DNA from: Gammaproteobacteria bacterium
Lineage (GTDB): Bacteria > Pseudomonadota > Gammaproteobacteria > JABCZS01
Assembly: GCA_044445605.1 (NCBI GenBank)
Contig: JBIOEA010000007.1
Location: 3,073-67,072, forward strand
DNA length: 64,000 nucleotides
Direction of reading: 5' to 3'
Part shown: in pieces, positions 1-64,000 of the stretch
Layout: each line of letters begins with the position of its first letter
Numbering within the stretch: the stretch's first letter is position 1
Notes under the pieces: model-generated
What the model was told of the DNA's origin: nothing
What the model saw: only the letters and a program-made list of their open reading frames with translations
Database searches by the model: none
Translations under genes and position numbers: made by a program

Positions 1-1371
1 TGGCGTGACAACGGTGTAACTTTGTCCGATACCCATACTGATCGTTTCGCCAGGATACCAGGGTTCATTGTAGCGACCCTTTTTCCATTCGGGTGTTGGC
101 ACCAATCCGCCTGTTTCGCCAAAAATATCAACACCTGTTTTTGTACCATAGCCAAACTTGGTAAACGCTTCCCCTAAAACACGTACTTCCATTTTATGCG
201 CAACGGTATAAAAGAAAACGTCGCACGATAACATGATCCCAACAAGCACATTCACTTGGCCATGTCCGCCGGGCCACCAATCACGGTATGGACGGCCTCT
301 GCCACCCAGTTGATAAAAACCAGGATCCCAAATGCTAAAGCTGGGAGTGATAAATCCTTTTTCCAATGCTTGCAACGCGGACAGTGGTTTAACTGTCGAA
401 GCGGGGGGGTAGAGTCCACGCAATGCTCGGTTATACAAAGGTTGATCAGGATCCGTGGAGAGGGCTTTATAACTGGCGTGATCAATGCCGCGCACGAACA
501 CATTCGGATCAAAACCGGGTTTGCTCACAAACGCTAAAATTTCACCGGTTTTTGGCTCAATAGCAACCACGGCGCCCTTGCCTTCGCTCAATGCTTTTTC
601 AGCAGCGAGCTGCAACTTGCTATCGATCGACAAATATAAATTAGTACCTGAGACAGGTTCTTTGGTTTCTAAAATACGTAGTACACGTCCACGTGCATCG
701 GTTTCGACTTTTTGATAGCCGACTTCGCCATGCAGTAGGTCTTCGTGATATTTTTCAAGACCTGTTTTGCCCATGTAAAGGGTCGCGCGGTATTCATTGG
801 GGTCTAACGATTTAAGTTCATCTTCGTTGATACGTCCGACATAACCCAGTAAATGTGCAAAAGGGGAGCCGAGTGGATAATCACGCATCAACGTGCCAAC
901 GACATTGACGCCGGGTAAACGGTAATTGTTGACCGAAATGATGGCGGCTTGATCTTCTGAAATATTCAGCAGTAAGGGAACCCCTTCAAATTGTCGACGG
1001 CGTTTTTCTTCTTTGTAAAAGCGCGTGATGTCTTCTTCTGTCAGAGGAATGAGTTTCTGGATCGTGGCTAATGTTTCTTTGATGTTTTCTGTTTGTTCAG
1101 GAACGATATGAATCGAGAAGGTCGGGACGTTATTGGCAAGTAAGATACCATTGCGATCGTAAATGAGACCACGATTCGGTGGCAAGGGTAATACGGCAAT
1201 GCGATTTTGATCGGATAGCGTGGTGTAAACGTCATGCTGTATGACTTGCAAATAAAATAGACGCACCATTAATAAGCAAAACACAATGCCAATCAAAATC
1301 ATGGCCGTGTAAACGCGGCCTTGGAAAAGCTTCGTTTCACGTTGAAAGTGACGGATAAAGTGTCTACGCAT
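1..1371 (-). CDS. mrdA: Penicillin-binding protein 2 (peptidoglycan D,D-transpeptidase), N-terminal ~457 codons; 3' end lies beyond the window start
   Basis: Not in the ORF track because the frame is open to the window edge. Own translation from ATG at 1371 gives MRRHFIRHFQRETKLFQGRVYTAMILIGIVFCLLMVRLFYLQV (TM anchor). Further on it gives GLYPPASTVKP, the SxxK motif, around nt 380-410. Synteny mrdA-rlmH-rsfS matches E. coli. Confidence 0.85.
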   Translation of the reverse strand, partial: MRRHFIRHFQRETKLFQGRVYTAMILIGIVFCLLMVRLFYLQVIQHDVYTTLSDQNRIAVLPLPPNRGLIYDRNGILLANNVPTFSIHIVPEQTENIKETLATIQKLIPLTEEDITRFYKEEKRRRQFEGVPLLLNISEDQAAIISVNNYRLPGVNVVGTLMRDYPLGSPFAHLLGYVGRINEDELKSLDPNEYRATLYMGKTGLEKYHEDLLHGEVGYQKVETDARGRVLRILETKEPVSGTNLYLSIDSKLQLAAEKALSEGKGAVVAIEPKTGEILAFVSKPGFDPNVFVRGIDHASYKALSTDPDQPLYNRALRGLYPPASTVKPLSALQALEKGFITPSFSIWDPGFYQLGGRGRPYRDWWPGGHGQVNVLVGIMLSCDVFFYTVAHKMEVRVLGEAFTKFGYGTKTGVDIFGETGGLVPTPEWKKGRYNEPWYPGETISMGIGQSYTVVTP

Positions 1372-1373
1372 TT

Positions 1374-1844
1374 CTACTCTCGATGATACGGATGATCCTG
1401 CAAAATGCTCCACGCCCGATACAGCTGTTCCGCCAACACGACGCGAACCATGGGGTGCGGCAACGTGAGGGGTGACAACGACCATTTCTCATGTGCACGC
1501 GTGAGTATTGCCTCGCTCAATCCATCGGGGCCGCCGATCACAAAACAAATCTGGGGGTGTTCCCGACGCCAATGACCTAATCGCTGAGCCAGTGCTGTAC
1601 TGGTATGCAAAGCCCCATGCTCATCTAAGGCTACCACATAAGCGCCTTTTGGCAATGCCGCCAGTATCTTATCGCTTTCTAGGGTTTTTAGGTGGAGACT
1701 ATTGGCATTTTTATGCCGTTTTGCGGCAGGAATTTCAATTAATTGGAGGCGATATTCATGGGGTAAGCGTTTAGCGTATTCATGGAATACCTCTGTGACC
1801 CACGTGGGCATCTTTTCGCCCACTGCAACGACTGTTAAAGACAT
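1374..1844 (-). CDS. rlmH: 23S rRNA (pseudouridine1915-N3)-methyltransferase RlmH (SPOUT)
   Basis: 156-aa ORF. The length, the C-terminal HPYHRE and the GGPDG motif are typical of RlmH. It lies immediately upstream of mrdA. Confidence 0.9.
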   Translation of the reverse strand: MSLTVVAVGEKMPTWVTEVFHEYAKRLPHEYRLQLIEIPAAKRHKNANSLHLKTLESDKILAALPKGAYVVALDEHGALHTSTALAQRLGHWRREHPQICFVIGGPDGLSEAILTRAHEKWSLSPLTLPHPMVRVVLAEQLYRAWSILQDHPYHRE

Positions 1845-2185
1845 GTGGTTCCGTTCTTAGCTGCCTGTGATATGTCCCATAACCCTTCGAGATAGTAATA
1901 ATCCCGGGTTCTGGGTTGCATAATATGCACCAAAATATCCCCTAAATCAACCAGAACCCATTCACAGTCCTCAAGCCCTTCGCAGGATAAGGGGTGGGTG
2001 CCTGCCTTGAGCGCGGCTTCGATCACTTTCTCCGCTAACGCCTTGACGTGACGATTGGATGTGCCAGTGGCAATGATCATGGTGTCTGTAATATCGGTGA
2101 GGTTTCGTACATCGAGGATTTTAATGTGTTGTGCTTTAAGGTCGTCTAAGGCAGTTACGACGATGTTTTCGAGCATTTCTGGCAT
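1835..2185 (-). CDS. rsfS: Ribosomal silencing factor RsfS
   Basis: ORF 1835..2233. I prefer the internal ATG at 2185 (MPEMLENIVV...) because it is preceded by a GAGG Shine-Dalgarno. The DITDTMIIATGTSNRHV motif is typical of RsfS/YbeB. Confidence 0.85.
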   Translation of the reverse strand: MPEMLENIVVTALDDLKAQHIKILDVRNLTDITDTMIIATGTSNRHVKALAEKVIEAALKAGTHPLSCEGLEDCEWVLVDLGDILVHIMQPRTRDYYYLEGLWDISQAAKNGTTCL

Positions 2186-2198
2186 GGTCACCTCGTTG

Positions 2199-3179
2199 TT
2201 AGGACAATTTAATTGTGGCCCCAGAAAACGCAATATACAAGTCGATCAATTGGTCCGCAGCTAAAAATCCTTCTTTACCTCCTTTCAGCGCCCGATCAAC
2301 CTGGGCACAGCGGCGCCATAAGTCGCGCAGCGAGGTTTCTGTGAATCGATGCATGGCTCTCATGAATGCATTTTTGCGTTTAGGGAAGATAGGTGGGTTT
2401 TGATTTGCCTTCAATGCTAATAGGGTATCAATGTCCCGAGTCAAGGCCCAGAGCATGAGCACTTGGTAATCGGCTTGTGCACTCAATGCATAAAAGAGTT
2501 TCGTCGTTTGGACCGCATCGCCATTGAGCGCTGCATCGGCCAAGTCGAATACTTCGCAGGGGAGTGTGTCGGGTAAGTAATCTTGCAGTACTTGGATATC
2601 AATGAGTTGCGTCGGCAAGCTCGACAAACGCATTAACGTTTGCTTCGCCGATAATAGCTCTGTGCACTGTGCCATGAAGAGCGACCAGGCTTCGGGCGTG
2701 AATTGTAAGCCTGCATCGTGTACCAATCCTCTCACGTATTGGGTGAAGGCTTCACCTTCTAAGGGCCATAACGGTAACCAGACGATATCTTGTAACAACG
2801 CTTCAAACCATTTCGTTTTTTGCGTCGTGGTTTCAATTTTGGGGGTGACAATCACCATGCATGCGCTGCCAGGAGCGGTTTGCGCACAGGCTTTTAGGTG
2901 CGCTTGGATGCCATCTTTGAACTTGGCATCGCTCATGTGGCATTCGTAATAAGGCTTGGGAGAAAAGAGTGAAAAGTTTTGACGCAGGCCTTCAAAGTGA
3001 TCCCAGTCTGTCGCATTGCTCAGGCTTAATGTTTCTTTTTCAAAACCTTGCTGTTTGGCTGCCACGCGCAAGCTTTGTAACGCTTCTTCTTTCAGCAATG
3101 GGTCATCGCTGCTGATCCAGTAGCAGGGTTTCAACGGAGCCTTCATCATGGAAGGCCAGTCGCGCCATTGTGCTTTCAT
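2199..3179 (-). CDS. holA: DNA polymerase III delta subunit
   Basis: 326-aa ORF in the lptE-holA position. The N-terminus YWISSDDPLLKEEALQSL resembles the HolA LLxGxDPLL motif. ATGA overlap with the lptE stop. An alternative start at 3149 is possible. Confidence 0.8.
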   Translation of the reverse strand: MKAQWRDWPSMMKAPLKPCYWISSDDPLLKEEALQSLRVAAKQQGFEKETLSLSNATDWDHFEGLRQNFSLFSPKPYYECHMSDAKFKDGIQAHLKACAQTAPGSACMVIVTPKIETTTQKTKWFEALLQDIVWLPLWPLEGEAFTQYVRGLVHDAGLQFTPEAWSLFMAQCTELLSAKQTLMRLSSLPTQLIDIQVLQDYLPDTLPCEVFDLADAALNGDAVQTTKLFYALSAQADYQVLMLWALTRDIDTLLALKANQNPPIFPKRKNAFMRAMHRFTETSLRDLWRRCAQVDRALKGGKEGFLAADQLIDLYIAFSGATIKLS

Positions 3180-3820
3180 TGCTCTTCGTCCACTTCATCG
3201 ATTTCTTGCATCTCTGCCGGCTGCTGCCTTGCAGCTTGCGTTTTTTCCAATGTTTCCATTCCTTTGGCCTGCTCCTTTTCTTCTTCAGAAGAGACGGGGT
3301 GCGTGTTCACCAAGTGTTCACGTTGTTCACGCTCGGCGATCACGTTGAGACGGTAATAAATTTGCATGGAAGCCTCTTCACGCATTTCTGCCAACATGAT
3401 GGATTCTTCCTGATTTTGGCCTAAGATTCGGCTTGGGTCCAGGTTGAGCATGCGGGTGACTTGGACAGATTGTTGGCCCAGGGCTCCTTCATAAGGCGAT
3501 AGGATTTCAAAATTAATGGTATAGATCATCGATTCTTGTTTTGCCAATGCATCTGTACCGATGATGAGCACTTCACGGACATAATGTTCCGGTTGCAGGC
3601 GGATGACATACTTATCTGCCGATGCAGGTTCTACGTTGACGTCGATGTCACGTAAGTAGCGACGGAATATCCGTTGGAAAAATTCTGTCGGATTGTCCGG
3701 TTGAATGGCAACTGTTTTCACTTGATGGAGCGTTTTCTGTGTGCCACGCAAATGGAACCCGCAGGCCGTGACAGCCAGGAGAACCACAAACACGCTGGCA
3801 TATTTAAATAGATGTCTCAT
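3176..3820 (-). CDS. lptE: LPS-assembly lipoprotein LptE (RlpB) with acidic C-terminal tail
   Basis: Lipoprotein signal MRHLFKYASVFVVLLAVTACG (lipobox). Position is leuS-lptE-holA. 4-nt overlap with leuS. Confidence 0.8.
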   Translation of the reverse strand: MRHLFKYASVFVVLLAVTACGFHLRGTQKTLHQVKTVAIQPDNPTEFFQRIFRRYLRDIDVNVEPASADKYVIRLQPEHYVREVLIIGTDALAKQESMIYTINFEILSPYEGALGQQSVQVTRMLNLDPSRILGQNQEESIMLAEMREEASMQIYYRLNVIAEREQREHLVNTHPVSSEEEKEQAKGMETLEKTQAARQQPAEMQEIDEVDEEQ

Positions 3821-6249
3821 TCGGCCACCACAATATTGATTAAACGGTTCTGAACGACGACGATTTTTTTCACCGTTTTGCCTTCGATATAAGGAAGGGC
3901 TTTCGGTGCTTTCAGCGCCATCGCCTGAATATCTGATTCGCTGGCATCCACGCTGACTTCAATTTGATCACGTAATTTACCATTGATTTGCACCACCATC
4001 ACGCGTGACGCTTGCGTGAGTGCGGCAGGATCAAATGTAGGCCACGGTGCCAATGCAACCGGCTCTTTGTGGCCTTGCAGCGCCCAGAGGTGATGCGCCA
4101 GATGCGGCGTGAAAGGTTCGAGCATGCGCGTCATGGCTGAGATGGCTTCCGTCATCACAGCGACATCGCCGGCTGTGTTAACAGGCGCTTTCATCAATGC
4201 ATTGGTCAGTTCCATCATCGCGGCAATGGCTGTGTTGAAGCTTTGTCGGCTTCCCACATCATGCGTCACCTTTTCTATCGTCAAATGCACTTGTCGGCGT
4301 AATGCTTTTTGTTCGGGGGTGAGTGACTCCAACGATGGGGCGACGGCAAATGTTTGTGTGGCCAATCCAAAAAAACGTTTCAAGTAACGATGAGCCCCTT
4401 CAACGCCTTGATCACTCCATTCCAAACTTTGTTCGGGTGGTGCGGCAAACATGCTGAACAGGCGGACGGTGTCAGCACCGTAGCGTTCAATCAACGCATC
4501 GGGATCCACCGTGTTCCCTTTGGATTTGGACATCTTGGTGCCATCTTTCAACACCATGCCTTGTGTGAGTAATGCGGTGAAAGGTTCGTCGCTGTTTACC
4601 AGGCCGAGATCGCGCATCGCTTTGTGGAAGAAACGCGAATACAACAAATGCATGCAAGCGTGTTCGATCCCGCCCACGTATTGGTTGACTGGCAGCCAAT
4701 CTTTCGCGCGAGCATCTAGCATCGTCGTTGCATCGGGGCAGGTGTAGCGTGCGTAATACCAAGATGATTCGACGAACGTATCAAATGTATCGGTTTCACG
4801 TTTCGCCGCTCTCCCGCATTGAGGGCATGTCACATTAAGGAAGCGAGGATCTTTCGTGAGTGGGGATGCTTTACCATCAGGAAATAAATCCGTGGGTAAG
4901 ACAACCGGCAAGTCTTGCTCGGGGACAGGCACGGTACCACAGGCGTCACAGTAAATAATCGGAATGGGTGTGCCCCAATAACGTTGACGCGATACGCTCC
5001 AATCACGCAAACGAAACGCGACTTTCGGCGTGCCTTGGTGTTTCGCTTCCAACGCTTGTGCAATCGCTGAGCGTGCTTGAGCGCTGGTTAATCCTGTGAA
5101 GTTGTCTGAGTCGATAAGGATGCCATCATCCGTCAGAGCCGATGACGTGTAATCGTGCTGGCTCCCTGTAGCGATGACAGGAATGATGGGTAATGCGTAT
5201 TGTTGAGCAAATTCAAAATCACGTTCATCATGCGCAGGAACAGCCATCACGGCGCCACTGCCGTAATCCATCAAGACGAAATTGGCAATCCAGATGGGGA
5301 TCTGTTTGCCTGTGAAGGGATGGATCGCATGGAAGTGTGTATCGATGCCTTCTTTTTCGGCCGTGGCCAGGGAGGCTTCTGCGACAGAGCGGGTTTTGCA
5401 ATGCTCGATGAATGCTTTGATAGCGGGATCTTTTTCTGCGGCTTCTAACGCTAATGGATGCTGGGGCGCAATGCCTAAGTAGGTTGCCCCAAATAATGTA
5501 TCGAGACGTGTGGTGTAAATTGTTAAGGGGGCGTGATCAGGGACATGGAACACGACTTCGCAGCCAGTCGATTTACCAATCCAATTGCGTTGCATGGTCC
5601 GCACTTGTTGTGGCCAGTGGGTGAGGGTGTCAATGCCTTGTAGCAACTCATCTGCATAATCCGTGATTTTAATAAACCACTGGGGGATTTCACGTTGCTC
5701 AACGAGCGCGCCCGAACGCCAACCACGGCCATCCACCACTTGTTCATTGGCAAGAACGGTTTGATCGACAGGATCCCAGTTGATGAACGTTGTTTTACGG
5801 TAAACCAATCCTTTTTTAAATAATTGGAGGAAGAACCATTGTTCATGACGGTAGTAATCGGGTTCGCAGGTAGTGACTTCGCGCGACCAATCAAATGAGA
5901 GGCCAAGGCGCTTGAATTGGACCTTCATGGTGGCAATGTTTTTATGGGTCCAGTCTGCGGGGGCCACTTTGTGGGCAATCGCCGCATTCTCAGCGGGGAG
6001 GCCGAACGCATCCCAGCCAATGGGATGAAGGACGTTTTTATTTTGCATGCGTTGAAACCGGGCCACGACATCGCCCAATGTATAGTTACGGACATGACCC
6101 ATATGGAGCTGCCCGCTGGGGTAGGGGAGCATGCTCAGGCAATAAAAACGTTCGCGAGAGTCGTTCTCGTCATTGGCTTGAAAGGTGTGATATTGTTCCC
6201 AGTAGGCTTGGGCTTGGGTTTCAATGGCGTGGGGATCGTAAGTTGACAT
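3817..6249 (-). CDS. leuS: Leucine--tRNA ligase
   Basis: 810-aa ORF with the HMGH (HIGH-class) motif near the N-terminus and KMSKS in the C-terminal half. Confidence 0.97.
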   Translation of the reverse strand: MSTYDPHAIETQAQAYWEQYHTFQANDENDSRERFYCLSMLPYPSGQLHMGHVRNYTLGDVVARFQRMQNKNVLHPIGWDAFGLPAENAAIAHKVAPADWTHKNIATMKVQFKRLGLSFDWSREVTTCEPDYYRHEQWFFLQLFKKGLVYRKTTFINWDPVDQTVLANEQVVDGRGWRSGALVEQREIPQWFIKITDYADELLQGIDTLTHWPQQVRTMQRNWIGKSTGCEVVFHVPDHAPLTIYTTRLDTLFGATYLGIAPQHPLALEAAEKDPAIKAFIEHCKTRSVAEASLATAEKEGIDTHFHAIHPFTGKQIPIWIANFVLMDYGSGAVMAVPAHDERDFEFAQQYALPIIPVIATGSQHDYTSSALTDDGILIDSDNFTGLTSAQARSAIAQALEAKHQGTPKVAFRLRDWSVSRQRYWGTPIPIIYCDACGTVPVPEQDLPVVLPTDLFPDGKASPLTKDPRFLNVTCPQCGRAAKRETDTFDTFVESSWYYARYTCPDATTMLDARAKDWLPVNQYVGGIEHACMHLLYSRFFHKAMRDLGLVNSDEPFTALLTQGMVLKDGTKMSKSKGNTVDPDALIERYGADTVRLFSMFAAPPEQSLEWSDQGVEGAHRYLKRFFGLATQTFAVAPSLESLTPEQKALRRQVHLTIEKVTHDVGSRQSFNTAIAAMMELTNALMKAPVNTAGDVAVMTEAISAMTRMLEPFTPHLAHHLWALQGHKEPVALAPWPTFDPAALTQASRVMVVQINGKLRDQIEVSVDASESDIQAMALKAPKALPYIEGKTVKKIVVVQNRLINIVVAE

Positions 6250-6318
6250 GGCGATATATTCCTACCTTCAATAGAGCTATGTATTATAGCCGGAAAGCCT
6301 TATTTTGGGGTATGTTTT

Positions 6319-6816
6319 TTGGCAAGGAGGAACCATTGCAAGATGCTAACGTCTTCAGATGCTATTATCGAAAAAGATATTCATGATTTTCTTAATGATA
6401 GGGAAAAGGAGCTTGTTCAACACGGGGCCTATTTTTTACTTGAAGATGATGGATTTTATTGTTCAAAATGGAGAGGATTGACAGGTGCCGAGGAGCGTGT
6501 ACATAGTCATGAATTTAAAGGCCTATCATTCAGTATTCAAGGTCAGATATTCCCTGAGTTCTTGTTTTCGGTCCGGAAGGTCGATGGGAAAACCTGTACC
6601 TGGTTCCAAGCCGAACGGCACGGAATGAGAGACATTTATCAGTTCTTTTCACATGCGTTGTGTTGGTTCCGATATGTGGTAACGGAGATGAATATTGGGC
6701 CGAGGGGCAGTACTCATCACACGGAAGCGAATCCGATCCGGATAGCTGAAGATAGGATCCGTGGTTCGCGGCATAAATCAATAGAGGGGTTAAAAAAATG
6801 GTCTCGCATTATGTGA
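6319..6816 (+). CDS. Hypothetical protein (no recognisable domain)
   Basis: 165-aa ORF in an AT-richer gap between leuS and aroC. The real start may be the internal MLTSSD. No motif recognised. Confidence 0.35.
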   Translation: MARRNHCKMLTSSDAIIEKDIHDFLNDREKELVQHGAYFLLEDDGFYCSKWRGLTGAEERVHSHEFKGLSFSIQGQIFPEFLFSVRKVDGKTCTWFQAERHGMRDIYQFFSHALCWFRYVVTEMNIGPRGSTHHTEANPIRIAEDRIRGSRHKSIEGLKKWSRIM

Positions 6817-7107
6817 AGGAGATTATTCTTCACATTAAATATAAGTATTGTTCCAGCAAACGACAATAAAGCGAGTGGCGGTGCCAATGCGGGGTTGTTC
6901 TTATCGTGCCGGGACAAATCTTTTTTGGCGAGCCTCGGATGCTGGAGCTTGGCCTTGAACTCCGCGCGAGCCCAACCTCGATGGTAGCGACCTAATGGCA
7001 TCGATAAGAATGACACCGTGTTGGCAAACCTGCCACGAGCGTTAAATAGAGTGCAGCGCGGAACAATCTCATTCCTCCGCAGAGTTCAGATTGCAACGTC
7101 TGAACGT

Positions 7108-8190
7108 TTACGAAATATCTTTCGCACTACGCAACACATGATCCATGATCACCAATGCCGCCATTGCATCGACGATGGGCACAGCGCGGGGCAAGACACA
7201 CGGGTCATGGCGTCCTGATGCTTCTAATATCACGGATTCATTGTCAATAGTTAACGTTTGTTGTGGTTGGCTTATCGTCGACACAGGTTTAAAAGCCACG
7301 CGAAAATAAACATCTTCACCGGTTGAAATCCCACCTAATACACCACCAGCATCATTTTTGGATGTTCGCACTTTGTCCTGTTTAATCACAAACGGATCAT
7401 TGTGTTCGCTGCCGCGCATCCCCACTGAATCAAATCCTGCACCGATATCAAAACCTTTGACCGCATTGATGCTCAACATCGCTTTACCTAAATCAGCATG
7501 GAGTTTATCAAAAACAGGTTCGCCTAATCCGGTAGGCAAATGCCGAATAACCCCTTTTATAATACCGCCAATCGAATCGCCTTCTGCTTTAACCGTTTCA
7601 ATCAATGAAATCATGTCAGCTGCAACATGCGCATCTGGGCAACGAACGATATTGCTTTCGATCATCGAGGGCGTGACGGATTGATAATCGATGTTTGTTT
7701 TGATCGTACCAACTTGTTCAACATAGCTGATAAATTCGATCCCATGATGCAAGGCCAAATATTTTTGAGCGATGGCGCCAGCTGCAACACGCGCTAACGT
7801 TTCACGTGCACTGGCACGGCCGCTGCCACGAAAATCCCGAATACCATATTTTTCTTGATAGGTGAAATCTGCATGAGAAGGGCGTAACACATTTTTCACG
7901 TGTTCATAATCTTCTGGACGCATGTCTTCATTGTAGGCGAGCATCAAGATCGGTGTGCCCGTGGTTTTGCCTTCAAATAGTCCTGACAAAATATGAATTT
8001 CATCAGCTTCCTTGCGGGGTGATGTAATATGACTTTGGCCAGGTTTGCGGCGATCAAGTGCCGCTTGAATCTCAACGTGTGTGATCGGAATACCGGCAGG
8101 GCAACCATCAATGATAACGCCCACAGCGCCGCCATGAGATTCACCGCAGGTGGTGATGCGAAATATGTCGCCAAAACTATTTCCGGCCAT
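7108..8190 (-). CDS. aroC: Chorismate synthase
   Basis: 360 aa. The N-terminus MAGNSFGDIFRITTCGESHGGAVGVIIDGCPAG is a classic AroC signature. Confidence 0.97.
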   Translation of the reverse strand: MAGNSFGDIFRITTCGESHGGAVGVIIDGCPAGIPITHVEIQAALDRRKPGQSHITSPRKEADEIHILSGLFEGKTTGTPILMLAYNEDMRPEDYEHVKNVLRPSHADFTYQEKYGIRDFRGSGRASARETLARVAAGAIAQKYLALHHGIEFISYVEQVGTIKTNIDYQSVTPSMIESNIVRCPDAHVAADMISLIETVKAEGDSIGGIIKGVIRHLPTGLGEPVFDKLHADLGKAMLSINAVKGFDIGAGFDSVGMRGSEHNDPFVIKQDKVRTSKNDAGGVLGGISTGEDVYFRVAFKPVSTISQPQQTLTIDNESVILEASGRHDPCVLPRAVPIVDAMAALVIMDHVLRSAKDIS

Positions 8191-9286
8191 GCGCGTCTCC
8201 TTCGATCACAGATGTCAGTGCAAGCATGACTTCATTATCAGTAACAGGATGCGTGTGATGGCTATTTTCGGCGTATGTTCTGCCGATATTATGCAGCAAC
8301 ACATAACGCACTTCTTGGCTCTGTGCTTTTTTATCGTTGCGCGTGAAGCGCAGGATCGCTTCAGGTTTGAATTTACTGAGTGCTGATCCCTTGATGCCGA
8401 CATGTTCTAACGCATCGACGATTATCTGCCTGTCTTTTTTAGTGATGAGATCACGCTGCAAGGCGATATGCGATTCGACAAGCATGCCATAACCAACGGC
8501 ATGACCATGTAAGATTTTATGATGGGATGCTTTTTCCAGTGCATGTCCGATGGTGTGGCCAAAATTGAGAATAGCACGCGGACCGTTTTCATGAGGGTCG
8601 CGTGCGACCACCTCTGCTTTCAATTCAATCGCCTTTTTAATGAATCGCATTGCAGGCTTGCCGACTTGACATGCTTCTTTAAATGTCGTTTCATCGCAGA
8701 TCATGAAGATTTTCAGTGCTTCAATCCAGCCGCAGGTCATTTGATTTACAGGTAATGTTTTTAAGCAGTTCAGATCGGAAATGACACACACCGGATGCCA
8801 GAATGCCCCAATTAAATTTTTTCCTTCGGGGGTGTTGATGCCTGTTTTACCACCAATGCTACTGTCGAGCATCGCCAGCAATGTCGTGGGCACTTGGATG
8901 TACGGAATGCCACGCATATAAGTTGCTGCGACAAACCCCGCGATATCGCCCACGATGCCACCACCTAATGCAATGATGCACGTATCACGGCCAAGATGAT
9001 TTTTAAACATGGCCGTTTCAAGATCAATTTTTGTTTGAACACATTTCTGATCTTCACCCGGCGGGAATGAGAGCACTTCCACTTTTTTGCCTTGTTGTTT
9101 AAATGCACTGACTATTTCTGCTGCGTACAGCTCTTTGACTGTATCATCCGTGATGATAATGAATGTGAAGTGTTGCAAGTGAGCTGGAAGCAGGGCTGGG
9201 AATTCAGATAATAATCCTTCGCCAAGATGAACATCATAATGTTGTTTGAGTGGCGCTGGGATGTGAATACCTATCGATTGTTTCAT
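8177..9286 (-). CDS. aroB: 3-dehydroquinate synthase
   Basis: 369 aa with IALGGGIVGDIAGFVAATYMRGI (NAD-binding GGG motif) and the HTIGHALE metal site. Confidence 0.95.
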   Translation of the reverse strand: MKQSIGIHIPAPLKQHYDVHLGEGLLSEFPALLPAHLQHFTFIIITDDTVKELYAAEIVSAFKQQGKKVEVLSFPPGEDQKCVQTKIDLETAMFKNHLGRDTCIIALGGGIVGDIAGFVAATYMRGIPYIQVPTTLLAMLDSSIGGKTGINTPEGKNLIGAFWHPVCVISDLNCLKTLPVNQMTCGWIEALKIFMICDETTFKEACQVGKPAMRFIKKAIELKAEVVARDPHENGPRAILNFGHTIGHALEKASHHKILHGHAVGYGMLVESHIALQRDLITKKDRQIIVDALEHVGIKGSALSKFKPEAILRFTRNDKKAQSQEVRYVLLHNIGRTYAENSHHTHPVTDNEVMLALTSVIEGDAHGRK

Positions 9287-10326
9287 GTGCGTAGTCTCTC
9301 TGCCATGTTTAAAAGAAGCGTTTCAGTTTTGTCCCAGCCCAGGCAAGGATCGGTGATAGACAGCCCATTTAAATCGAGACCTTCTGGGTGGGTGAGATCC
9401 ACTTTTTGGTTACCGTCTTTGATAAAACTTTCTATCATGAAACCTTTGACTAAGGATCGCAAAACTGGGTCTTGTGCCATGGTGTCCAATGTTTCAAAAA
9501 TCACGTGTGATTGACGCAGGTGATTTTTTTGACCATCGATGATGCAATTGTCATGGCTCGCATCGACAAGGATAGCAGGGTTTTTGACGTTGTGATGCAT
9601 CATGTACGTGCGTGCTTCATGCAGATGCGCCGCAGAGTAATTCGGCTCATTATTTCCGCCACGCAGAACCAGATGCGCATAGGGGTTGCCATGGGTTTGG
9701 ACTTCAAATCCATCCATGACGGTGACGTGCGGATGCTGAGCAGCAATCACGCTGTTTACCCCAACGTGCAAGGATCCATACGTTGGGTTTTTCAATCCAA
9801 CAGGACAATCAATGCTTGACGCATAAATGCGATACTGTTGGTTTTCAGCGCTACGTGCGCCAATGGCCACCCAAGAAAGGAGCTCAACGAATCCCTTTGC
9901 ATTGTGCGTGAATAATGCTTCATCTGATATGGGCAAGCCCATGTCAATCACGTCAAGCATCATCTTGCGAACATAACGCATGCTGAATGCTACATCAGGT
10001 GCTGAAAAAGGATCGGATTGAATCATCGGCCCAGTCCAGCCATTCTTCGTGCGTGGCTTTTGAATGTACACACGCATGACAATTTTTAATACATCGGAAA
10101 TGTGAGTGTTTAATGTTTGTAATTGACGGGCATAATCCAAGACAGCTGTTGAAGGCCATGCGGAGCAGGGGCCTACGACCACGATAAGACGATCATCGTT
10201 GCCTGATAGGATATCTTTGATTTCTTGTTTGTCTCGTGCAATTTTATCTGCACTTTCTTTTTTTAAGGGTAAAGCGTCAAAAATGTCTTCAATGGGCGGT
10301 AATTTTTTGATGATGGTGTAACTCAT
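9283..10326 (-). CDS. aroG: 3-deoxy-7-phosphoheptulonate (DAHP) synthase, class I (AroF/G/H type)
   Basis: 347 aa with VVGPCS, IVMRVYIQKPRT, GARSAENQ and LRGG..PNY motifs shared with E. coli AroG. Which isozyme type (feedback specificity) cannot be determined. Confidence 0.9.
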   Translation of the reverse strand: MSYTIIKKLPPIEDIFDALPLKKESADKIARDKQEIKDILSGNDDRLIVVVGPCSAWPSTAVLDYARQLQTLNTHISDVLKIVMRVYIQKPRTKNGWTGPMIQSDPFSAPDVAFSMRYVRKMMLDVIDMGLPISDEALFTHNAKGFVELLSWVAIGARSAENQQYRIYASSIDCPVGLKNPTYGSLHVGVNSVIAAQHPHVTVMDGFEVQTHGNPYAHLVLRGGNNEPNYSAAHLHEARTYMMHHNVKNPAILVDASHDNCIIDGQKNHLRQSHVIFETLDTMAQDPVLRSLVKGFMIESFIKDGNQKVDLTHPEGLDLNGLSITDPCLGWDKTETLLLNMAERLRT

Positions 10327-11120
10327 GACAGTAATTCCAGTAACGCCTGAGTGTCCATGGTTTTAGTTGAAAACAATTCAATTTGTTTAATGGCTTGCGC
10401 AACGAACATATGAATGCCCGATATGCACGTTGCGCCAGCGAGATCGGCTTCTTTAAGAAGGCGCGTTTGTCGAGGTGTGTAAATCAGATCAAAGACAGTT
10501 TGCTCAGGTTTAAAAATATAGCCTGGCAAAGGCGTTTGGTCTGCATTGGGATTCATGCCGATCGGCGTTGTATTGATGATGATATCAATGGGTAAATCCT
10601 GCATCAATTCAGATGAGGCGATGGTGCCACCCCATTGCCCGATCAGTTGATGTGCATTTTCTGCTGTGCGATTGAGCCAGTAAAGCGTGGGATGATAAGG
10701 TGTTAATGCATAGGCAACGGCGCGAGCAGATCCGCCAGCGCCGATGATCACGATATTTTTTTTGTGTAGGTCCGTATTCGCGAGTGCCTTTCGAATGCCT
10801 TCGACATCTGTGTTTTCCGCGTGAATGTTACCATTGTCATAAATCAATGTATTGGCGGCCTGTAATGCAGAGACTGCATCGCTTTGTGTATCGACGAAAG
10901 ACAAAATGCTTGTCTTAAATGGCAGTGTGACCGCTGTTAATTTAACAGACAATGTACGAATACTTTTGACGAGATCAGGCAAGTGGGGATTTTCTATGGC
11001 GAGCATGACTGCGTTAATGCCCAATGCGTCGTAAACCATTTTGTGTAGGCGGGGGCTTTCGCTATGCTTGATCGGGTTGCCAATCACCAAATTAAGTTGT
11101 GTGTTCGCGTTAATCGGCAT
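10323..11120 (-). CDS. aroE: Shikimate dehydrogenase
   Basis: 265 aa with VIGNPIKHSESPRLH (substrate motif), NTD.EG and IIGAGGSARAV (NADP Rossmann). Confidence 0.93.
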   Translation of the reverse strand: MPINANTQLNLVIGNPIKHSESPRLHKMVYDALGINAVMLAIENPHLPDLVKSIRTLSVKLTAVTLPFKTSILSFVDTQSDAVSALQAANTLIYDNGNIHAENTDVEGIRKALANTDLHKKNIVIIGAGGSARAVAYALTPYHPTLYWLNRTAENAHQLIGQWGGTIASSELMQDLPIDIIINTTPIGMNPNADQTPLPGYIFKPEQTVFDLIYTPRQTRLLKEADLAGATCISGIHMFVAQAIKQIELFSTKTMDTQALLELLS

Positions 11121-11553
11121 GATTCAAGTGCTCCGTTAAAAAGTCGATGGCTTCCAAGTAGCCTTGTAGTTTTTTACCCATGATGGTGTGGATGCAGGCG
11201 GGTGCAATCACAGAGTGAGCGCGCCAGGGTTCACGTGCTTGAATATTTGACAAATGCACTTCGACAGTGGGCAAACGGCTGTCGATAATCGCATCATGCA
11301 ATGCGTAACTGTAGTGCGTCAGCGCCCCTGCATTGATGATGATCGCGACGGCTTGTGTTTGTTGAAGGGTGTCGATCAATGCGCCTTCATGATTGGATTG
11401 GAAACATTCGACATTCAAATGTTTAGATGCCGCATGTGTTTTCACGGCTTGCTCAAGTGTTTCTAGCGTGAGGTTGCCGTAGTGTTCTGGATCACGCTGC
11501 CCAAGTTTATTGAGATTAGGGCCATGGATCAGTAATATCGTTTTTGTGCTCAT
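11110..11553 (-). CDS. aroQ: Type II 3-dehydroquinate dehydratase
   Basis: 147 aa with ILLIHGPNLNKLGQRDPEHYG and SNHEGALID motifs. Confidence 0.95.
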   Translation of the reverse strand: MSTKTILLIHGPNLNKLGQRDPEHYGNLTLETLEQAVKTHAASKHLNVECFQSNHEGALIDTLQQTQAVAIIINAGALTHYSYALHDAIIDSRLPTVEVHLSNIQAREPWRAHSVIAPACIHTIMGKKLQGYLEAIDFLTEHLNHAD

Positions 11554-12833
11554 GGTGTTAGCTCCATGTTTGCTCCGAGTGATTTCATTTCGCTTGTAAA
11601 CTGTGGGAATGTTTTGCCAATCGATTCTGCTTCGTCAATGACAGTGGTGCCTTCGGCGAGTAATCCTGCGAGCGCCAGTGACATCACGGTGCGGTGGTCG
11701 CCATAACCTTTCACCGTGGTACCGATGAGCGCTGAGGGGTAAATGGTCATGCCATCATTTTTTTCGTCGATGCGTGCGCCCATGTGCGTTAATCCATCCG
11801 TCATGGAGTGAATGCGATCTGTTTCTTTGAGTCGAGCTTGCGCCACGTTTATGATCTCTGTTTTACCGGACGCTACTGTTCCTAATACTGCCAGTGTGGG
11901 AAGCAAATCAGGGATGTTGCTTGCATCGATGCGAATGCCCTTCAGTGGTTTGCCGCCGACGATAATAATGTCTGAACCATCGTAAGAAATATCGCCGCCC
12001 ATTTGTTGAATGATGGGGATCAATTGTTTGTCGCCTTGCGTATCATTCTTGTCAAGGCCTTTGATGCGCACGGTTCCAGGAAGCACGGTAGCGGCTGCAA
12101 TAAAATAAGAAGCGCTTGAGAAGTCTCCTGACAATGTGTATTCAAACGGTTTGTATTGTTGGTTGCCAGGAATAATGATTGTGTTGAGATTATTTTCTTG
12201 ATAATGTTTGTAATCAATCCCTAAACGATTTAACCAGGCAAATGTCATCTCAACGTATGACCAGGCTGGGATCTTTCCTACCGTAATCGTGCTTGACTTG
12301 GGTGCTAATGGGAGCGCCATGAGCAATGCGGAAAAAAATTGTGAAATCGGTTCACTGAGTGTGGCGCTGCCGCCGGTTAAGGTGCCGGTGACTGTGAGTG
12401 GCCACTCGGTCGACGAGATCTGCATGCCCAGTTGATTGAGTGCGCTGATCAGTGCGGCCATGGGACGAGCGCGCATTTGCATACCACAGTCAAGCACCAT
12501 GGGGTTCGAAGCGTTCGTGCGCAAACCCAGGAGGGGAAGGATAAGACGCGTGGTCAGCCCAGAGTTACCGGTGGTGAGGCGTGACTGACCGGGCGTGAAG
12601 GGTGCGCCGCTGCTCGTGAGCGTGAGGGTAGAGCCACTGCGTTGGATGATAGCGCCCATGGTTTGACAGGCATGGATGACCTCTGTGATGTCATCGGCAT
12701 CCAGCATCTGGTGAATGGAGGAGGTTCCAGAGCTTAATAAAGCAAAAATCAATGCACGAATGGCTTCAGATTTTGAGGCGGGAGGCGTGATAACTCCCTG
12801 TAAACTATGCGTTTTTGTTGATCTGATGTGCAT
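11550..12833 (-). CDS. aroA: 3-phosphoshikimate 1-carboxyvinyltransferase (EPSP synthase)
   Basis: 427 aa with PPASKSEAIRALIFA and GDHRTVMSLALAGL motifs. Confidence 0.95.
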   Translation of the reverse strand: MHIRSTKTHSLQGVITPPASKSEAIRALIFALLSSGTSSIHQMLDADDITEVIHACQTMGAIIQRSGSTLTLTSSGAPFTPGQSRLTTGNSGLTTRLILPLLGLRTNASNPMVLDCGMQMRARPMAALISALNQLGMQISSTEWPLTVTGTLTGGSATLSEPISQFFSALLMALPLAPKSSTITVGKIPAWSYVEMTFAWLNRLGIDYKHYQENNLNTIIIPGNQQYKPFEYTLSGDFSSASYFIAAATVLPGTVRIKGLDKNDTQGDKQLIPIIQQMGGDISYDGSDIIIVGGKPLKGIRIDASNIPDLLPTLAVLGTVASGKTEIINVAQARLKETDRIHSMTDGLTHMGARIDEKNDGMTIYPSALIGTTVKGYGDHRTVMSLALAGLLAEGTTVIDEAESIGKTFPQFTSEMKSLGANMELTP

Positions 12834-12974
12834 GAGACGGCCCTGTGGAGATGACTACAGTGGCTATTATATCGCATGCGTCTTGTAGGGGCGAAAAATC
12901 TTTCGTATGTGTCCCTGCGCTTGTAATTTCACTTACTTTGATATAGAGTGAGGGTCTATTTCGGAGATTAAATA

Positions 12975-14039
12975 ATGATTGGTCGGGACTTTCATCGATT
13001 TCATCATCAACTTGCTGCCGCTGCCCCTAGTCAATTCGGCGTCGCGTATAACTGTGTGGTTGACTTTGTTGAGCAGTTGAAACTTCATGCGAACGTTTTA
13101 ATAGAAAAGGGTTGGGTAGGAAATGATGAGCACATTGAAAACTGTGTTCTGAAGAAAGCGTTAGCCGAGCATGAAATAAGCATTGCGAAGTCGACTAATA
13201 ACCTAGCGTTAACATGCGAGGCCCATTTAAAGTTCATTCACGATATACTTTATGACGACTATGACGTTTCTTTAGTAACAGATCCGATGTATTTATTCAA
13301 TCGAGGGAACCTAGCGAATAGTTATAAGTTCGGTATTTATCAATACGTTAAAAGTTATGATACATTCCCGACGAGTTTGGTTAAAAAAACAACTGCGCAT
13401 GATGGAAATTATATCCTTGTTCCAGAGCTAAAAAAATTAGTTAATGAATTCTACAATGCAATAAACGCACTCTCTAAAACGATCGATACAACGGATGAAA
13501 ATTCACCCGATTATCTGATCAAGAAATGGGCAGTAGACAACGACCTTGATAGGGTTGTGTCCCCTCCTCCTCCTCCTCCTCCTCAACAAACATTAAACAC
13601 TCCGGTATTAGAAGTTTCTCAGGAGCTCGAAAACAGACGCATTGCAATTTACGCTCTTTGTGTTATCGTTGGCGCCATTATAGGCGCAGGTATCGGAGTA
13701 GGCACCTATGATTCCGTTGGTTTATCATATGATCTCATTTATGAAGTAGATGGCGAATTGAAAAACGGTGGGCCAGAGCCTACATCGGGAGGATGGGGTT
13801 ATATTACTGGGATGATGTTTGGATCCAGTTTCCTTTTATGTTGCTTGACGGCACTGTGTCGATCGAAGATAACATTCAGTCAAGTATGGTCAGATGTTAC
13901 AGAAGCGCTGACGCCCGATGAGGGGACGCTTCGTATGTTTACGTCGAACTATACAATGTTTTCGCTCGACGCGCATTATCTTCACCAAGACAGCGATCAT
14001 CATGATATGCAATCTTCATCTGCATATAATAGGTGGTAG
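12975..14039 (+). CDS. Hypothetical membrane protein, family 'M' copy 1: soluble N-domain, poly-Pro linker, C-terminal glycine-zipper TM segments
   Basis: 354 aa. Paralogous to 19149..20489: LKFIHDILYDDY...YQY versus LDFLHEVLYDEI...YQYDP, and NEFYNAI versus NQFYRDI. PPPPPPP linker. TM segments IAIYALCVIVGAIIGAGIGVG and GYITGMMFGSSFLLCCLTALC. Confidence 0.6.
   Translation: MIGRDFHRFHHQLAAAAPSQFGVAYNCVVDFVEQLKLHANVLIEKGWVGNDEHIENCVLKKALAEHEISIAKSTNNLALTCEAHLKFIHDILYDDYDVSLVTDPMYLFNRGNLANSYKFGIYQYVKSYDTFPTSLVKKTTAHDGNYILVPELKKLVNEFYNAINALSKTIDTTDENSPDYLIKKWAVDNDLDRVVSPPPPPPPQQTLNTPVLEVSQELENRRIAIYALCVIVGAIIGAGIGVGTYDSVGLSYDLIYEVDGELKNGGPEPTSGGWGYITGMMFGSSFLLCCLTALCRSKITFSQVWSDVTEALTPDEGTLRMFTSNYTMFSLDAHYLHQDSDHHDMQSSSAYNRW
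13563..13583 (+). repeat. (CCT)7 trinucleotide microsatellite encoding Pro7
   Basis: Read directly: cct x7 inside CDS 12975..14039. Confidence 0.9.
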
Positions 14040-14058
14040 GGGCAAATAATATTTGCCC
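14040..14058. terminator. Palindrome GGGCAAATA-A-TATTTGCCC between convergent genes (possible bidirectional terminator)
   Basis: 19-nt near-perfect palindrome directly after the stop at 14039, touching the ptrB stop at 14058. No clear U-run. Confidence 0.3.
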
Positions 14059-16070
14059 TATTCACCCCTGCAAAACCCAACCACAAACGCAAACTCCTCT
14101 GCAACTTCCTCGATGGCGCTGTACCGTCCAGAGGGTCCTTGATGGCCTGCGGACATTTGTGTGCGCAACAGGATAGGATGTTCAGCGGTTTGGTGTTCAC
14201 GCAAACGCGCGACCCATTTTGCCGCTTCCCAATAGGGGACGCGAGGATCATGCAAACCAGCCGTCACCAACAAGGTTGGATACGCTTGGTTTGTGACATT
14301 TTCATACGGTGCATAGGACTTCATGTAATCGTAATAGGGCTTATCGTGAGGATTGCCCCATTCTTCATATTCGAGCACGGTGAGCGGGAGGGTGTCATCG
14401 AGCATGGTATTCAGCACATCCACAAACGGCACTTGTGCAACGGCTGCCTTGAATAGTTCAGGCGCGAGATTAATCACAGCACCGATCAACAATCCACCCG
14501 CGCTGCCGCCGATGATGGCCAATTCATTCGATGAAGTATACTGTTCATTGATTAAATGTTTAGAGCACGCAATAAAATCCGTGAATGTATTTTTCTTATG
14601 AAGGAATCGGCCCGCTTCATGCCATGGATCCCCAAATTCACCGCCGCCACGAATGTGCGCTACGCCATAAATATATCCACGGTTTAATAAGCTTAAACGT
14701 GAGTAGGAAAACTGCGGATCGTTATCAATGCCATAGGCACCATAGGCAGTGAGCACCATCGGCATGTTCGGTTTTTTTAACGCTGTTTTATAGACCAATG
14801 AAATAGGAATCTTTGTTCCATCGGTCGCGTTGGCAAAAATGCGTTCTGTCGTGTAATCTTTCGCATTGAAATCACCGAGTACGGGCGATTGTTTAAGCAA
14901 TGTCTTTTCATGCGTATTCATATCGTAGGCATAATCGCATGCCGGCGTGGTCATCGAGACATACCCAAGGCGCACTTGTTGGGTATTGAATTCCCAGTTA
15001 TCGCCTAGGCCAATGGTATAAGCCGGTTCATCAAACGTGATCCAGTCTTTTTTGAAATCGCTCAAGCGCAGGGTTGCCATTTGCGACAAACCATTGCGGC
15101 GGCACTCTAACACAATATGATGCGAGAAAACGGAAAATCCAATGAGTGGAACCGCTGCATCCACTGGTAAGACGGTTTCCCATGGGCGAGAAAAATCATT
15201 GATGGGGCAACGTTTGAGTGAGAAATTTTTACCGTCTTCGTTCGTACGAATGTAAAAATAATCGCCATGGTGATCGATGTCGTATTCGTGCTCGTGCTTT
15301 CTTTCACAGAGTAATCGTAACGGCCCACGTGGTGTGCTTGCGTCGGTGACATAGGCTTCGCTGGTTAATTTGCTCGAGACATGAACGATTAAAAAAGCAT
15401 CGCTGAGTGAGCGATAAATGCCGACAGTAAACCGCTCGTCATTTTCTTCATAAAGCAATTCATCCGGTTTGTTCCCGGTGATATCGTGGCACCATACTTG
15501 ATAGGGACGCTGCGTTTCATCGTAGCGTGTGTACCAGATTTCATGGTTGTTTGTTGAGAATACAATGGCACTTGGGATGTCTTTGATAAGCGCATTCTTC
15601 ATATCCCCCAAATACACATCATACCGCTCATCCCCGTCTGTATCGATGGATATGGCTAGCTTATCCTGGGTGAGATTGAGGGCATATTGTCCGACCTCGA
15701 AATAATCGAATCCTTCGGCGTGGACATTTTCATCGAAGAGGATTTCTTCAGCGCCGCCATTTTTCAGCCGACGGCAGAAGATATCATGCTGGAGGCCTTG
15801 AACGGTGCGGAAGTAGTATTCATAGTCGCCATAGGGCCAGGGATAATCTTGGTCAGTTTCTTGGATGCGGGAGAGGGTTTCTTGGTAGATGGTTTGCTGG
15901 AGAGCCTTGTAAGGGGCGAGCATTGCATCGGTATAAGCATTTTCCGCCTTGAGGTGGTCGATGACGGCGGGGTTCTCCCGGTCTTGGAGCCAGTGGTAGG
16001 GATCAGAGCGCATTGAGCCTTGCTCTTCGTGGGAGTAGGGGTGTTGAGCGGTTTGCGGGGCTTTGAGCAT
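14058..16070 (-). CDS. ptrB: Oligopeptidase B / prolyl oligopeptidase family S9A serine protease
   Basis: 670 aa. N-terminal beta-propeller region (DPYHWLQDRENPAVIDHLKAEN). C-terminal catalytic GGSAGGLL nucleophile motif. Confidence 0.9.
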   Translation of the reverse strand: MLKAPQTAQHPYSHEEQGSMRSDPYHWLQDRENPAVIDHLKAENAYTDAMLAPYKALQQTIYQETLSRIQETDQDYPWPYGDYEYYFRTVQGLQHDIFCRRLKNGGAEEILFDENVHAEGFDYFEVGQYALNLTQDKLAISIDTDGDERYDVYLGDMKNALIKDIPSAIVFSTNNHEIWYTRYDETQRPYQVWCHDITGNKPDELLYEENDERFTVGIYRSLSDAFLIVHVSSKLTSEAYVTDASTPRGPLRLLCERKHEHEYDIDHHGDYFYIRTNEDGKNFSLKRCPINDFSRPWETVLPVDAAVPLIGFSVFSHHIVLECRRNGLSQMATLRLSDFKKDWITFDEPAYTIGLGDNWEFNTQQVRLGYVSMTTPACDYAYDMNTHEKTLLKQSPVLGDFNAKDYTTERIFANATDGTKIPISLVYKTALKKPNMPMVLTAYGAYGIDNDPQFSYSRLSLLNRGYIYGVAHIRGGGEFGDPWHEAGRFLHKKNTFTDFIACSKHLINEQYTSSNELAIIGGSAGGLLIGAVINLAPELFKAAVAQVPFVDVLNTMLDDTLPLTVLEYEEWGNPHDKPYYDYMKSYAPYENVTNQAYPTLLVTAGLHDPRVPYWEAAKWVARLREHQTAEHPILLRTQMSAGHQGPSGRYSAIEEVAEEFAFVVGFCRGE

Positions 16071-16257
16071 GATTCTGTCCTTGGTTCGTGGGAGGATTAT
16101 ACCTCATAGCGAAAAATCTTTCGCCTTTTTCAAAAGGCGGTTGTTCCTCGCTCACTTTATTTGACGTTCATGTCTCTCTCTGCCACTCGATTAAAACTCT
16201 TAACCTGAATTTGCGGAACTATGTATAATATGCGCACTCCAATAAAAGGAAAATAAG

Positions 16258-17664
16258 ATGGATATTCAATATGTTGAAACACTGATCAAGCAAGGCGAAT
16301 CCCACACCTTGGAATTCAAAACCTCTATGACGCAGCTTAAACCTGCATTAGAAACACTGTGTGCTTTTTTAAATGCTGATGGTGGGGTAGTCGCAATCGG
16401 AGTAAATGACAAGGGTGGAATCAAAGGGCAAACGATCACTGATAAAACGAAACAGGAGATTGCATTCGAAATTGGCAAAATTGAACCTGCTGATCATATT
16501 GCAGTGGAATATGTCCCTGTCGATGCTGACAAGATTGTCATTATCTTGCGAGTCAACAAAGGAGCACATGCCCCCTATGTTTATGACGGAAGGCCATATC
16601 AGCGCGAGCAATCTACGACCCATAGAATGACTCGCCATAAATATGATCAGCTTGTTTCTCTGCGTTATCAAATAAACTTTTCTTGGGAAAGTTTTGTTTC
16701 TGTTTGTGATATGAGTGACATAGATCATGAGCGTTTTAGATGGTTTACTGAAAGTGCGGTTTCCTTAAATCGATTGCCTAAAATATCCTTGGTGGACTCT
16801 GGAACTAAAATTTTAGAAAAGCTTCAATTATTAAGGGATGGAAAATTGATAAATGCAGCTGTTGTTTTGTTTGGTAAAAAGCAGCTTTCGAATTATTTGC
16901 AATGTCATCTAAAAATTGCACGATTTAAAGGTTTAACAAGAAAAGAGTTTCTAGATAACCAAGGTGTCTATGGAAATGCTTTTGACCTGTTCGATGCCGG
17001 CATGGCTTTTGTTGATAAGCACTTGCCAATTTCAGCAAAAATTGATCCAGTCTCATTGCGGCGTATCGATAAACCGCTCATACCATATGGTGCGATCAGA
17101 GAGGCTCTTGTTAATGCAATTTGCCATAGGGACTATAGTATCTACGGCGGCGCAATTTATTTGGCAATCTATGATGACAGGATGGAAATCTTTAACCATG
17201 GTGGATTGCAGCAAGGAACATCGCTAGAAATGATTAAATCCGGTTACTCACAATTGAGAAATAAAAAAATTGCAGAAGTGCTTTATAAGGTTGGCTATAT
17301 TGAGCAGTGGGGCAGAGGAATTCAGGATATCATTTCAAGCTGTGTGGCTGCAGGCGATCCAGAACCTGAATTTGAGGTTCAATGGAGCAACCAATTTAAA
17401 GTGGTCTTTAAATTTCCTAGCAGTATAGCTCCTCCAATTATTTTTCAGGAGGACAGCCCGAATCTATTGACTGAACGACAAAAGAAAATTATTTCTATTT
17501 TGCAACAGGGTGGGGGTGTGACGAAGGAATCAATATTGACAAATTGTTCAGGCGAACTTTCAGAGCGGACATTGCGTAGGGAGTTACAAATTCTGAAAAA
17601 TCTAAATATATTAGAGGTAATTGGTAGAGGCGCTAATGCAAGGTGGCATCTTATAAAAGAGTAA
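16258..17664 (+). CDS. Schlafen-like AlbA_2 domain / HATPase_c_4 / C-terminal wHTH protein (often mis-annotated 'RecG-like helicase' or 'ATP-binding protein')
   Basis: 468 aa. N-terminus ESHTLEFKTS...LCAFLNADGGVVAIGV is the AlbA_2 signature. AIREALVNAICHRDYSIYGGAIYLAIYDDRMEIFNHGG is the HATPase_c_4 signature. The C-terminus LSERTLRRELQILKNLNILEVIGRG is wHTH-like. Confidence 0.8.
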   Translation: MDIQYVETLIKQGESHTLEFKTSMTQLKPALETLCAFLNADGGVVAIGVNDKGGIKGQTITDKTKQEIAFEIGKIEPADHIAVEYVPVDADKIVIILRVNKGAHAPYVYDGRPYQREQSTTHRMTRHKYDQLVSLRYQINFSWESFVSVCDMSDIDHERFRWFTESAVSLNRLPKISLVDSGTKILEKLQLLRDGKLINAAVVLFGKKQLSNYLQCHLKIARFKGLTRKEFLDNQGVYGNAFDLFDAGMAFVDKHLPISAKIDPVSLRRIDKPLIPYGAIREALVNAICHRDYSIYGGAIYLAIYDDRMEIFNHGGLQQGTSLEMIKSGYSQLRNKKIAEVLYKVGYIEQWGRGIQDIISSCVAAGDPEPEFEVQWSNQFKVVFKFPSSIAPPIIFQEDSPNLLTERQKKIISILQQGGGVTKESILTNCSGELSERTLRRELQILKNLNILEVIGRGANARWHLIKE

Positions 17665-17686
17665 GCTGCTATCTCTATTTGATTTT

Positions 17687-17721
17687 CCGAGCGGCCATCC
17701 GAGCGGCCATCCGAACGCCAT
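17687..17721. repeat. Non-coding tandem 12-mer CCGAGCGGCCAT x2 plus a degenerate third copy
   Basis: Read directly: ccgagcggccat ccgagcggccat ccgaacgccat, 23 nt after the stop of 16258..17664. Confidence 0.85.
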
Positions 17722-17797
17722 AAGCATTACACGGATTATGACGATTCGTAATGGGCTAATATATATGGAATTCTTTCGCCAGATTCTCAGGTTAATC

Positions 17798-19006
17798 TCA
17801 ATTATGCTTTGCTTTTTTAGCGCCTGGCATCATTTTCTCGAGTAACAGCGTTTTAATTTCTTCATCCTGAGTGAGGCCATAAGCAGTATTTCCTTCCTTA
17901 TTTTTATGATGTACATTCGCGCCGTTGTCTAATAAAAATTTGACAGCAGGAAGGTCGCCTTGGCTAGCTGTAAGCATCAGCAATGTTGCCGAGGTGTCCG
18001 GGCATACAATATCAAAGTTTGCTCCTGCATCAGCAAGAGCGTGCAGAATAGTCATATCATTTGGATCATAACCAGCACGTCCTACATAACCATTATTATT
18101 GACGGGTCTATTGCGCAGTAACAAGTATAAAATCAGAGCAGGCGGGAGTTCGGTGTTTTGTATGTTAGGATCGAATTTTAATTCATGAAGTAAATAGACA
18201 ACATTCTCCATCCTGTGCTCTAGAATAGCGAGGGGCAGCGCTCTGCTGAATACCCTGAAATCTATTTGATTGTATTTTGCAACAATGTGTTTGATAAGGA
18301 CAAGATTGGAATGTGTCAGGATCATTTCAGCGGCCGTCATGGCTTTGTATTGGGTATTGAGCGCGCTTTTCTTGTGCATTTCTTCTAGCAAAATACACAC
18401 AATGTTGATATCAATCATGGGTGATGACAGCGCATAAAGAATAGGCGGCAGATTATTTTCGTCAGCTGCAGTAGCATCAGCGCCTGCTTCTAATAACAAT
18501 TTAATAACATCCATATTTTTTTCTTTGATAGCCATATTCAGTGGTGATTCTTTTCCCTTAAGGGCAGCAAGTTTTGCTAATAAGGTTGCAAATGAACTGC
18601 GGATGGTAGACATGCGCTTAGGTTCAATAGGCTGTTTTAGAGGACTAGATACTGACAGATCATAGAGATTAATATCATCATTTTCGCTAATGTATAATCT
18701 TCTATCGAGCCTGATATCAATCCAACGGATAAGTTTGTATTTTTCTTTATAAGATTCGATCTCGGCTTCGCGGTACAGATTTTCATAATAATTGGCTTTG
18801 AACGTATTGATGTCCTGCGAGGACGTGGTCGTTGCAGGGATCGTGGGGGCAGGGCAGGGCAAATTGGGGAAGTCCCGCTTGAATAGATTCATCCACCGAG
18901 GCCAATAGTCATCCGTACGTTCTTTGTGATTTTTGATTTTTTCAAGTATCTTAATGACCTCTATGCTGCTCAACTGGTTGAATATATTAGAGTATTGATT
19001 AATCAT
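17798..19006 (-). CDS. Ankyrin-repeat protein, copy 1 (possible degenerate F-box-like N-terminus)
   Basis: 402 aa. ANK repeats: SPLNMAIKEKNMDVIKLLLEAGADATAAD, and TLLMLTASQGDLPAVKFLLDNGANVHHKNKEGNTAY. The N-terminal ~100 aa are nearly identical to the paralogue at 20492..21709. Confidence 0.85.
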   Translation of the reverse strand: MINQYSNIFNQLSSIEVIKILEKIKNHKERTDDYWPRWMNLFKRDFPNLPCPAPTIPATTTSSQDINTFKANYYENLYREAEIESYKEKYKLIRWIDIRLDRRLYISENDDINLYDLSVSSPLKQPIEPKRMSTIRSSFATLLAKLAALKGKESPLNMAIKEKNMDVIKLLLEAGADATAADENNLPPILYALSSPMIDINIVCILLEEMHKKSALNTQYKAMTAAEMILTHSNLVLIKHIVAKYNQIDFRVFSRALPLAILEHRMENVVYLLHELKFDPNIQNTELPPALILYLLLRNRPVNNNGYVGRAGYDPNDMTILHALADAGANFDIVCPDTSATLLMLTASQGDLPAVKFLLDNGANVHHKNKEGNTAYGLTQDEEIKTLLLEKMMPGAKKAKHN

Positions 19007-19032
19007 GGGGTCACCTCTGCGTATGTGTCAGT

Positions 19033-19061
19033 TTTATACCACGTTTCATGGCAAAGTTCAA
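19033..19061 (-). promoter_or_regulatory. Predicted sigma70 promoter of ankyrin gene copy 1: TTGAAC-17 nt-TATAAA
   Basis: On the minus strand, TTGAAC (19061..19056), a 17-nt spacer, then TATAAA (19038..19033), about 27 nt upstream of the ATG. Hexamers and spacing are conserved upstream of copy 2. Confidence 0.45.
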
Positions 19062-19148
19062 CTGTCTTTTCCCCTCTTCGGAAGAGGATAACCTTGTTTT
19101 CCCACTTTGTCAGGGGTATGATAGTGGGGCGTTTGCCCAGGAGCGTAC

Positions 19149-20489
19149 ATGCATCAATTTTTCGGATCATCGTCCAAAGCGCCTCTCTTAAAAACAGATC
19201 GCGAGACACAAACGGCTGCTTTTCAAAGGGTAGCTACGTTTGCCAAAAAATTAGAAAAACAGGTTGAGCAATTAGTCATAAAATATCCTTCCCCTAGTAC
19301 GTTGGTACGCGTCCCTGCAGATAAATTAAAGAATACATTAACAGATTATCGCAGTAAACTCGCGCTCGCCGCGAAAAATAATAGTGATGTTGAGAAGATC
19401 AAAGTTCATTTAGATTTTTTGCATGAAGTTTTGTACGATGAAATACTTTTTTCATACATTACCGTCCCAATGTTTGTTGATAACCTCGGAGTCGCCTTGC
19501 GCAGAGGCGGCTATTTTCGCAAGATTTATCAATACGATCCCGCTTGTCTTGGTGAACCATTTAATTGGAAAGTAAGGAAAACCAATCAACATGGCAGGAC
19601 AGTTGGAAATTTTGTCATGCTAGAAGATTGGGAAAAAGATTTAAATCAGTTTTATAGAGATATTGTGTCAGATATGAAAAAGCTGCCTGAGACAGGCGCG
19701 CTAAATTCCGTTGATAAAATCATTTCAGATTGGGTTGATGAATATGAGTTCAAGGAACTACCTGATTTGCCACGTGAATATCCTCCTGCTGACAACATGC
19801 GTGAAGTGCAGAGGCAGCCTCAACAAAATAATGGCGTTGAACCTCCGCAATTTCAACAAGTGCAGAGGCAGCCTCAACAAAATAATGGCGTCGAACCTCC
19901 GCAATTTCAACCCTTCATCGCGTACGATGCGTATAAAGGAACTCTTTTCCTTACTCAAAGCATTGCTTGTATACTTGGGGGCTTTACAGGGGAAGATGTT
20001 TGTCGCCCTGAGAGTGAAGATGAACTTTCAGCGCAGGTATTTGCCTACGGGATTGGGTTAGTTATTGGCGCAGGTTTGCTGTGTGTGGGATACGTTAATC
20101 GCCAGCCTATCAAGGAACGCGTATCCTATTATGCTGACAGAACATGGCGGAATTTATTTCCTGCGCGTCCTGCTGCGGAAGATAGACCACCTATCTGGGA
20201 AAACCCTGGTATCCCATGGATATGGTATGCGGGGAGTGTCGCATCAGGCTCATGTGTGGGCATGACTATTGCGTCGATGACGGCAGGGAGTCTTGGATTG
20301 ACATCTGCTCAGCGCTCCGATACGGGTGAGGTGATCGGTTCAACGCTCACTTCCGAAGGGTGGATGTATTTCGCAGGGTTAACCGTTGGGGCCAGCCTAT
20401 TTTTCCTCGCTCTGCTCTGTCATAAATCCATTGAAACCGCATGCGAGCGCATAGGCGATAGAGTGCGTGGGAATAATCGCCCAGGTTAA
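19149..20489 (+). CDS. Hypothetical membrane protein, family 'M' copy 2 (soluble N-domain, Q/P-rich tandem repeat linker, multi-TM glycine-rich C-domain)
   Basis: 446 aa, paralogue of 12975..14039. Contains the 18-aa repeat VQRQPQQNNGVEPPQFQ(Q/P) x2 and several G/A-rich TM segments (GIGLVIGAGLLCVGYV, SVASGSCVGMTIASMTAGSLG, FAGLTVGASLFFLALLC). Confidence 0.6.
   Translation: MHQFFGSSSKAPLLKTDRETQTAAFQRVATFAKKLEKQVEQLVIKYPSPSTLVRVPADKLKNTLTDYRSKLALAAKNNSDVEKIKVHLDFLHEVLYDEILFSYITVPMFVDNLGVALRRGGYFRKIYQYDPACLGEPFNWKVRKTNQHGRTVGNFVMLEDWEKDLNQFYRDIVSDMKKLPETGALNSVDKIISDWVDEYEFKELPDLPREYPPADNMREVQRQPQQNNGVEPPQFQQVQRQPQQNNGVEPPQFQPFIAYDAYKGTLFLTQSIACILGGFTGEDVCRPESEDELSAQVFAYGIGLVIGAGLLCVGYVNRQPIKERVSYYADRTWRNLFPARPAAEDRPPIWENPGIPWIWYAGSVASGSCVGMTIASMTAGSLGLTSAQRSDTGEVIGSTLTSEGWMYFAGLTVGASLFFLALLCHKSIETACERIGDRVRGNNRPG
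19806..19913 (+). repeat. 54-bp tandem duplication (2 copies, a few mismatches) inside CDS
   Basis: gtgcagaggcagcctcaacaaaataatggcgt(t/c)gaacctccgcaatttcaac occurs twice back to back. Confidence 0.9.
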
Positions 20490-20491
20490 TC

Positions 20492-21709
20492 TCAATTAAG
20501 CTTTGCTTTTTTAGTGATGGGCATCATTTTCTCGAGTAAGAGCGTTTGGATTCCCTCATCCTCAGTAAGGTCGTAAGCGGTTTCCCCTTTCTTATTTTCA
20601 AGACGTACATTCGCGCCATTGTCCAATAAAAATTTGACAGCAGGAAGATCGTTTTGTTTGGTTGCAAGCATCAGCAAAGTGAGCGAAGATTCGGGTATTG
20701 CACTATCGAAGTTTGCTCCTGCATCAGCAAAAGCGCGCAGAATAGTCATATCTTCTGGATCATAGTCCGTACGGCCTACATAACCTTTATTTTCGACAGG
20801 TTTATGACGCAGAAGCAAGTATACATGCAGAAGGGATGGGCCATCATTGTTATGCATGTTAGGATCGAATTTTAATTCACGGAGTAAATAGCTAACATGC
20901 TCTGCTTTATGCTGCTCAATGGCGACGAGGATGGCAGTGGTGAATGCATTGAAATCTATGTGGGCGTATTTAGCGACAATGAGTTTTATATCGTCAATAT
21001 TGGGGTGTGTCAGGACCATTTCAGCGGCCGTCATGGTTTTGTATGGGATATTGAGTGCATTTCTCTTGTGCATTGCCTCCAACAAAATGCATACAATGTT
21101 GATATTAACCTCGGTTGATGTGAGTGCATAATAAATAGGCGGCTGATTATCGTTGTCTGCTGCCGTAGCATCGGCGCCTGCTTCTAATAACAATAGAATA
21201 GCATCCATGTATCCTTCTGTAATAGCGATATTAAGTGGTGATTCTTTTCTTTTAGGGTTGACAAGTTTTGTTAATATCCTTGCGCATGTGCGGCGGATGC
21301 GAGACATGAATTTAGGCGTAATAGGTTTTTCGTCACCACACTCATCATAATAACGCAGTTTCAGATCAAAGAGAGTATCATCCTGTTTGATAGAGTATAA
21401 TTTTTCATGGAGCTGGTCACCAATCCAAAAGATGAGTTTAATTTTATCTAAATAAGATTCGATCTCGGCTTCGCGGTACAGATTTTCATAATAATTAGCT
21501 TTGAACGTATTGATGTCCTGCGGGGACGTGGTCGTTGCAGGGATCGTGAGGGCAGGGCAGGGTAAATTGGGGAAGTCCCGCTTGAATAGATTCATCCATC
21601 GGGGCCAATAATCATCCGTACTTACTTTATCCTTTTTGTTTTTTTCAAGTATATTAATGACATGCATGCTGTCCAACTGGTTGAATATATTAGAATATTG
21701 ATTAATCAT
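20492..21709 (-). CDS. Ankyrin-repeat protein, copy 2 (paralogue of 17798..19006)
   Basis: 405 aa. N-terminus MINQYSNIFNQL..DDYWPRWMNLFKRDFPNLPCPA and C-terminus FLLDNGANV...LLLEKMMP..KKAK.N are shared with copy 1. The middle of the protein has diverged. Confidence 0.85.
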   Translation of the reverse strand: MINQYSNIFNQLDSMHVINILEKNKKDKVSTDDYWPRWMNLFKRDFPNLPCPALTIPATTTSPQDINTFKANYYENLYREAEIESYLDKIKLIFWIGDQLHEKLYSIKQDDTLFDLKLRYYDECGDEKPITPKFMSRIRRTCARILTKLVNPKRKESPLNIAITEGYMDAILLLLEAGADATAADNDNQPPIYYALTSTEVNINIVCILLEAMHKRNALNIPYKTMTAAEMVLTHPNIDDIKLIVAKYAHIDFNAFTTAILVAIEQHKAEHVSYLLRELKFDPNMHNNDGPSLLHVYLLLRHKPVENKGYVGRTDYDPEDMTILRAFADAGANFDSAIPESSLTLLMLATKQNDLPAVKFLLDNGANVRLENKKGETAYDLTEDEGIQTLLLEKMMPITKKAKLN

Positions 21710-21735
21710 GGTGGCGCCTCTTCGTATGTGTTAGC

Positions 21736-21764
21736 TTTATACCACTTTTTATGACAAAGTTCAA
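21736..21764 (-). promoter_or_regulatory. Predicted sigma70 promoter of ankyrin gene copy 2: TTGAAC-17 nt-TATAAA
   Basis: Same hexamers and spacing as at 19033..19061. Homology between the two upstream regions extends about 70 nt beyond the ATG. Confidence 0.45.
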
Positions 21765-21816
21765 CTGCTGACAGGGAGGTAGGAGCAGGGCAATCGCATC
21801 TAATTTCAGGACTGTA

Positions 21817-21937
21817 TCAGGCCGCAGGCCTGTGAGATGTAGCCCTGGGTTAGGAGCGCAACGTAACCCAGGGTAATATTCTAGGAGGCCAACGGCCTCA
21901 ACGTAAACATAAATAAAGAATGTAGCGCTGCAGGCGC
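21817..21937. repeat. Cluster of four REP-like hairpins: CAGGCC-gca-GGCCTG, CCCTGGGTTA-n11-TAACCCAGGG, GAGGCC-aac-GGCCTC, GCGC-tgcag-GCGC
   Basis: Read directly. The same hairpin modules occur in both arms of the element at 56129..58459 (in a different order), and the first also at 63244..63276. Confidence 0.8.
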
Positions 21938-21948
21938 GAAAGAAATTA

Positions 21949-22989
21949 TTAGCAGCAGGTATTTAATCTGCATGAATCTCCGCCTGGAAGAGATCTTTTA
22001 TTACCTAAGATTGGCTTATTTATTTCGAGATTCGGGTATTTCTTCTGAAGCTCCTCAAGCCGGTAAAATGAGCTAACCTCTAATTCATTTTTACCAAAAT
22101 CAATCTTTTTTAAGGCGCCGAGATTCCCTTTGTGAAGCAAAGCATCGACAATCGTGTCCACATCTCTTGATGAAAGAGTCATATCTGCCAAATGAAGATT
22201 TTCTAATGTATTATTTTGCTGCAATGCTCTTGAAAGCATGAGAGCTCCCTCACCCATCTTATTGTCTGATAAGACAAGTGTCTTCCAGCAAGTATTTACA
22301 GCAAGTACTTCAGCAATGTTAACGATCTCCTTTCCTTCATCATCAAGCGAATATTTGAAGCTGACCGCTGTTAATTTCTTGTTTTCTTTAAGCGCCTGCA
22401 TAATAGGCTCCATTTTGCTGCCTTTGCCGCAATAAAATGAAAATTCGCGCAAGGAAGCTGTCTTTAAAACGTCCGCTAATTGTTGAGATACATCATTCGT
22501 ATTTTTATCTATGTTTGTGCTCCCGTTAAAATCAAATGATTGTACGCGGTCTTGGCCAGCCAGCGCTGTGAGCAATGCAACGATAGAATGAGAAGCAAGG
22601 CCATTTGTATACATGTCTACGTGAACTAAACTATCTTGATGCTTGATAAGGTATGCATAAGCATCAACCGTTTGCGCTGGCAAATCGCGAATCTCTAGAA
22701 GGGCCATGCTTCGTGCGACAATGTTATATGGGCTGGCAGTGCCACCTTGAATATAAAAAAAATCCACCCATTTAGGATCTGCTACGGATGTTAATGATGT
22801 GTTATTGGAGAGATTTTTGTTAAGTTGAACGAGGTTTTCGGTGGCTGATACGTAATCTTTGTTATTGATATCTTTGTTTAGTGCTTCTTTTAAAGATTGT
22901 GCCGGTGTTTTCGATTGGGCATTATATGAATACATGTAGAAACCTCCAGTTTGCTCGTATATAACTGTTGTAGTATTTCCTTTTTGCAT
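21949..22989 (-). CDS. Leucine-rich repeat protein, ribonuclease-inhibitor (RNI/RanGAP-like) type, C-terminal -CC
   Basis: 346 aa. About 28-aa repeats: WKTLVLSDNKMGEGALMLSRALQQNNTLENLHLADMTLSSRDVDTIVDALL..LKKIDFGKNEL. The C-terminus is ...GGDSCRLNTCC. Confidence 0.7.
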   Translation of the reverse strand: MQKGNTTTVIYEQTGGFYMYSYNAQSKTPAQSLKEALNKDINNKDYVSATENLVQLNKNLSNNTSLTSVADPKWVDFFYIQGGTASPYNIVARSMALLEIRDLPAQTVDAYAYLIKHQDSLVHVDMYTNGLASHSIVALLTALAGQDRVQSFDFNGSTNIDKNTNDVSQQLADVLKTASLREFSFYCGKGSKMEPIMQALKENKKLTAVSFKYSLDDEGKEIVNIAEVLAVNTCWKTLVLSDNKMGEGALMLSRALQQNNTLENLHLADMTLSSRDVDTIVDALLHKGNLGALKKIDFGKNELEVSSFYRLEELQKKYPNLEINKPILGNKRSLPGGDSCRLNTCC

Positions 22990-23031
22990 GAGGCTGTCAA
23001 TGGGGACGTTATCTGCTCATGTTACAATCTA

Positions 23032-23172
23032 CCATTGACAATTTGGCGGTATTTGATAAGGTGTAGGTATGAAATCAATCCTGTTAACGGTCAATCGTCG
23101 CCTTGCGAGAACACTAAAACCCACGCTTAAAGAACGCGTCCTCTCTTGGGATGACTTCTTACTTGAGTTGTT
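23032..23172 (+). repeat. Direct repeat copy 1 (141 bp): duplicate of 37 bp of addB upstream region (candidate promoter) plus addB codons 1-34
   Basis: 140/141 identical to 24841..24981. The single c/t difference is in ccacg(c/t)ttaaag. Confidence 0.95.
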
Positions 23173-23212
23173 AAATTTGTGTCGTGAAGATTTTCAAAAG
23201 AATGGAGGATAA
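23069..23212 (+). pseudogene. Truncated 5' fragment of addB (47 codons, then stop)
   Basis: Translates as MKSILLTVNRRLARTLKPTLKERVLSWDDFLLEL, then diverges (LNLCREDFQKNGG*). Identical to the AddB N-terminus at 24878 except T20->L. Confidence 0.85.
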
Positions 23213-23264
23213 CACATGCGCGGCTATGATAAGTTTGGCTGTACTGTTTCTGTGGAGTGTATGA

Positions 23265-24797
23265 ATGTCCAATAAATTGCCAATCAACATTGACGATCTT
23301 TTGCGGCAGCGCACCGTTGAAGGTGAACGTATCGAGTATAAAACAGGCTGGAATCCGGATCCAATTCTGCGGACAATTTGCGCATTTGCCAATGATTTTG
23401 AAAACCTGGGTGGTGGTTATGTAGTGATTGGCCAAGGTTGTGATATAAATGGTCAACCAATGTTTCCACCGGTTGGCCTTGAAAATAATCAGCTCGATAA
23501 AATTCAGAAAGAATTGTTGGAGTATTGCCATTTAATTCAGCCGCCGTATTTCCCGGTGTTGAGTATCGAAAAAATTGCAGATCGTCACATAATGGTATTA
23601 TGGGCCCCTGGTGGGCAAAATCGTCCTTATAAAGTGCCATCCTCTGTCTCTAATAAGCATAAGATCTCGCATTACTACATTCGACGATATGCAAGTACGG
23701 TAGAGGCAAAAGGCGAAGCAGAGCAAGAATTATTGAGCTTAACGGCGAAAGTACCCTTTGATGATCGTTATGCGCAAACGGCTCGTATTACCGACTTATC
23801 GAAAGTACTGATGCAATCTTTTTTAACAGAGATTCGTAGCGATCTTGCTGATGATGCAGAAACATTATCCCTCGAAACACTGGGGCGTCAGATGAATGTA
23901 ATAGGTGGATCAGATGAAGCCCCGTTGCCAAAAAATGTGGGCTTGTTATTTTTCAACGACGCCCCTGATCGATTTTTTCCTTGGACACAAATTGATGTGT
24001 GCTGGTTCCCTGAAGGAGCAAGCGGTGATCGGTTTGATGAAAAAACATTTAAGGGTCCTTTGGCGCGGATGACGCGTGAAGCATTAGATTATATTCAGCG
24101 GAATTATTTATATGAGATAGTCGTGAAGCAAGATCAGAAGGCTGAAGCACAGCGATGTTGGAATTTCCCTTTTGCAGCCATAGAAGAGGCCGTTGTGAAT
24201 GCGGTATACCACCGCTCGTATGAAGAGCGTGAGCCAATCGAGGTGCGGATAAGTTATGATGAGCTGGTTGTCCTAAGTTTTCCAGGGCCAGACAGATCGA
24301 TCAAATTAGCTGATTTACAGGCAGGGCGTGCAGTAAGCCGACGGAATCGAAATCGCCGGATTGGCGAGTTTTTAAAAGAATTAGATTTAACCGAAGGCCG
24401 CTCTACCGGAGTGCCAAAGATCCTGAAAGTGATGGCAGTTAACGGCTCGCCTATGCCAATATTTGAAACGGATGGCGAACGGACATCTTTTTTGCTCAGG
24501 CTGCCTGTTCATCCGTTGGCGCTGGAGAGGGCTGCGGAACGCCAAGATCAGGCTACCATGGAAGTCACCATGGAAGTCACCATGGAAGTCATGGCATTAC
24601 TGAGGGTGGTGAAGGGGGAGACGAGTCGGCAGGTGCTACAAACGGCATTAGGGCTTAAAAATGTAGACCACTTCCGTAAAGCCTATATCTTACCGGCTAT
24701 TAAACAAGGTTATTTGGAAATGACCTTACCAGACATGCCTCAGAGCAGCAAGCAACGTTACCGTCTTACTGAGAAAGGAAGGAAAATTTTAGAATGA
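23265..24797 (+). CDS. Schlafen-like AlbA_2 domain / HATPase_c_4 / C-terminal wHTH protein, copy 2 (divergent)
   Basis: 510 aa with EGERIEYKTGWNPD..ICAFANDFENLGGGYVVIG (AlbA_2) and AIEEAVVNAVYHRSYEEREPIEVRISYDELVVLSFPGP (HATPase_c_4). The C-terminus QRYRLTEKGRKIL is wHTH-like. Contains an in-frame (TMEV)x3 repeat. Confidence 0.8.
   Translation: MSNKLPINIDDLLRQRTVEGERIEYKTGWNPDPILRTICAFANDFENLGGGYVVIGQGCDINGQPMFPPVGLENNQLDKIQKELLEYCHLIQPPYFPVLSIEKIADRHIMVLWAPGGQNRPYKVPSSVSNKHKISHYYIRRYASTVEAKGEAEQELLSLTAKVPFDDRYAQTARITDLSKVLMQSFLTEIRSDLADDAETLSLETLGRQMNVIGGSDEAPLPKNVGLLFFNDAPDRFFPWTQIDVCWFPEGASGDRFDEKTFKGPLARMTREALDYIQRNYLYEIVVKQDQKAEAQRCWNFPFAAIEEAVVNAVYHRSYEEREPIEVRISYDELVVLSFPGPDRSIKLADLQAGRAVSRRNRNRRIGEFLKELDLTEGRSTGVPKILKVMAVNGSPMPIFETDGERTSFLLRLPVHPLALERAAERQDQATMEVTMEVTMEVMALLRVVKGETSRQVLQTALGLKNVDHFRKAYILPAIKQGYLEMTLPDMPQSSKQRYRLTEKGRKILE
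24555..24594 (+). repeat. In-frame tandem 12-mer ACCATGGAAGTC x3.3
   Basis: Read directly. Encodes TMEVTMEVTMEVM. Confidence 0.9.
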
Positions 24798-24840
24798 GAT
24801 TAAAAGAGAAAGTTGTGGTAATCCTCGGTGGTGGCAGCTG

Positions 24841-24981
24841 CCATTGACAATTTGGCGGTATTTGATAAGGTGTAGGTATGAAATCAATCCTGTTAACGGT
24901 CAATCGTCGCCTTGCGAGAACACTAAAACCCACGTTTAAAGAACGCGTCCTCTCTTGGGATGACTTCTTACTTGAGTTGTT
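24841..24981 (+). repeat. Direct repeat copy 2 (141 bp), at the true addB 5' end
   Basis: See 23032..23172. The offset between copies is 1809 bp. Confidence 0.95.
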
Positions 24982-27355
24982 TGAATTGAACCGTGCCGCC
25001 ACGCAGTCATCATCATGGCGGTTATCTCCGATGCAGGAAAAAATGTTATGGGCCAAAGCCATGGACGATTTTCCTACGTTTGGTTTTGCCCGAGAACAAA
25101 CGATTGAATGTGCACGGGATGCTTATACCCTGGTCAAAGCCTATCAATTAAAATCAGCCTCATTAGTAGGATACAAAGAAGACAGCGATTTATTTGCAAA
25201 GGCCTTAGCGCGTTTTGAAACACAATGCAGCGAATTAAATGCTTTTGCTGGGGCTGCACTCATTGAACAATTATTGTTGTTTCCCTCCATGACATTGCCC
25301 TGTGATCATTTGTTATGTTATGGGTTTGATGAATGGACACCCGCGCAGCAATCGTTAATTGCGCAGTGGGAAAGGTTGGGTGTGACAATTGAACGGATGC
25401 CTCAGATATCCCGACGAGGAACAACGTGCAAGGTCATCGCAGAAGATGCGCACGATGAAATGCGCCGTGCCGCTCTGCAAGCTAAAGCCGCCTATGATCG
25501 AGGCGAAACAATGGCCATTGTCGTCCCTCAGTTACAAGATCAATGGTGTTTTGTTGAGCACTTATTAGCAGAGGTATTCAATCCAGATTTTTATTTCCCG
25601 GGTGTGCCCGCTAAAGATATTCCCTATAATATTTCATCGGGCGCATCGCTTGATAAACAACCTATTATTTATTGTCTTCTTGAAACATTTAAAACGTTAG
25701 ATAAAGAAACCAGCGTTCAAGCATGGAGCAATATCTTGCATTCACCCTATATCAAGGGAGGATGTACCGAGGCGGCTGCTCGGGCAGTTTTTGACATGGC
25801 ATTGCGTGATAAGCAATTGCTGACGATGACACTCAAGACTGTCCAATCAAATAGATTGATTCCGCCACTGTTTGCCTTGCAGTGTGTTCAGGTAGAAGCG
25901 TTCAAGAAATCATTATCATCACGCACGATGCGAGATTGGATCGTGTGGTTAAAAGATTGGATGGATGGTTGGGGCTGGGCGCAAGAGCGCACGCTTAACA
26001 GTGCAGAGTATCAATGCGTTGACACCTTGCATGAAGTGATTCCGAGTTTATATGCGCTGGATGCGATTCATCCCGCGTTCGCTTTCAACGCCTTCATCGA
26101 TGCTTTATATGGCTTATTAAAAAACACGTTATTCCAAACTGAAACGCAAGATAAACCCATTCAAGTATTAGGCTTGTTGGAAGCCGCGGGGTTATCATTC
26201 GATCATGTTTGGGTCATTGGGTTGACAGCAGATAATAATCCCGCGAAAGCCATGCCACATCCCTTTATTCCCACGCATGTGCAAGTCAGTCATGATATGC
26301 CCCACAGTACACCCGAGCGAGAATTGCGTGTGGCACAACGTTTACTCGAGCGTTTGATCACGGGTGCTAATGATGTTGTGCTTTCTTATGCGGCACAGGA
26401 TGAGAAGGGCGAGCCACAACTTGAGAGCCCGTTAATTGCTTCATTCCCCATCAAAGAAATAACAAATGAAACACCAGAACGCATGCCATTAGCCATTGCC
26501 CATGCGCGCGATTTACATGCATATGAAGATTGGGTTGGATTGCCACTGACGGGCCATCACTTGAAAGGCGGTAATTCAGTCTTGAAAGATCAAGCTGCCT
26601 GTCCACACGCGGGTTATTTGAAGCATCGATTGATGGCACGTTCACCTAAACCACCCGTGATGGGTTTAAGCGCTCCGCAGCAAGGAACCGTGATACACCG
26701 TGTACTGGAAACGCTTTGGGCATCGATGAAAAACCGTACAGGATTAATGCGGCTTGATGAAGATGCGCTCTCGCAGGAAATCACGAAACACATTCAAACG
26801 GTGCTGGATCAGTGGGAGCCATCGTTATCTGCCTCAAATAAACTCATTGAATCCAAACGCATCTTGGATATTGTGACCGCATGGTTGACCTTTGAAAAAT
26901 CACGTCCCGATTTTGCCATCGAAAGTTTGGAGAAAAAGGTGGAAGTCACGTTGGGTGAATTGACGCTGACATTATCCATGGACCGCGTGGACTGCATTGG
27001 AGAGAATCAATTTTTCTTGATGGATTATAAAACAGGCGAAGCAAGTGTGGCTGATTGGGATATGCCGCGCATGAACGAACCGCAGCTTCCACTTTATGCT
27101 GCATTCATGACGCCTACTCCTGTGGGAATGGCGTTTGCGCGTTTGAAAAAGAACAGTATAGGCTTAGAAGGTTTGAGCAGCATTGAAAACTGGGATGAAT
27201 TATTAGCAAACTTTTGTCAAGATTTATTGATGCTCTCTGAAGAAGTGCAAGCGGGTTATGGCGCAACCGAACCTAAATATGCGCAACGCACCTGCGATAA
27301 GTGTGATTTGGTTTCGGGTTGTCGCTTTCATACAGGAGGTGTTTATGAAGGATGA
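24878..27355 (+). CDS. addB: AddB-type helicase-nuclease subunit (PD-(D/E)XK nuclease with Fe-S cysteine cluster)
   Basis: 825 aa. The C-terminus has the RecB-family nuclease motif MDYKTGE, flanked by a CPHAG... cysteine and C-x2-C-x5-C (CDKCDLVSGC). Its stop overlaps the addA start. Confidence 0.8.
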   Translation: MKSILLTVNRRLARTLKPTFKERVLSWDDFLLELFELNRAATQSSSWRLSPMQEKMLWAKAMDDFPTFGFAREQTIECARDAYTLVKAYQLKSASLVGYKEDSDLFAKALARFETQCSELNAFAGAALIEQLLLFPSMTLPCDHLLCYGFDEWTPAQQSLIAQWERLGVTIERMPQISRRGTTCKVIAEDAHDEMRRAALQAKAAYDRGETMAIVVPQLQDQWCFVEHLLAEVFNPDFYFPGVPAKDIPYNISSGASLDKQPIIYCLLETFKTLDKETSVQAWSNILHSPYIKGGCTEAAARAVFDMALRDKQLLTMTLKTVQSNRLIPPLFALQCVQVEAFKKSLSSRTMRDWIVWLKDWMDGWGWAQERTLNSAEYQCVDTLHEVIPSLYALDAIHPAFAFNAFIDALYGLLKNTLFQTETQDKPIQVLGLLEAAGLSFDHVWVIGLTADNNPAKAMPHPFIPTHVQVSHDMPHSTPERELRVAQRLLERLITGANDVVLSYAAQDEKGEPQLESPLIASFPIKEITNETPERMPLAIAHARDLHAYEDWVGLPLTGHHLKGGNSVLKDQAACPHAGYLKHRLMARSPKPPVMGLSAPQQGTVIHRVLETLWASMKNRTGLMRLDEDALSQEITKHIQTVLDQWEPSLSASNKLIESKRILDIVTAWLTFEKSRPDFAIESLEKKVEVTLGELTLTLSMDRVDCIGENQFFLMDYKTGEASVADWDMPRMNEPQLPLYAAFMTPTPVGMAFARLKKNSIGLEGLSSIENWDELLANFCQDLLMLSEEVQAGYGATEPKYAQRTCDKCDLVSGCRFHTGGVYEG

Positions 27356-30300
27356 TCTGATTCGTCGAGAAGCGCTTGACCCGTATCAATCGTTTATTGT
27401 TCAGGCGCCGGCAGGTTCGGGCAAGACACAATTATTAACATCGCGCATATTAAGTTTATTGGCGAGCCGTGTTCAAAAACCGGAATCCATTTTAGCCATC
27501 ACTTTCACACGCAAGGCAGCACAAGAAATGAAGCGCCGTGTGATGAAGGCATTGATGTTAGGGAAGGGGCCTGAGCCTGAAAAAGAACACGAAAAGGCAT
27601 TGTGGGCACTGGCAAACGCCGTGTTAGCCGTGGATGAAAAGTATCAGTGGCGATTGCTTGAAAACCCTCAGCGCCTGCGTATCATGACCATTGATGCATT
27701 GTGCAGCAGCATTACACATCAATTGCCGTTGTCCTCACGTTTGGGTGCCGATCCTAAACCGATTGAATCTTCGCGATCAACCTATATCAAAGCGGCGCAG
27801 CAAGCAATTCATCTTTTATTAGAGCAAGAAAACAGCGCATTAGAAACATTGCTCCTGCACTTGAATAACAATCAAGAAAAAGCGTCTGAATGGATTGCCA
27901 ACATGTTGTCTTCGCGCGAGCAATGGTTGCCATTATTATATGCTCAAGATCGTGACGATTTAACGAAACTACGTCGCACCTTAGAATCAAATATCGCCAT
28001 CGTCATACAAGAGACATTTGAAAAAACCATGGAGAAAACATGGGGGGTAGATTGGGATGGTTTATCGTTATACGTGTCATTTGCTGCTTCCAACCTTGAG
28101 TCTGCTTATGCTCAAGAAGTGATGGCATCATGGGTAGGGTTATCGCCGGACATCAGTGATTTCGATAAATGGCGTGCGTTATGCCGATGGATTTGCACAA
28201 AAGAAGGTGATTTGCGCAAGACGGTCGATAAGCGACAAGGTTTTCCGGCGAGTAGTAGCATTAAAGACAAAGAAGAAGCCGCACATGCGAAACAGATGAA
28301 AGAAGGTTTCATGGCCTGGCTAAACCATGTGAGAGAAGACGTTGATGCATGCGACGCACTGAGAGAATTAATCTCATTGCCTGATCCCATTTATTCAGAT
28401 CGCCAATGGGAAGTATTAAAGGCTTTATTTCACGTACTACCTGTGGCTGTTGAGCAATTGCATTTATTATTTGCCTCTCGCAGCGAAGTGGATTTTACAG
28501 CCATTGCGCGTTGCGCACTCACCGCATTGGGTGGTGATGGCGACCCGACCGATTTAGATCTCAAATTAGATGATACCCTGCATCATATTTTAGTCGATGA
28601 GTTTCAGGATACATCCAAGCCCCAATTTGAATTGATTCATCGTTTGGTTGCGTTTTGGGAAAATGACGGACAAAAAACATTGTTTTTGGTGGGTGATCCG
28701 ATGCAGTCGATCTACCGCTTTCGGCAGGCAGAAGTCGGCGGCTTCCTGCAGGCGCAATTATATGGCATGGGCCCCATTCCATTAAAGAGTGTGTCACTGA
28801 GTTCAAATTTCCGTTCTGAAAGGCCGGTCATTGATTGGATCAATGAACAAATGCCGCCGGCCTTTGCGCCTGAAGATGATATTTACATGGGCGCCATCAC
28901 CTATGCGCCATTTGAAGCGCAACATGATGCTTCACCGGGAGCGGGTGTTTATGTCGAACGTATCGCTGAAGAAGCGACTGAAGGGCCAGCCTTTTTGTCA
29001 ACGCTCACACGATTGCTGCAGGATAAAACCATCGAAACGATTGCCATTTTGGTGCGCAATCGCAATCATATTGAAGACATCTTGCCGACGTTACGGGCGG
29101 CAAAAATACCGTATCAAGCGGTTGATATGGAAAAAATCATTGAAACACCGTGTGTGCGTCAGTTATTCCAATTGACCCAAGCATATCTGAATGTGGCCAA
29201 TTCGCAAGCATGGATATCGGTATTGATGTCGCCTTATTGTGGGATGACATTATCGGATTTAACCCACTTAAAAAACAGTGCATCCACGTATTGGGAAGCA
29301 CTGCTGACGTGGAACACGATTGACGCCATTTCTGCTGATGGGAAATGGATATTGAGCCGTGTAGCGCCAATCTTAACAGCCTGGATGGCGAACAAAAATC
29401 GATTACCCATGGCTCAGGCGATTGAAGGCGTGTGGTTAGCGTTGGGTGGCCCAGCCTCATTGCCCACATTAGAAGGTGTTGCTGATGCCGAACCTTATTT
29501 TGATTTGTTATCTGAATGCGAGCAAGGTGGCACGCTGGATATCGAACAATTTAATGTTCGATTAGATAAACTGTTCTCAAAGGCATCGGGTGCGGCAAAC
29601 ATTCAGATCATGACGATTCACCATGCGAAGGGGTTAGAGTTTGATGCTGTCCTGATACCGGGATTGGAGCGTCAACCGAAATCTTCTGAAAAGCCGTTGT
29701 TACTGTGGGAGTCTTGTCCGATTGATTCAGGGCATGTCTTTTTATTTGCACCCATTCATCCGACGCAAGAAGACGTGGATCCCATTTACGAATATATTTG
29801 GAAGAAAAATAAAATTCGTGAAAAGAATGAAAATGCCCGCTTATTATATGTAGCGTTAACCAGGGCAAAAAAGCAGTTGTATTTGTTTGCCAAGGAAGTA
29901 AAGTCAAGGCCCAACAGTTTCATTGCCCTGATAGAGAATGCAGTGGCGGAACAAGCTTCACCTACGTCGCAGCCTAATGAATCATCTGCGCCCTGCAACG
30001 CTGAAATGATACCATTATCTTATGTTCTGAAACGCTTAAACCCAACGTGGGACAATCCCTATTTTTCACGTGACACTGCTATGGCGCTCGTGAGTGATGA
30101 CAAAGCGAATCCGATTGATATGAATGCGATATTGCCGTCGCAATTTGAGCACAAGACATTGGGGACGCTGATACACAAAGAATTATATTTATGGTCATTA
30201 GATCATGGGTTGATTAGCCAGTCGATTGAGAACCATCTGCCACGATGGCGTGCTATGCTGTTAGAATACGGTTTACCCGAAGTTCATTTAGATTGGGTGA

Positions 30301-30620
30301 AAACGGTGATGGCACGTGTTCAGGCTGATCCCACTGCGCAAGATATTTTATCGCCTCATCTGGATGCGCGAAGCGAATATGACATCACTGTTCAAGAAGA
30401 TGGGAAAGTGAAGACATACGTGATAGATAGAACCTATGTTGATAAAGATGGTGTGCGTGTGATTGTCGATTATAAGACAGCAGAGCATGCTGAGGGCTTT
30501 GAGAAGCATCGTGCACAATTAGAAGGCTATGCACGTGTTATGCGTACGTTAGAAGATAGGCCGATTCGATTGTGTTTATACTATCCATTAACAGGTGACA
30601 TTATCGTCAATAAACTATAA
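27345..30620 (+). CDS. addA: AddA-type UvrD/Rep helicase-nuclease subunit
   Basis: Start moved from the ORF-track 27258 to ATG 27345 (MKDDLIRREALDPYQSFIVQAPAGSGKTQLL, Walker A), which overlaps the addB stop (ATGAAGGATGA). Also has DEFQDTS (motif II), and a C-terminal VDYKT nuclease motif. Confidence 0.85.
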   Translation: MKDDLIRREALDPYQSFIVQAPAGSGKTQLLTSRILSLLASRVQKPESILAITFTRKAAQEMKRRVMKALMLGKGPEPEKEHEKALWALANAVLAVDEKYQWRLLENPQRLRIMTIDALCSSITHQLPLSSRLGADPKPIESSRSTYIKAAQQAIHLLLEQENSALETLLLHLNNNQEKASEWIANMLSSREQWLPLLYAQDRDDLTKLRRTLESNIAIVIQETFEKTMEKTWGVDWDGLSLYVSFAASNLESAYAQEVMASWVGLSPDISDFDKWRALCRWICTKEGDLRKTVDKRQGFPASSSIKDKEEAAHAKQMKEGFMAWLNHVREDVDACDALRELISLPDPIYSDRQWEVLKALFHVLPVAVEQLHLLFASRSEVDFTAIARCALTALGGDGDPTDLDLKLDDTLHHILVDEFQDTSKPQFELIHRLVAFWENDGQKTLFLVGDPMQSIYRFRQAEVGGFLQAQLYGMGPIPLKSVSLSSNFRSERPVIDWINEQMPPAFAPEDDIYMGAITYAPFEAQHDASPGAGVYVERIAEEATEGPAFLSTLTRLLQDKTIETIAILVRNRNHIEDILPTLRAAKIPYQAVDMEKIIETPCVRQLFQLTQAYLNVANSQAWISVLMSPYCGMTLSDLTHLKNSASTYWEALLTWNTIDAISADGKWILSRVAPILTAWMANKNRLPMAQAIEGVWLALGGPASLPTLEGVADAEPYFDLLSECEQGGTLDIEQFNVRLDKLFSKASGAANIQIMTIHHAKGLEFDAVLIPGLERQPKSSEKPLLLWESCPIDSGHVFLFAPIHPTQEDVDPIYEYIWKKNKIREKNENARLLYVALTRAKKQLYLFAKEVKSRPNSFIALIENAVAEQASPTSQPNESSAPCNAEMIPLSYVLKRLNPTWDNPYFSRDTAMALVSDDKANPIDMNAILPSQFEHKTLGTLIHKELYLWSLDHGLISQSIENHLPRWRAMLLEYGLPEVHLDWVKTVMARVQADPTAQDILSPHLDARSEYDITVQEDGKVKTYVIDRTYVDKDGVRVIVDYKTAEHAEGFEKHRAQLEGYARVMRTLEDRPIRLCLYYPLTGDIIVNKL

Positions 30621-30631
30621 AAGGAAATAAC

Positions 30632-31507
30632 ATGCCAACAGAAACATTGATCATCAGCATCTCCTCGAGAGCATTATTTGATTTAAACGAAAGTCACGAC
30701 GTCTACGAAAAAGAAGGCATTGAAGCCTACTCGCAATATCAAATCAGCCGCGAGAATGAGCCATTGAGACCTGGCGCCGCATTTCCGTTGGTTAAAAAAT
30801 TATTGGCATTGAACGCGGATCACGCCACACCGATTGTCGAAGTGATTTTATTATCGCGAAACAGTGCGGACACGGGCCTGCGGATTTTCAATTCTATTCA
30901 GCATTATGGATTGGACATGACGCGTGCGGTGTTCACGAGCGGCCGCTCAACTTATGATTATGTTGCAGCCTTAAACACACATTTATTTTTATCCAGTGAT
31001 CCGGTGGAAGTTCGCAAGGCATTGGATGCGGGTTTGGCGGCTGCTGTTATTTTACCAACGACGCCACAGGCGATGCCTCATCCTGAGTTACGGATTGCGT
31101 TCGATGGTGATGCAGTCTTGTTTTCGGACGCATCGCAATTGATTTATGACAAAGAAGGGCTTGACTCATTTAATCATAATGAAAAGAAAGAAGCGCATCA
31201 TCCTTTAGATGGCGGCCCATTTAAAAATTTCTTGGCACAATTATCGGCGATTCAAAAGTTATATCCTGCTGAATCAGCACCGATCAGAACGGCATTAGTG
31301 ACCGCGCGCAGTGCGCCTGCACATGAGCGTGTGATACGCACCTTACGTGATTGGAATATTCGCATTGATGAAGCATTATTTTTAGGGGGCAAAGATAAAG
31401 CGGTGTTCTTGAAAGCGTTCGGCGCCGATTTATATTTTGACGATCAAATGAAATATTGCGAGAGTGCAAAAGCACACGTGGCAACGGGGCACGTGCCGCC
31501 GAGATGA
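30632..31507 (+). CDS. 5'-nucleotidase of the cytosolic cN-I-like family (PF06189-type)
   Basis: 291 aa. Recognised from memory of the bacterial '5'-nucleotidase' family related to eukaryotic NT5C1 (N-terminus LIISISSRALFDLNESH..., C-terminus YFDDQ). Lies 11 nt (30621..30631) downstream of addA. Confidence 0.6.
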   Translation: MPTETLIISISSRALFDLNESHDVYEKEGIEAYSQYQISRENEPLRPGAAFPLVKKLLALNADHATPIVEVILLSRNSADTGLRIFNSIQHYGLDMTRAVFTSGRSTYDYVAALNTHLFLSSDPVEVRKALDAGLAAAVILPTTPQAMPHPELRIAFDGDAVLFSDASQLIYDKEGLDSFNHNEKKEAHHPLDGGPFKNFLAQLSAIQKLYPAESAPIRTALVTARSAPAHERVIRTLRDWNIRIDEALFLGGKDKAVFLKAFGADLYFDDQMKYCESAKAHVATGHVPPR

Positions 31508-31520
31508 TACCCTCAAAAAT

Positions 31521-33533
31521 CTAAGGCGTGACAACATTAAACCACAGGTCAAATTTATCGAGCAGTCCAATGAACTGCGACAAGGTACCGGCATTGCCAT
31601 TCAGTTTAATGGAGCCATCTTTGACGCTATCGATGACAGATATTGACCCTAAAATCATTTCATTCAATTTGGCGCGATTGAATGTCACGGTGACATCGGC
31701 TTTTTCGGAGACTTCCCCGGGGAAGTAATTGAGCACGCCATTTTTAACGGTGATGCGATATTGTTGATTCAGATCGGGCAGGACCCAATTCATACTGATA
31801 TTCACATTAGCTGCTTTTGGGCCATTTAATCGAATGGCGAGGTAATCAAGAATCATGTCCATCGGCATGGCTGCGACAATATCGGGTGATACGGTGGATG
31901 CGGCTGGGAATGATTTGACACCATTGCGTAATTCTTGTGCACCGGTCAGGTAAAAATTACGCCATGGCGCACTTTCGGCTTGGTAGCCCATTTGTTCGAG
32001 CGCGTTGGCGAGCAAATGGCGTGCTTCTGTATTTTGAGGATCGGCGAAGACAACCTCGTTTAATACTTGTGCAACCCAGCGGTATTGACCTGCATCATAA
32101 TCTTTTTTGGCTTTTTCTATCACTGCGGCAGCGCCACCCATGTATTCAATGGATTTTTTACTTGTTTCAACGGGAGGCAGAGGATACAAGTGTGAAGGAT
32201 TGGCATCAAACCATCCTAGATAACGTTGATACACTGCTTTCACGTCGTGATTGACCGTACCGTAATAACCTCGGTCGGCCCACGTTGCCTGCAAATTGGC
32301 TGGTAAAGCAACCATTTCAGCAATTTCAGTCATGGTGTGACCTTCGTTGGCCAATCGCAATGTTTGATCATGAATGTATTTATAAGCATCGCGTTGATTT
32401 TCCATCAGTGTGATGATCTCATCATGGCCCCACGTGGGCCAGTGATGGCTAGAAAACATCACTGTCGTGCTGTCGCCATAACGTTTAATGGATTCATTAA
32501 TGTGCTTGACCCAGCTGACCGCATCGCGCACGGTTGCGCCGCGCAAGCTATACAAGTTGTGGAGTGTGTGTGTGATATTTTCAGCCATGCACAGGGCATG
32601 CAAAGATGGGATGAAAAAATTCATTTCACTGGGTGCTTCGGTATTCGGTGTTAATTGGAATTCAAATGCTAGATTGCCTAAGGTCATCAGTTCGCCTGTT
32701 TGTGCGACGCTGTGTGTGGGTGGAATGAGCGTGACAGTGCCTGATGAAACGGCTTTCCCTAAACCTGCATCGACGCTGCCTTTGGGATCTTGAGGCAGGA
32801 GTGAACCATACATATACATAGCACGACGTGACATGGCGTTACCTGCCATCACGTTTTCGCTGATGGCATGTTCCATGAATCCAATCGGTGCGATGATTTG
32901 CACTTTGCCACTTTTTACATCTGCTTCATCCACAATCCCGCGCACACCACCAAAATGATCTACGTGGCTGTGGGTATAAATGACCGCAATGACGGGTTTG
33001 GGCCCAACGGTTTCATTGACCAAATCGAGCCCGGCTTTGGCTGTTTCGGCGCTCATCAGGGGATCGACGACCACATAACCATTGCCAGCATCAATGATGG
33101 TCATGACCGAAATATCGTACCCGCGAATTTGATAAATCTGGTCAATGACTTTAAATAAACCATAGTTCATGTTTAATAAGGACATACGCCATAAACTGGG
33201 GTTAACCGTGTCAGGGGAGCGCAAATTCATGTTTTCAAAGGTCATGAATTTATCGAGACTCCAAACGGGTGCCCCATTGGCTGTCATGATATTGAGGCCT
33301 TTGGGCTGCTTCAACAGGTTTTGTGATGCGTGGGTGAAGTCGTCCATGTTCCCAAAAGGGAGCGATTTAAGGAACTGAGCCTGGCTGGACATGGTACTGA
33401 TAGAGGCTTCTTGTGGCGCTGGGGCTTGTACTTCGACAGGAGTGGGTTCCGGGGCCGGATTCTTTTGTGGGCCAGGGGCTGCCGCAGCCAAAAGGGCTGT
33501 AATGAACAAAGCTTGAGAGTGTCCAGTGATCAT
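31521..33533 (-). CDS. Alkyl/aryl-sulfatase, metallo-beta-lactamase fold with C-terminal SCP2-like domain (SdsA1/BDS1 family), secreted
   Basis: Start moved to ATG 33533 (MITGHSQALFITALLAAAAPG signal peptide, AAGGAAG Shine-Dalgarno upstream). YTHSHVDHFGG is the MBL HxHxDH motif. Long dimerisation and SCP2 C-terminus. Confidence 0.8.
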   Translation of the reverse strand: MITGHSQALFITALLAAAAPGPQKNPAPEPTPVEVQAPAPQEASISTMSSQAQFLKSLPFGNMDDFTHASQNLLKQPKGLNIMTANGAPVWSLDKFMTFENMNLRSPDTVNPSLWRMSLLNMNYGLFKVIDQIYQIRGYDISVMTIIDAGNGYVVVDPLMSAETAKAGLDLVNETVGPKPVIAVIYTHSHVDHFGGVRGIVDEADVKSGKVQIIAPIGFMEHAISENVMAGNAMSRRAMYMYGSLLPQDPKGSVDAGLGKAVSSGTVTLIPPTHSVAQTGELMTLGNLAFEFQLTPNTEAPSEMNFFIPSLHALCMAENITHTLHNLYSLRGATVRDAVSWVKHINESIKRYGDSTTVMFSSHHWPTWGHDEIITLMENQRDAYKYIHDQTLRLANEGHTMTEIAEMVALPANLQATWADRGYYGTVNHDVKAVYQRYLGWFDANPSHLYPLPPVETSKKSIEYMGGAAAVIEKAKKDYDAGQYRWVAQVLNEVVFADPQNTEARHLLANALEQMGYQAESAPWRNFYLTGAQELRNGVKSFPAASTVSPDIVAAMPMDMILDYLAIRLNGPKAANVNISMNWVLPDLNQQYRITVKNGVLNYFPGEVSEKADVTVTFNRAKLNEMILGSISVIDSVKDGSIKLNGNAGTLSQFIGLLDKFDLWFNVVTP

Positions 33534-33676
33534 GTCTTCTTCCTTGAAGGTATTCTTAAGGAAAGGATAGCTCAAAAAATGATATTTTTCCTCGCAAATG
33601 ACCATAGTTGGCAAATTGACACGCGAAGTTTCTCGTGGTACCCTGGCCACCTATTTGTACGCAGTTGGGGTGTTTC

Positions 33677-36226
33677 ATGCTTGAGAATCGAGTTGAATTG
33701 TTATCTGGGGTAGCAAAGAAGCTATTTAATAATGATTCATTCATTGACACTTCATCCCGGTACAATGACTTTGGATCCCAGTTTTTAGCTGCTTTAAATA
33801 AGGCAGAGATGATTGCTAAAAATGCGAATACTCAGGCATTTGTGATAAAGAAGACCAAAATTGTCATAGAGTGTTTCCCCGGTGTACTCGTTGGTTATGC
33901 AGAAAAACAGAAAAATCACGATCTGAGGGAAAAGTTACTTCGACTCACAGCTTCCCAGGAGACCGGCAGCATAGGTGCCAGTCTCTTTCAACTGATCGTC
34001 TTCCTTGAAGAGTCCGAGCGGATGCTCAATAAAGCGACCGATCCTGCGAGAGTCAAGAAGGCCAATGAGTATATTAGGGGATTTTTCAGTGAGCTTCGTG
34101 TGCTTAGCAGCCTTTGTGATAGTGACCTTAACCTGAATGAAGCCGTTTCATTTGTAGGCCTGATGAAAAAAGTCTTGGAACATTCTCGTTTTGTTAAGTT
34201 GAACAACAAAGATGATATTGACAAATGCTTTGAATTTAACTTAAGAAGGTTGGCAGTATATGCTGTTGATAAAGCTAGGCGTTCATTCGGTCAGCATGTG
34301 GGTGGGAAGTTGACCCATTATGATGCCGACATAAAAGTTTTCGTCGATTTTCTATTAAATGACAAATTAATTCTTTCAAACGAAAAGCTAAGGAAAGAGC
34401 TTTGCAGCGATCTCATGAACGCATTTAAAACATTTCATGATAAGCATGCGAATCATTACATTACAAGCTTTGAGTCCGCTCATACGTATAATCAAATGAT
34501 GGATTGCGCAAGTAAGGCCGCAAAAAACCTGAGAAGCGTTTTATCCTATGAAGATGTGTCGTGGATAAAAGATGTTAAATCATATGACATGGTTAAATTT
34601 AATCATAATATGATGCGTATGCCAGATGTGGTGAGTGCTTTTATGGTCTCTGGAGCTGTGGTAAGTTTTTTGCTGTATTTATCTACTGTTAAGCATTTGT
34701 TTGATGATGCTGTATTCCTGTCCAAAGAGGAGATGCGAGGGCTTCATCAGGATAAGCATTTTTATGAAGATACGGTATATCTCCTGGCCGCTACGTATTT
34801 AGCATATCTTTTTGTTCGAGGGGATAATAAGGATAAACGAAAATTTATCATTTTTCCATCGGTTGCGTTGACGCTTGATGAGCTCTTTGATAAGCCATGC
34901 GAATGGGGCCCGAAGGAAATAGATGAAGACGTTTTCTATGATGCGGAACAGGGTAAAGATGAAGATTTGTTTTTTGATGCGGTCGATAGCTCAGTGATGA
35001 TCAAAGAGAATATTGCGCCTCTGCCCGTCCGGAAGTTTCTTTCAGAAGAGAGAATGCACACTCTTTTAAAAGATACCTATAGAAAAGTAAAAAATGAAGT
35101 TGAATCCAGAGCTGTTGGAGCAGGTGAGCTTTTCGGTGAAACAGCCAGGCCAGTGGTGAAAGCGCAGCTTAATATGATTCGGTTGCGGTTTTTTGATCTT
35201 GAGAAATCTGCGCACTTTTTTATGGATGATCAATTTAAAGAAGATAATTTTCGTGATGCGCTCATTAACGAATGGAATAGCGTGTTAGATGCAAATGACT
35301 TGCCAGTGCTTGTGATGCGCATCCAACAAGAAATCAAGGTTCAAAAAGAGCCTGAAACACCCAGGAAATTCGACACGACCGTTGTTTCAAGTGCTTCATC
35401 GGATAAAATCCAGGTTGATGTGGATTTGAAACCGTCTTCTCAAGTTGCTCAGGCACCCCTAGTCATTTTTTCTAAGGTATCAAGTGCTGATCCCGTTTTA
35501 GTAAAGGAAGTTGTTTCTTGTGCTCGACGCTATATTCCTCGCGTCGACAGCGATGACGGCGCGGCCCAGTTCGAGGCATTATTGGTGTTGAAATACGATT
35601 TGAGCTTGATCTGTAAAGCGCTGTGCTTCGTTGAGCATGAGGATAATGCTCTTTATAATGCCATGATATCAAATCAATCTTATCCCACGCCCCAACAAAT
35701 GCTTGCCGAACTCGAAGATGAGAATATTGAAAACAGTGATGACCAGAGAATCGTGTATTACACGACTGCTCTTGAACAGCTATGTTCTTTAAAAAACTTC
35801 AATGTGATAAATGGCGTTCCGCTCGAATTAAGCGTAGAGACTCTGCCAACGAACGTGAACAATGCTGATAACACATTATTATTGCAGAACAAACTAGACG
35901 CATTAAAAACCCTTATCAACAGCTTTCATGAGAAATACGATCTTGATACGGTTATTCCGCCATCCAAGAAAAAAGCCTACATTATGGCTATCGTTGAGTC
36001 ATTTAAAATGTGGGAACAAATGACGTCTGGATTGTCTAATGATCATCTGCTGGAAGTGAATGATCATGTGCTTAAACGCTTTCAGGGCGTCAAGGATGCG
36101 TTGAGTGATTATTCAACTCACAAAACCATGGATAAGATGCAGCATGAAGATTTGCGCGCTATTTTGGAAAACAAGGCATTTATTTATGAAGTTCACGGCA
36201 GTAAGCCAAAAATGAATAATAACTGA
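33677..36226 (+). CDS. Large hypothetical protein (~849 aa) with a central pair of hydrophobic segments; candidate secreted effector
   Basis: ORF 33635..36226, with the start probably at MLENRVELL (33677). No recognisable domain. Hydrophobic segments are VVSAFMVSGAVVSFLLYLSTV and VYLLAATYLAYLFV. AT-rich. Confidence 0.55.
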   Translation: MLENRVELLSGVAKKLFNNDSFIDTSSRYNDFGSQFLAALNKAEMIAKNANTQAFVIKKTKIVIECFPGVLVGYAEKQKNHDLREKLLRLTASQETGSIGASLFQLIVFLEESERMLNKATDPARVKKANEYIRGFFSELRVLSSLCDSDLNLNEAVSFVGLMKKVLEHSRFVKLNNKDDIDKCFEFNLRRLAVYAVDKARRSFGQHVGGKLTHYDADIKVFVDFLLNDKLILSNEKLRKELCSDLMNAFKTFHDKHANHYITSFESAHTYNQMMDCASKAAKNLRSVLSYEDVSWIKDVKSYDMVKFNHNMMRMPDVVSAFMVSGAVVSFLLYLSTVKHLFDDAVFLSKEEMRGLHQDKHFYEDTVYLLAATYLAYLFVRGDNKDKRKFIIFPSVALTLDELFDKPCEWGPKEIDEDVFYDAEQGKDEDLFFDAVDSSVMIKENIAPLPVRKFLSEERMHTLLKDTYRKVKNEVESRAVGAGELFGETARPVVKAQLNMIRLRFFDLEKSAHFFMDDQFKEDNFRDALINEWNSVLDANDLPVLVMRIQQEIKVQKEPETPRKFDTTVVSSASSDKIQVDVDLKPSSQVAQAPLVIFSKVSSADPVLVKEVVSCARRYIPRVDSDDGAAQFEALLVLKYDLSLICKALCFVEHEDNALYNAMISNQSYPTPQQMLAELEDENIENSDDQRIVYYTTALEQLCSLKNFNVINGVPLELSVETLPTNVNNADNTLLLQNKLDALKTLINSFHEKYDLDTVIPPSKKKAYIMAIVESFKMWEQMTSGLSNDHLLEVNDHVLKRFQGVKDALSDYSTHKTMDKMQHEDLRAILENKAFIYEVHGSKPKMNNN

Positions 36227-36392
36227 GTCATGGAACTGTAGAGAATAGGAGCGCTGTTACCACTCGTATCTGGAAAGCTTTCTAAAATCAAGAGTCAGGG
36301 ATGCGGCAACGCTTTGTTTTCATGTGCTATATTCGTATCAATGATCAATTGCGAATGGAAATTCACCTTAATAAGCCATGGAGGGCAAAAAA

Positions 36393-37733
36393 ATGACCAC
36401 AAAGTTTGATGGGCATGTATTTCATCGCGGTGAGCATGGATATGAAGAAGCGCGCAGAGGAAGTGTTTGGTGTGCAGGTGTTGCAGATCGCTATCCAGAG
36501 ATGATCATTCAAGCTAAAAACGAGAATGACGTGATTGCTGCGGTCAAGCTTGCCAATGAGAAAGGCTTGAGATTGAGCGTGCGTTCAGGCGGCCACAGCT
36601 GGCCTAACAACCATTTGCGTGAAGGTTGTTTAATGCTGGATATCAATCAGCTTAACGATTATTCTATTGATCCTAAATCCATGACGGCGACGGCTCAACC
36701 TGGCCTGCACGGTTCCGATCTCAATAAAGTGCTCAGCACATATGAATTATATTTTCCGACAGGGCATTGTACGAGCGTTTCAATTGGTGGTTATTTGCTT
36801 CAAGGTGGATTTGGCTGGAATGGCCGCGTTTACGGTCCAGCATGCATGAGTGTGATTGGCATAGATGCGGTCACTGCGGATGGCAAGCTTATCCACGCAG
36901 ATGAGCATGAAAATGCAGATCTGTTGTGGGCAGCACGAGGCGCAGGGCCAGGTTTTTTTGCAGTGGTTACGCGTTACTATATCAAAGTATATCCCAGGCA
37001 TCGGATCACCATGAATAGTACTTATGTTTATCCGCTGGATGTTTTTGAAGAAGTGTTTCGTTGGTCACATGAGATTGGCCGTGAAACCACATGTGAAATC
37101 AATACGCTGGTGTCACGCTCAGAAGCAGCAAACAATCAACCCGTTATTACCCTCCTGGCGACAGCCTTTGGCGATAGTGAGGTACATTGTCGAGAAATGT
37201 TGGCATTGTATGAAACATGCCCCGTCCGTGATCGTGCGATGGTAGCAAATGTATACCAACGTTCTAGTCTTTCTCAAAACACACAAGTAGGGTCTGAAGG
37301 ACATTATTGGCCACGCATGCGATATGTCGCAGACAATATATGGACGCATGCAAAGTTTGATGATCTGATTCCTGGTTTGAGGAAGATTGTTGATACGTTA
37401 CCGCCTGCACCGACTCACATGGTATGGTTCAATTGGGGTTCTACGAATACTGTAAAAAGACCTGATATGGCTTTTTCATTGGAAGATGATTTTTATTATG
37501 CTGTATATGCAGCGTGGAGTGATCCTGAAGACGACGACAAATATAAACGGTGGGTCACTGAGCGCATGAGAGAACTTGAACCGTTTTCGTCAGGTATTCA
37601 ATTGGCAGATGAGAATTTAATCAACAGGCCCGCACGGTTTATGAAGGATGAGAATCTGAAGCGTTTGGACGAACTACGCAGCAAATATGACCCGAATAAT
37701 TTATTTTATCCTTGGTTGGGTCGGCCATGGTAA
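36393..37733 (+). CDS. FAD-binding oxidoreductase (PCMH / FAD_binding_4, berberine-bridge-enzyme-like)
   Basis: ATG 36393 is preceded by GGAGG at an 8-nt spacing. SVRSGGHSW motif. The C-terminus YDPNNLF is typical of the BBE-like domain. Confidence 0.8.
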   Translation: MTTKFDGHVFHRGEHGYEEARRGSVWCAGVADRYPEMIIQAKNENDVIAAVKLANEKGLRLSVRSGGHSWPNNHLREGCLMLDINQLNDYSIDPKSMTATAQPGLHGSDLNKVLSTYELYFPTGHCTSVSIGGYLLQGGFGWNGRVYGPACMSVIGIDAVTADGKLIHADEHENADLLWAARGAGPGFFAVVTRYYIKVYPRHRITMNSTYVYPLDVFEEVFRWSHEIGRETTCEINTLVSRSEAANNQPVITLLATAFGDSEVHCREMLALYETCPVRDRAMVANVYQRSSLSQNTQVGSEGHYWPRMRYVADNIWTHAKFDDLIPGLRKIVDTLPPAPTHMVWFNWGSTNTVKRPDMAFSLEDDFYYAVYAAWSDPEDDDKYKRWVTERMRELEPFSSGIQLADENLINRPARFMKDENLKRLDELRSKYDPNNLFYPWLGRPW

Positions 37734-38662
37734 AACGTTTTCTACTCATTGGGTTTATGCTGATAGCATGTAACGCTCGTGTTCACGCAGAAGAAAATGG
37801 GGTAGGGCATTGGATCCCAGGTCAAATCCCATTTTTTGCAGGAATGATGCCGCCTGACAAAGGACTCTATGTAAGAGAAAGCAATTACATGTACAGTGGA
37901 ACACTGAGTGATAAAATAGGTGTGCCCATAGGAAATGAGGTTGTATTTAACTCTAAGCGCGTTATTTATGTTGACACCTTTATTTTCAATTATGTATTTG
38001 CGCCTAAGCGAGCCGGATGGGTGCCTAACGTATCCATGGATGTTGCCATTCCTTTTATGTATTTTAAAAATAGCGTGACGCTAACACCGACGTCATTTGC
38101 GGAAAGTCAAAGCAGCTATAATTTATCTGATGTGATAATAACGCCTATTAATCTCGGTTGGGATTTTCAACAATACCATTGGACGGCAGGCATCAATGTT
38201 TATGCGCCAACAGGCCCGTACAGCGTGAATTCGCTGGTGCCCTCTGGGTATAATTATTGGACATTTGAGCCTGCCATCGGGTTCACCTATTATGACCCAG
38301 GCAACAGGATAGAACTAACGTTCTATGCAGGCATTGATTTCAATACAATCAATTATGCTGCCGAATATAAAACTGGGGATCAATTCCATGTGGATTGGAT
38401 TGCCGCAAAATATTTTAATCATGGTTTCGCGATGGGGTTAGGTGGGTATGTGTATGATCAGGTAACGGGCGACAGTGGCACAGGTGCTGTGCTGGGGGCA
38501 TACAAAGATTACATTTTCTCGCTCGGACCTGTTTTTCGTTATGCAGACGAAATCATGAAAGTGCCCTTGAGCATTGAATTAAAAGTCCTTCCTCGAATCA
38601 GAGCTGTAAATGCACCTGATGGAACTGCGGCTTGGCTGAATTTTAATTTGACATTTAAGTAA
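37727..38662 (+). CDS. Outer-membrane beta-barrel channel, 'MetA-pathway of phenol degradation'-like transporter family
   Basis: Signal peptide MVKRFLLIGFMLIACNARVHA. Alternating aromatic beta-strand pattern with a C-terminal ...WLNFNLTFK ending in F-K. The start overlaps the stop of the FAD oxidoreductase (CCATGGTAA). Confidence 0.6.
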   Translation: MVKRFLLIGFMLIACNARVHAEENGVGHWIPGQIPFFAGMMPPDKGLYVRESNYMYSGTLSDKIGVPIGNEVVFNSKRVIYVDTFIFNYVFAPKRAGWVPNVSMDVAIPFMYFKNSVTLTPTSFAESQSSYNLSDVIITPINLGWDFQQYHWTAGINVYAPTGPYSVNSLVPSGYNYWTFEPAIGFTYYDPGNRIELTFYAGIDFNTINYAAEYKTGDQFHVDWIAAKYFNHGFAMGLGGYVYDQVTGDSGTGAVLGAYKDYIFSLGPVFRYADEIMKVPLSIELKVLPRIRAVNAPDGTAAWLNFNLTFK

Positions 38663-38681
38663 GCATTCGCGTTAATCCGTC

Positions 38682-38993
38682 TTACTTTTCCGTTTTGTCT
38701 TCTGGATCAATCGGTTTTTTGCTGCCGACTTTAAGCTTATTGGTTTTGGCGAAAGCTAAGAGTTGCTCATACAATTCAGGATTGGTTGTTTTGAGTTTCT
38801 CGTCGACGAAAACGCACTTATTACCATCTTTCATGCCAGGTTTGAGGAGGGGAGAGTAGGTGATTCGGTGATTGTGAAAAGTCGCTAACGGGCCGCTGAC
38901 ACGTTCCGCCCAATCGCTAGGACGGAAATCTTCGCCAGATTCGGTGACCCCTTCAATGATGAGGTGGCTTTTAGTTTCTTTATCGTTGCTCAT
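38682..38993 (-). CDS. DUF3579-family small protein
   Basis: The FRPSDWAERVSG motif is recalled as the hallmark of DUF3579. I prefer the ATG at 38993 over the TTG at 39008. Confidence 0.55.
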   Translation of the reverse strand: MSNDKETKSHLIIEGVTESGEDFRPSDWAERVSGPLATFHNHRITYSPLLKPGMKDGNKCVFVDEKLKTTNPELYEQLLAFAKTNKLKVGSKKPIDPEDKTEK

Positions 38994-39089
38994 GAAACCC
39001 TTACTCAATCAATGCGTTAATTCAAAAGATGCGCGTATGATATCCTCAAAAGTGGTTGCTGTCCACCACAATATGATACAATCACCCGC

Positions 39090-40352
39090 ATGAATCCAAT
39101 TCCGCTCAGTACGCGTGCGCGCCCCCAATCCCTGGACGATTTTTTCGGCCAAGAACACTTATTAGGTGCTTCTGGCCCACTTTATCAGGCGCTGAAGGCG
39201 GGCAAGCTTCACAGCATGATTTTCTGGGGCCCTCCTGGCACCGGTAAAACCACGTTAGCGCACATCATCGCCCAACATTTCCAGGCCGACTTCCATGCTT
39301 TATCGGCCGTTTTGGCTGGCGTTAAAGACATTCGTGATGTCGCTGCCCAAGCGGAAAGATCTGAGAAACCCACCTTACTCTTTTTAGACGAGATTCATCG
39401 TTTTAACAAGTCCCAACAGGACGCTTTATTGCCCCATGTGGAATCGGGCCTCATTACCCTGATTGGGGCGACGACTGAGAACCCCTCATTTGCGCTGAAT
39501 AATGCATTGTTATCCCGCGCACGGGTTTATATCCTTAAAAGTTTAGAGCCTGCCACGATCGAGGCCATGTTAGCGCGTGCCCTAAGGTATGTCGATAGTC
39601 CAAAGCCTATTACGCCGGAAGCCTTAAAGGCGATGGCCAGTGCGGCTGATGGCGATGCTCGCCGTGCCTTGAATAGCCTTGAGATGGCGTTGGATTTGAC
39701 GCCTGACGACGGTGAGGTCACTGAAGCGACCGTGGCCCATGTTATCAAAAACACGTTATTGCGGTTTGATAAAGGCGGGGACGCTTGGTACGACCAAATA
39801 TCGGCCCTCCATAAATCGGTGCGTGGGTCTGATCCCGATGCCGCTTTATATTGGATGGCCCGAATGCTGGTGGCCGGGTGTGATCCGATGTACCTCGCAC
39901 GGCGCTTGGTTCGCATGAGCAATGAAGACATTGGGAATGCAGATCCTCGTGCATTTGATTTAGCCATGAACGCTTGGCAAGCGATGGAGCGTTTAGGTTC
40001 GCCGGAAGGGGAGTTGGCCTTGGCGCAAACCGTGGTTTACTTGGCGTGCGCACCTAAAAGCAATGCCGTGTACAAAGCCTACGGTGCGGCAACAGAGGCA
40101 GCACAAAAGTATGGCTCATTACCAGTGCCGCCACATTTATGCAATGCGCCGACAGCGCTGCTAAAATCTATAGGTCACGGTAAAGATTATCGGTATGCTC
40201 ATGATGCGCCTAACGCGTATGTCCCCAATGAGCAGTACTTCCCCGATAAAATGCCAAAGCAACGTTTTTATGAGCCTGTGCCACGTGGCATGGAAATTCA
40301 AATTAAAGAAAAGTTAGCATCACTGAGGGCTTTAGATGAAACCAATACTTGA
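39090..40352 (+). CDS. rarA: Replication-associated recombination protein A (AAA+ ATPase MgsA/RarA)
   Basis: 420 aa with [13 protein letters not shown] (Walker A), [11 protein letters not shown] (Walker B / sensor), and a C-terminal MgsA domain ([12 protein letters not shown]). Confidence 0.95.
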
Positions 40353-41079
40353 ACATCGTCGTAAAGGGATTTACCTGTTGCCGAATTTGTTTACCACGGC
40401 TGGCTTGTTTGCTGGGTTTTATGCCATTGTGGCTGCGATGCGTGGGCATTTCGATATCGCTGCAACGGCGATATTCATTGCCATGGTGATGGATGGCCTG
40501 GATGGGCGGATCGCGCGCTTGACACACACAGAGAGTGCCTTCGGTGCACAGTATGATAGTTTAGCGGACATGGTGGCCTTTGGCGCTGCGCCAGCGTTGG
40601 TGGTTTATATGTGGAGCTTGAGCACATTGAAGTTTGGGTGGCTGGTTGCGTTTATTTATGCGGCAGCGGCGGCCTTGCGTTTGGCGCGGTTTAACACACA
40701 GATTGGCAAGGTAGATAAGCGCTTCTTTGTCGGTTTAGCGACAACGCCATCGGCGGGTGTCTTGGCTGGATATGTCTGGTCGATGGAAGAGTTAGGGATA
40801 CATACGGGGATTGCCAGTGTCATAGGTGCTGTGCTCACGGTGATGGTCGGGATCTTGATGGTCAGCAATGTGCGTTACCATGGTTTTAAAAACATTGACC
40901 TGAAAGGGCATGTGCCGTTCATGGCATTGCTGGTGGTGGTGTTGATTTTTGTGGGTATCTCAGTAGACCCTCCCATTGTGTTATTTGTTATTTTTGCGGG
41001 TTATGCGCTGTCTGGGCCGATTTGGTCGTTGCAACGTCACGGTTGGCGTAGCTGGTTCCGAATGTTTCATCGAAAATGA
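40336..41079 (+). CDS. pssA: CDP-diacylglycerol--serine O-phosphatidyltransferase
   Basis: 247 aa, multi-TM. CDP-alcohol phosphatidyltransferase motif DGLDGRIARL...G...DSLADMV. Confidence 0.85.
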   Translation: MKPILEHRRKGIYLLPNLFTTAGLFAGFYAIVAAMRGHFDIAATAIFIAMVMDGLDGRIARLTHTESAFGAQYDSLADMVAFGAAPALVVYMWSLSTLKFGWLVAFIYAAAAALRLARFNTQIGKVDKRFFVGLATTPSAGVLAGYVWSMEELGIHTGIASVIGAVLTVMVGILMVSNVRYHGFKNIDLKGHVPFMALLVVVLIFVGISVDPPIVLFVIFAGYALSGPIWSLQRHGWRSWFRMFHRK

Positions 41080-41164
41080 GAAAAATTCCCTGTAACCTCT
41101 TGTTTTATTTCGCGCAAACTCATACAATCTGAGACATCAAACTCTTTGTTATAAGCGAGTGTTT

Positions 41165-41833
41165 ATGCGAATTTTATTAGTTGAAGATGACGAGATTATC
41201 GGTAAAGCAGTGGCGAGTTCCTTAGTAGAACAGCATTACGCCGTAGAGTGGATGAAAGATGGACAAGCGGCCGAATCCGCGTTGTTATCTGAAGATTTTT
41301 TGGCAGCGATAGTGGATATTGGTTTGCCAACTTACAATGGTCTAGAGATTTTAAAAAACGTGCGCGGCAAAGGGAATAAAACACCGATTTTGTTGCTATC
41401 GGCACGTGGTTCTGTGGAAGAAATCACGCAAGGATTGGATTTTGGTGCTGATGATTACATCGCCAAACCTTTCTCATTGGGCGTGTTATTTGCGCGTTTA
41501 CGTGCGGTTGTGCGTCGTAGTCATTCACGTGTGATATCAACCGTGGATTACGCGGGGTTGAAGTTAGATCCTAATTCTTATTCTGTTTATATCGATGGCG
41601 AACGTATTTCGATTTCGCGTCGTGAATACACGTTGTTGAATAAATTGTTAGAGAATACGGGCGAAGTGGTTTCGCGCGAGATATTGTCAAAATGCATTTA
41701 TGGTGCCGATACGGAAGTAGAAAGCAACGCGGTTGAAGTCCATGTACATAATCTGCGCAAAAAATTGCGTGGGAATATTATTAAGACGATCCGCGGTGTT
41801 GGTTATATCGTGGATGCTCGTCGGGGTGCATAG
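41165..41833 (+). CDS. OmpR/PhoB-family response regulator (receiver + winged-helix), no adjacent histidine kinase
   Basis: MRILLVEDDEII, then D in VDIGLP, then the K in YIAKPF. C-terminal trans_reg_C domain (VEVHVHNLRKKL...IKTIRGVGY). Confidence 0.9.
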   Translation: MRILLVEDDEIIGKAVASSLVEQHYAVEWMKDGQAAESALLSEDFLAAIVDIGLPTYNGLEILKNVRGKGNKTPILLLSARGSVEEITQGLDFGADDYIAKPFSLGVLFARLRAVVRRSHSRVISTVDYAGLKLDPNSYSVYIDGERISISRREYTLLNKLLENTGEVVSREILSKCIYGADTEVESNAVEVHVHNLRKKLRGNIIKTIRGVGYIVDARRGA

Positions 41834-41840
41834 CCTCACC

Positions 41841-41864
41841 AGGGGCGAAAGATGTTTCGCCCCT
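41841..41864. repeat. Perfect hairpin AGGGGCGAAA-gatg-TTTCGCCCCT between convergent genes (REP-like / bidirectional terminator)
   Basis: 10-bp stem with a 4-nt loop, read directly. Related GCGAAA-aatc-TTTCGC copies occur at 12891..12905 and 16109..16124, with a half-site at 46634..46648. Confidence 0.6.
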
Positions 41865-41873
41865 ACAACTGAT

Positions 41874-43286
41874 TTACATTTTCTCCGACGCATAATCCGC
41901 CAACCTTGACCGTTCACCGCGACGTAGGGTGATATGCGCGCTGTAAGGCCAATGTTGGAAGGTATCGACGACGTTAGCCAAGCCTGAGGTTGTTTCAGTC
42001 AGATAAGGCGTATCGATTTGCGACAAGTTCCCTAAGCAAACGATCTTGGTTCCTGGACCTGCGCGGGTCAACAATGTTTTCATTTGTTTAGCCGTGAGGT
42101 TTTGTGCTTCATCGATGATAATGTACTTATTCAAGAAGGTACGACCGCGCATGAAGTTTAACGAACGGATCTTGATGCGTGAGCGCAAGAGGTCCTGCGT
42201 GGCACCTTGGCCCCATTCGCCGCCAAATTCATTCCCGGTAAGTACTTCGAGGTTATCCATGAGAGCGCCCATCCAGGGTGTCATTTTTTCTTCTTCCGTG
42301 CCAGGCAAGAAGCCGATGTCTTCACCGACCGGGATGGTCACACGGGTCATGATGATTTCTTTGTAGATATTTTTGTCGATGGTTTGGACCAATCCGGCTG
42401 CGAGCGCCAACAACGTTTTACCCGTACCGGCAGGGCCGAGCAAACTGACCATGTCGATATCTTTATCGAGCAAGAAGTTAAGTGCAAAGTTCTGTTCAGG
42501 GTTGCGTGCTTTAATGCCCCAGACAGCATGCGCTGCAGAACGGTAATCATTAGCAATTTCGATCAAGGCGCTGTCTTCGTTGACTTCACGCACGATGGCG
42601 AGAAAGGCTTCGTCGGCATCATTATATAAGCATAAGTTGACTTGCCATTTTTTTGTAACGGGCCCTTTGATGCGATAAAACGTGCGACCTTTTTCTTGCC
42701 ATGAGTCGAGATCTTGACTGTGTGTTTCCCAGAAATCAGCGGGCAAGGCAAACATACCGCTGTACAATAAATCAGCATCTTCAATAACGCGGTCGTTTTG
42801 ATAATCTTCCGCATGGATACCGAGCATCGCTGCTTTGATGCGCATGTTAATGTCTTTGGACACGAGCGTTACGCCAGGGAAGTCAGTATTTTTTTGAAGC
42901 CCCAACACCACTGCTAAGATACCATTATCAGGTGTTTTGCCTGGGAGCTTCAGTGTGAACTCTTCTGTAAAGATCTCGGTTTGTAAGAAGATGCGTCCTG
43001 CGGGCAGCTCTTCTTCTTTGTGCGTTTTAAACGCGGGGATGGGCAATCCTTCGCGAATTTGCTCACGGGTGGCTTTGCCCACCATGTCCCCGAGAAAACG
43101 GCTCACTTGGCGTGCGTTGCGGGATACTTCTGATAAACCTTTTTTGGATTGATCCAGTTCTTCAATCACGATCATGGGGAGATACAAATCATGCTCTTTA
43201 AAACGAAAAAACGCGGATGGATCATGCATGAGTACGTTGGTGTCAAGTACAAAAAGTCTTTTGCTACCATCTAATGGGAAATTCAT
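41874..43286 (-). CDS. PhoH2-type protein: N-terminal PIN domain fused to PhoH-like ATPase
   Basis: 470 aa. The N-terminus FVLDTNVLMHD is PIN-like. GPAGTGKTLLALA is Walker A, and IIIDEAQNLT is Walker B. Confidence 0.9.
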   Translation of the reverse strand: MNFPLDGSKRLFVLDTNVLMHDPSAFFRFKEHDLYLPMIVIEELDQSKKGLSEVSRNARQVSRFLGDMVGKATREQIREGLPIPAFKTHKEEELPAGRIFLQTEIFTEEFTLKLPGKTPDNGILAVVLGLQKNTDFPGVTLVSKDINMRIKAAMLGIHAEDYQNDRVIEDADLLYSGMFALPADFWETHSQDLDSWQEKGRTFYRIKGPVTKKWQVNLCLYNDADEAFLAIVREVNEDSALIEIANDYRSAAHAVWGIKARNPEQNFALNFLLDKDIDMVSLLGPAGTGKTLLALAAGLVQTIDKNIYKEIIMTRVTIPVGEDIGFLPGTEEEKMTPWMGALMDNLEVLTGNEFGGEWGQGATQDLLRSRIKIRSLNFMRGRTFLNKYIIIDEAQNLTAKQMKTLLTRAGPGTKIVCLGNLSQIDTPYLTETTSGLANVVDTFQHWPYSAHITLRRGERSRLADYASEKM

Positions 43287-43401
43287 AAGTAGGGTATCCT
43301 TACCAAATAAAGAGGAGACTGATTGTGTAAGCTTAGCAGTTTTTTTATGCGGAGAAATATTTTTGTGATATCTTTACCACTTAAACCCGGAGGGAACAAT
43401 C

Positions 43402-44277
43402 ATGTTAAGCGGAAGCATAGTGGCACTCGTCACGCCGATGAGCGAGACAGGCGATATTGATTTTGATGCATTGCATCGTTTGGTAGACTGGCATTTAGAA
43501 TCACAAACGGATGCGATTGTGGTCACAGGCTCGACGGGCGAAGCGGCGACACTCACGCCAGAAGAACGTGCTGACATTTTATCCGCTGTTGTCAAGCAAG
43601 TCGCTGGACGCATTCCTGTTGTTGCAGGCACGGGCACCAACAATACGGCACAAACGGTCGAGCTGACACGTTTTGCCAGAGACTTAGGCGCGGATGCCGC
43701 CCTGGTGGTTGTACCATACTACAATAGGCCCACCCAGCAAGGTCTCAAATTGCATTTTAAGGCGGTGGCTTCCATAGGGCTACCGATATTCTTATATAAT
43801 GTCCCGAGCCGCACTGCTTGTGATTTGCTTCCAGAAACGGTCGTTGAGCTCGCTGAAGTGAAGCACATTATCGGAATTAAAGAAGCCTCATCGTTAGAGC
43901 GTTGCATGACCTTGCTACAAACCTGCCCTGAATCGTTCATTGTATTGAGCGGCGAGGATGGGCAGGCGATGGCCTCAGTGATTGCGGGTGCGAAGGGGGT
44001 GATATCCGTGGCAGCCAATGTGGTTCCTGAGGCAATGCACACCCTGATGGCTCTTGCGAGCGGGGGAAGCATCATGGAAGCCAATCAAATCAATACAAGG
44101 CTTCAGCCCTTATATCAGGCATTGTTTTGTGAGCCGAACCCCATCCCAGTCAAATGGGCACTTAAAGAGATGGGGATGATGGAACCCCATGTCAGGCTGC
44201 CCTTGACGTTGCTTAGTGAGGAAAAACGTGTCACTATTACACGCGTTTTAGAAGAGACAGGGGTGCCGTGTGGTTAG
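43402..44277 (+). CDS. dapA: 4-hydroxy-tetrahydrodipicolinate synthase
   Basis: 291 aa with GSIVALVTPM, GSTGEAATLT, YNRPTQ and YNVPSRT motifs. Confidence 0.95.
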   Translation: MLSGSIVALVTPMSETGDIDFDALHRLVDWHLESQTDAIVVTGSTGEAATLTPEERADILSAVVKQVAGRIPVVAGTGTNNTAQTVELTRFARDLGADAALVVVPYYNRPTQQGLKLHFKAVASIGLPIFLYNVPSRTACDLLPETVVELAEVKHIIGIKEASSLERCMTLLQTCPESFIVLSGEDGQAMASVIAGAKGVISVAANVVPEAMHTLMALASGGSIMEANQINTRLQPLYQALFCEPNPIPVKWALKEMGMMEPHVRLPLTLLSEEKRVTITRVLEETGVPCG

Positions 44278-44581
44278 AAGATGGATACTGATAGGTTTGT
44301 GCTTGGCGTTAGCGGGCTGCGGTTCAATTAAGAAGCAGTGGGATGAGTTTACGCCCGATCGTGATGAAGATTATCTCGATGCGGAATCCGTTCCTGTGGT
44401 TAAGACGCCTGATGGTGTGACCATCAATAAGGCTTACCAATCCGACCCTTATCCGTTGCCTAAAGGAGCATTGCCGCCGAAGGGTGCAACACCGGTTGAT
44501 ATTTTTCCCCCTGACTTAAAGAAGGAGCCATCCCATGACGACACAGAAGACGACGATGACGACAAAACCGACGCGTCTTAA
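44270..44581 (+). CDS. Small lipoprotein in the bamC (nlpB) position; resembles only the N-terminal BamD-binding segment of BamC
   Basis: GTG start overlapping the dapA stop. Lipobox LALAGC. DEDYLDAESVP...DIFPP resembles E. coli BamC ...[10 protein letters not shown]...DIRPP (from memory). Synteny dapA-bamC-purC. Acidic tail. Confidence 0.55.
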   Translation: MVRRWILIGLCLALAGCGSIKKQWDEFTPDRDEDYLDAESVPVVKTPDGVTINKAYQSDPYPLPKGALPPKGATPVDIFPPDLKKEPSHDDTEDDDDDKTDAS

Positions 44582-45284
44582 GTTACTTTCCCAAGGGAAA
44601 GCCAAAGACATGTACACCAGCGACCAACCTGGTCAGCTGATCATGGTCTTTCGTGACGACATGACTGCCTTCAATGGCGAAAAAAAAGAAGCTTTTGATG
44701 GGAAAGGGGCGATCAATCATCGCATCACTGAACATCTAATGGGCCATCTCGAATCCATGGGGATCAAAACTCATTACCGTGCAAAAATCGATGAAACACA
44801 ATGTTTAGTTTCTGCACTCAAAATGTTGCCTATTGAATGTGTGATTCGTAACATTGCCGCGGGTGGTTTTGCCAAGCGTTTTGGGATTACCCCGGGCGAA
44901 GTATTGAAAGAGCCTATCTACGAATTGTTTTATAAGCATGATGGTTTGGGTGACCCCATGATCCGTGACGAACACGCCCTTTATTTTGGCTGGGCGACGG
45001 AAGCGGATTTGAAGGAAATGAAAGCGATCACGTATCGGGTCAATGCCATTTTGTCTGAGCGCTTTTTAAGTTGCGGTATGACGTTAGTGGATTTCAAGCT
45101 CGAGTTTGGACGTTTAGGCAATGAGTTGTTCGTTGCGGATGAGATTTCGCCCGACAGTTGCCGTATCTGGGATAACAAACAGCAAGATTTAACGGCCAGA
45201 ATCATGGATAAAGATCGGTTTAGGAAGGGATTGGGCGAAGTTGTGGAGCATTACCACAAAATCGGCCATAGACTAGGTGTTTAA
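44556..45284 (+). CDS. purC: Phosphoribosylaminoimidazole-succinocarboxamide (SAICAR) synthase
   Basis: LLSQGKAKDMYTS resembles E. coli LYRGKAKTVYST. The start may be 44535 or 44556 (the ORF track gives 44535). Either start overlaps the upstream lipoprotein gene. Confidence 0.92.
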   Translation: MTTKPTRLKLLSQGKAKDMYTSDQPGQLIMVFRDDMTAFNGEKKEAFDGKGAINHRITEHLMGHLESMGIKTHYRAKIDETQCLVSALKMLPIECVIRNIAAGGFAKRFGITPGEVLKEPIYELFYKHDGLGDPMIRDEHALYFGWATEADLKEMKAITYRVNAILSERFLSCGMTLVDFKLEFGRLGNELFVADEISPDSCRIWDNKQQDLTARIMDKDRFRKGLGEVVEHYHKIGHRLGV

Positions 45285-45308
45285 TGATTACGTCTAAGGA
45301 TAGGAGCG

Positions 45309-45908
45309 ATGAAAATGAAAGTATTCAAACGTGTTTGTGTTATGATGCTGGCAATATGTACGTTAGGTATATTTGCCGTATCAAGTTTTGCAGAAGGGGA
45401 CATGACGATGGATAAGACAGTAATATTGAAGACGAATAAAGGCGATATTAAGATCAAGTTGAATGCTGAAAAGGCACCTGTGTCGGTTAAGAATTTTTTA
45501 ACCTACGTGGACGAAGGATTTTACAATGGCACGATATTTCATCGTGTGATTCCTAAGTTCATGATTCAAGGGGGTGGTTTTGGTTTAGATTTTAAACAAA
45601 AGAAGACACATGATCCGATCAAGAACGAAGCGGACAATGGTTTAAAGAACACCCGTGGCACCATTGCGATGGCGCGCACATCCGATCCAAATTCAGCGAC
45701 GGCACAGTTTTTCATCAACCTTGTTGATAATAGCTTCTTAGATTTCAAGTCGGCAACACCGAGCGGATATGGTTATGCTGTATTTGGTGAAGTGATTGAT
45801 GGCATGGACGTAGTGGATGCGATTGCAGCATCACGCACAGCGACCAAAGATGGTTATGCCGATGTGCCTGTTGAACCGATTGAAATTTCGTCCGTGATAG
45901 TGGAGTGA
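45309..45908 (+). CDS. ppiA: Periplasmic cyclophilin-type peptidyl-prolyl cis-trans isomerase
   Basis: Signal peptide plus [15 protein letters not shown] and [19 protein letters not shown] motifs. Confidence 0.9.
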
Positions 45909-46627
45909 GTATATTGTTCTGGCATATTGTGGATTATAACGCTCCACTGTCGTTATCCAGTTTAAAAGCAGTCGCTTCCCTTAACGGGGAAGCGGTCACT
46001 CAGGCCAAAACACGTGACCTTATCCGTGTCGAAACCAATGGGCAAGCTTATTACATCAAGCGCTATTGGACGGCAGGAAAAAAACTACGTAAGTATTTAT
46101 TCCGTTCGCGTGCGAAAGCCGAATGGGAAAATCTCCAATACTTTAAGCATTTGAAAATACCTGCACCATTATTGGTGTCATATGGTGAGTACCGCACGCT
46201 ATTCCATTATGAATACGGTGCATTTGTGATGCGTGCCTTAGGCAACGTTATCCCGCTTGATACCGTGCTGGCTGAAGCGACCTTACCGTGTTCATTGCGA
46301 TTAACCTTGTTACAGCAAATCGCTCAAAACTTACGTCGATTGCATGATTATCATTTTATTCATGGTGATTGTTTCGTGCGCAATTTTTTAGTGTCTCCTC
46401 AAGAAGCAAAAGTGTATTTCACTGATTGCCCAAGAGGCCGGCATATGTGGGGCCCATTTTTCGATTATGGCCGTGTACGTGATTTAGCATCTTTCTATAA
46501 AGGTGTTCAAGGCAGCTTATCTTTAACCGATCAGTTACGATTCTTTTTGTGGTACTGCGGCGAGCCGCGATTGACGGTAAAGAATAAAAAGTTGCTGAGA
46601 AAAGTGATTAAGCGGTTGGGGTTATGA
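45905..46627 (+). CDS. Lipopolysaccharide kinase (Kdo/WaaP/InaA) family protein kinase
   Basis: 240 aa, GTG start. YIKRY, then the catalytic-loop-like [17 protein letters not shown]. Confidence 0.65.
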
Positions 46628-46727
46628 GCCAGGTAATCTTTCGCCCCCTTTTAAGGGGGCAGCCGAGTATTCCGAGGCGGGGGTTTTTCTTCGCGATCGT
46701 AAAGTGATTATGCAGAGCGGTGAACGA

Positions 46728-47351
46728 TTACTGAGGTTTTTTGCCAAATTTAGCAGATCTCCCCGCCCTCGCACAACGTTCAAATTCCTTTTGCAATTCT
46801 TGCGTGTCACTTGCAATGCGTTCAAAGCAGGCATACATTGTTTCAACCGTTTTAGGTTTCAAGACTAAGCTTTTAATTTCACCTTTAGCATGTTCACGAT
46901 GGGTGACCATATCGGCAAGTGCTTGTTGTGCACTGGCATCGAAGCTTATTTTGTTCTCGCTCATGCTTTGATTAAGGGTCTCAAATGTTTGGGTTAAAGC
47001 TTTTTTAAAATTGTTTAAAGAGCTTTCAAGACGGCTGTGATTGAGTGCGACCTGAGCCAAGCGTGTATGAGAGGCATCAGGAGTGATTTCAGAGTGGGCA
47101 TTAAAACCCATGGGTTCAAGGCCAATCAATCCACCACGTTCAATGAATTCGCCTATGTAGTCTGGCTCTCCAATGGTATTAATGGAGGCGAGCATGTTTT
47201 TTTCTATCATATTGATCTTTTTAATGGATTCTTTGAAATCCACAGGTGTAAGCGCTAAACTTTCATTCGTGTTAGCGGCTTCGCCAAGTAATTTACCCCA
47301 TCCCCATAATGAATTGCTCATGATGTGTTCCACTTCTGTTAATGACCTCAC
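46728..47351 (-). CDS. Hypothetical protein (coiled-coil-like), no recognisable domain
   Basis: 207-aa ORF with a GTG start. An alternative ATG lies at 47321 (MSNSLWGWGKLL). Confidence 0.4.
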   Translation of the reverse strand: MRSLTEVEHIMSNSLWGWGKLLGEAANTNESLALTPVDFKESIKKINMIEKNMLASINTIGEPDYIGEFIERGGLIGLEPMGFNAHSEITPDASHTRLAQVALNHSRLESSLNNFKKALTQTFETLNQSMSENKISFDASAQQALADMVTHREHAKGEIKSLVLKPKTVETMYACFERIASDTQELQKEFERCARAGRSAKFGKKPQ

Positions 47352-47425
47352 TCAGAGTATAGGTGATGAAGTAAACTGGCTCCAATACATCGTGTTTATG
47401 GGGGTCATAAGGAACAGGCCTTGTA

Positions 47426-48430
47426 TTAGGCGAGTGCTTCCGCAGATTCATTAGCTAACGAAAAAGTCTTCAAGCGATCTTCAAAGGCCTTGAACATACT
47501 TTGATGATCAACTTCGAAGCACACTTTCACCGCAGGCAAATCAGTCCAGGCATGTGGGTGAGACCATTTTGTACGGTCGTCCATGATCATATGGCCACGT
47601 AATCTATCTTCGCCGCCCATCACATGTAGGCCGCCGCTGCGGAACCCGAAATATTCGGGGTGGATAAGATACATGACAGGGTAGAGATCGTGAACGACCA
47701 TCCCTTCAACAGGAACACCATTGTGCTCGAGCGTGCGATGGTAGAAGTTCTGGTAGAACTGCGATATGTTGCATAAGTATTCTCCCATCTCGCCATAAGC
47801 AGCGAAATCTTTCACGTGCCTGCTAGGCATGATGGCATGATTAGTCACATCAAGCGGGAACAGTACGACAGGCCAAGTGGCATGGAAGACTTTTTCAGCT
47901 GCTTCCGGGTCATTGAACGTATTAGCCTCTGCGGCAGGGTTAACGTTTCCATTGCAATGAATCGCGCCACCCATGACAACGACTTCTTTGACCAATGCTG
48001 CGATGCCGGGATCATGATCCAGCGCAAGGGCTAGATTGACCATGGGTGCAATCGCAATGATAGTGACTTCACCGGGGTTCGCACGGATGATATCGCACAT
48101 CATGACATGAGCAGGACGCGGATCGTTTTGACCAATATCTTCCGCCTGAAAGGTGTCACCCAAACCATCTTTACCATGCACAAAATCAGCGCATAATGAT
48201 TGGGGACGCTTATAGGGTTTATGGCTACCTTCAGCCACTGGAATGTGAGATTGACCGAAACGCTTCATTAAATAGCGCGCATTGATGGCTGCAAGCGGGG
48301 TGGGCACATTGCCGAAGGTGGTGGTGATCCCGAGAACCTCAAGTTGAGGATGGGTCACGGCATAAAAGAGAGCGAAGGCATCGTCGACGCCTGGGTCTGT
48401 ATCGATAATCACTTTTTTACGTTTTAGCAT
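47426..48430 (-). CDS. Nucleoside hydrolase (IUNH family)
   Basis: N-terminal DTDPGVDDAFAL aspartate-cluster signature. Confidence 0.9.
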   Translation of the reverse strand: MLKRKKVIIDTDPGVDDAFALFYAVTHPQLEVLGITTTFGNVPTPLAAINARYLMKRFGQSHIPVAEGSHKPYKRPQSLCADFVHGKDGLGDTFQAEDIGQNDPRPAHVMMCDIIRANPGEVTIIAIAPMVNLALALDHDPGIAALVKEVVVMGGAIHCNGNVNPAAEANTFNDPEAAEKVFHATWPVVLFPLDVTNHAIMPSRHVKDFAAYGEMGEYLCNISQFYQNFYHRTLEHNGVPVEGMVVHDLYPVMYLIHPEYFGFRSGGLHVMGGEDRLRGHMIMDDRTKWSHPHAWTDLPAVKVCFEVDHQSMFKAFEDRLKTFSLANESAEALA

Positions 48431-48457
48431 TTTATCGTTCCTCGCGTTATATAACCC

Positions 48458-49444
48458 CTAGACATTGCGCCTTACTGCATAGTGAGCCAAGTCAACCATG
48501 GCGCGATGGTACATTGTATCAGGAAATCGTTCAATTGCCGAGATCGCCTTGGCGACATACTGCTCCGCCAGTGCCCGGGCATGTTCCAACGCGCCCGTTT
48601 TGATTAAAATGTTTTTGATTCCAACAAGTTGAGAGGGGTCCCTTTCTTGGATGGCTTGGCGGATAAAGGCTTGCTCAGCCTGGGTGCCATGCTCAAGGGC
48701 ATAGATGACCGGCAGGGTAAGGCTGCCATCAGCAAAATCGTCGCCTAAGCGTTTGCCGAGTGTCTCGCTGTCGCCCTGGTAGTCGAGGACATCGTCGATC
48801 AGCTGGAACCCAATACCCAATTGCATGCCATAGCTAGACAGTGCATCGAGGGTTGGGCGGTTAACGCTGGCAATCGTACCGGCCAAGACAGCTGAGACTT
48901 CGAAGAGTTTGCCTGTTTTTTCAGCAAGAATGCGTAAATGGTCTTCGACAGTCATGGCCAGGTTGCCGCGCTGAGACAGCTGAAGTAGCTCGCCTTGAGC
49001 CAGGGTCCGGGTCGCTGTTGCCATGCACTGGGTGACGGCGTTGTTCTCACAACCGGCTAACAGGCTAAAGCTGCGAGCGTATAAATAGTCACCGACCAAG
49101 ACGCTGGCAGGGTTGCCCCAGATTTGTTTAGCGGTCGGGCGACCACGACGCAGCGGCGAATCATCGACAACATCATCATGGAGAAGTGTGGCTGTATGCA
49201 CGAGCTCAATGGCGGCGGCTAAATCGATATGAAACGGGCCAGGGTAACCCAGGTGACCTGCCGTGAGGAGTAGGACCATGGGGCGAAGGCGCTTGCCACC
49301 GGCTTCTAAGACGTGCGAAGAGACATCTAGGGCGAGGCGAATATGGGGATCATTGTCTTGGAGAAGGGCTTCAACCTGAACGAGGGCCTCAGCAACGGGC
49401 CGTCTGATGGATTCCAGGGTAAGTATGTGCGTGTTTTCCTTCAT
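48458..49444 (-). CDS. ispB: Octaprenyl-diphosphate synthase (trans-polyprenyl diphosphate synthase)
   Basis: LLHDDVVDDS and FQLIDDVLD (two DDxxD motifs). Classical divergent arrangement with rplU. Confidence 0.9.
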   Translation of the reverse strand: MKENTHILTLESIRRPVAEALVQVEALLQDNDPHIRLALDVSSHVLEAGGKRLRPMVLLLTAGHLGYPGPFHIDLAAAIELVHTATLLHDDVVDDSPLRRGRPTAKQIWGNPASVLVGDYLYARSFSLLAGCENNAVTQCMATATRTLAQGELLQLSQRGNLAMTVEDHLRILAEKTGKLFEVSAVLAGTIASVNRPTLDALSSYGMQLGIGFQLIDDVLDYQGDSETLGKRLGDDFADGSLTLPVIYALEHGTQAEQAFIRQAIQERDPSQLVGIKNILIKTGALEHARALAEQYVAKAISAIERFPDTMYHRAMVDLAHYAVRRNV

Positions 49445-49536
49445 GTTGGTGATGATAATCTGCTTTTAGGGTGGGGGTCAAGCGGTATTCAATAATTTTG
49501 TGTTCAACAGGGTTTTTCTCAAACATCAAAAAAAGC

Positions 49537-49565
49537 TTGCATATCATATAAATCTCGATTAAAAT
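49537..49565 (+). promoter_or_regulatory. Predicted sigma70 promoter of rplU-rpmA(-obg): TTGCAT-17 nt-TAAAAT
   Basis: TTGCAT at 49537..49542, a 17-nt spacer, then TAAAAT at 49560..49565, 29 nt before the rplU ATG. Confidence 0.5.
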
Positions 49566-49593
49566 CCGGGCTAGTTTGAAAGGGAGATGCATT

Positions 49594-49908
49594 ATGCATG
49601 CTGTAATTAAGACAGGTGGCCGGCAAATTAAGGTCGCTGTAGGGGACAAGTTCAAAATTCACAAAATGCCTGTTGAAGCGGGTGATGAAGTGGCTTTTGA
49701 TGAAGTGTTACTCCTGACAGACGGCGCCGGTAATTTAACAATCGGTCAACCGTTAGTGAAAGGGGCGAAGGTACTTGCAAAGGTATTGAGCCATGGACGT
49801 GGTGCGAAAGTGCTGGTTCAAAAGTTTAGACGTCGTAAGCATTACGATAAAATCCAAGGTCATCGCCAAGATTTCACGGAAATTGAAATTCTGGGCATCA
49901 ACGTTTAA
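49594..49908 (+). CDS. rplU: 50S ribosomal protein L21
   Basis: [14 protein letters not shown], with a GGGAGA Shine-Dalgarno upstream. The ORF-track start at 49576 was rejected. Confidence 0.95.
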
Positions 49909-49921
49909 GGAGTAGTGCAAA

Positions 49922-50203
49922 ATGGCACATAAAAAAGCCGGTGGTAGCACGCGAAATGGCAGAGACTCCAACCCTAAATATTTAGGTGTGAAGCGTTTTG
50001 GTGGCCAGGTCGTGAAGGCGGGTAACATTTTGATGCGTCAACGTGGCACACATGTTCATGCAGGGTTGAATGTAGGGATTGGTCGCGACCATACCTTGTT
50101 TGCCTTGGTTGATGGTATTGTCAAGTTTCAACGGAAAGGCGAGCATTATCGTCAATTCGTGAGTGTTGTTCCTGCAGTAGCTGAAGCAGCTGAAGCAGAA
50201 TAA
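49922..50203 (+). CDS. rpmA: 50S ribosomal protein L27
   Basis: [28 protein letters not shown]. Has a short acidic C-terminal extension (AEAAEAE). Confidence 0.97.
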
Positions 50204-50223
50204 CGGCACAATGATGCAAGACG

Positions 50224-52852
<2,629 letters not shown>

Positions 52853-53019
52853 CCGAAATCTCCGGTCCCTGGGATAATGCAAGGAGAGATGATATCATAT
52901 TGGCCGTACGAGGCAAAATCCCGTGGGCGTGGTTGCCAAGCGCTCATGATCTGTCCTGTTTGTGCGATATGAGTGTCGTATATTTAAAGAAGTTAAATTA
53001 ATAATGGAAGTTTTTTGGT

Positions 53020-53484
53020 ATGAAAAATTCAACATCCGATATTCACGAAGTCATTCGGCCGCTGTTATTCGAGCCGGATATTGATCGCGTCATTGATATT
53101 TGGTATCAAGGATCAATTCTTGCGCATTCTTTCGTCGATGAAAAATACTGGCTAAATGCTAAAACCTTGATGAAAGAAGTCTATATTCCAAACTCTAAAA
53201 CATGGGTGTTGTTGGCTGATAATATAATCATTGGATTTTATTCTATTGCTGAAGATAGTTTAGCTGCTATCTTCATCGACCCCAAATTTCATGGCAAGGG
53301 ATATGGTAGGATACTGCTTCAGCATGCGTTTGCACACAACCAAACATTACAGTTGCATGTGTACCAAAAAAATAATAAGGCAGTTAATTTTTACCGCGCG
53401 AATGAGTTTTATATTGAGTCGGAATGTGTAGATGATAATACAGGTGAGTCAGAGTATATTATGCGTTGGAATCGCGAAGAGTGA
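53020..53484 (+). CDS. GNAT-family N-acetyltransferase
   Basis: 154 aa. FIDPKFHGKGYGRILLQHA is the acetyl-CoA-binding Q/RxxGxG/A motif. Confidence 0.8.
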   Translation: MKNSTSDIHEVIRPLLFEPDIDRVIDIWYQGSILAHSFVDEKYWLNAKTLMKEVYIPNSKTWVLLADNIIIGFYSIAEDSLAAIFIDPKFHGKGYGRILLQHAFAHNQTLQLHVYQKNNKAVNFYRANEFYIESECVDDNTGESEYIMRWNREE

Positions 53485-53499
53485 TGAGAGGAGGTTAAT

Positions 53500-53835
53500 A
53501 TGCCAAGCACACAAGGTAGCATTGATTATATTCTTGAGCAGATTGCAGATGCTGGGGTGGTAGCTGCTAAGAAAATGTTTGGGGAATATTGTTTATATTG
53601 CAATGGGAAGGTAGTTGCTCTTGTATGCGATGACCAGCTTTTTGTCAAACCAACGCAAGCTGGGAAGTCATTTGTAGGGGAATACGAGGAGAGGGCACCA
53701 TACAAGGGGGCAAAGCCTTATCTATATGTTCCTGGCGATAAGTGGGATGACGATAAGTGGGATGACAGTGAATGGCTGAGCACGTTGATTAAAATTTCCG
53801 CTTCTGAATTGCCATTACCGAAGATGAAAGGATGA
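53500..53835 (+). CDS. TfoX N-terminal-domain protein
   Basis: KKMFGEYCLYCNGKVVALVCDDQLFVKPT matches the TfoX_N pattern. Contains DKWDD x2 from a 15-nt tandem repeat at 53737..53766. Confidence 0.65.
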   Translation: MPSTQGSIDYILEQIADAGVVAAKKMFGEYCLYCNGKVVALVCDDQLFVKPTQAGKSFVGEYEERAPYKGAKPYLYVPGDKWDDDKWDDSEWLSTLIKISASELPLPKMKG

Positions 53836-54074
53836 GGGTTTGCTTCATTCCTTGGGGGCTGTGCGTTAGGAGGTTGACAGTTAATCAGGGATTTCCTGAC
53901 ATACATTCATGTATTAAATTGTTATTATAATGACTTGTTCGCGCAAAGCAGATTTCTTGTTTACCCGGAAACCTCCTCAACCTATTGAATTTATAGGTTA
54001 TCTGCGTTTGGCAGAGATCATGCTACACTTTGGATGTGTGTTCCATTACTTATTAATTTCCAGGAGATGTAATC

Positions 54075-54953
54075 ATGCCCAAGGATTTTGTTTTGGTTTA
54101 TATCTGGAAGAAACCTTCACCCACTGCGAGCAGCTTTTCGTTTATGTCTTGGGCAGGGACACTATTCTCTAAACCCTCAAATGAAGTGCATGGATCAGAA
54201 CTGGGCAGGAGAGACTCGCATATTGCTATCAGCATTCCTACAGAAACAGATAGCAAGTATTTCAGCTTCTGGCCTGAACCATTGATTCAAACGACCGAGT
54301 GTGGTGGGTATATGCATTCTCAAAATGAAGACGTTCAAAGCATGGGAAGAAAGGCTGATTTGATATTAATCATTAAAGATGCAGACACTGAAAAAGCGTT
54401 CAAAAAAGCGAAATATTTTGCAGCGCTTTGGGTGAATCATCTTGATTTTGCTGCTCTTCCCTGGGAGCGGGCACTTGCATATAAAACTTATGCCCCACAG
54501 AATGAAGCTCAAAGTGATCATTCCGCAGTATCCATCTATGGTATTTTGCTTTCAGCAATAGACTGTAGTAAAGCAGATATTAGACTTGAGAGTCATGGGG
54601 CGGGGGAGGTTACGACAGAAACTTTGCATGCCGCTTTAATTGCTCACCCACAAGTCAGTAGCGATATCTCAGCTTATCCAGGCGCTCTTAGTGAAGAACA
54701 AGTTGTCTTGCCTGAATATCCATTATATTTAAAACTCAAAGATGATAGGTTGAAAATGTTGCCCGAGGATCAACGAGAAATTAAAAGTTCTCTTCAATAT
54801 CGAGGAACCGAGTTTAACAAGGTCCTAAAGATGTTACTCGTTGTCTGCACTATGGGTGATGGGAAGAAAGCTTCGTTTCCAATTACAAATATCGAAACTG
54901 ATTCTAGTCGATATAATGAAGCGAAGGGGAAAGTGCAAGTGAAATTAAAATAA
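54075..54953 (+). CDS. Hypothetical protein (candidate effector), no recognised domain
   Basis: 292-aa ORF with GGAG 8 nt upstream of the ATG. AT-rich island. Confidence 0.5.
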   Translation: MPKDFVLVYIWKKPSPTASSFSFMSWAGTLFSKPSNEVHGSELGRRDSHIAISIPTETDSKYFSFWPEPLIQTTECGGYMHSQNEDVQSMGRKADLILIIKDADTEKAFKKAKYFAALWVNHLDFAALPWERALAYKTYAPQNEAQSDHSAVSIYGILLSAIDCSKADIRLESHGAGEVTTETLHAALIAHPQVSSDISAYPGALSEEQVVLPEYPLYLKLKDDRLKMLPEDQREIKSSLQYRGTEFNKVLKMLLVVCTMGDGKKASFPITNIETDSSRYNEAKGKVQVKLK

Positions 54954-55176
54954 TGGGCGAACGACGTCTGTCTCTATACCCATCGCACTTGAAGAAGCGG
55001 CTTAGTGCCTAATCAACTTTAGGTTCAAACGGGCTACGCCCACACCCGTTCGTATTTAAATAGTTATAGATAACGAACAGCTTCTAAACATTATACTACA
55101 TGGGTATGCTGAACCTAAGTATAATGGGTAGAACTAATGATATAATGTCATTTTTAAACACATAGAGTGGTTGCGC

Positions 55177-56112
55177 ATGATCATCAGCATTGATTGGGAC
55201 CATACATTCAGAAATGTTACAGGTATTGATCTGAATATTTTAGCACTCGTTTTATACGCTCAATCTAAGCAGATTCCGGTGGGTTTAACAACACATCGTG
55301 ATCTTGAAAACACAACATTATATACATTATATCATTGGCAGCATGGTCCTCACTCAAATGATGAGCGAGATGCATTGGCCGCAGCGATTCATTATTGGGA
55401 TGAAAATTTATTTAAACCCTTGAACATTCGGTTTGATTTCATTAACGCAAGGTATCAGCCTCGGTGCAAGGGTATAAATTATTATCAACATTCCATCTTG
55501 CCTTTAGAAAAAAGACTGGCAGAGGAAATTCTTGTCAATGGCATTTTAAATGCACCCGAGGTTGTGAGAAATAAAATAGGTGAGTATGCCGTTCCAGAAG
55601 AATTGCTTGATAACAACGAATTCAAGGAAGCGCAAATATTCTGGCTCAGCAATATGTATCAGCACGTTCATGACCATGCCACGCTCTATCATATTGATGA
55701 TAGTCGCGATGTTTGCGATTTTCTTCCGGAAAAACTCACGCAATTGAAAAACGGATTAACGGTAAAAACTATTTTATATCGAAGTTCGCCGCTTTTTTCA
55801 AATAAAGCATGCCTCGAATGCCTTTCTGACATTGGCTTATTAGACGATATAAACGATTTTATCAATCAGCATGAAATCGAAAACCTGATCCAAGACCATC
55901 GGAAGTGCTTGGCAGTTGTCATGGCGGTTTTGCAAATGGACGGCTTAAGTGACGAAGTGATTTCAACCATTGAGGATGTGTTGCATGAAATTGGGGAATC
56001 AATGAATTCAGATACAGACAAGCTCCATAAATTCGTTGAAAAACAATGCATGGAAACTCGAAAAAATAAGCATCCAATTTGTATTATGCCAAACTCTTTA
56101 ACCTTTAGATAG
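55177..56112 (+). CDS. Hypothetical protein with HAD-phosphatase-like motifs in the N-terminal half
   Basis: ISIDWDHT (motif I, DxDxT), GLTTHRD (motif II, T) and LYHIDDSRD (motif IV, DDxxD). The C-terminal ~120 aa are unassigned. I prefer the ATG at 55177 over the TTG at 55171. Confidence 0.5.
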   Translation: MIISIDWDHTFRNVTGIDLNILALVLYAQSKQIPVGLTTHRDLENTTLYTLYHWQHGPHSNDERDALAAAIHYWDENLFKPLNIRFDFINARYQPRCKGINYYQHSILPLEKRLAEEILVNGILNAPEVVRNKIGEYAVPEELLDNNEFKEAQIFWLSNMYQHVHDHATLYHIDDSRDVCDFLPEKLTQLKNGLTVKTILYRSSPLFSNKACLECLSDIGLLDDINDFINQHEIENLIQDHRKCLAVVMAVLQMDGLSDEVISTIEDVLHEIGESMNSDTDKLHKFVEKQCMETRKNKHPICIMPNSLTFR

Positions 56113-56128
56113 CGTAACCTTTTACGAT

Positions 56129-56190
56129 CACAAGATCTGACAACGAAGAACTCTTCGCCCCCTTTACAAAGCTGACCGTTACCCATAAGT
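56129..56190. repeat. Left terminal inverted repeat (62 nt)
   Basis: cacaagatctgacaacgaagaactcttcgccccctttacaaagctgaccgttacccataagt. Confidence 0.9.
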
Positions 56191-56830
56191 CGCCATCAGG
56201 GCCTGCTCATGAATAATTTTTGCGTTTAAACCAGGGCAATCGCATCTAGGAGGCCAACGGCCTCAAAGATTTTAGCCCAGGGCAAGCGAGCGCAGCGAAG
56301 CGTCGCCCTGGGTAAGATATGACAGAGGAGGTAGCGCTGAAAGCGCGGTGCGCCAAGGTAAACCTGGCAAATCTTGCGGGTGAAAGTCCTGCCATAGAAG
56401 GAGAACCGATTCCACTATGTAGCGAGTCTTGCGTCATTGTAGGTAACGAAAGTGACGAAGCGTAGACAGCGAAACTGGCGAGCCGAAACCCATGGTGGGT
56501 GAACGCGACAAGCCTCGAAATCAGCGTCCTTCGGGAGAGCAGATAAGATCGCGCTCTTAGCAAGCAACAGAGAGCATTCAGCAGCTAAATCGGGATGAAT
56601 GCACTCTCTCCCCGGGGTTATGAGCGTCAGCGAGCCAGTAGAGATATGCCGAGGAACTTGGGAAGTCCATAAATTTCTACAGGGACAGTAGTAGACGGAG
56701 TACAAGCGGATGAACCGCAAGGCTCAGTCGAAGGGTTTATGGATGGCGGAGTCGATCGTAGTAGCGAGGAAGCGAGTAATGATCGTGGAGCGAAGGGTCG
56801 GCAGATAGTGATAGCGAACGAGGGACACTT

Positions 56831-58162
56831 ATGACCGTAAATACAGAAGACGGGCACCAAAAGAAAACAAAACTCGAACGCATAGGCGAGCGAGCAAAGC
56901 ACAGACCCGATACAGTGTTCAATAACATTGGGCACGTTATCGATCTGGATTTGCTCAGGGAATGTTACCGAGAGTTGGATGGAAAGAAGGCGATCGGCAC
57001 AGATGGCGTAACCAAGGCAGCATATGGGGAAAAGCTAGAGGGGAACTTGCAAGCTCTTTTGGCCAGACTGCATAAGCGCGCATACAAACCTCAAGCCTCG
57101 AGGCTGGTAGAAATACCGAAAGAAGACGGAAGCACAAGACCACTGGCGATCTCTTGTTTTGAAGACAAGATCGTACAGCTGGCGATGTCGAAGATTCTGA
57201 CGGCGGTATTCGAACCAGAATTTCTTCCGTGTTCGTATGGATACCGAGAAGGGGTGAATGGGCATGAAGCACTGCGAGCCTTGATGAAACACAGCAATGC
57301 GAACCCCGATGGCATAACGATAGAAATTGACCTGAGGAAATACTTCAATTCAATACCCCACCATCATTTGATGGAGATATTGGAGAAGAAGATCTCAGAC
57401 AAATATATACTGCGATTGGCTTTCAGGCTGATGCGCTCACCGATGATGGTGAATGGAAAAGCAGAGCTGAATAAAGTCGGATGCCCGCAGGGTTCGATCG
57501 TGGCGCCGGTCTTATCAAACATCTACCTAAACTACGTGATCGATAACTGGTTTGCGAAAATCAGGGAAAATCACTTCAGGGGTAGGGCAGAGATGGTGAG
57601 ATTTGCAGATGACATGGTGTTTGTGTTTCAAATTAAAGATGACGCGGAAAGATTTTACAAAGTTCTGCCCAAACGACTAGAGAAATATGGATTGACATTA
57701 CACGAAGAGAAATCGAGTATGATCAGATCCGGCAGCAAGGCGGCAGCCGAGGCTGAAAAGAGAGGCGAGCGCTTACCCACATATAAATTCTTAGGATTTA
57801 CATGCTACTGGGGAAAGAGTCGAAATGGATGGTTTAGGTTGAAATACAAAAGCCGATCGGATCGATTTGCGGGGAAGCTCAATGGTCTGCGGAAACACCT
57901 CAAAGAGAATCTAAATCAGAAGACGCACATAATCCTAGAACAGGTAAAGAGGATAGTCATGGGATGGGCGAACTATCACGCGATCTCAGACAATCGAGGG
58001 CAAGTAGAGGCGTTTATTCACTGGAGTAAACGAGCGCTATTTGGCTGGATAAACCGGAAGGGAGGAAGGCGAAAGATGAGCTGGATAAAATTTGAAGAAC
58101 TTATGGAACGTGTAAACTACCCGAAGAGCTTTAGAACAACATCGATGTTCACGACTCGCTGA
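56831..58162 (+). CDS. Group II intron reverse transcriptase/maturase (no endonuclease domain evident)
   Basis: 443 aa. RT motifs are IDLRKYFNSIPH, CPQGSIVAPVLSNIYLNYV and VRFADDMVFVF (YADD-type). The maturase X domain has GWANYH. The protein ends about 60 aa after domain X. Confidence 0.92.
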   Translation: MTVNTEDGHQKKTKLERIGERAKHRPDTVFNNIGHVIDLDLLRECYRELDGKKAIGTDGVTKAAYGEKLEGNLQALLARLHKRAYKPQASRLVEIPKEDGSTRPLAISCFEDKIVQLAMSKILTAVFEPEFLPCSYGYREGVNGHEALRALMKHSNANPDGITIEIDLRKYFNSIPHHHLMEILEKKISDKYILRLAFRLMRSPMMVNGKAELNKVGCPQGSIVAPVLSNIYLNYVIDNWFAKIRENHFRGRAEMVRFADDMVFVFQIKDDAERFYKVLPKRLEKYGLTLHEEKSSMIRSGSKAAAEAEKRGERLPTYKFLGFTCYWGKSRNGWFRLKYKSRSDRFAGKLNGLRKHLKENLNQKTHIILEQVKRIVMGWANYHAISDNRGQVEAFIHWSKRALFGWINRKGGRRKMSWIKFEELMERVNYPKSFRTTSMFTTR

Positions 58163-58180
58163 ATAACTTAGCACTATCGG

Positions 58181-58213
58181 GAGCCGGATGCGGGAAATCC
58201 GCAAGTCCGGTTC
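58181..58213 (+). ncRNA. Group II intron catalytic domain V
   Basis: GAGCCGGAUGCGGGAAAUCCGCAAGUCCGGUUC has the AGC triad, a 2-nt bulge and a GAAA-type loop. It is near-identical in architecture to the consensus GAGCCGUAUGCG..GAAA..CGCACGUACGGUUC. Confidence 0.9.
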
Positions 58214-58397
58214 TGAGGAGGGGTTTACCAGGGCAACCTGGCAGATCTACTCACCCCAGAACTACTTACGCGCTTTCAGCGCTCAATATATTGTTCCATT
58301 ATTACCCTGGGTTACGGTGCGCTGCGCGCACCTAACCCAGGGCTAAAATCTTAGAGGCCTGCGGCCTAAAATTAAAACTGCAGAGTAGCGCATCTTT

Positions 58398-58459
58398 ACT
58401 TATGGGTAACGCTCAGCTTTGTAAAGGGGGCGAAGAGTTCTTCGTTGTCAGATCTTGTG
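58398..58459. repeat. Right terminal inverted repeat (62 nt)
   Basis: Its reverse complement equals the left TIR except for one base (gctgaCcgtt versus gctgaGcgtt). Confidence 0.9.
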
Positions 58460-58478
58460 GTAGTGAACGATTACCTTA

Positions 58479-59096
58479 TTACTTGTTCATCTTCATACGC
58501 TTCCTATTATCGCGATCATCATCCTTATCATCATCGTTTCCATCCTTAATATTCTGATTTGCTGCGATTGAAATTTTAGCATTATGAGCATCAATTGCCT
58601 CTATAACAGTTTGCTTTGGATCATCTCCGCGTTTTAATACGGCGATACATAAACCTGTCCATACATTTATATCAGAATCAAATTTCATCTTTTTAAAAAT
58701 CATTGTATGAGCTGGGTATAAAAACTCTCCACTCCCTATAGCCATGCGCTTACAACGATTGTCACAATATTTTTCATACTTCCCATCAGGATCAGTGACC
58801 ACGCAAAACTCAGGGGTGTTGTCAGGGGTTTTGAAGGCGCGATTTTTTCTGGCAGTTTTTTCGTCTTCATCGCTCATCGTACTGATAACACGCATTGCAA
58901 TATTGCGCGCTTTATAAGCCGAAAGGGCTTCGATGTGACCTTCCAAATCTTTAGTGCAACCCTTAAACTTTAGCGTTGTCCATTCATTTTCTCTTCCTGC
59001 ATATAATGGATTACCAGCACCCGGTAGATAAGCGAGTACCAGGTAATCACTCTCCAGCGTCGCCGGAATATCACATATGCTATTTAATGTTGGCAT
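58479..59096 (-). CDS. Hypothetical protein with a strongly charged C-terminal tail
   Basis: 205 aa. The tail is DGNDDDKDDDRDNRKRMKMNK. Overlaps the upstream GNAT gene by 17 nt, which suggests an operon. Confidence 0.5.
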   Translation of the reverse strand: MPTLNSICDIPATLESDYLVLAYLPGAGNPLYAGRENEWTTLKFKGCTKDLEGHIEALSAYKARNIAMRVISTMSDEDEKTARKNRAFKTPDNTPEFCVVTDPDGKYEKYCDNRCKRMAIGSGEFLYPAHTMIFKKMKFDSDINVWTGLCIAVLKRGDDPKQTVIEAIDAHNAKISIAANQNIKDGNDDDKDDDRDNRKRMKMNK

Positions 59097-59640
59097 TATT
59101 TTGTACCTCCTTATCCATGTACAAAAACTTGACTGGCAAACGATTGGGCAAAGTCAGGGTGTAATCCTTTTTTGCGATAAATCCGTGCCTTGTGTAAAAT
59201 GAAATGCCTGGGACAGTAGCCATTAACTCTAATGTTGTGAAACCAGCTTTTCTAGCTTCTTGTTCACAATGTTGCAATAAAATAGTGGCTAATCCTTGAC
59301 GCGCAAAATCAGGATGAATAAAAAAGGCTCTGATTTTGGCGGGATCTTTTGCTGGGTCAAGAAATCCCGGCACACGTGAGCTTGATTGATCGCCTCCAAA
59401 TAATGTGTTACGTAGACTGTAGCCACCGCATCCTGCAATGATATTGTCCAGCTCAATCACGAAATATGTTTTATCGATGATCAGTTCTTTGTCGACCCCA
59501 AAAACATATTGATTTAAACCTTCAATTTCTTTTGACGTATAATAATTCTCGCTCAGCTTGAGCGCTGAAAGATGGATTAACCTGTTGAGAATGTCCACCT
59601 CATCGAGGCGTGCATGTCGGATGTTAAAATTTGGCATCAT
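59080..59640 (-). CDS. GNAT-family N-acetyltransferase
   Basis: 186 aa. FFIHPDFARQGLATILLQHCEQEARKAG is the acetyl-CoA-binding motif. Confidence 0.8.
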   Translation of the reverse strand: MMPNFNIRHARLDEVDILNRLIHLSALKLSENYYTSKEIEGLNQYVFGVDKELIIDKTYFVIELDNIIAGCGGYSLRNTLFGGDQSSSRVPGFLDPAKDPAKIRAFFIHPDFARQGLATILLQHCEQEARKAGFTTLELMATVPGISFYTRHGFIAKKDYTLTLPNRLPVKFLYMDKEVQNNANIK

Positions 59641-59703
59641 CTAAACTCCACTGGCTGGTGCTTAAATAATAGCATGTATACGAAGAAGAGAAATAGGGTG
59701 AAA

Positions 59704-60234
59704 TCACCCTATAAGGGGATTGGTTAACCCGCGCGCAATGGCTTGCATGATTAATTCGCTTCGTGATTTACAATTCAACTTTATTTTGATCGCATTTAAA
59801 TAATGCTCAACCGTACGTGGCGATAAGCCTAAGATTTTTGCAATCTGTTTGATGCTGGAGCCTAAAGCAAGTTCTTTGAGGCAAGCAGTTTGCTGCGGTG
59901 TGAGCGGGATAAACGTATTGTTTTCAACGGGAAAGGACATGCCTAAAATGCCAATAATTTTACCGTGATGGCCGAGGAGGGGGGATTTGAAGCAACGTCT
60001 TATGTGCTGCTTTCCTTTGATGATGGGATGCTCAATAAAAACATGAGTAGTGCTGGTTTTAATGACCTTCGCATCATTCTCCATAATCTGCGACGCGGTG
60101 TGAGCCCACGGTAATGCTAGGTCGTTTTTGCCGATAATATCATTTATCTTGTTGATCAGCGCAAAGTCCATGAACTCGTGATTGGCTGATAAATATATTC
60201 CATTGATATCTTTGCTGTAACAGTTGACCATCAT
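59704..60234 (-). CDS. LuxR/GerE-family transcriptional regulator with PAS-like N-terminal sensor domain
   Basis: The C-terminus LTPQQTACLKELALGSSIKQIAKILGLSPRTVEHYLNAIKIKL is the canonical GerE HTH. Confidence 0.8.
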   Translation of the reverse strand: MMVNCYSKDINGIYLSANHEFMDFALINKINDIIGKNDLALPWAHTASQIMENDAKVIKTSTTHVFIEHPIIKGKQHIRRCFKSPLLGHHGKIIGILGMSFPVENNTFIPLTPQQTACLKELALGSSIKQIAKILGLSPRTVEHYLNAIKIKLNCKSRSELIMQAIARGLTNPLIG

Positions 60235-60337
60235 AGCTCCCGGTAAGTATTTAGGCTGTCTGAGTTGCTCTCAACTCCGACTGGTACTTGTGAAAAAATA
60301 AAATTTCTGTTCTTTCTCGCGCGTTAATTCGGGTTCT

Positions 60338-60448
60338 TTAGTCACACTTATCCGAAATGGTGCACCGGTTGAATTCGCCTGCACTTATGGAAGGCCAAGC
60401 TGCATCTTTTCCGGGGAAAAGTATGGGTAACAGTTCCATGAATTTCAT
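60338..60448 (-). CDS. Possible 36-aa small ORF (MKFMELLPILFPGKDAAWPSISAGEFNRCTISDKCD)
   Basis: ATG at 60448 preceded by AGGAG at an 8-nt spacing (60457..60461 on the plus strand). It sits in an otherwise empty 440-bp gap. No homology is known to me. Confidence 0.2.
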   Translation of the reverse strand: MKFMELLPILFPGKDAAWPSISAGEFNRCTISDKCD

Positions 60449-60675
60449 ATGAAGTACTCCTAATCGACACTTCTGCACAATAATTGATGCAGCTTCCGTA
60501 GCGTAAGCTACCTGTGGGCAAGTCTTTAATAACCTTGCCAGCATATCGTAAGATCGTCCAAAGAGTCAATAATGACAGTTTGGATTTTAGTAGCCCTCAG
60601 GACCACAATATACGCCTTCCAACCCGATCAGGCTATTGAAAAAGGATGGGGGCGTGATAATGGGCTTGTAGGATG

Positions 60676-61008
60676 TTAATCACCGCACAATCTATCGCTG
60701 ATAAACCTATTTAGGCTGACATTTGCTTCGGCAGCTTTGATGGCTAAAAGGCGATGCCTGTCGGGTGGGATACGAACTTGAAATTTTCCGCTGTAGCGTT
60801 TTTCTACAATAGGTTGTGGGATGGGCTCTTGATTGGTTTTCATGTCTTCAACAATATCGTCAATTAATTTAATGATACCCTTAAGGGCGGCCGATTGTGT
60901 TTTGGCCAAATGCGAAAGACTGGGAAATTCTAGACAGGAACCTACATATTCTTGATCTTCTTCGGACCACGTTATTCGATATGTATAATGATCGCTTTGC
61001 TGTTTCAT
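60676..61008 (-). CDS. HicB-family antitoxin (HicB fold + C-terminal ribbon-helix-helix), no intact toxin gene adjacent
   Basis: 110 aa. YRITWSEEDQEYVGSCLEFPSLSHLAKTQSAALKGI is the HicB/UPF0150-like N-domain. FQVRIPPDRHRLLAIKAAEANVSLNRFISDRL is RHH. Confidence 0.7.
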   Translation of the reverse strand: MKQQSDHYTYRITWSEEDQEYVGSCLEFPSLSHLAKTQSAALKGIIKLIDDIVEDMKTNQEPIPQPIVEKRYSGKFQVRIPPDRHRLLAIKAAEANVSLNRFISDRLCGD

Positions 61009-61166
61009 TGTTCACTCTCCAGTTTATCAATGGCTGTCAATACTTGTTTCACCTGATAAAATTTAGCTTTAGAAATGTTCACAAACCCGCATCAGTTCAT
61101 TAATACTGATGTTCTTAGGGTTTTCCCGCATTTTTATGATTATTTTTTGTATTCGATTCATAGTTA

Positions 61167-61195
61167 ATTGTAGTATCATTAATGATACTAGTCAA
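61167..61195 (-). promoter_or_regulatory. Predicted sigma70 promoter TTGACT-17 nt-TACAAT whose 17-nt spacer lies entirely inside a perfect 20-bp palindrome (candidate operator)
   Basis: On the minus strand, TTGACT (61195..61190), spacer 61189..61173, then TACAAT (61172..61167). The palindrome TAGTATCATT/AATGATACTA lies at 61171..61190. It is upstream of the hicB transcription unit. Confidence 0.5.
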
Positions 61196-61335
61196 TAGGT
61201 GTCGCGGAAAATATATTGTTATATTTATCAATTGGTTATTGTAAAAAAGGTTGTTCGGCTTTACTTTTTTTTGTCCACATGCCTGGGCTCTGCGGCCTTG
61301 ACGCAATGTGATTTTTGTGTTTAAGTGCTAGACCT

Positions 61336-61629
61336 ATGCGTATAAAACCTCGACACTATGTTATGACACTCATGATGATTTTCGTCATGCTGTGTGCTAC
61401 TTTATTGTCAAGTTTCCACCATCATGATGGTCAAGACAGCGTTGCACTTGAGCAAGGATGCGACATTTGTTTAACCATGGAGTATTTAGAGCTCGGTGCG
61501 TTACCTGTTGGCCTCGCATGGGTTGCCATTATCTCAATATCTATCCATGGGCTTCTCCTCGCACCCCTGGTGCTACGTCTCCTTGTCCCATTCTCTTCTG
61601 TTCAGCCTCGGGCCCCTCCTTTTGTGTAA
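61336..61629 (+). CDS. DUF2946-like small membrane protein (His cluster, CxxC, C-terminal RAPP)
   Basis: N-terminal TM segment, then HHHDGQD, then GCDIC, then a second TM segment, ending ...QPRAPPFV. The pattern matches what I recall of DUF2946. I prefer the ATG at 61336 over the TTG at 61315. Confidence 0.5.
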   Translation: MRIKPRHYVMTLMMIFVMLCATLLSSFHHHDGQDSVALEQGCDICLTMEYLELGALPVGLAWVAIISISIHGLLLAPLVLRLLVPFSSVQPRAPPFV

Positions 61630-61680
61630 ATCTCAAACGTTCAGAATAACGATTATGTGATTTAAACAGAGGATATTATT

Positions 61681-63159
61681 GTGTTAAATAGCAAGCATAT
61701 TGAAAGTGTTGCGTCTTCGCATGCGCACAGCCATAGCGGTCAAGCCTGCACTGGGCATGGGCATTCGCATGGGAATGGGCACGATAGCTGCTCTGACAGT
61801 GTTGAATATATTAAATTTTGGGAATACCACTGGATCTTGTGGATTATGATGGGGCCATTGAGTCTCATTCCCAATGTTCTGATTGCACTCTTTAATTGGG
61901 GCCGCGCAAAATATACCCATTATTGGGTCCCCTTTTTATTTGCCTTTGGGGAGTATGCATTTCAAGGGCAATTGAATGCCGGCAAAGTGTCAAGGGCATG
62001 CAAAATCATTAGAATCATAGCAACTTCGATTTGCGTAGCTGCAATTGCTGCTGTTGTTGTCATGACTGGGTTTGAAGCTTTCCGGGAATCTGGTGGTGAA
62101 ATGCCTCTATGGCCTGAGGGTGGGATGACCATGATCATAAGGGCCGGCTGGATTGCGCTGGCAAGTATGGGTGTAAATATGATGGCTGTGTTTGTGGGGA
62201 GTGCGGCAAACCATAATAAAATTCAACCCTATTTAAATAAGCGTGTGCTGTTACAAGAGTTAACAAATCGCAAGACGGGCGGAAACGATTCCGTTCCTCA
62301 TGGCAAGTACGAAACTCCAGAGATAAAAATGTGTAATAGAGTCAGGTATGGCCACGACCTAAATGGATTTGTAGGCTCTTCAATGAGTTTTCTTGTGTTT
62401 GCAGCGTATGGCGTTGAAATGTTTGGTGGGTCTATGGGTATCAATAACGCCACATTATTCATCATGTTCATTGCTAGAACTATTTCATCAATATTGTCGG
62501 TTGCGGTGGCACCTATTACGGGGGAATATCGATTGAAGGTTCATAAAGATGAGGTTGCCAATAAAATGGATGCCTATGTTGCTGCTGGAAATAATTCAGT
62601 TATTACCAAAGCGATTAATCAGGTGCTGGGGGATGTGCCTGAAAGCAATGAAAGGAGGTGTATGTATTTCAGCTGTTATCGTGCCTGTGAGCGGTATTTA
62701 AAAAAACATCCTCAAACCGTGCAAATTGATGCGAGCAAAATTAAGCAGGCTGTGAGCCCCTATATTGAAAATAATCGAATCAATATGCAGCACATTAAAA
62801 TGCGGGCCTCAACATCAAGAATTAACCAGATGGATGCATTTCTTTTTATTGAAAATGCGGTTGAGGCACATTTGCTTGGAAGGGAAAATGCCCCGATTAT
62901 CCGCACCATTGAAGGTCGTCCTATTGCAAACGGGCAACAGGAGGAATTGTTGTGCCGGGCAATGCGAAATGAAGGCAAGGAAGATTTCAGCGGGCTTGTT
63001 GAGAAAGGAATTTTGACTCAAGATACCGTGACATTTCAATGGAAAGTAAAAAAAGATTGTGCTGCATCGTATGTGACAACATCGCTGCATGGACAACCCT
63101 CATTTGAAGTGGCGGTGATGGGCGGGGATCTCCTTCAGAAATGTGTAAGAGCAAACTAA
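61681..63159 (+). CDS. Hypothetical ~6-TM membrane protein with His-rich N-terminus and ~170-aa soluble C-domain
   Basis: GTG start with an AGAGGA Shine-Dalgarno. The N-terminus is SSHAHSHSGQACTGHGHSHGNGHDSC. About six hydrophobic segments. No known transporter signature recognised. Confidence 0.55.
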   Translation: MLNSKHIESVASSHAHSHSGQACTGHGHSHGNGHDSCSDSVEYIKFWEYHWILWIMMGPLSLIPNVLIALFNWGRAKYTHYWVPFLFAFGEYAFQGQLNAGKVSRACKIIRIIATSICVAAIAAVVVMTGFEAFRESGGEMPLWPEGGMTMIIRAGWIALASMGVNMMAVFVGSAANHNKIQPYLNKRVLLQELTNRKTGGNDSVPHGKYETPEIKMCNRVRYGHDLNGFVGSSMSFLVFAAYGVEMFGGSMGINNATLFIMFIARTISSILSVAVAPITGEYRLKVHKDEVANKMDAYVAAGNNSVITKAINQVLGDVPESNERRCMYFSCYRACERYLKKHPQTVQIDASKIKQAVSPYIENNRINMQHIKMRASTSRINQMDAFLFIENAVEAHLLGRENAPIIRTIEGRPIANGQQEELLCRAMRNEGKEDFSGLVEKGILTQDTVTFQWKVKKDCAASYVTTSLHGQPSFEVAVMGGDLLQKCVRAN

Positions 63160-63243
63160 TTATGGCGAATTAATTTAGCTTTGCTTTTTTGGCACATCTT
63201 TCTAGGGATCTACAACATCTGATGAAATTCTATCTGATTTTTA

Positions 63244-63276
63244 GGGCTGTATCAGGCCGCAGGCCTGACACAGCCC
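63244..63276. repeat. REP-like hairpin GGGCTGT-a-TCAGGCC-gca-GGCCTGA-c-ACAGCCC (probable bidirectional terminator)
   Basis: Read directly. It abuts the stop codon (63277..63279) of the minus-strand gene. The core TCAGGCCGCAGGCCTG is identical to 21817..21832. Confidence 0.7.
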
Positions 63277-64000
63277 TTAAAGCTGGATCTTTAGTTTTGA
63301 CCCTGATTCGGCTCGTGCTTGCGCTAATTGATTGTTCAATTGCGCAAGAGATTTATCTTGCCAAATGGTGGTAGCGGCGATGGCTGCCTGAGTGGGCTGT
63401 TCCAATACATCAAACATTTTTTTATCATTGATGGTGGCTGCAGCTAAGCGCATGATAGCCAAGCCCCAGGCACGGTAATCTCCTGGCGGAAATTTATCAA
63501 ATAGTTTTTTAACGAAAGCGTCTTCAGTGTCATTTACACTGGCTCCGACTATTTTTCGAATTTGTTCGAGACCGTAGTCATAGGTTTTTTCATCATTAGC
63601 ATGAGCAGCTGCAGGCAGGCTCATTACCCAAGCCCATAGTGGAGTGCCAGCGTCTGTTGGTTTGGCAAGATAATCAGTTGTGAGAGAATCTCCCGCTGCG
63701 ACCATTTTATCTCTCGCTGCTGTGTATTCCGCGCCTTCTAGGCCGGCGGCCAGATATCCCCAGGCCCATGCCGTAAATGCCGATGGCTGTGCGATTTTCA
63801 AAGAGGCCTCAATCCGATCTATGGCATCTTTGGCATTGCGTGTATTCCCCATGTTATTAGCAGCGGCCAGCATACGGCCATACATCCAGGCCTTCATACC
63901 TGCTTCACTACCTTTAGCCCAATCGGGAAATTTGCCTGCATTCATGGCTGCTGTCATGGCCGAAAGGGCTGCATTATATTGCTGACCGTACCCCAGGAAG
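63277..64000 (-). CDS. Hypothetical protein, C-terminal part (frame remains open to the window end); helical-repeat-like
   Basis: The ORF-track M is at 63957, but my translation upstream (..FLGYGQQYNAALSAMTAAM..) has no stop before nt 64000. Rich in A/W/G with repeated AW..G patterns. Confidence 0.5.
   Translation of the reverse strand, partial: FLGYGQQYNAALSAMTAAMNAGKFPDWAKGSEAGMKAWMYGRMLAAANNMGNTRNAKDAIDRIEASLKIAQPSAFTAWAWGYLAAGLEGAEYTAARDKMVAAGDSLTTDYLAKPTDAGTPLWAWVMSLPAAAHANDEKTYDYGLEQIRKIVGASVNDTEDAFVKKLFDKFPPGDYRAWGLAIMRLAAATINDKKMFDVLEQPTQAAIAATTIWQDKSLAQLNNQLAQARAESGSKLKIQL

Follow-up and report, generated by a model that had tools for sequence, protein, structure and literature searches.

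A Schlafen gene lies between two copies of the 5' end of an AddB-like gene

Within the window, the whole 64,000-nt stretch of gammaproteobacterial DNA analyzed here, a gene for a Schlafen-type protein (pSlfn#2) sits between two long direct repeats (R1 and R2) ahead of an operon that encodes AddB-like and AddA-like proteins and a 5'-nucleotidase. The features on which our analysis builds are as follows.

16071..24840, no strand: variable region of 8.8 kb between a peptidase S9 gene (14058-16070, minus strand) and the AddB-like gene, from tblastx synteny
23032..23172, plus strand: R1, the left repeat copy, native addB upstream region (-37) to coding nucleotide +104, from self-comparison
23035..23062, plus strand: candidate promoter, TTGACA (23035-23040), a 16-nt spacer ending in TGA and TAAGGT (23057-23062), from conservation
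23069..23212, plus strand: 47-codon stub ORF, AddB residues 1-34 followed by 13 foreign codons, from ORF and translation
23173..24840, plus strand: inserted segment, 1,668 bp, GC 45%, host-like codon usage, from self-comparison and composition
23265..24797, plus strand: pSlfn#2, a Schlafen-GHKL ATPase-wHTH protein of 510 aa, from Pfam, PADLOC domain-level matches, PDB sequence matches and translation
24555..24591, plus strand: 12-nt tandem repeat ACCATGGAAGTC, 3.1 copies, translated as (T)MEV repeats in the linker that precedes the wHTH, from sequence
24794..24847, plus strand: putative truncated start of a neighbouring gene (MRLKEKVVVILGGGS...), ATGA overlap with the pSlfn#2 stop, cut after codon 15 at the R2 junction, from translation
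24841..24981, plus strand: R2, the right repeat copy, running on into the intact AddB-like gene, from self-comparison
24878..27355, plus strand: AddB-like PD-(D/E)XK protein, 825 aa, TIGR03623, from Pfam and a TIGRFAM-type profile
27345..30620, plus strand: AddA-like UvrD/PD-(D/E)XK helicase-nuclease, 1,091 aa counted from the recorded start, from Pfam
30632..31507, plus strand: 5'-nucleotidase (PF06189), the conserved third operon gene in relatives, from Pfam and relatives

An earlier interpretation of this locus, made from the letters alone (the sequence-only reading), had reported direct repeats at 23032-23172 and 24841-24981, and a self-comparison of the window reproduces them exactly, each 141 nt long and identical at 140 of 141 positions. 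Their content is likewise as described: each copy holds 37 bp 5' of an ATG (at 23069 in R1 and 24878 in R2), including a TTGACA hexamer (23035-23040 and 24844-24849, respectively), followed by 104 coding nucleotides of the AddB-like gene. We also recover the 47-codon addB stub in R1, and the only long ORF between the repeats, 23265-24797, is intact and is confirmed by a Pfam search as the single AlbA_2/HATPase_c_4 gene that had been proposed there. The sole mismatch between the copies, C at 23126 versus T at 24935, specifies Leu or Phe at AddB codon 20. Since the next-best self-matches of the repeat region within the window are only 12-13 nt long, a 141-nt repeat at 99% identity cannot have arisen by chance. 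The repeat breaks off sharply on the left; on the right, 8 of the 14 bases immediately following the edge still agree (post-hoc p about 0.03), which hints weakly at the kind of similarity expected at a microhomology joint. No LexA box was seen by eye in the repeat, and Rfam gave no match in the region of the insertion.

The inserted segment consists of 92 bp of upstream sequence, the complete Schlafen gene and the first 15 codons of what appears to be a next gene. We infer that this short ORF is a gene start, as it would encode a Rossmann-like Gly-rich loop and is preceded by an SD-like AAGGAAGG; no counterpart was found in the window or in loci L001-L010. By this make-up, the insert resembles a fragment taken out of a different setting. 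In GC content and codon usage, the inserted gene lies within the host range, so that the donor was compositionally similar and possibly of the same lineage, though the best homologues are only 70-76% identical. Neither a recombinase, a tRNA nor terminal inverted repeats were found in the insert, and the interval 21000-27000 contains no inverted repeats of at least 20 nt. Neither the insert nor its truncated end ORF recurs elsewhere in the window, and no near match to the insert was detected in plasmids or viral contigs, the latter also lacking relatives. Similarly, searches of the window, plasmids, viral contigs, genomes and metagenomes did not reveal a donor that carries the addB homology segment. 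A second Schlafen gene in the window (16258-17664) was considered as the source and rejected, being only 22% identical to pSlfn#2.

pSlfn#2 has the architecture of a common Schlafen class

The protein has three Pfam domains. An N-terminal SLFN_AlbA_2 domain (PF04326; residues 19-148, 42.2 bits versus a gathering score of 25.3) is followed by a GHKL ATPase domain, HATPase_c_4 (PF13749; residues 324-407, 34.7 bits versus 26), both families named in the sequence-only reading, and by a C-terminal Fic-like_C winged helix-turn-helix (residues 441-502, 74.3 bits versus 27); all three score above the Pfam gathering thresholds. Matches to PDB sequences concern separate domains, among them the C-terminus of 4rgl, which matches the C-terminal HTH with E = 9e-12. 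The translation contains EGERIEYK at residues 19-26 (E19-GERI-E24-Y-K26), an Ex4ExK nuclease motif; Ex4(E/D)xK is the catalytic motif of prokaryotic Schlafen proteins (PMC13056530). In PADLOC, residues 32-435 align with positions 55-454 of the pAgo model, corresponding to the SLFN-GHKL part of SLFN-pAgo, and the region as a whole returns domain-level matches only and no defined defence system. The start codon is preceded by GGAG 7 nt upstream.

On the strength of its domain order, pSlfn#2 is a member of the common pSlfn-HisKinase-HTH or Schlatpase-HTH class described in 2026 (PMC13056530; bioRxiv 10.64898/2026.05.29.728809) and no new system. It shares with this class the N-terminal SLFN_AlbA_2 domain with Ex4ExK, the PF13749 GHKL ATPase, the short C-terminal winged HTH, a length of about 500 aa and the occurrence of homologues in islands and type I restriction-modification loci. 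It differs in that the gene in the window precedes an AddAB-like operon, which is not a usual context. Schlafen nucleases act in defence as tRNA-cleaving effectors that carry fused sensors (PMC13056530; bioRxiv 10.64898/2026.05.29.728809), and by family membership pSlfn#2 is most likely an autonomous, ATP-switched effector of this kind. However, mechanistic work covers Ago-fused or Ig-fused relatives and not this class, and the HisKinase-type pSlfn genes assayed in E. coli gave no phage protection (PMC13056530), so that a role of the class in defence is only putative.

The AddB-like operon and its duplicated candidate promoter

The gene downstream of R2 had been labelled addB. Our profile searches support an AddAB-like nuclease subunit with an AddA partner but not the AddB equivalog itself: the protein scores 614 bits against TIGR03623 ("probable DNA repair protein"; cut-off 299.6) and 67 bits against PDDEXK_1, and fails the addB_alphas model (55 bits versus a cut-off of 486.5). 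C575, C806, C809 and C815 as well as D716-Y717-K718 are invariant across nine aligned sequences, and the four cysteines would form the set of an Fe-S "staple" that is predicted to bind a cluster. The AddA-like gene encodes UvrD-helicase, UvrD_C and PDDEXK_1 domains, and the AddB-AddA pair is kept in relatives.

The proposal that the addB promoter was duplicated stands in part. The arrangement of TTGACA, a 16-nt spacer (with TG), TAAGGT and an SD-like TAAGGTG, which overlaps the TAAGGT, is conserved upstream of addB between the window and its relative L006, and the same element recurs in R2 at 24844-24871. No convincing terminator was found between R1 and addB, and the 92-bp leader of pSlfn#2 contains no promoter-like site of its own. 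A consensus promoter scan, by contrast, called no promoter within the repeat. Taken together, duplication of a candidate addB promoter is plausible, and pSlfn#2 is probably transcribed from the R1 copy, with transcription reading through into addBA.

The site upstream of addB is variable among relatives

The sequence-only reading had suggested looking for an empty site in related genomes, and such a site exists. In L006 and L007, whose AddB proteins are 75% identical to that of the window, and in L011 (49%), peptidase S9 and addB are direct divergent neighbours, separated by 118 nt in L006, and both the Schlafen gene and the entire variable region are missing according to tblastx synteny; the empty site is thus seen in relatives at an AddB identity of 75% or less. 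Comparison with L006 and L008 further shows that the native upstream flank runs directly into R1, and R2 into native addB. Altogether, the seven related loci compared at the addB site display five distinct gene arrangements. L009 and L010 carry a co-oriented RHH-ParE pair 13 nt 5' of addB, L012 has two co-oriented genes of no known kind, and L008 has a co-oriented 182-aa ORF, the insertion of which removed the addB ATG.

The variable region in the window contains other duplications, namely ankyrin gene paralogues with 82-86% nucleotide identity and a 54-nt tandem duplication, and by this measure the insertion site borders a duplication-prone, variable accessory region. The upstream gene that had been read as encoding leucine-rich repeats has no Pfam match, and a Pfam scan that covered the insert and genes of the variable region detected no phage integrase or resolvase domain. 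As in accessory and defence hotspots, conserved genes frame the site (shikimate genes and peptidase S9 to one side, addB-addA-nucleotidase to the other), and the cargo varies among relatives from none to a TA pair, unknown genes, or Schlafen and ankyrin genes. In contrast to such hotspots, most of the cargo has no defence annotation, and the ankyrin genes would be more in keeping with host-interaction cargo than with an island devoted to defence alone. The comparison points to a variable site for accessory genes between the S9 peptidase gene and addB in a lineage of uncultured Gammaproteobacteria.

Origin of the insertion

On balance, we favour the view that the 5' end of the AddB-like gene underwent a genuine insertion-duplication in the recent evolutionary past, brought about by additive recombination together with one illegitimate joint, although our confidence in this reading is moderate. 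The insert is bounded by two copies of one contiguous target segment, and its outer flanks are colinear with the empty site of the relatives. A 1,668-bp piece excised from another context would have been added in such a way that addB -37 to +104 now stands on both sides. The most economical route would be additive recombination via addB homology with a single illegitimate joint at 23172|23173. The incoming molecule would have been either a 1.8-kb circle, which entered by Campbell-type single-crossover integration, or a linear piece with addB as its anchor, as in homology-facilitated illegitimate recombination. As a result, R2 would still provide addB-addA-nucleotidase with its own start codon, ribosome-binding site and putative promoter, while the 47-codon AddB stub arose in R1, and recombination between the two 141-bp repeats could delete the insert again. 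Repeats of this length are long enough for RecA-dependent excision.

The order of target homology, insert and target homology, with the target gene left intact, is what Campbell-type integration and homology-facilitated illegitimate recombination share with this locus. They differ from it in that the insert encodes no vector-like functions and has no known circular or plasmid donor, and the homology segment would have had to become linked to foreign DNA in an illegitimate step. The Campbell-type integration put forward in the sequence-only reading is borne out in its repeat/insert/repeat geometry and colinear flanks, whereas the donor molecule was searched for and not found. That reading had also judged the duplication far too long for a transposase target-site duplication, and we agree: transposons and IS elements likewise leave direct repeats of target sequence around an insert, but of 2-15 bp rather than 141 bp, and here a truncated gene occupies the insert end and there is no transposase or other recombinase, no terminal inverted repeat and no inverted repeat of at least 20 nt. 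Transposon, integron-like and integrase readings were rejected on the lack of inverted repeats, recombinase or tRNA. Moreover, no long flanking repeats were found around other cargo upstream of addB or around the homologues of pSlfn#2, and the linkage does not recur; the arrangement is consequently a one-off event in this genome.

If it is real, the insertion-duplication would illustrate how a single defence-type gene can move without mobile-element machinery, via homology with a core gene that stays intact, lends a copy of its promoter and, through the repeats, allows precise loss.

An origin without homologous recombination is possible but unlikely. A linear fragment could have been end-joined into a staggered break with nicks 141 nt apart (at -37 and +104) that was then filled in, leaving a genuine though very long target-site duplication, which would agree with the abrupt edges of both repeats, with the resemblance of the insert to a random genomic fragment with a truncated end gene and with the lack of mobile-element features. 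It would, however, take two illegitimate joints instead of one, and the weak similarity past the right edge fits a homology-guided joint slightly better.

We also consider it improbable that the structure stems from faulty assembly or processing, or from a population polymorphism that was mis-joined. In that case the genome, or most of the population, would have the empty site, and the 1.8-kb unit would be a separate or minority molecule threaded in via the shared 141 nt. The source is a metagenome-assembled genome (MAG) contig of 67,382 nt from NCBI, 141 is the default largest k of MEGAHIT, a widely used metagenome assembler, and repeat-insert-repeat is how a looped path in an assembly graph looks. 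In addition, pSlfn#2 is absent from a collection of 15 billion proteins with any of five start codons, where nothing matches it at more than 76% identity, and it is the only absentee among the neighbourhood genes looked up, 11 others being on record. Against this, the copies differ at one base, so R1 and R2 are not one collapsed graph node. This base lies 95 nt into the repeat and should phase each copy with its own unique flanks, linking flank-R1-insert and insert-R2-addB for k-mers or reads above about 95 nt; a simple graph artefact is less likely for this reason. Furthermore, the junction 23172|23173 shares no long k-mer with the rest of the window, the codon usage of the insert is host-like, and R2 preserves both the AddB reading frame and the upstream element, a biologically coherent outcome. 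Exact look-ups of the Schlafen and AddB proteins led to no other contig. Genomes scanned with AddB and metagenomes scanned with a 26-nt repeat pattern yielded no match; an alignment-based genome scan recovered only two MAGs at about 50% identity, and a metagenome scan only relatives at 25-35% identity. As no second assembly of the species came out of these genome and metagenome scans, the structure rests on a single MAG contig.

Relationship between pSlfn#2 and AddAB

The position of the gene invites a broader view that would combine three elements: a border between variable region and addB that recurrently captures genes under the AddAB-like promoter (Schlafen here, ParE-RHH in L009, unknown genes in L008 and L012), a pSlfn#2 that acts as a PrrC-like guard of AddAB, and a 141-bp duplication that is the footprint of homology-driven capture sparing the operon. 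We regard this combined picture as very unlikely, and one of its elements, the guard-type arrangement advanced by the sequence-only reading, found no backing in recurrent linkage. According to the guard idea, the Schlafen protein would be co-regulated with AddAB and fire when phage inhibitors disable the enzyme, in analogy to retron Ec48 and RecBCD or to PrrC and its type I enzyme. RecBCD guards are known from the literature, as is the guard role of PrrC. The gene for PrrC sits inside the hsd locus, and homologues of pSlfn#2 often occupy the same position within type I restriction-modification loci. The idea also gains from the defence activity of Schlafen nucleases as tRNA-cleaving effectors with fused sensors, and from the placement of pSlfn#2 directly ahead of addBA in the same orientation, probably as part of one transcription unit. 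Like the retron Ec48-RecBCD and PrrC-EcoprrI systems, the locus would thus pair a candidate abortive-infection nuclease with a DNA-end-processing enzyme that is commonly inhibited by phages. The association is not conserved. A Schlafen gene occurs in the flanks of none of 35 other addB-like loci, and in the closest relatives of the operon the site is either without a gene or filled by unrelated cargo. Conversely, the best protein homologues of pSlfn#2 (70-76% identical) have unrelated flanks, and the 11 loci with close homologues lie in integrase islands, beside NACHT/KAP NTPases or in type I restriction-modification loci, with addAB near none of them. These counts leave the guard idea unsupported. 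The junctions, with a truncated neighbour gene and a stub ORF, look accidental. Nor is adjacency in itself evidence of guarding, since the known RecBCD guard, retron Ec48, was characterized functionally, through phage inhibitors and recB deletion, and not by linkage to recBCD. As far as conservation of gene order can tell, nothing ties pSlfn#2 to AddAB specifically, and we consider a guard function highly improbable.

Hardly credible, finally, is a decayed integrase-borne island that targeted the 5' end of addB and supplied a replacement copy, with the 141-bp repeats as attL and attR: such elements typically leave direct repeats in which a gene end is duplicated and the gene itself preserved, some phages integrate into icd and restore its end, and the closest homologue of pSlfn#2 (P0002) adjoins a tyrosine integrase, but no integrase or recombinase was found between the repeats or in the variable-region genes scanned, the insert measures only 1.67 kb and ends in a truncated gene, and the cargo upstream of addB in relatives has no flanking repeats.

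As a separate observation on the homologues, the (T)MEV tandem array in the linker before the wHTH is longer in homologue P0001 (locus L001) than in pSlfn#2.

The start of addB is duplicated around an inserted Schlafen gene

We find that the beginning of the addB-like gene is present as two direct repeats, R1 (23032-23172) and R2 (24841-24981), which are identical at 140 of 141 nt and differ only at 23126 (C) versus 24935 (T). Each copy comprises 37 bp 5' of an ATG (23069 or 24878) and then the opening 104 nt of the reading frame; R1 runs on directly from the native upstream flank, and R2 leads into the native addB, giving the order target segment, insert, target segment. Between the two lie 1,668 bp (23173-24840), in which the sole long ORF is at 23265-24797. 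These repeat coordinates and this identity, a 47-codon addB stub and a single gene between the copies had all been reported in the sequence-only reading, and each was recovered. The features discussed are as follows.

16258-17664, + strand: second Schlafen-GHKL gene, 468 aa; SLFN_AlbA_2 66 bits, HATPase_c_4 78 bits; motif ESHTLEFK
23069-23212, + strand: stub ORF, 47 codons (34 of AddB and 13 foreign), R1 running into the insert
23265-24797, + strand: inserted Schlafen gene, 510 aa
24794, + strand: start of a second ORF, beginning MRLKEKVVVILGGGS, overlapping the Schlafen stop by ATGA and cut by the R2 junction
24878-27355, + strand: AddB-like gene, 825 aa, PD-(D/E)XK domain; intact via the right copy despite its interrupted look

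The event was probably a single rearrangement at a variable site and, because only one substitution has accumulated in 141 bp, probably a recent one. This agrees with the earlier proposal of a non-transposase insertion-duplication that kept addB intact and duplicated its upstream element. The left repeat edge is sharp; past the one on the right, identity continues at 8 of 14 bases (post-hoc p ~0.03). The shortest route would combine homologous recombination in addB with one illegitimate joint, at 23172|23173, where there is weak microhomology; the incoming DNA would have been either a 1.8-kb circle that entered by a single crossover or a linear fragment anchored by homology. Entry of the insert at a staggered break of 141 nt, followed by fill-in, would yield an identical product but requires two illegitimate joints, and we consider it unlikely. 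Repeats of this length should permit RecA-dependent precise loss, so the 1.8-kb unit may be polymorphic.

The structure was read from one MAG contig of 67,382 nt, and the repeat is as long as the largest k that MEGAHIT uses by default (141). That coincidence would fit an assembly artefact or mis-phased polymorphism, as might the absence of the inserted Schlafen protein, with any of five start codons, from a 15-billion protein collection, in which exact look-ups found 11 neighbourhood products on the same contig (the peptidase, the other Schlafen, both ankyrin, the 446-aa and 328-aa proteins, AddB, AddA, the nucleotidase and two further neighbours); it is the only looked-up neighbourhood gene whose product is missing. 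However, R1 and R2 differ at one base, this mismatch lies 95 nt into the repeat, so that any read or k-mer exceeding about 95 nt ties it to unique flanking sequence on both sides, no long word of the junctions recurs in the window, and the codon usage of the insert is host-like, all of which makes an artefact quite improbable.

The insert carries a common Schlafen-ATPase gene

The inserted protein scores above the Pfam gathering thresholds for SLFN_AlbA_2 (residues 19-148), HATPase_c_4, a GHKL ATPase domain (324-407), and a Fic-like_C winged helix (441-502), so that the AlbA_2/HATPase_c_4 assignment made from sequence alone is upheld by HMM search. Its EGERIEYK (residues 19-26) matches Ex4(E/D)xK, the nuclease motif of prokaryotic Schlafens (PMC13056530). 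The architecture is among the two commonest Schlafen classes: the 'HisKinase-HTH' class makes up 19.2% of pSlfns (PMC13056530), and the 'Schlatpase' supradomain with a short C-terminal HTH is the majority form (bioRxiv 10.64898/2026.05.29.728809). Within this very common Schlafen-ATPase class, which was described only recently, the gene is an ordinary member. HisKinase-class members assayed in E. coli gave no protection (PMC13056530), so we can only infer the biochemical role of the class. A PADLOC pAgo-model match is confined to the SLFN-GHKL part. The linker before the wHTH contains a 12-nt tandem repeat, ACCATGGAAGTC, encoding TMEV (24555-24591); in P0001, the top-scoring homologue at 640 aa, the same repeat shows strong expansion (locus L001, 11297-11711), so that the family has a linker of variable length.

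No inverted repeats of at least 20 nt, recombinase or tRNA were found in the insert and, given the cut-off ORF start at its right end, it looks like a piece torn from a larger operon rather than a defined mobile element. Its GC content (45%) and codon usage fall within the range of other window genes. The best homologues are 70-76% identical, with nothing above 76% in a 5.8-billion-sequence database, and the DNA flanking the closest ones is unrelated to the window. On this evidence the probable source of the fragment is the same lineage or one of similar composition. Neither a donor copy elsewhere in the window nor a near match in plasmids or viral contigs was found.

The interval between peptidase S9 and addB is a variable accessory site

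All knowledge of the organism comes from metagenomes, and the named records closest to it are 'uncultured Gammaproteobacteria' MAGs with AddB ~50% identical. The sequence-only reading had suggested looking for an empty site in related genomes, and one is seen in the addB-like loci L006/L007 (AddB 75% identical) and L011, where peptidase S9 is the direct divergent neighbour of addB (118 nt apart in L006). In the window peptidase S9 ends at 16070, which leaves 8.8 kb (16071-24840) extra relative to these loci, containing a second Schlafen-GHKL gene, two paralogous ankyrin genes, two Pfam-less genes and the insertion. The second Schlafen gene (16258-17664), at the opposite end of the region and adjoining peptidase S9, shares just 22% identity with the inserted one.

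Other relatives carry different cargo. An RHH antitoxin and ParE toxin pair, co-oriented with addB, lies between S9 and addB in L009 (7904-8490) and L010 (6059-6645), ending 13 nt 5' of the addB ATG, and two co-oriented unknown genes directly precede addB in L012. In L008 (AddB 67% identical; region 560-660) a Pfam-less, co-oriented 182-aa ORF ends at the addB start-codon position; its insertion removed the ATG, the upstream element is likewise missing, and addB as called begins at a TTG 12 codons further in. No flanking repeats were found around the cargo of L008, L009/L010 or L012. Since the cargo differs and lacks such repeats, the S9-addB interval is a site of variable accessory genes, at which the 141-bp duplication is a one-off.

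The ankyrin genes (17788-19006 and 20482-21709, - strand) share 82-86% nucleotide identity and lie ~2.7 kb apart, which points to an older segmental duplication within the variable region; one matches the PADLOC candidate model PDC-M72A. The Pfam-less 446-aa gene contains a 54-nt tandem duplication (19804-19911, 98% identity).

The AddAB-like operon and its transcription

The AddB-like protein belongs to TIGR03623, 'probable DNA repair protein' (614 bits against a cut-off of 299.6), and falls below the cut-off of the AddB equivalog models in a profile search. Cys 575, 806, 809 and 815 and a D-Y-K motif are invariant across nine aligned relatives and form the predicted AddB-type nuclease and iron-staple pattern. 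Downstream follow a UvrD/PD-(D/E)XK helicase-nuclease and a PF06189 5'-nucleotidase, an order kept in L006, L008 and L009, the relatives readable that far. 'AddAB-like' is therefore a fair label, yet for a distinct subfamily.

Within the 37 bp that precede the ATG lie TTGACA and, after 16 nt ending TG-A, TAAGGT; TAAGGTG, placed 5 nt ahead of the start codon, doubles as a well-matching Shine-Dalgarno sequence. These elements are conserved in L006, whereas sequence farther upstream is not. A consensus scan made no promoter call in the repeat, since TAAGGT agrees with the consensus at just 3 of 6 positions. As the same scan found no promoter-like site on the + strand of the 92-bp Schlafen leader, and a terminator scan nothing convincing between R1 and addB, it is reasonable to infer that the Schlafen gene would be transcribed from the R1 copy with read-through into addBA. 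The leader also holds a 19-codon ORF, MRGYDKFGCTVSVECMNVQ (23216-23275, + strand), overlapping the Schlafen start codon, which could be a leader peptide or chance.

The earlier suggestion that the Schlafen protein guards AddAB gains no support from gene neighbourhoods: a Schlafen gene occurs in the flanks of none of 35 other addB-like loci (L006-L012, L019-L046), and addAB was not found beside homologues of the inserted gene in any of the 11 loci that carry them. Those neighbourhoods contain an integrase and NikA-like gene or NACHT/KAP NTPases, or lie inside type I restriction-modification loci. Adjacency to addAB weighs little in any case, because retron Ec48, a known RecBCD guard, was established as such by functional tests and not by recBCD linkage. 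The frequent type I restriction-modification position of the family recalls PrrC, whose gene lies within such a locus; this analogy may offer a lead for the Schlafen family in general, not for this locus.

Other features of the window

Relative to L009, L011 and L012, where a DUF3579 gene directly follows the 5'-nucleotidase, the window has a second extra region of ~7 kb (31521-38650), with an alkyl sulfatase (also in L008), an 863-aa unknown gene, an FAD/BBE oxidase and a MetA-pathway porin-like gene. A group II intron lies at ~56100-58480 (Rfam D1-D4 56383-56626, domain V-VI 58179-58255), bracketed by 82-nt inverted repeats (56109-56190 and 58398-58479, 90% complementary); its RT/maturase ORF (56831-58162) departs furthest from typical codon usage among the window genes.

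Follow-up and report, generated by a model that had tools for sequence, protein, structure and literature searches.

A group II intron, probably of class E, in the innermost hairpin of a palindromic repeat element from a gammaproteobacterium

A complete group II intron occupies positions 56348-58255 (+) of the window, by which we mean the whole 64-kb stretch of DNA that was analysed. We consider it likely that this apparently intact, endonuclease-less intron of class E type entered the innermost GCGC hairpin of a palindrome, at its tip, by retrohoming, and that the target was read by RNA-DNA base pairing and not by the shape of the hairpin. The palindrome is a member of a dispersed, multi-copy family of nested hairpin modules, which probably resembles REP or MITE elements and is related to the Rfam Acido-Lenti-1 motif.

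Results

Intron structure and encoded protein

The intron is 1908 nt long and runs from a 5' GTGCG to a 3' CTACTCACC. An earlier note, made by reading the DNA without database searches, had placed a group II intron start at 56348 and domain V at 58181-58213; both were borne out by the Rfam models RF02005 (117 bits) and RF00029 (51 bits, 58179-58255), with which the predicted fold agreed. Domains V and VI cover 58181-58252 (+), with a 5-nt GAAAU loop and a 2-nt bulge in domain V, a bulged A at 58249 in domain VI, and a z-score of -4.5 for the domain V/VI fold. The 3' end was set at 58255 (CTACTCACC/CCAG; the slash marks an intron-exon boundary or its equivalent) because the Rfam model ends there and because of homology to relatives in which several copies or a mirror site define the 3' junction. 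The intron RNA without the ORF measures ~576 nt (483+93), and an alpha' motif in a terminal loop (AAUCGG, 56588-56593) pairs with CCGAUU at 56406-56411.

The ORF at 56831-58162 (+) lies in domain IV, as proposed before, and encodes a 443-aa protein with reverse transcriptase (RT) and maturase (X) domains, matching TIGR04416 (300.7, against a cut-off of 300), RVT_1 (2.9e-31), and GIIM (9e-06). The protein ends after domain X, without a D/En domain, and its catalytic motif is FADD. Judging from the sequence, both the ORF and the ribozyme look intact. The intron segment shows a strong A-over-T skew that differs from its surroundings. It lies on the G-rich strand, presumably the leading one; the literature permits priming on either the leading or the lagging strand, and we gave the orientation no weight as a replication-strand argument.

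The palindromic element

The intron interrupts an element located between two convergent genes (55171-56112 on the plus strand and 58479-59096 on the minus strand), as the earlier note had described. The 62-nt cores of the outer arms, at 56129-56190 and 58398-58459, were reverse complementary at 61/62 positions, and a repeat search extended them to 82-nt arms (56109-56190 and 58398-58479, 90% identity) that reach both stop codons; the element thus has terminal inverted repeats, as MITEs do. All the hairpin modules reported as mirrored were found in both arms. From the outside inwards, the GGCC hairpin GAGGCCAACGGCCTC (56250-56264) is mirrored by AGGCCTGCGGCCT (58355-58367), and the CCCAGGG...CCCTGGG hairpin (56276-56312), which together with its leader AAAGATTTTAG covers 56265-56313 (+), is mirrored at 58305-58342. 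The innermost hairpin AGCGCTGAAAGCGCG (56333-56347, +) forms the end of the 5' exon and is mirrored at 15/15 positions by CGCGCTTTCAGCGCT (58269-58283). On the right, the plus strand carries at 58305-58367 a CCCTGGG...CCCAGGG hairpin, then CTAAAATCTTAG, and then the AGGCCTGCGGCCT hairpin, a layout that is the same as that of an Acido-Lenti-1 unit, with a score under the threshold.

Three details of the earlier description required correction. The intron does not extend to the right-hand hairpin but ends 13 nt short of it, at the apical loop CCAGAACTACTTA (58256-58268), which starts the 3' exon. It therefore sits at the 5' edge of this loop, about 6 nt off the palindrome axis, rather than exactly at the dyad. 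Finally, the supposed 410-bp perfect-armed palindrome measures ~470 bp from stop codon to stop codon, and its arms contain mismatches and indels, with 176/207 identical columns in a global alignment of the left flank with the reverse-complemented right flank. When the flanks were joined without the intron, folding gave a single 473-nt hairpin with a dG of -260 kcal/mol, and the flanks were much more folded than shuffled sequences (z = -9.4).

A dispersed repeat family

A related metagenome-assembled genome, JABCZS01, contains at least seven intron-free copies of the element, with the module order and linkers seen in the window. Within the window itself, one full copy and two partial copies were present. 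The partial copy at 21797-21950 is non-palindromic, and the other (63239-63267, between convergent ORFs) is a lone GGCC-hairpin module, CAGGCCGCAGGCCTG with its leader, that is 93% identical to 21804-21832. The 15-mer GAGGCCAACGGCCTC recurs at 21886-21900 and in a related intron-bearing palindrome (L004, below), and GCCCCCTTTACAAAGCTGA of the left outer arm is similar to the outer arm of the JABCZS01 copies. An HMM of the family matched 56155-56347, ending precisely at the 5' junction of the intron, and restarted at 58262. In searches of genome contigs, a collection without the source genome, a 26-mer of the outer arm gave 0 matches, and among the matches listed for the 15-mer GAGGCCAACGGCCTC there were only chance matches in GC-rich genomes. 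The LeuS protein of the host was 89%, 83%, and 80% identical to metagenome proteins and ~61% identical to those of named genera, and 61% was also the best value among the matches listed in a LeuS-based search for related loci; these values indicate an uncultured gammaproteobacterium, and we do not assign the host to Legionella.

The Acido-Lenti-1 model (RF01687) has a gathering threshold of 37 bits, which was exceeded by one JABCZS01 copy (37.8 bits) and by copies from Sumerlaeia (41-46 bits). The arms of the window element scored below this threshold, with a partial match of 14.7 bits at best, and Rfam searches of these arms at the E-value threshold gave no convincing match. The miRNA-type Rfam matches on the family copy L212 were rejected as generic artefacts of long hairpins.

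The earlier description of the element as dispersed was upheld by the JABCZS01 copies and by the partial copies in the window. Of the features of MITEs, inverted repeats were present, but neither the window copy nor L211, L212, or L227 was flanked by direct repeats that would indicate a target-site duplication, and no transposase was identified for the element.

Target recognition

The intron pairs with its 5' exon through EBS1 and EBS2, and both pairings covary among relatives. EBS2 (UCAGCGU, 56521-56527, +), located in an asymmetric internal loop of the domain I d3 stem (DId3), pairs through UCAGCG(U) with IBS2, (G)CGCTGA, at positions -14 to -8 (6-7 bp), and EBS1 (CGCGCU) pairs with IBS1 (AGCGCG) at positions -6 to -1 (6/6). 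Both IBS1 and IBS2 fall within the sequence of the innermost hairpin itself. The EBS1 loop was complementary to the final 6 nt of the 5' exon in essentially all relatives (~25), and the EBS2 register from -14/-13 to -8 was kept in the window intron and in L004, L048/L026, L001, L006/7, L023, L028, and L045. When exons were permuted among loci, 0/5000 permutations reached the observed mean pairing with the own exon, for EBS1 and for EBS2 alike.

The candidate EBS3 is A56620 (+); in 20/24 relatives, the base aligned with it is complementary to the +1 nucleotide of the 3' exon. This A matches the +1 T of the family consensus but not the C found at +1 of the occupied site, a mismatch that would make both exon ligation and reverse splicing less efficient. 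Read together, EBS2, EBS1, and EBS3 call for AGCGCTGAAAGCGCG/T, the consensus of the family. A site matching all three is present and empty only 13 nt from the intron, in the mirror hairpin read on the minus strand (AGCGCTGAAAGCGCG/TAAG, 58283->58265). The hairpin at 21922-21938, which had been put forward as an empty homing site, is near-cognate but a poor match (AGCGCTGCAGGCGCG/A, 21924-21938): IBS1 includes one G-U pair, and single mismatches fall in IBS2 and at position +1. The perfect site is the one at 58283->58265.

Related introns and their sites

The sister introns L073 and L074, whose RTs are 88% identical to that of the window intron, have UGGGCU as EBS1 and lie inside the CCCAGGG-type hairpin module, in two different copies of the same repeat family. 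Unbroken copies of their target, AAAGATTTTAGCCCA/GGGCAAG, are present in the window at 56265-56313 (+) and, a second time, on the minus strand of 58305-58367. Two further lineages occupy outer arms: L004 (71% identity) is inserted in that of a 265-bp palindrome, whose mirror site is empty, and L343/L344 (76%) in that of another palindromic element. We rejected a clade-wide preference for palindromic sites, because relatives at 73-76% identity (L075-80 and L349-352) occupy ordinary non-palindromic targets. Structured flanks were detected only for the window intron, L004, L343/344, and L002, plus L073/74 by inspection, and relatives at 50-64% identity had no hairpin upstream and flank z-scores near 0. 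In one relative (P0020), a Y1_Tnp gene was observed upstream of the intron.

Spread through the repeat family

In the history that we favour, the intron would retrohome into the innermost GCGC hairpin module of the ~470-bp palindromic intergenic element. Since the protein lacks an endonuclease domain, a nascent strand at a replication fork would serve as the primer for cDNA synthesis, as described for other introns of this kind. Between convergent genes, a selfish repeat present in many copies would provide, through its conserved module, many harmless landing sites, and close relatives would have adapted their EBS sequences to different portions of palindromic repeats of this sort. We infer the mode of priming, the class E label, and spread through the repeat family, and spread of the intron by the family within its own genome is only indirectly supported. 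The earlier proposal that the intron rides the repeat family was strengthened by the sister intron in another module and by many perfect targets in JABCZS01, and weakened in that a single copy and no second filled site were seen.

The foremost alternative, which we regard as unlikely, is a dead-end, one-off insertion that has not spread through the family, its association with the repeat having no ongoing biological role; the donor may have been another genome, rich in the module, from which the intron came by horizontal transfer. The exact RT was found on a single contig only, and this 67-kb contig was assembled straight through the intron. Exact-protein look-ups with the RT and both flanking genes returned no record, and a search of JGI metagenome contigs for the filled junction GCGCTGAAAGCGCG/GTGCG gave 30 matches, all of which were coincidences in coding sequences, with 0 introns. 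The EBS3/IBS3 mismatch at the resident site, the unoccupied perfect mirror site 13 nt away, the fact that 7/7 JABCZS01 copies are empty, and the A-over-T skew that sets the intron apart from its surroundings likewise speak for a one-off insertion. However, the three EBS sequences spell the consensus of the family, beyond the local sequence, and the sister intron occupies two copies of another module. In addition, many close homologues lie on contigs of approximately intron size, which is typical of multi-copy elements, and the ORF and ribozyme show no evident decay.

Class of the intron

The RNA of the intron appears to be IIB-like, and its class is most likely E, as suggested by the RNA hallmarks and by the overlap between the Rfam seed and genomes hosting IIE introns. 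Classes IIE and IIF are characterized by an alpha' in a terminal loop, a domain V loop of 5 nt, an ORF-less length of 450-700 nt, and an EBS2 (Nagy 2013, PMC3753933). The window intron has these IIE hallmarks, which are common to class F. The seed of RF02005, the D1D4-6 model, includes sequences from P. luminescens, C. beijerinckii, S. wolfei, and C. phaeobacteroides, which are published IIE host genomes, and none from the IIF host D. aromatica; the IIE host genomes also carry other introns.

The earlier note had seen the behaviour of a class C (IIC) intron. Introns of that class recognize a stem-loop by its structure and enter the DNA directly downstream, for example at terminators and attC sites. 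The intron does begin one base past GCGC-TGAAA-GCGC, its protein lacks an endonuclease domain, and the closest solved RTs by sequence are IIC enzymes (7uim, 5hhl, and 6ar1; 1e-35 to 1e-32), with IIB (2e-24) and IIA (1e-23) further off. To our knowledge, no RT of class D, E, or F has an entry in the PDB, and this closeness to IIC would therefore be a sampling effect. The pairings point in the other direction. IIC introns have no EBS2 and an IBS1 of 3-4 bp, and the O. iheyensis IIC intron measures 412 nt without its ORF (PMC3753933), whereas the window intron has a covarying EBS2, a 6-bp EBS1, and ~576 nt, in addition to the IIE/IIF hallmarks and the D1D4-6 match. Moreover, no terminator was called at the insertion site, where the mini-hairpin, of only 4-5 bp, lacks a T-run, and relatives at 50-64% identity are found in unstructured flanks without an upstream hairpin. 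Class C membership is consequently very improbable, and we retain class E as the most likely assignment. The least credible explanation, a composite transposon-like unit in which the inverted repeats are the termini of the intron unit and move together with it, draws on the long, near-perfect outer arms (61/62) placed symmetrically around the intron and can be practically dismissed, since intron-free copies with equal arms and modules exist, related introns have entirely different flanks, the family HMM halts at the 5' junction and restarts 7 nt beyond the 3' end, and the intron boundaries are set by the EBS/IBS pairing.

Discussion

Overall, this is a case of one selfish element homing into another, which is tidy rather than revolutionary. 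It indicates that an intron adjacent to a hairpin is not necessarily IIC, as an IIB-like intron of class E type here takes one half of the hairpin as IBS2 and the other as IBS1. It also adds a clean example of an intron that homes to a conserved module within a non-coding palindromic repeat family while a sister intron has been retargeted to the module next to it; in this way, introns could acquire numerous harmless insertion sites and avoid saturating them.

A broader idea, which we put forward tentatively and hold to be possible rather than probable, is that class E-like group II introns have repeatedly used hairpin-module repeats of the Acido-Lenti-1 type as a homing niche. If so, lineages would retune EBS1/2/3 to the GCGC hairpin, to the CCCAGGG hairpin (the sister intron), or to the outer arms (others), the repeats and introns would form a co-evolving selfish pair across several phyla, and the unexplained association of 2010 between the motif and group II introns would be accounted for. 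The occurrence of Acido-Lenti-1 motifs near group II introns was noted when the motif was described (Weinberg 2010, PMC2864571), and the present case offers a testable reason for that old observation. It further suggests that the Acido-Lenti-1 'RNA motif' is better seen as a REP-like repeat.

The window element shares with Acido-Lenti-1 (RF01687, PMC2864571) the order CCYAGGG...CCCTRGG, CTA, A/T-rich linker, and small GC hairpin, as well as a multi-copy, intergenic distribution with frequent arrays. It differs in its longer first hairpin, in its additional outer arms and the inverted orientation of its paired units on either side of two GCGC hairpins, and in its gammaproteobacterial host, as opposed to Acidobacteria or Lentisphaerae. 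Similar to REP, BIME, REPIN, and MITE elements, it consists of short, GC-rich palindromic modules in intergenic mosaics, frequently between convergent genes. Insertion sequences are known to land in elements of this type, and 2/9 group II intron copies in P. putida KT2440 are REP-associated (Tobes and Pareja 2006, PMC1525189). In contrast to these elements, neither a RAYT nor another transposase was linked to the window element and no target-site duplication was seen, and it is a single long nested palindrome instead of a REP doublet.

Class E introns have reportedly been described by Toro (2002) and Simon (2008). Like Cl.be.I2 and P.l.I1 of this class, the window intron combines an RT/maturase without an endonuclease domain, a compact IIB-like RNA, an alpha' in the DId3 terminal loop, a 5-nt domain V loop, and a 5' exon paired by EBS1 and EBS2 (PMC3753933), and it has a strong Rfam D1D4-6 match with a seed from IIE-hosting genomes. 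The differences are the catalytic motif, FADD versus YADD, and the homing site: the window intron homes to a conserved hairpin module in a family of palindromic repeats, and IBS2 and IBS1 consequently form the two halves of a small hairpin.

IIC and IIC-attC introns, which are said to have been treated by Robart (2007), Quiroga (2008), and Leon and Roy (2009), also lack the endonuclease domain and are likewise found in intergenic regions between convergent genes, directly 3' of a DNA stem-loop in an imperfect palindrome. IIC introns read the stem-loop as a structure, whereas the window intron pairs with 13 nt and its distant relatives need no hairpin.

The class D intron RmInt1 and its relatives (PMC4615759, PMC4181065) belong to a different class from the window intron, which was seen as one copy. 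The two systems nevertheless have in common the absence of an endonuclease, the use of EBS1, EBS2, and EBS3, the retargeting of related introns to different sites, and a homing site inside another multi-copy selfish element, which for RmInt1 is, for example, the insertion sequence ISRm2011-2 (PMC4615759, PMC4181065) and for the window intron is a non-coding palindromic hairpin-module repeat.

Identity and boundaries of the intron

The window intron is real and intact, and the palindromic repeat whose apex it occupies is real as well. The earlier note had read it as a complete group II intron, and this was borne out by Rfam matches to RF02005 (group-II-D1D4-6; 117 bits, 56383-56626) and to the domain V/VI model RF00029 (51 bits, 58179-58255), together with an RT/maturase ORF, domains V and VI, and pairing between exon and intron binding sites (EBS and IBS). 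The ORF (56831-58162, 443 aa) matches TIGR04416, RVT_1 and GIIM and stops shortly past the maturase domain; therefore, it has no endonuclease domain. Its RT catalytic motif (residue 257) is FADD, where YADD is usual. In the predicted fold, domain V lies at 58181-58213, as first placed, and the bulged A of domain VI is 58249. The 5′ end proposed at 56348 (GTGCG) is backed by EBS1-IBS1 pairing. The 3′ end is 58255 (…CTACTCACC|CCAG), coinciding with the end of the Rfam model and homologous to the 3′ junctions set independently in relatives, namely L006-8 (three copies within one MAG), the sister intron L073/L074 (one RT at two sites; …CTCAAC|), and L004, in which both junctions can be set from an unoccupied mirror copy of the target. 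Accordingly, 13 nt (58256-58268) separate the intron from the right-hand hairpin, and the insertion point is the 5′ edge of the apical loop, slightly off the dyad claimed earlier. The A-over-T skew was +0.21 to +0.24 at 56001-58000 and mostly −0.2 to +0.08 in the remaining window, which would fit an A-rich sense strand of foreign origin in the intron stretch.

The palindrome and its repeat family

When aligned, the 62-nt arms (56129-56190 and 58398-58459) were reverse complements at 61 of 62 positions, as the sequence reading had it, and a repeat finder extended them to 82 nt at 90% identity (56109-56190 and 58398-58479), reaching the stop codons of both flanking genes, which are indeed convergent (55171-56112, plus strand; 58479-59096, minus strand). 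All mirrored modules were found: the GGCC hairpin, the CCCAGGG...CCCTGGG hairpin, and GCGC-TGAAA-GCGC versus GCGC-TTTCA-GCGC. The proposed perfect-armed palindrome of ~410 bp held only in part: without the intron, the region is predicted to fold into a single hairpin (473 nt, −260 kcal/mol), but global alignment of the left flank with the reverse complement of the right one matched in 176 of 207 columns, with a few indels. Compared with shuffles, the flanks show far more structure (z = −9.4), and the 13-nt central loop is the shortest seen (28-73 nt elsewhere).

A search with the 19-mer AGCGCTGAAAGCGCGTAAG retrieved at least seven dispersed matches in JABCZS01, a related gammaproteobacterial MAG, where the usual copy is the palindrome without an intron. 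Read from one end to the other, this copy consists of an outer arm (GCTTGCCCCCTTTGTAAACTGA…), a GGCC hairpin, a TAGCCCAGGG…CCCTGGGTAGG hairpin and AGCGCTGAAAGCGCG, followed by TAAG-loop-CTTG, CGCGCTTwCAGCGCT and then the modules again in mirror image. The outer arms are missing from some copies; there is also one half-copy and, at one locus, an array of half-elements. This array (L223:5593-6514), downstream of two tRNA genes, holds about five half-elements (GGCC, CCCAGGG and GCGC hairpins) arranged head-to-tail or head-to-head at a spacing of ~150-190 nt. Modules and linkers of the window flanks align in turn with those of the JABCZS01 copies, as does part of the outer arm; the family HMM matches 56155-56347, ending exactly at the intron 5′ junction, then 58262-58433, and it also detects a partial copy at 21797-21950. 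Neither a target-site duplication nor a transposase was found at the palindromic element. Accordingly, the terms 'REP-like' and 'MITE-like' repeat family describe the element and do not assign it to a family.

Against the Rfam model RF01687 (Acido-Lenti-1; gathering score 37), one JABCZS01 copy scores 37.8 and so passes, Sumerlaeia MAG copies score 41-46 bits, and the window arms fall under the threshold. The seed alignment of this model contains the same two-hairpin unit, with many copies per genome. Multi-copy palindromes with the same layout (a TAGCCCAGGG...CCCTGGG hairpin followed by AGCGCTGAAAGCGCGTAAG, with the mirror image of both beyond a variable centre) were observed in distant phyla, including Verrucomicrobiota MAGs (L203, L205, L215, L219, L221, L224 and L230), Petrimonas (L207, L218, L220 and L229), Sumerlaeia (L206, L214 and L222), L213, and Pyrinomonadaceae (L231). 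Their identity in AGCGCTGAAAGCGCGTAAG arises because the 19-mer was the search key, which does not account for the flanking modules they have in common. No group II intron was detected in the 8-kb pieces holding them.

Target recognition and intron class

We collected 72 related loci and aligned domain I. The terminal loop at 56550-55 (CGCGCU, EBS1) complements the final six 5′ exon bases, and in essentially every relative this loop likewise complements that intron's own exon end (e.g., TGCAAT/ATTGCA, TAGCCT/AGGCTA, CTTCCA/TGGAAG and TGCTCC/GGAGCA). EBS2, UCAGCG(U) in an asymmetric internal loop just upstream (56521-27), pairs with (G)CGCTGA at −14 to −8, and pairs at the same exon register in L004, L048/L026, L001, L006/7, L023, L028 and L045. 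In 5000 permutations of exons among 26 distinct introns, mean pairing never came up to the observed value, whether for EBS1 or for EBS2. The column at 56620 is complementary to the first 3′ exon base (+1) in 20 of 24 relatives and was therefore taken as EBS3. From the EBS1 and EBS2 pairings, the target thus reads 5′-CGCTGA-A-AGCGCG|N, in which the two halves of the small GCGC hairpin are IBS2 and IBS1. At the resident site, +1 is C (58256), mismatched to the EBS3 A, and the 3′ exon begins CCAGA, against TAAGA in both the family consensus and the mirror arm. These differences and the 13-nt loop suggest that the 3′ junction changed during or after insertion; a later deletion or substitution at the junction is possible.

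Class C introns lack EBS2, have an IBS1 of 3-4 bp and use a terminator or attC stem-loop as target (PMC3753933), and the class C, hairpin-targeting mechanism of the earlier note is refuted by the covarying EBS2 and six-base EBS1. Relatives at 50-64% RT identity have unstructured flanks with no hairpin upstream. The window intron has every feature given as a hallmark of classes E and F (PMC3753933): α′ in the DId3 terminal loop (AAUCGG, pairing with CCGAUU), a domain V loop of 5 nt (GAAAU), an RNA of 450-700 nt without the ORF (~576 nt here) and an apparent EBS2. The RF02005 seed includes Photorhabdus luminescens, Clostridium beijerinckii, Syntrophomonas wolfei and Chlorobium phaeobacteroides, all hosts of published IIE introns (PMC3753933), and contains no sequence from the IIF host Dechloromonas aromatica. 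Several of the related loci come from Photorhabdus and Xenorhabdus. The closest solved RTs are of class C, classes D, E and F having no solved structures. On these grounds we call the intron class E-type, an assignment made from RNA features and seed hosts, and it would home by ordinary EBS/IBS pairing.

Relatives, host and remaining window features

The MAGs that carry the nearest introns have the labels Legionellaceae, Gammaproteobacteria and others. A 76%-identical intron with target AAACGTAACTATTC|A (L343:230-2132 and L344:231-2133) is inserted at the outer edge of a palindromic repeat of another type (GTCATTGCGAAC...GTTCGCAATGAC); the far arm in L344 carries an unoccupied mirror copy of this target, GAATAGTTAGGG, and the two contigs have a common 5′ flank and differ in the palindrome interior. 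A 75%-identical intron (P0020; place _3OIe3yw) lies between a DDE transposase gene and a Y1_Tnp gene whose product (322 aa, with a DnaA_C-like part) resembles RAYT-type REP transposases.

The window LeuS shares 89%, 83% and 80% identity with metagenome proteins and only ~61% with named gammaproteobacteria. Paralogous ankyrin-repeat genes on the minus strand (ORFs 17798-19006 and 20492-21709; 82-86% nucleotide identity over blocks of at least 300 nt between 17788-18972 and 20482-21675) hint at a host-associated lifestyle. Within ORF 19149-20489, which has no Pfam match, a 54-nt unit occurs twice in tandem (19804-19911, 98% identical) as an in-frame 18-aa duplication. A 158-nt direct repeat (23029-23186 and 24838-24995, 95% identical) flanks the gene 23265-24797, encoding a Schlafen AlbA_2/HATPase_c_4 protein with a Fic-like C-terminus, and its second copy overlaps the start of an AddB-like gene (24878-27355), which looks like a gene insertion that duplicated the 5′ region of its target.

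Does the intron exploit the repeat?

The suggestion that the intron rides a dispersed repeat fared unevenly: the multi-copy family exists, as the JABCZS01 matches show, but the window RT was found on one contig only, a metagenome scan for the filled junction gave no second copy, and every JABCZS01 copy is empty. Other relatives at 73-76% identity sit in ordinary targets, and the +1 mismatch to EBS3 and the short central loop also count against riding. In its favour, the sequence called for by EBS2, EBS1 and EBS3 (an A, which would pair with T) is the family consensus AGCGCTGAAAGCGCG|T, which is found in every JABCZS01 match and is also unoccupied in L073 and on the window minus strand (58283→58265), 13 nt from the resident intron. 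By our inference, a second, inverted intron at this mirror site would make a 1.9-kb perfect palindrome, which may be why the site stays empty. The sister intron L073/L074, the closest relative with DNA (RT 88% identical), differs in EBS1 (UGGGCU) and is found in two different copies of the CCCAGGG-type hairpin module, each time within the 5′ arm; its target is uninterrupted twice in the window, at 56265-56285 (plus) and 58336-58356 (minus). The L004 (71%) and L343/L344 (76%) introns occupy outer arms of other palindromes, with their mirror sites empty. The hairpin at 21922-21938, proposed as an empty homing site, did not hold up as such: AGCGCTGCAGGCGCG|A, within the partial family copy, has a G-U pair at −6 and mismatches at −8 and +1, and would be a near-cognate site at best. 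Overall, the relatives and the fit of the binding sites to the consensus make it plausible that the intron exploits a dispersed repeat, though only one copy of the intron was seen.

It was already known that introns home into other selfish DNA that is repeated, and what is new here is a variant of that behaviour, along with a useful link between the intron-bearing repeat and the Acido-Lenti-1 motif.
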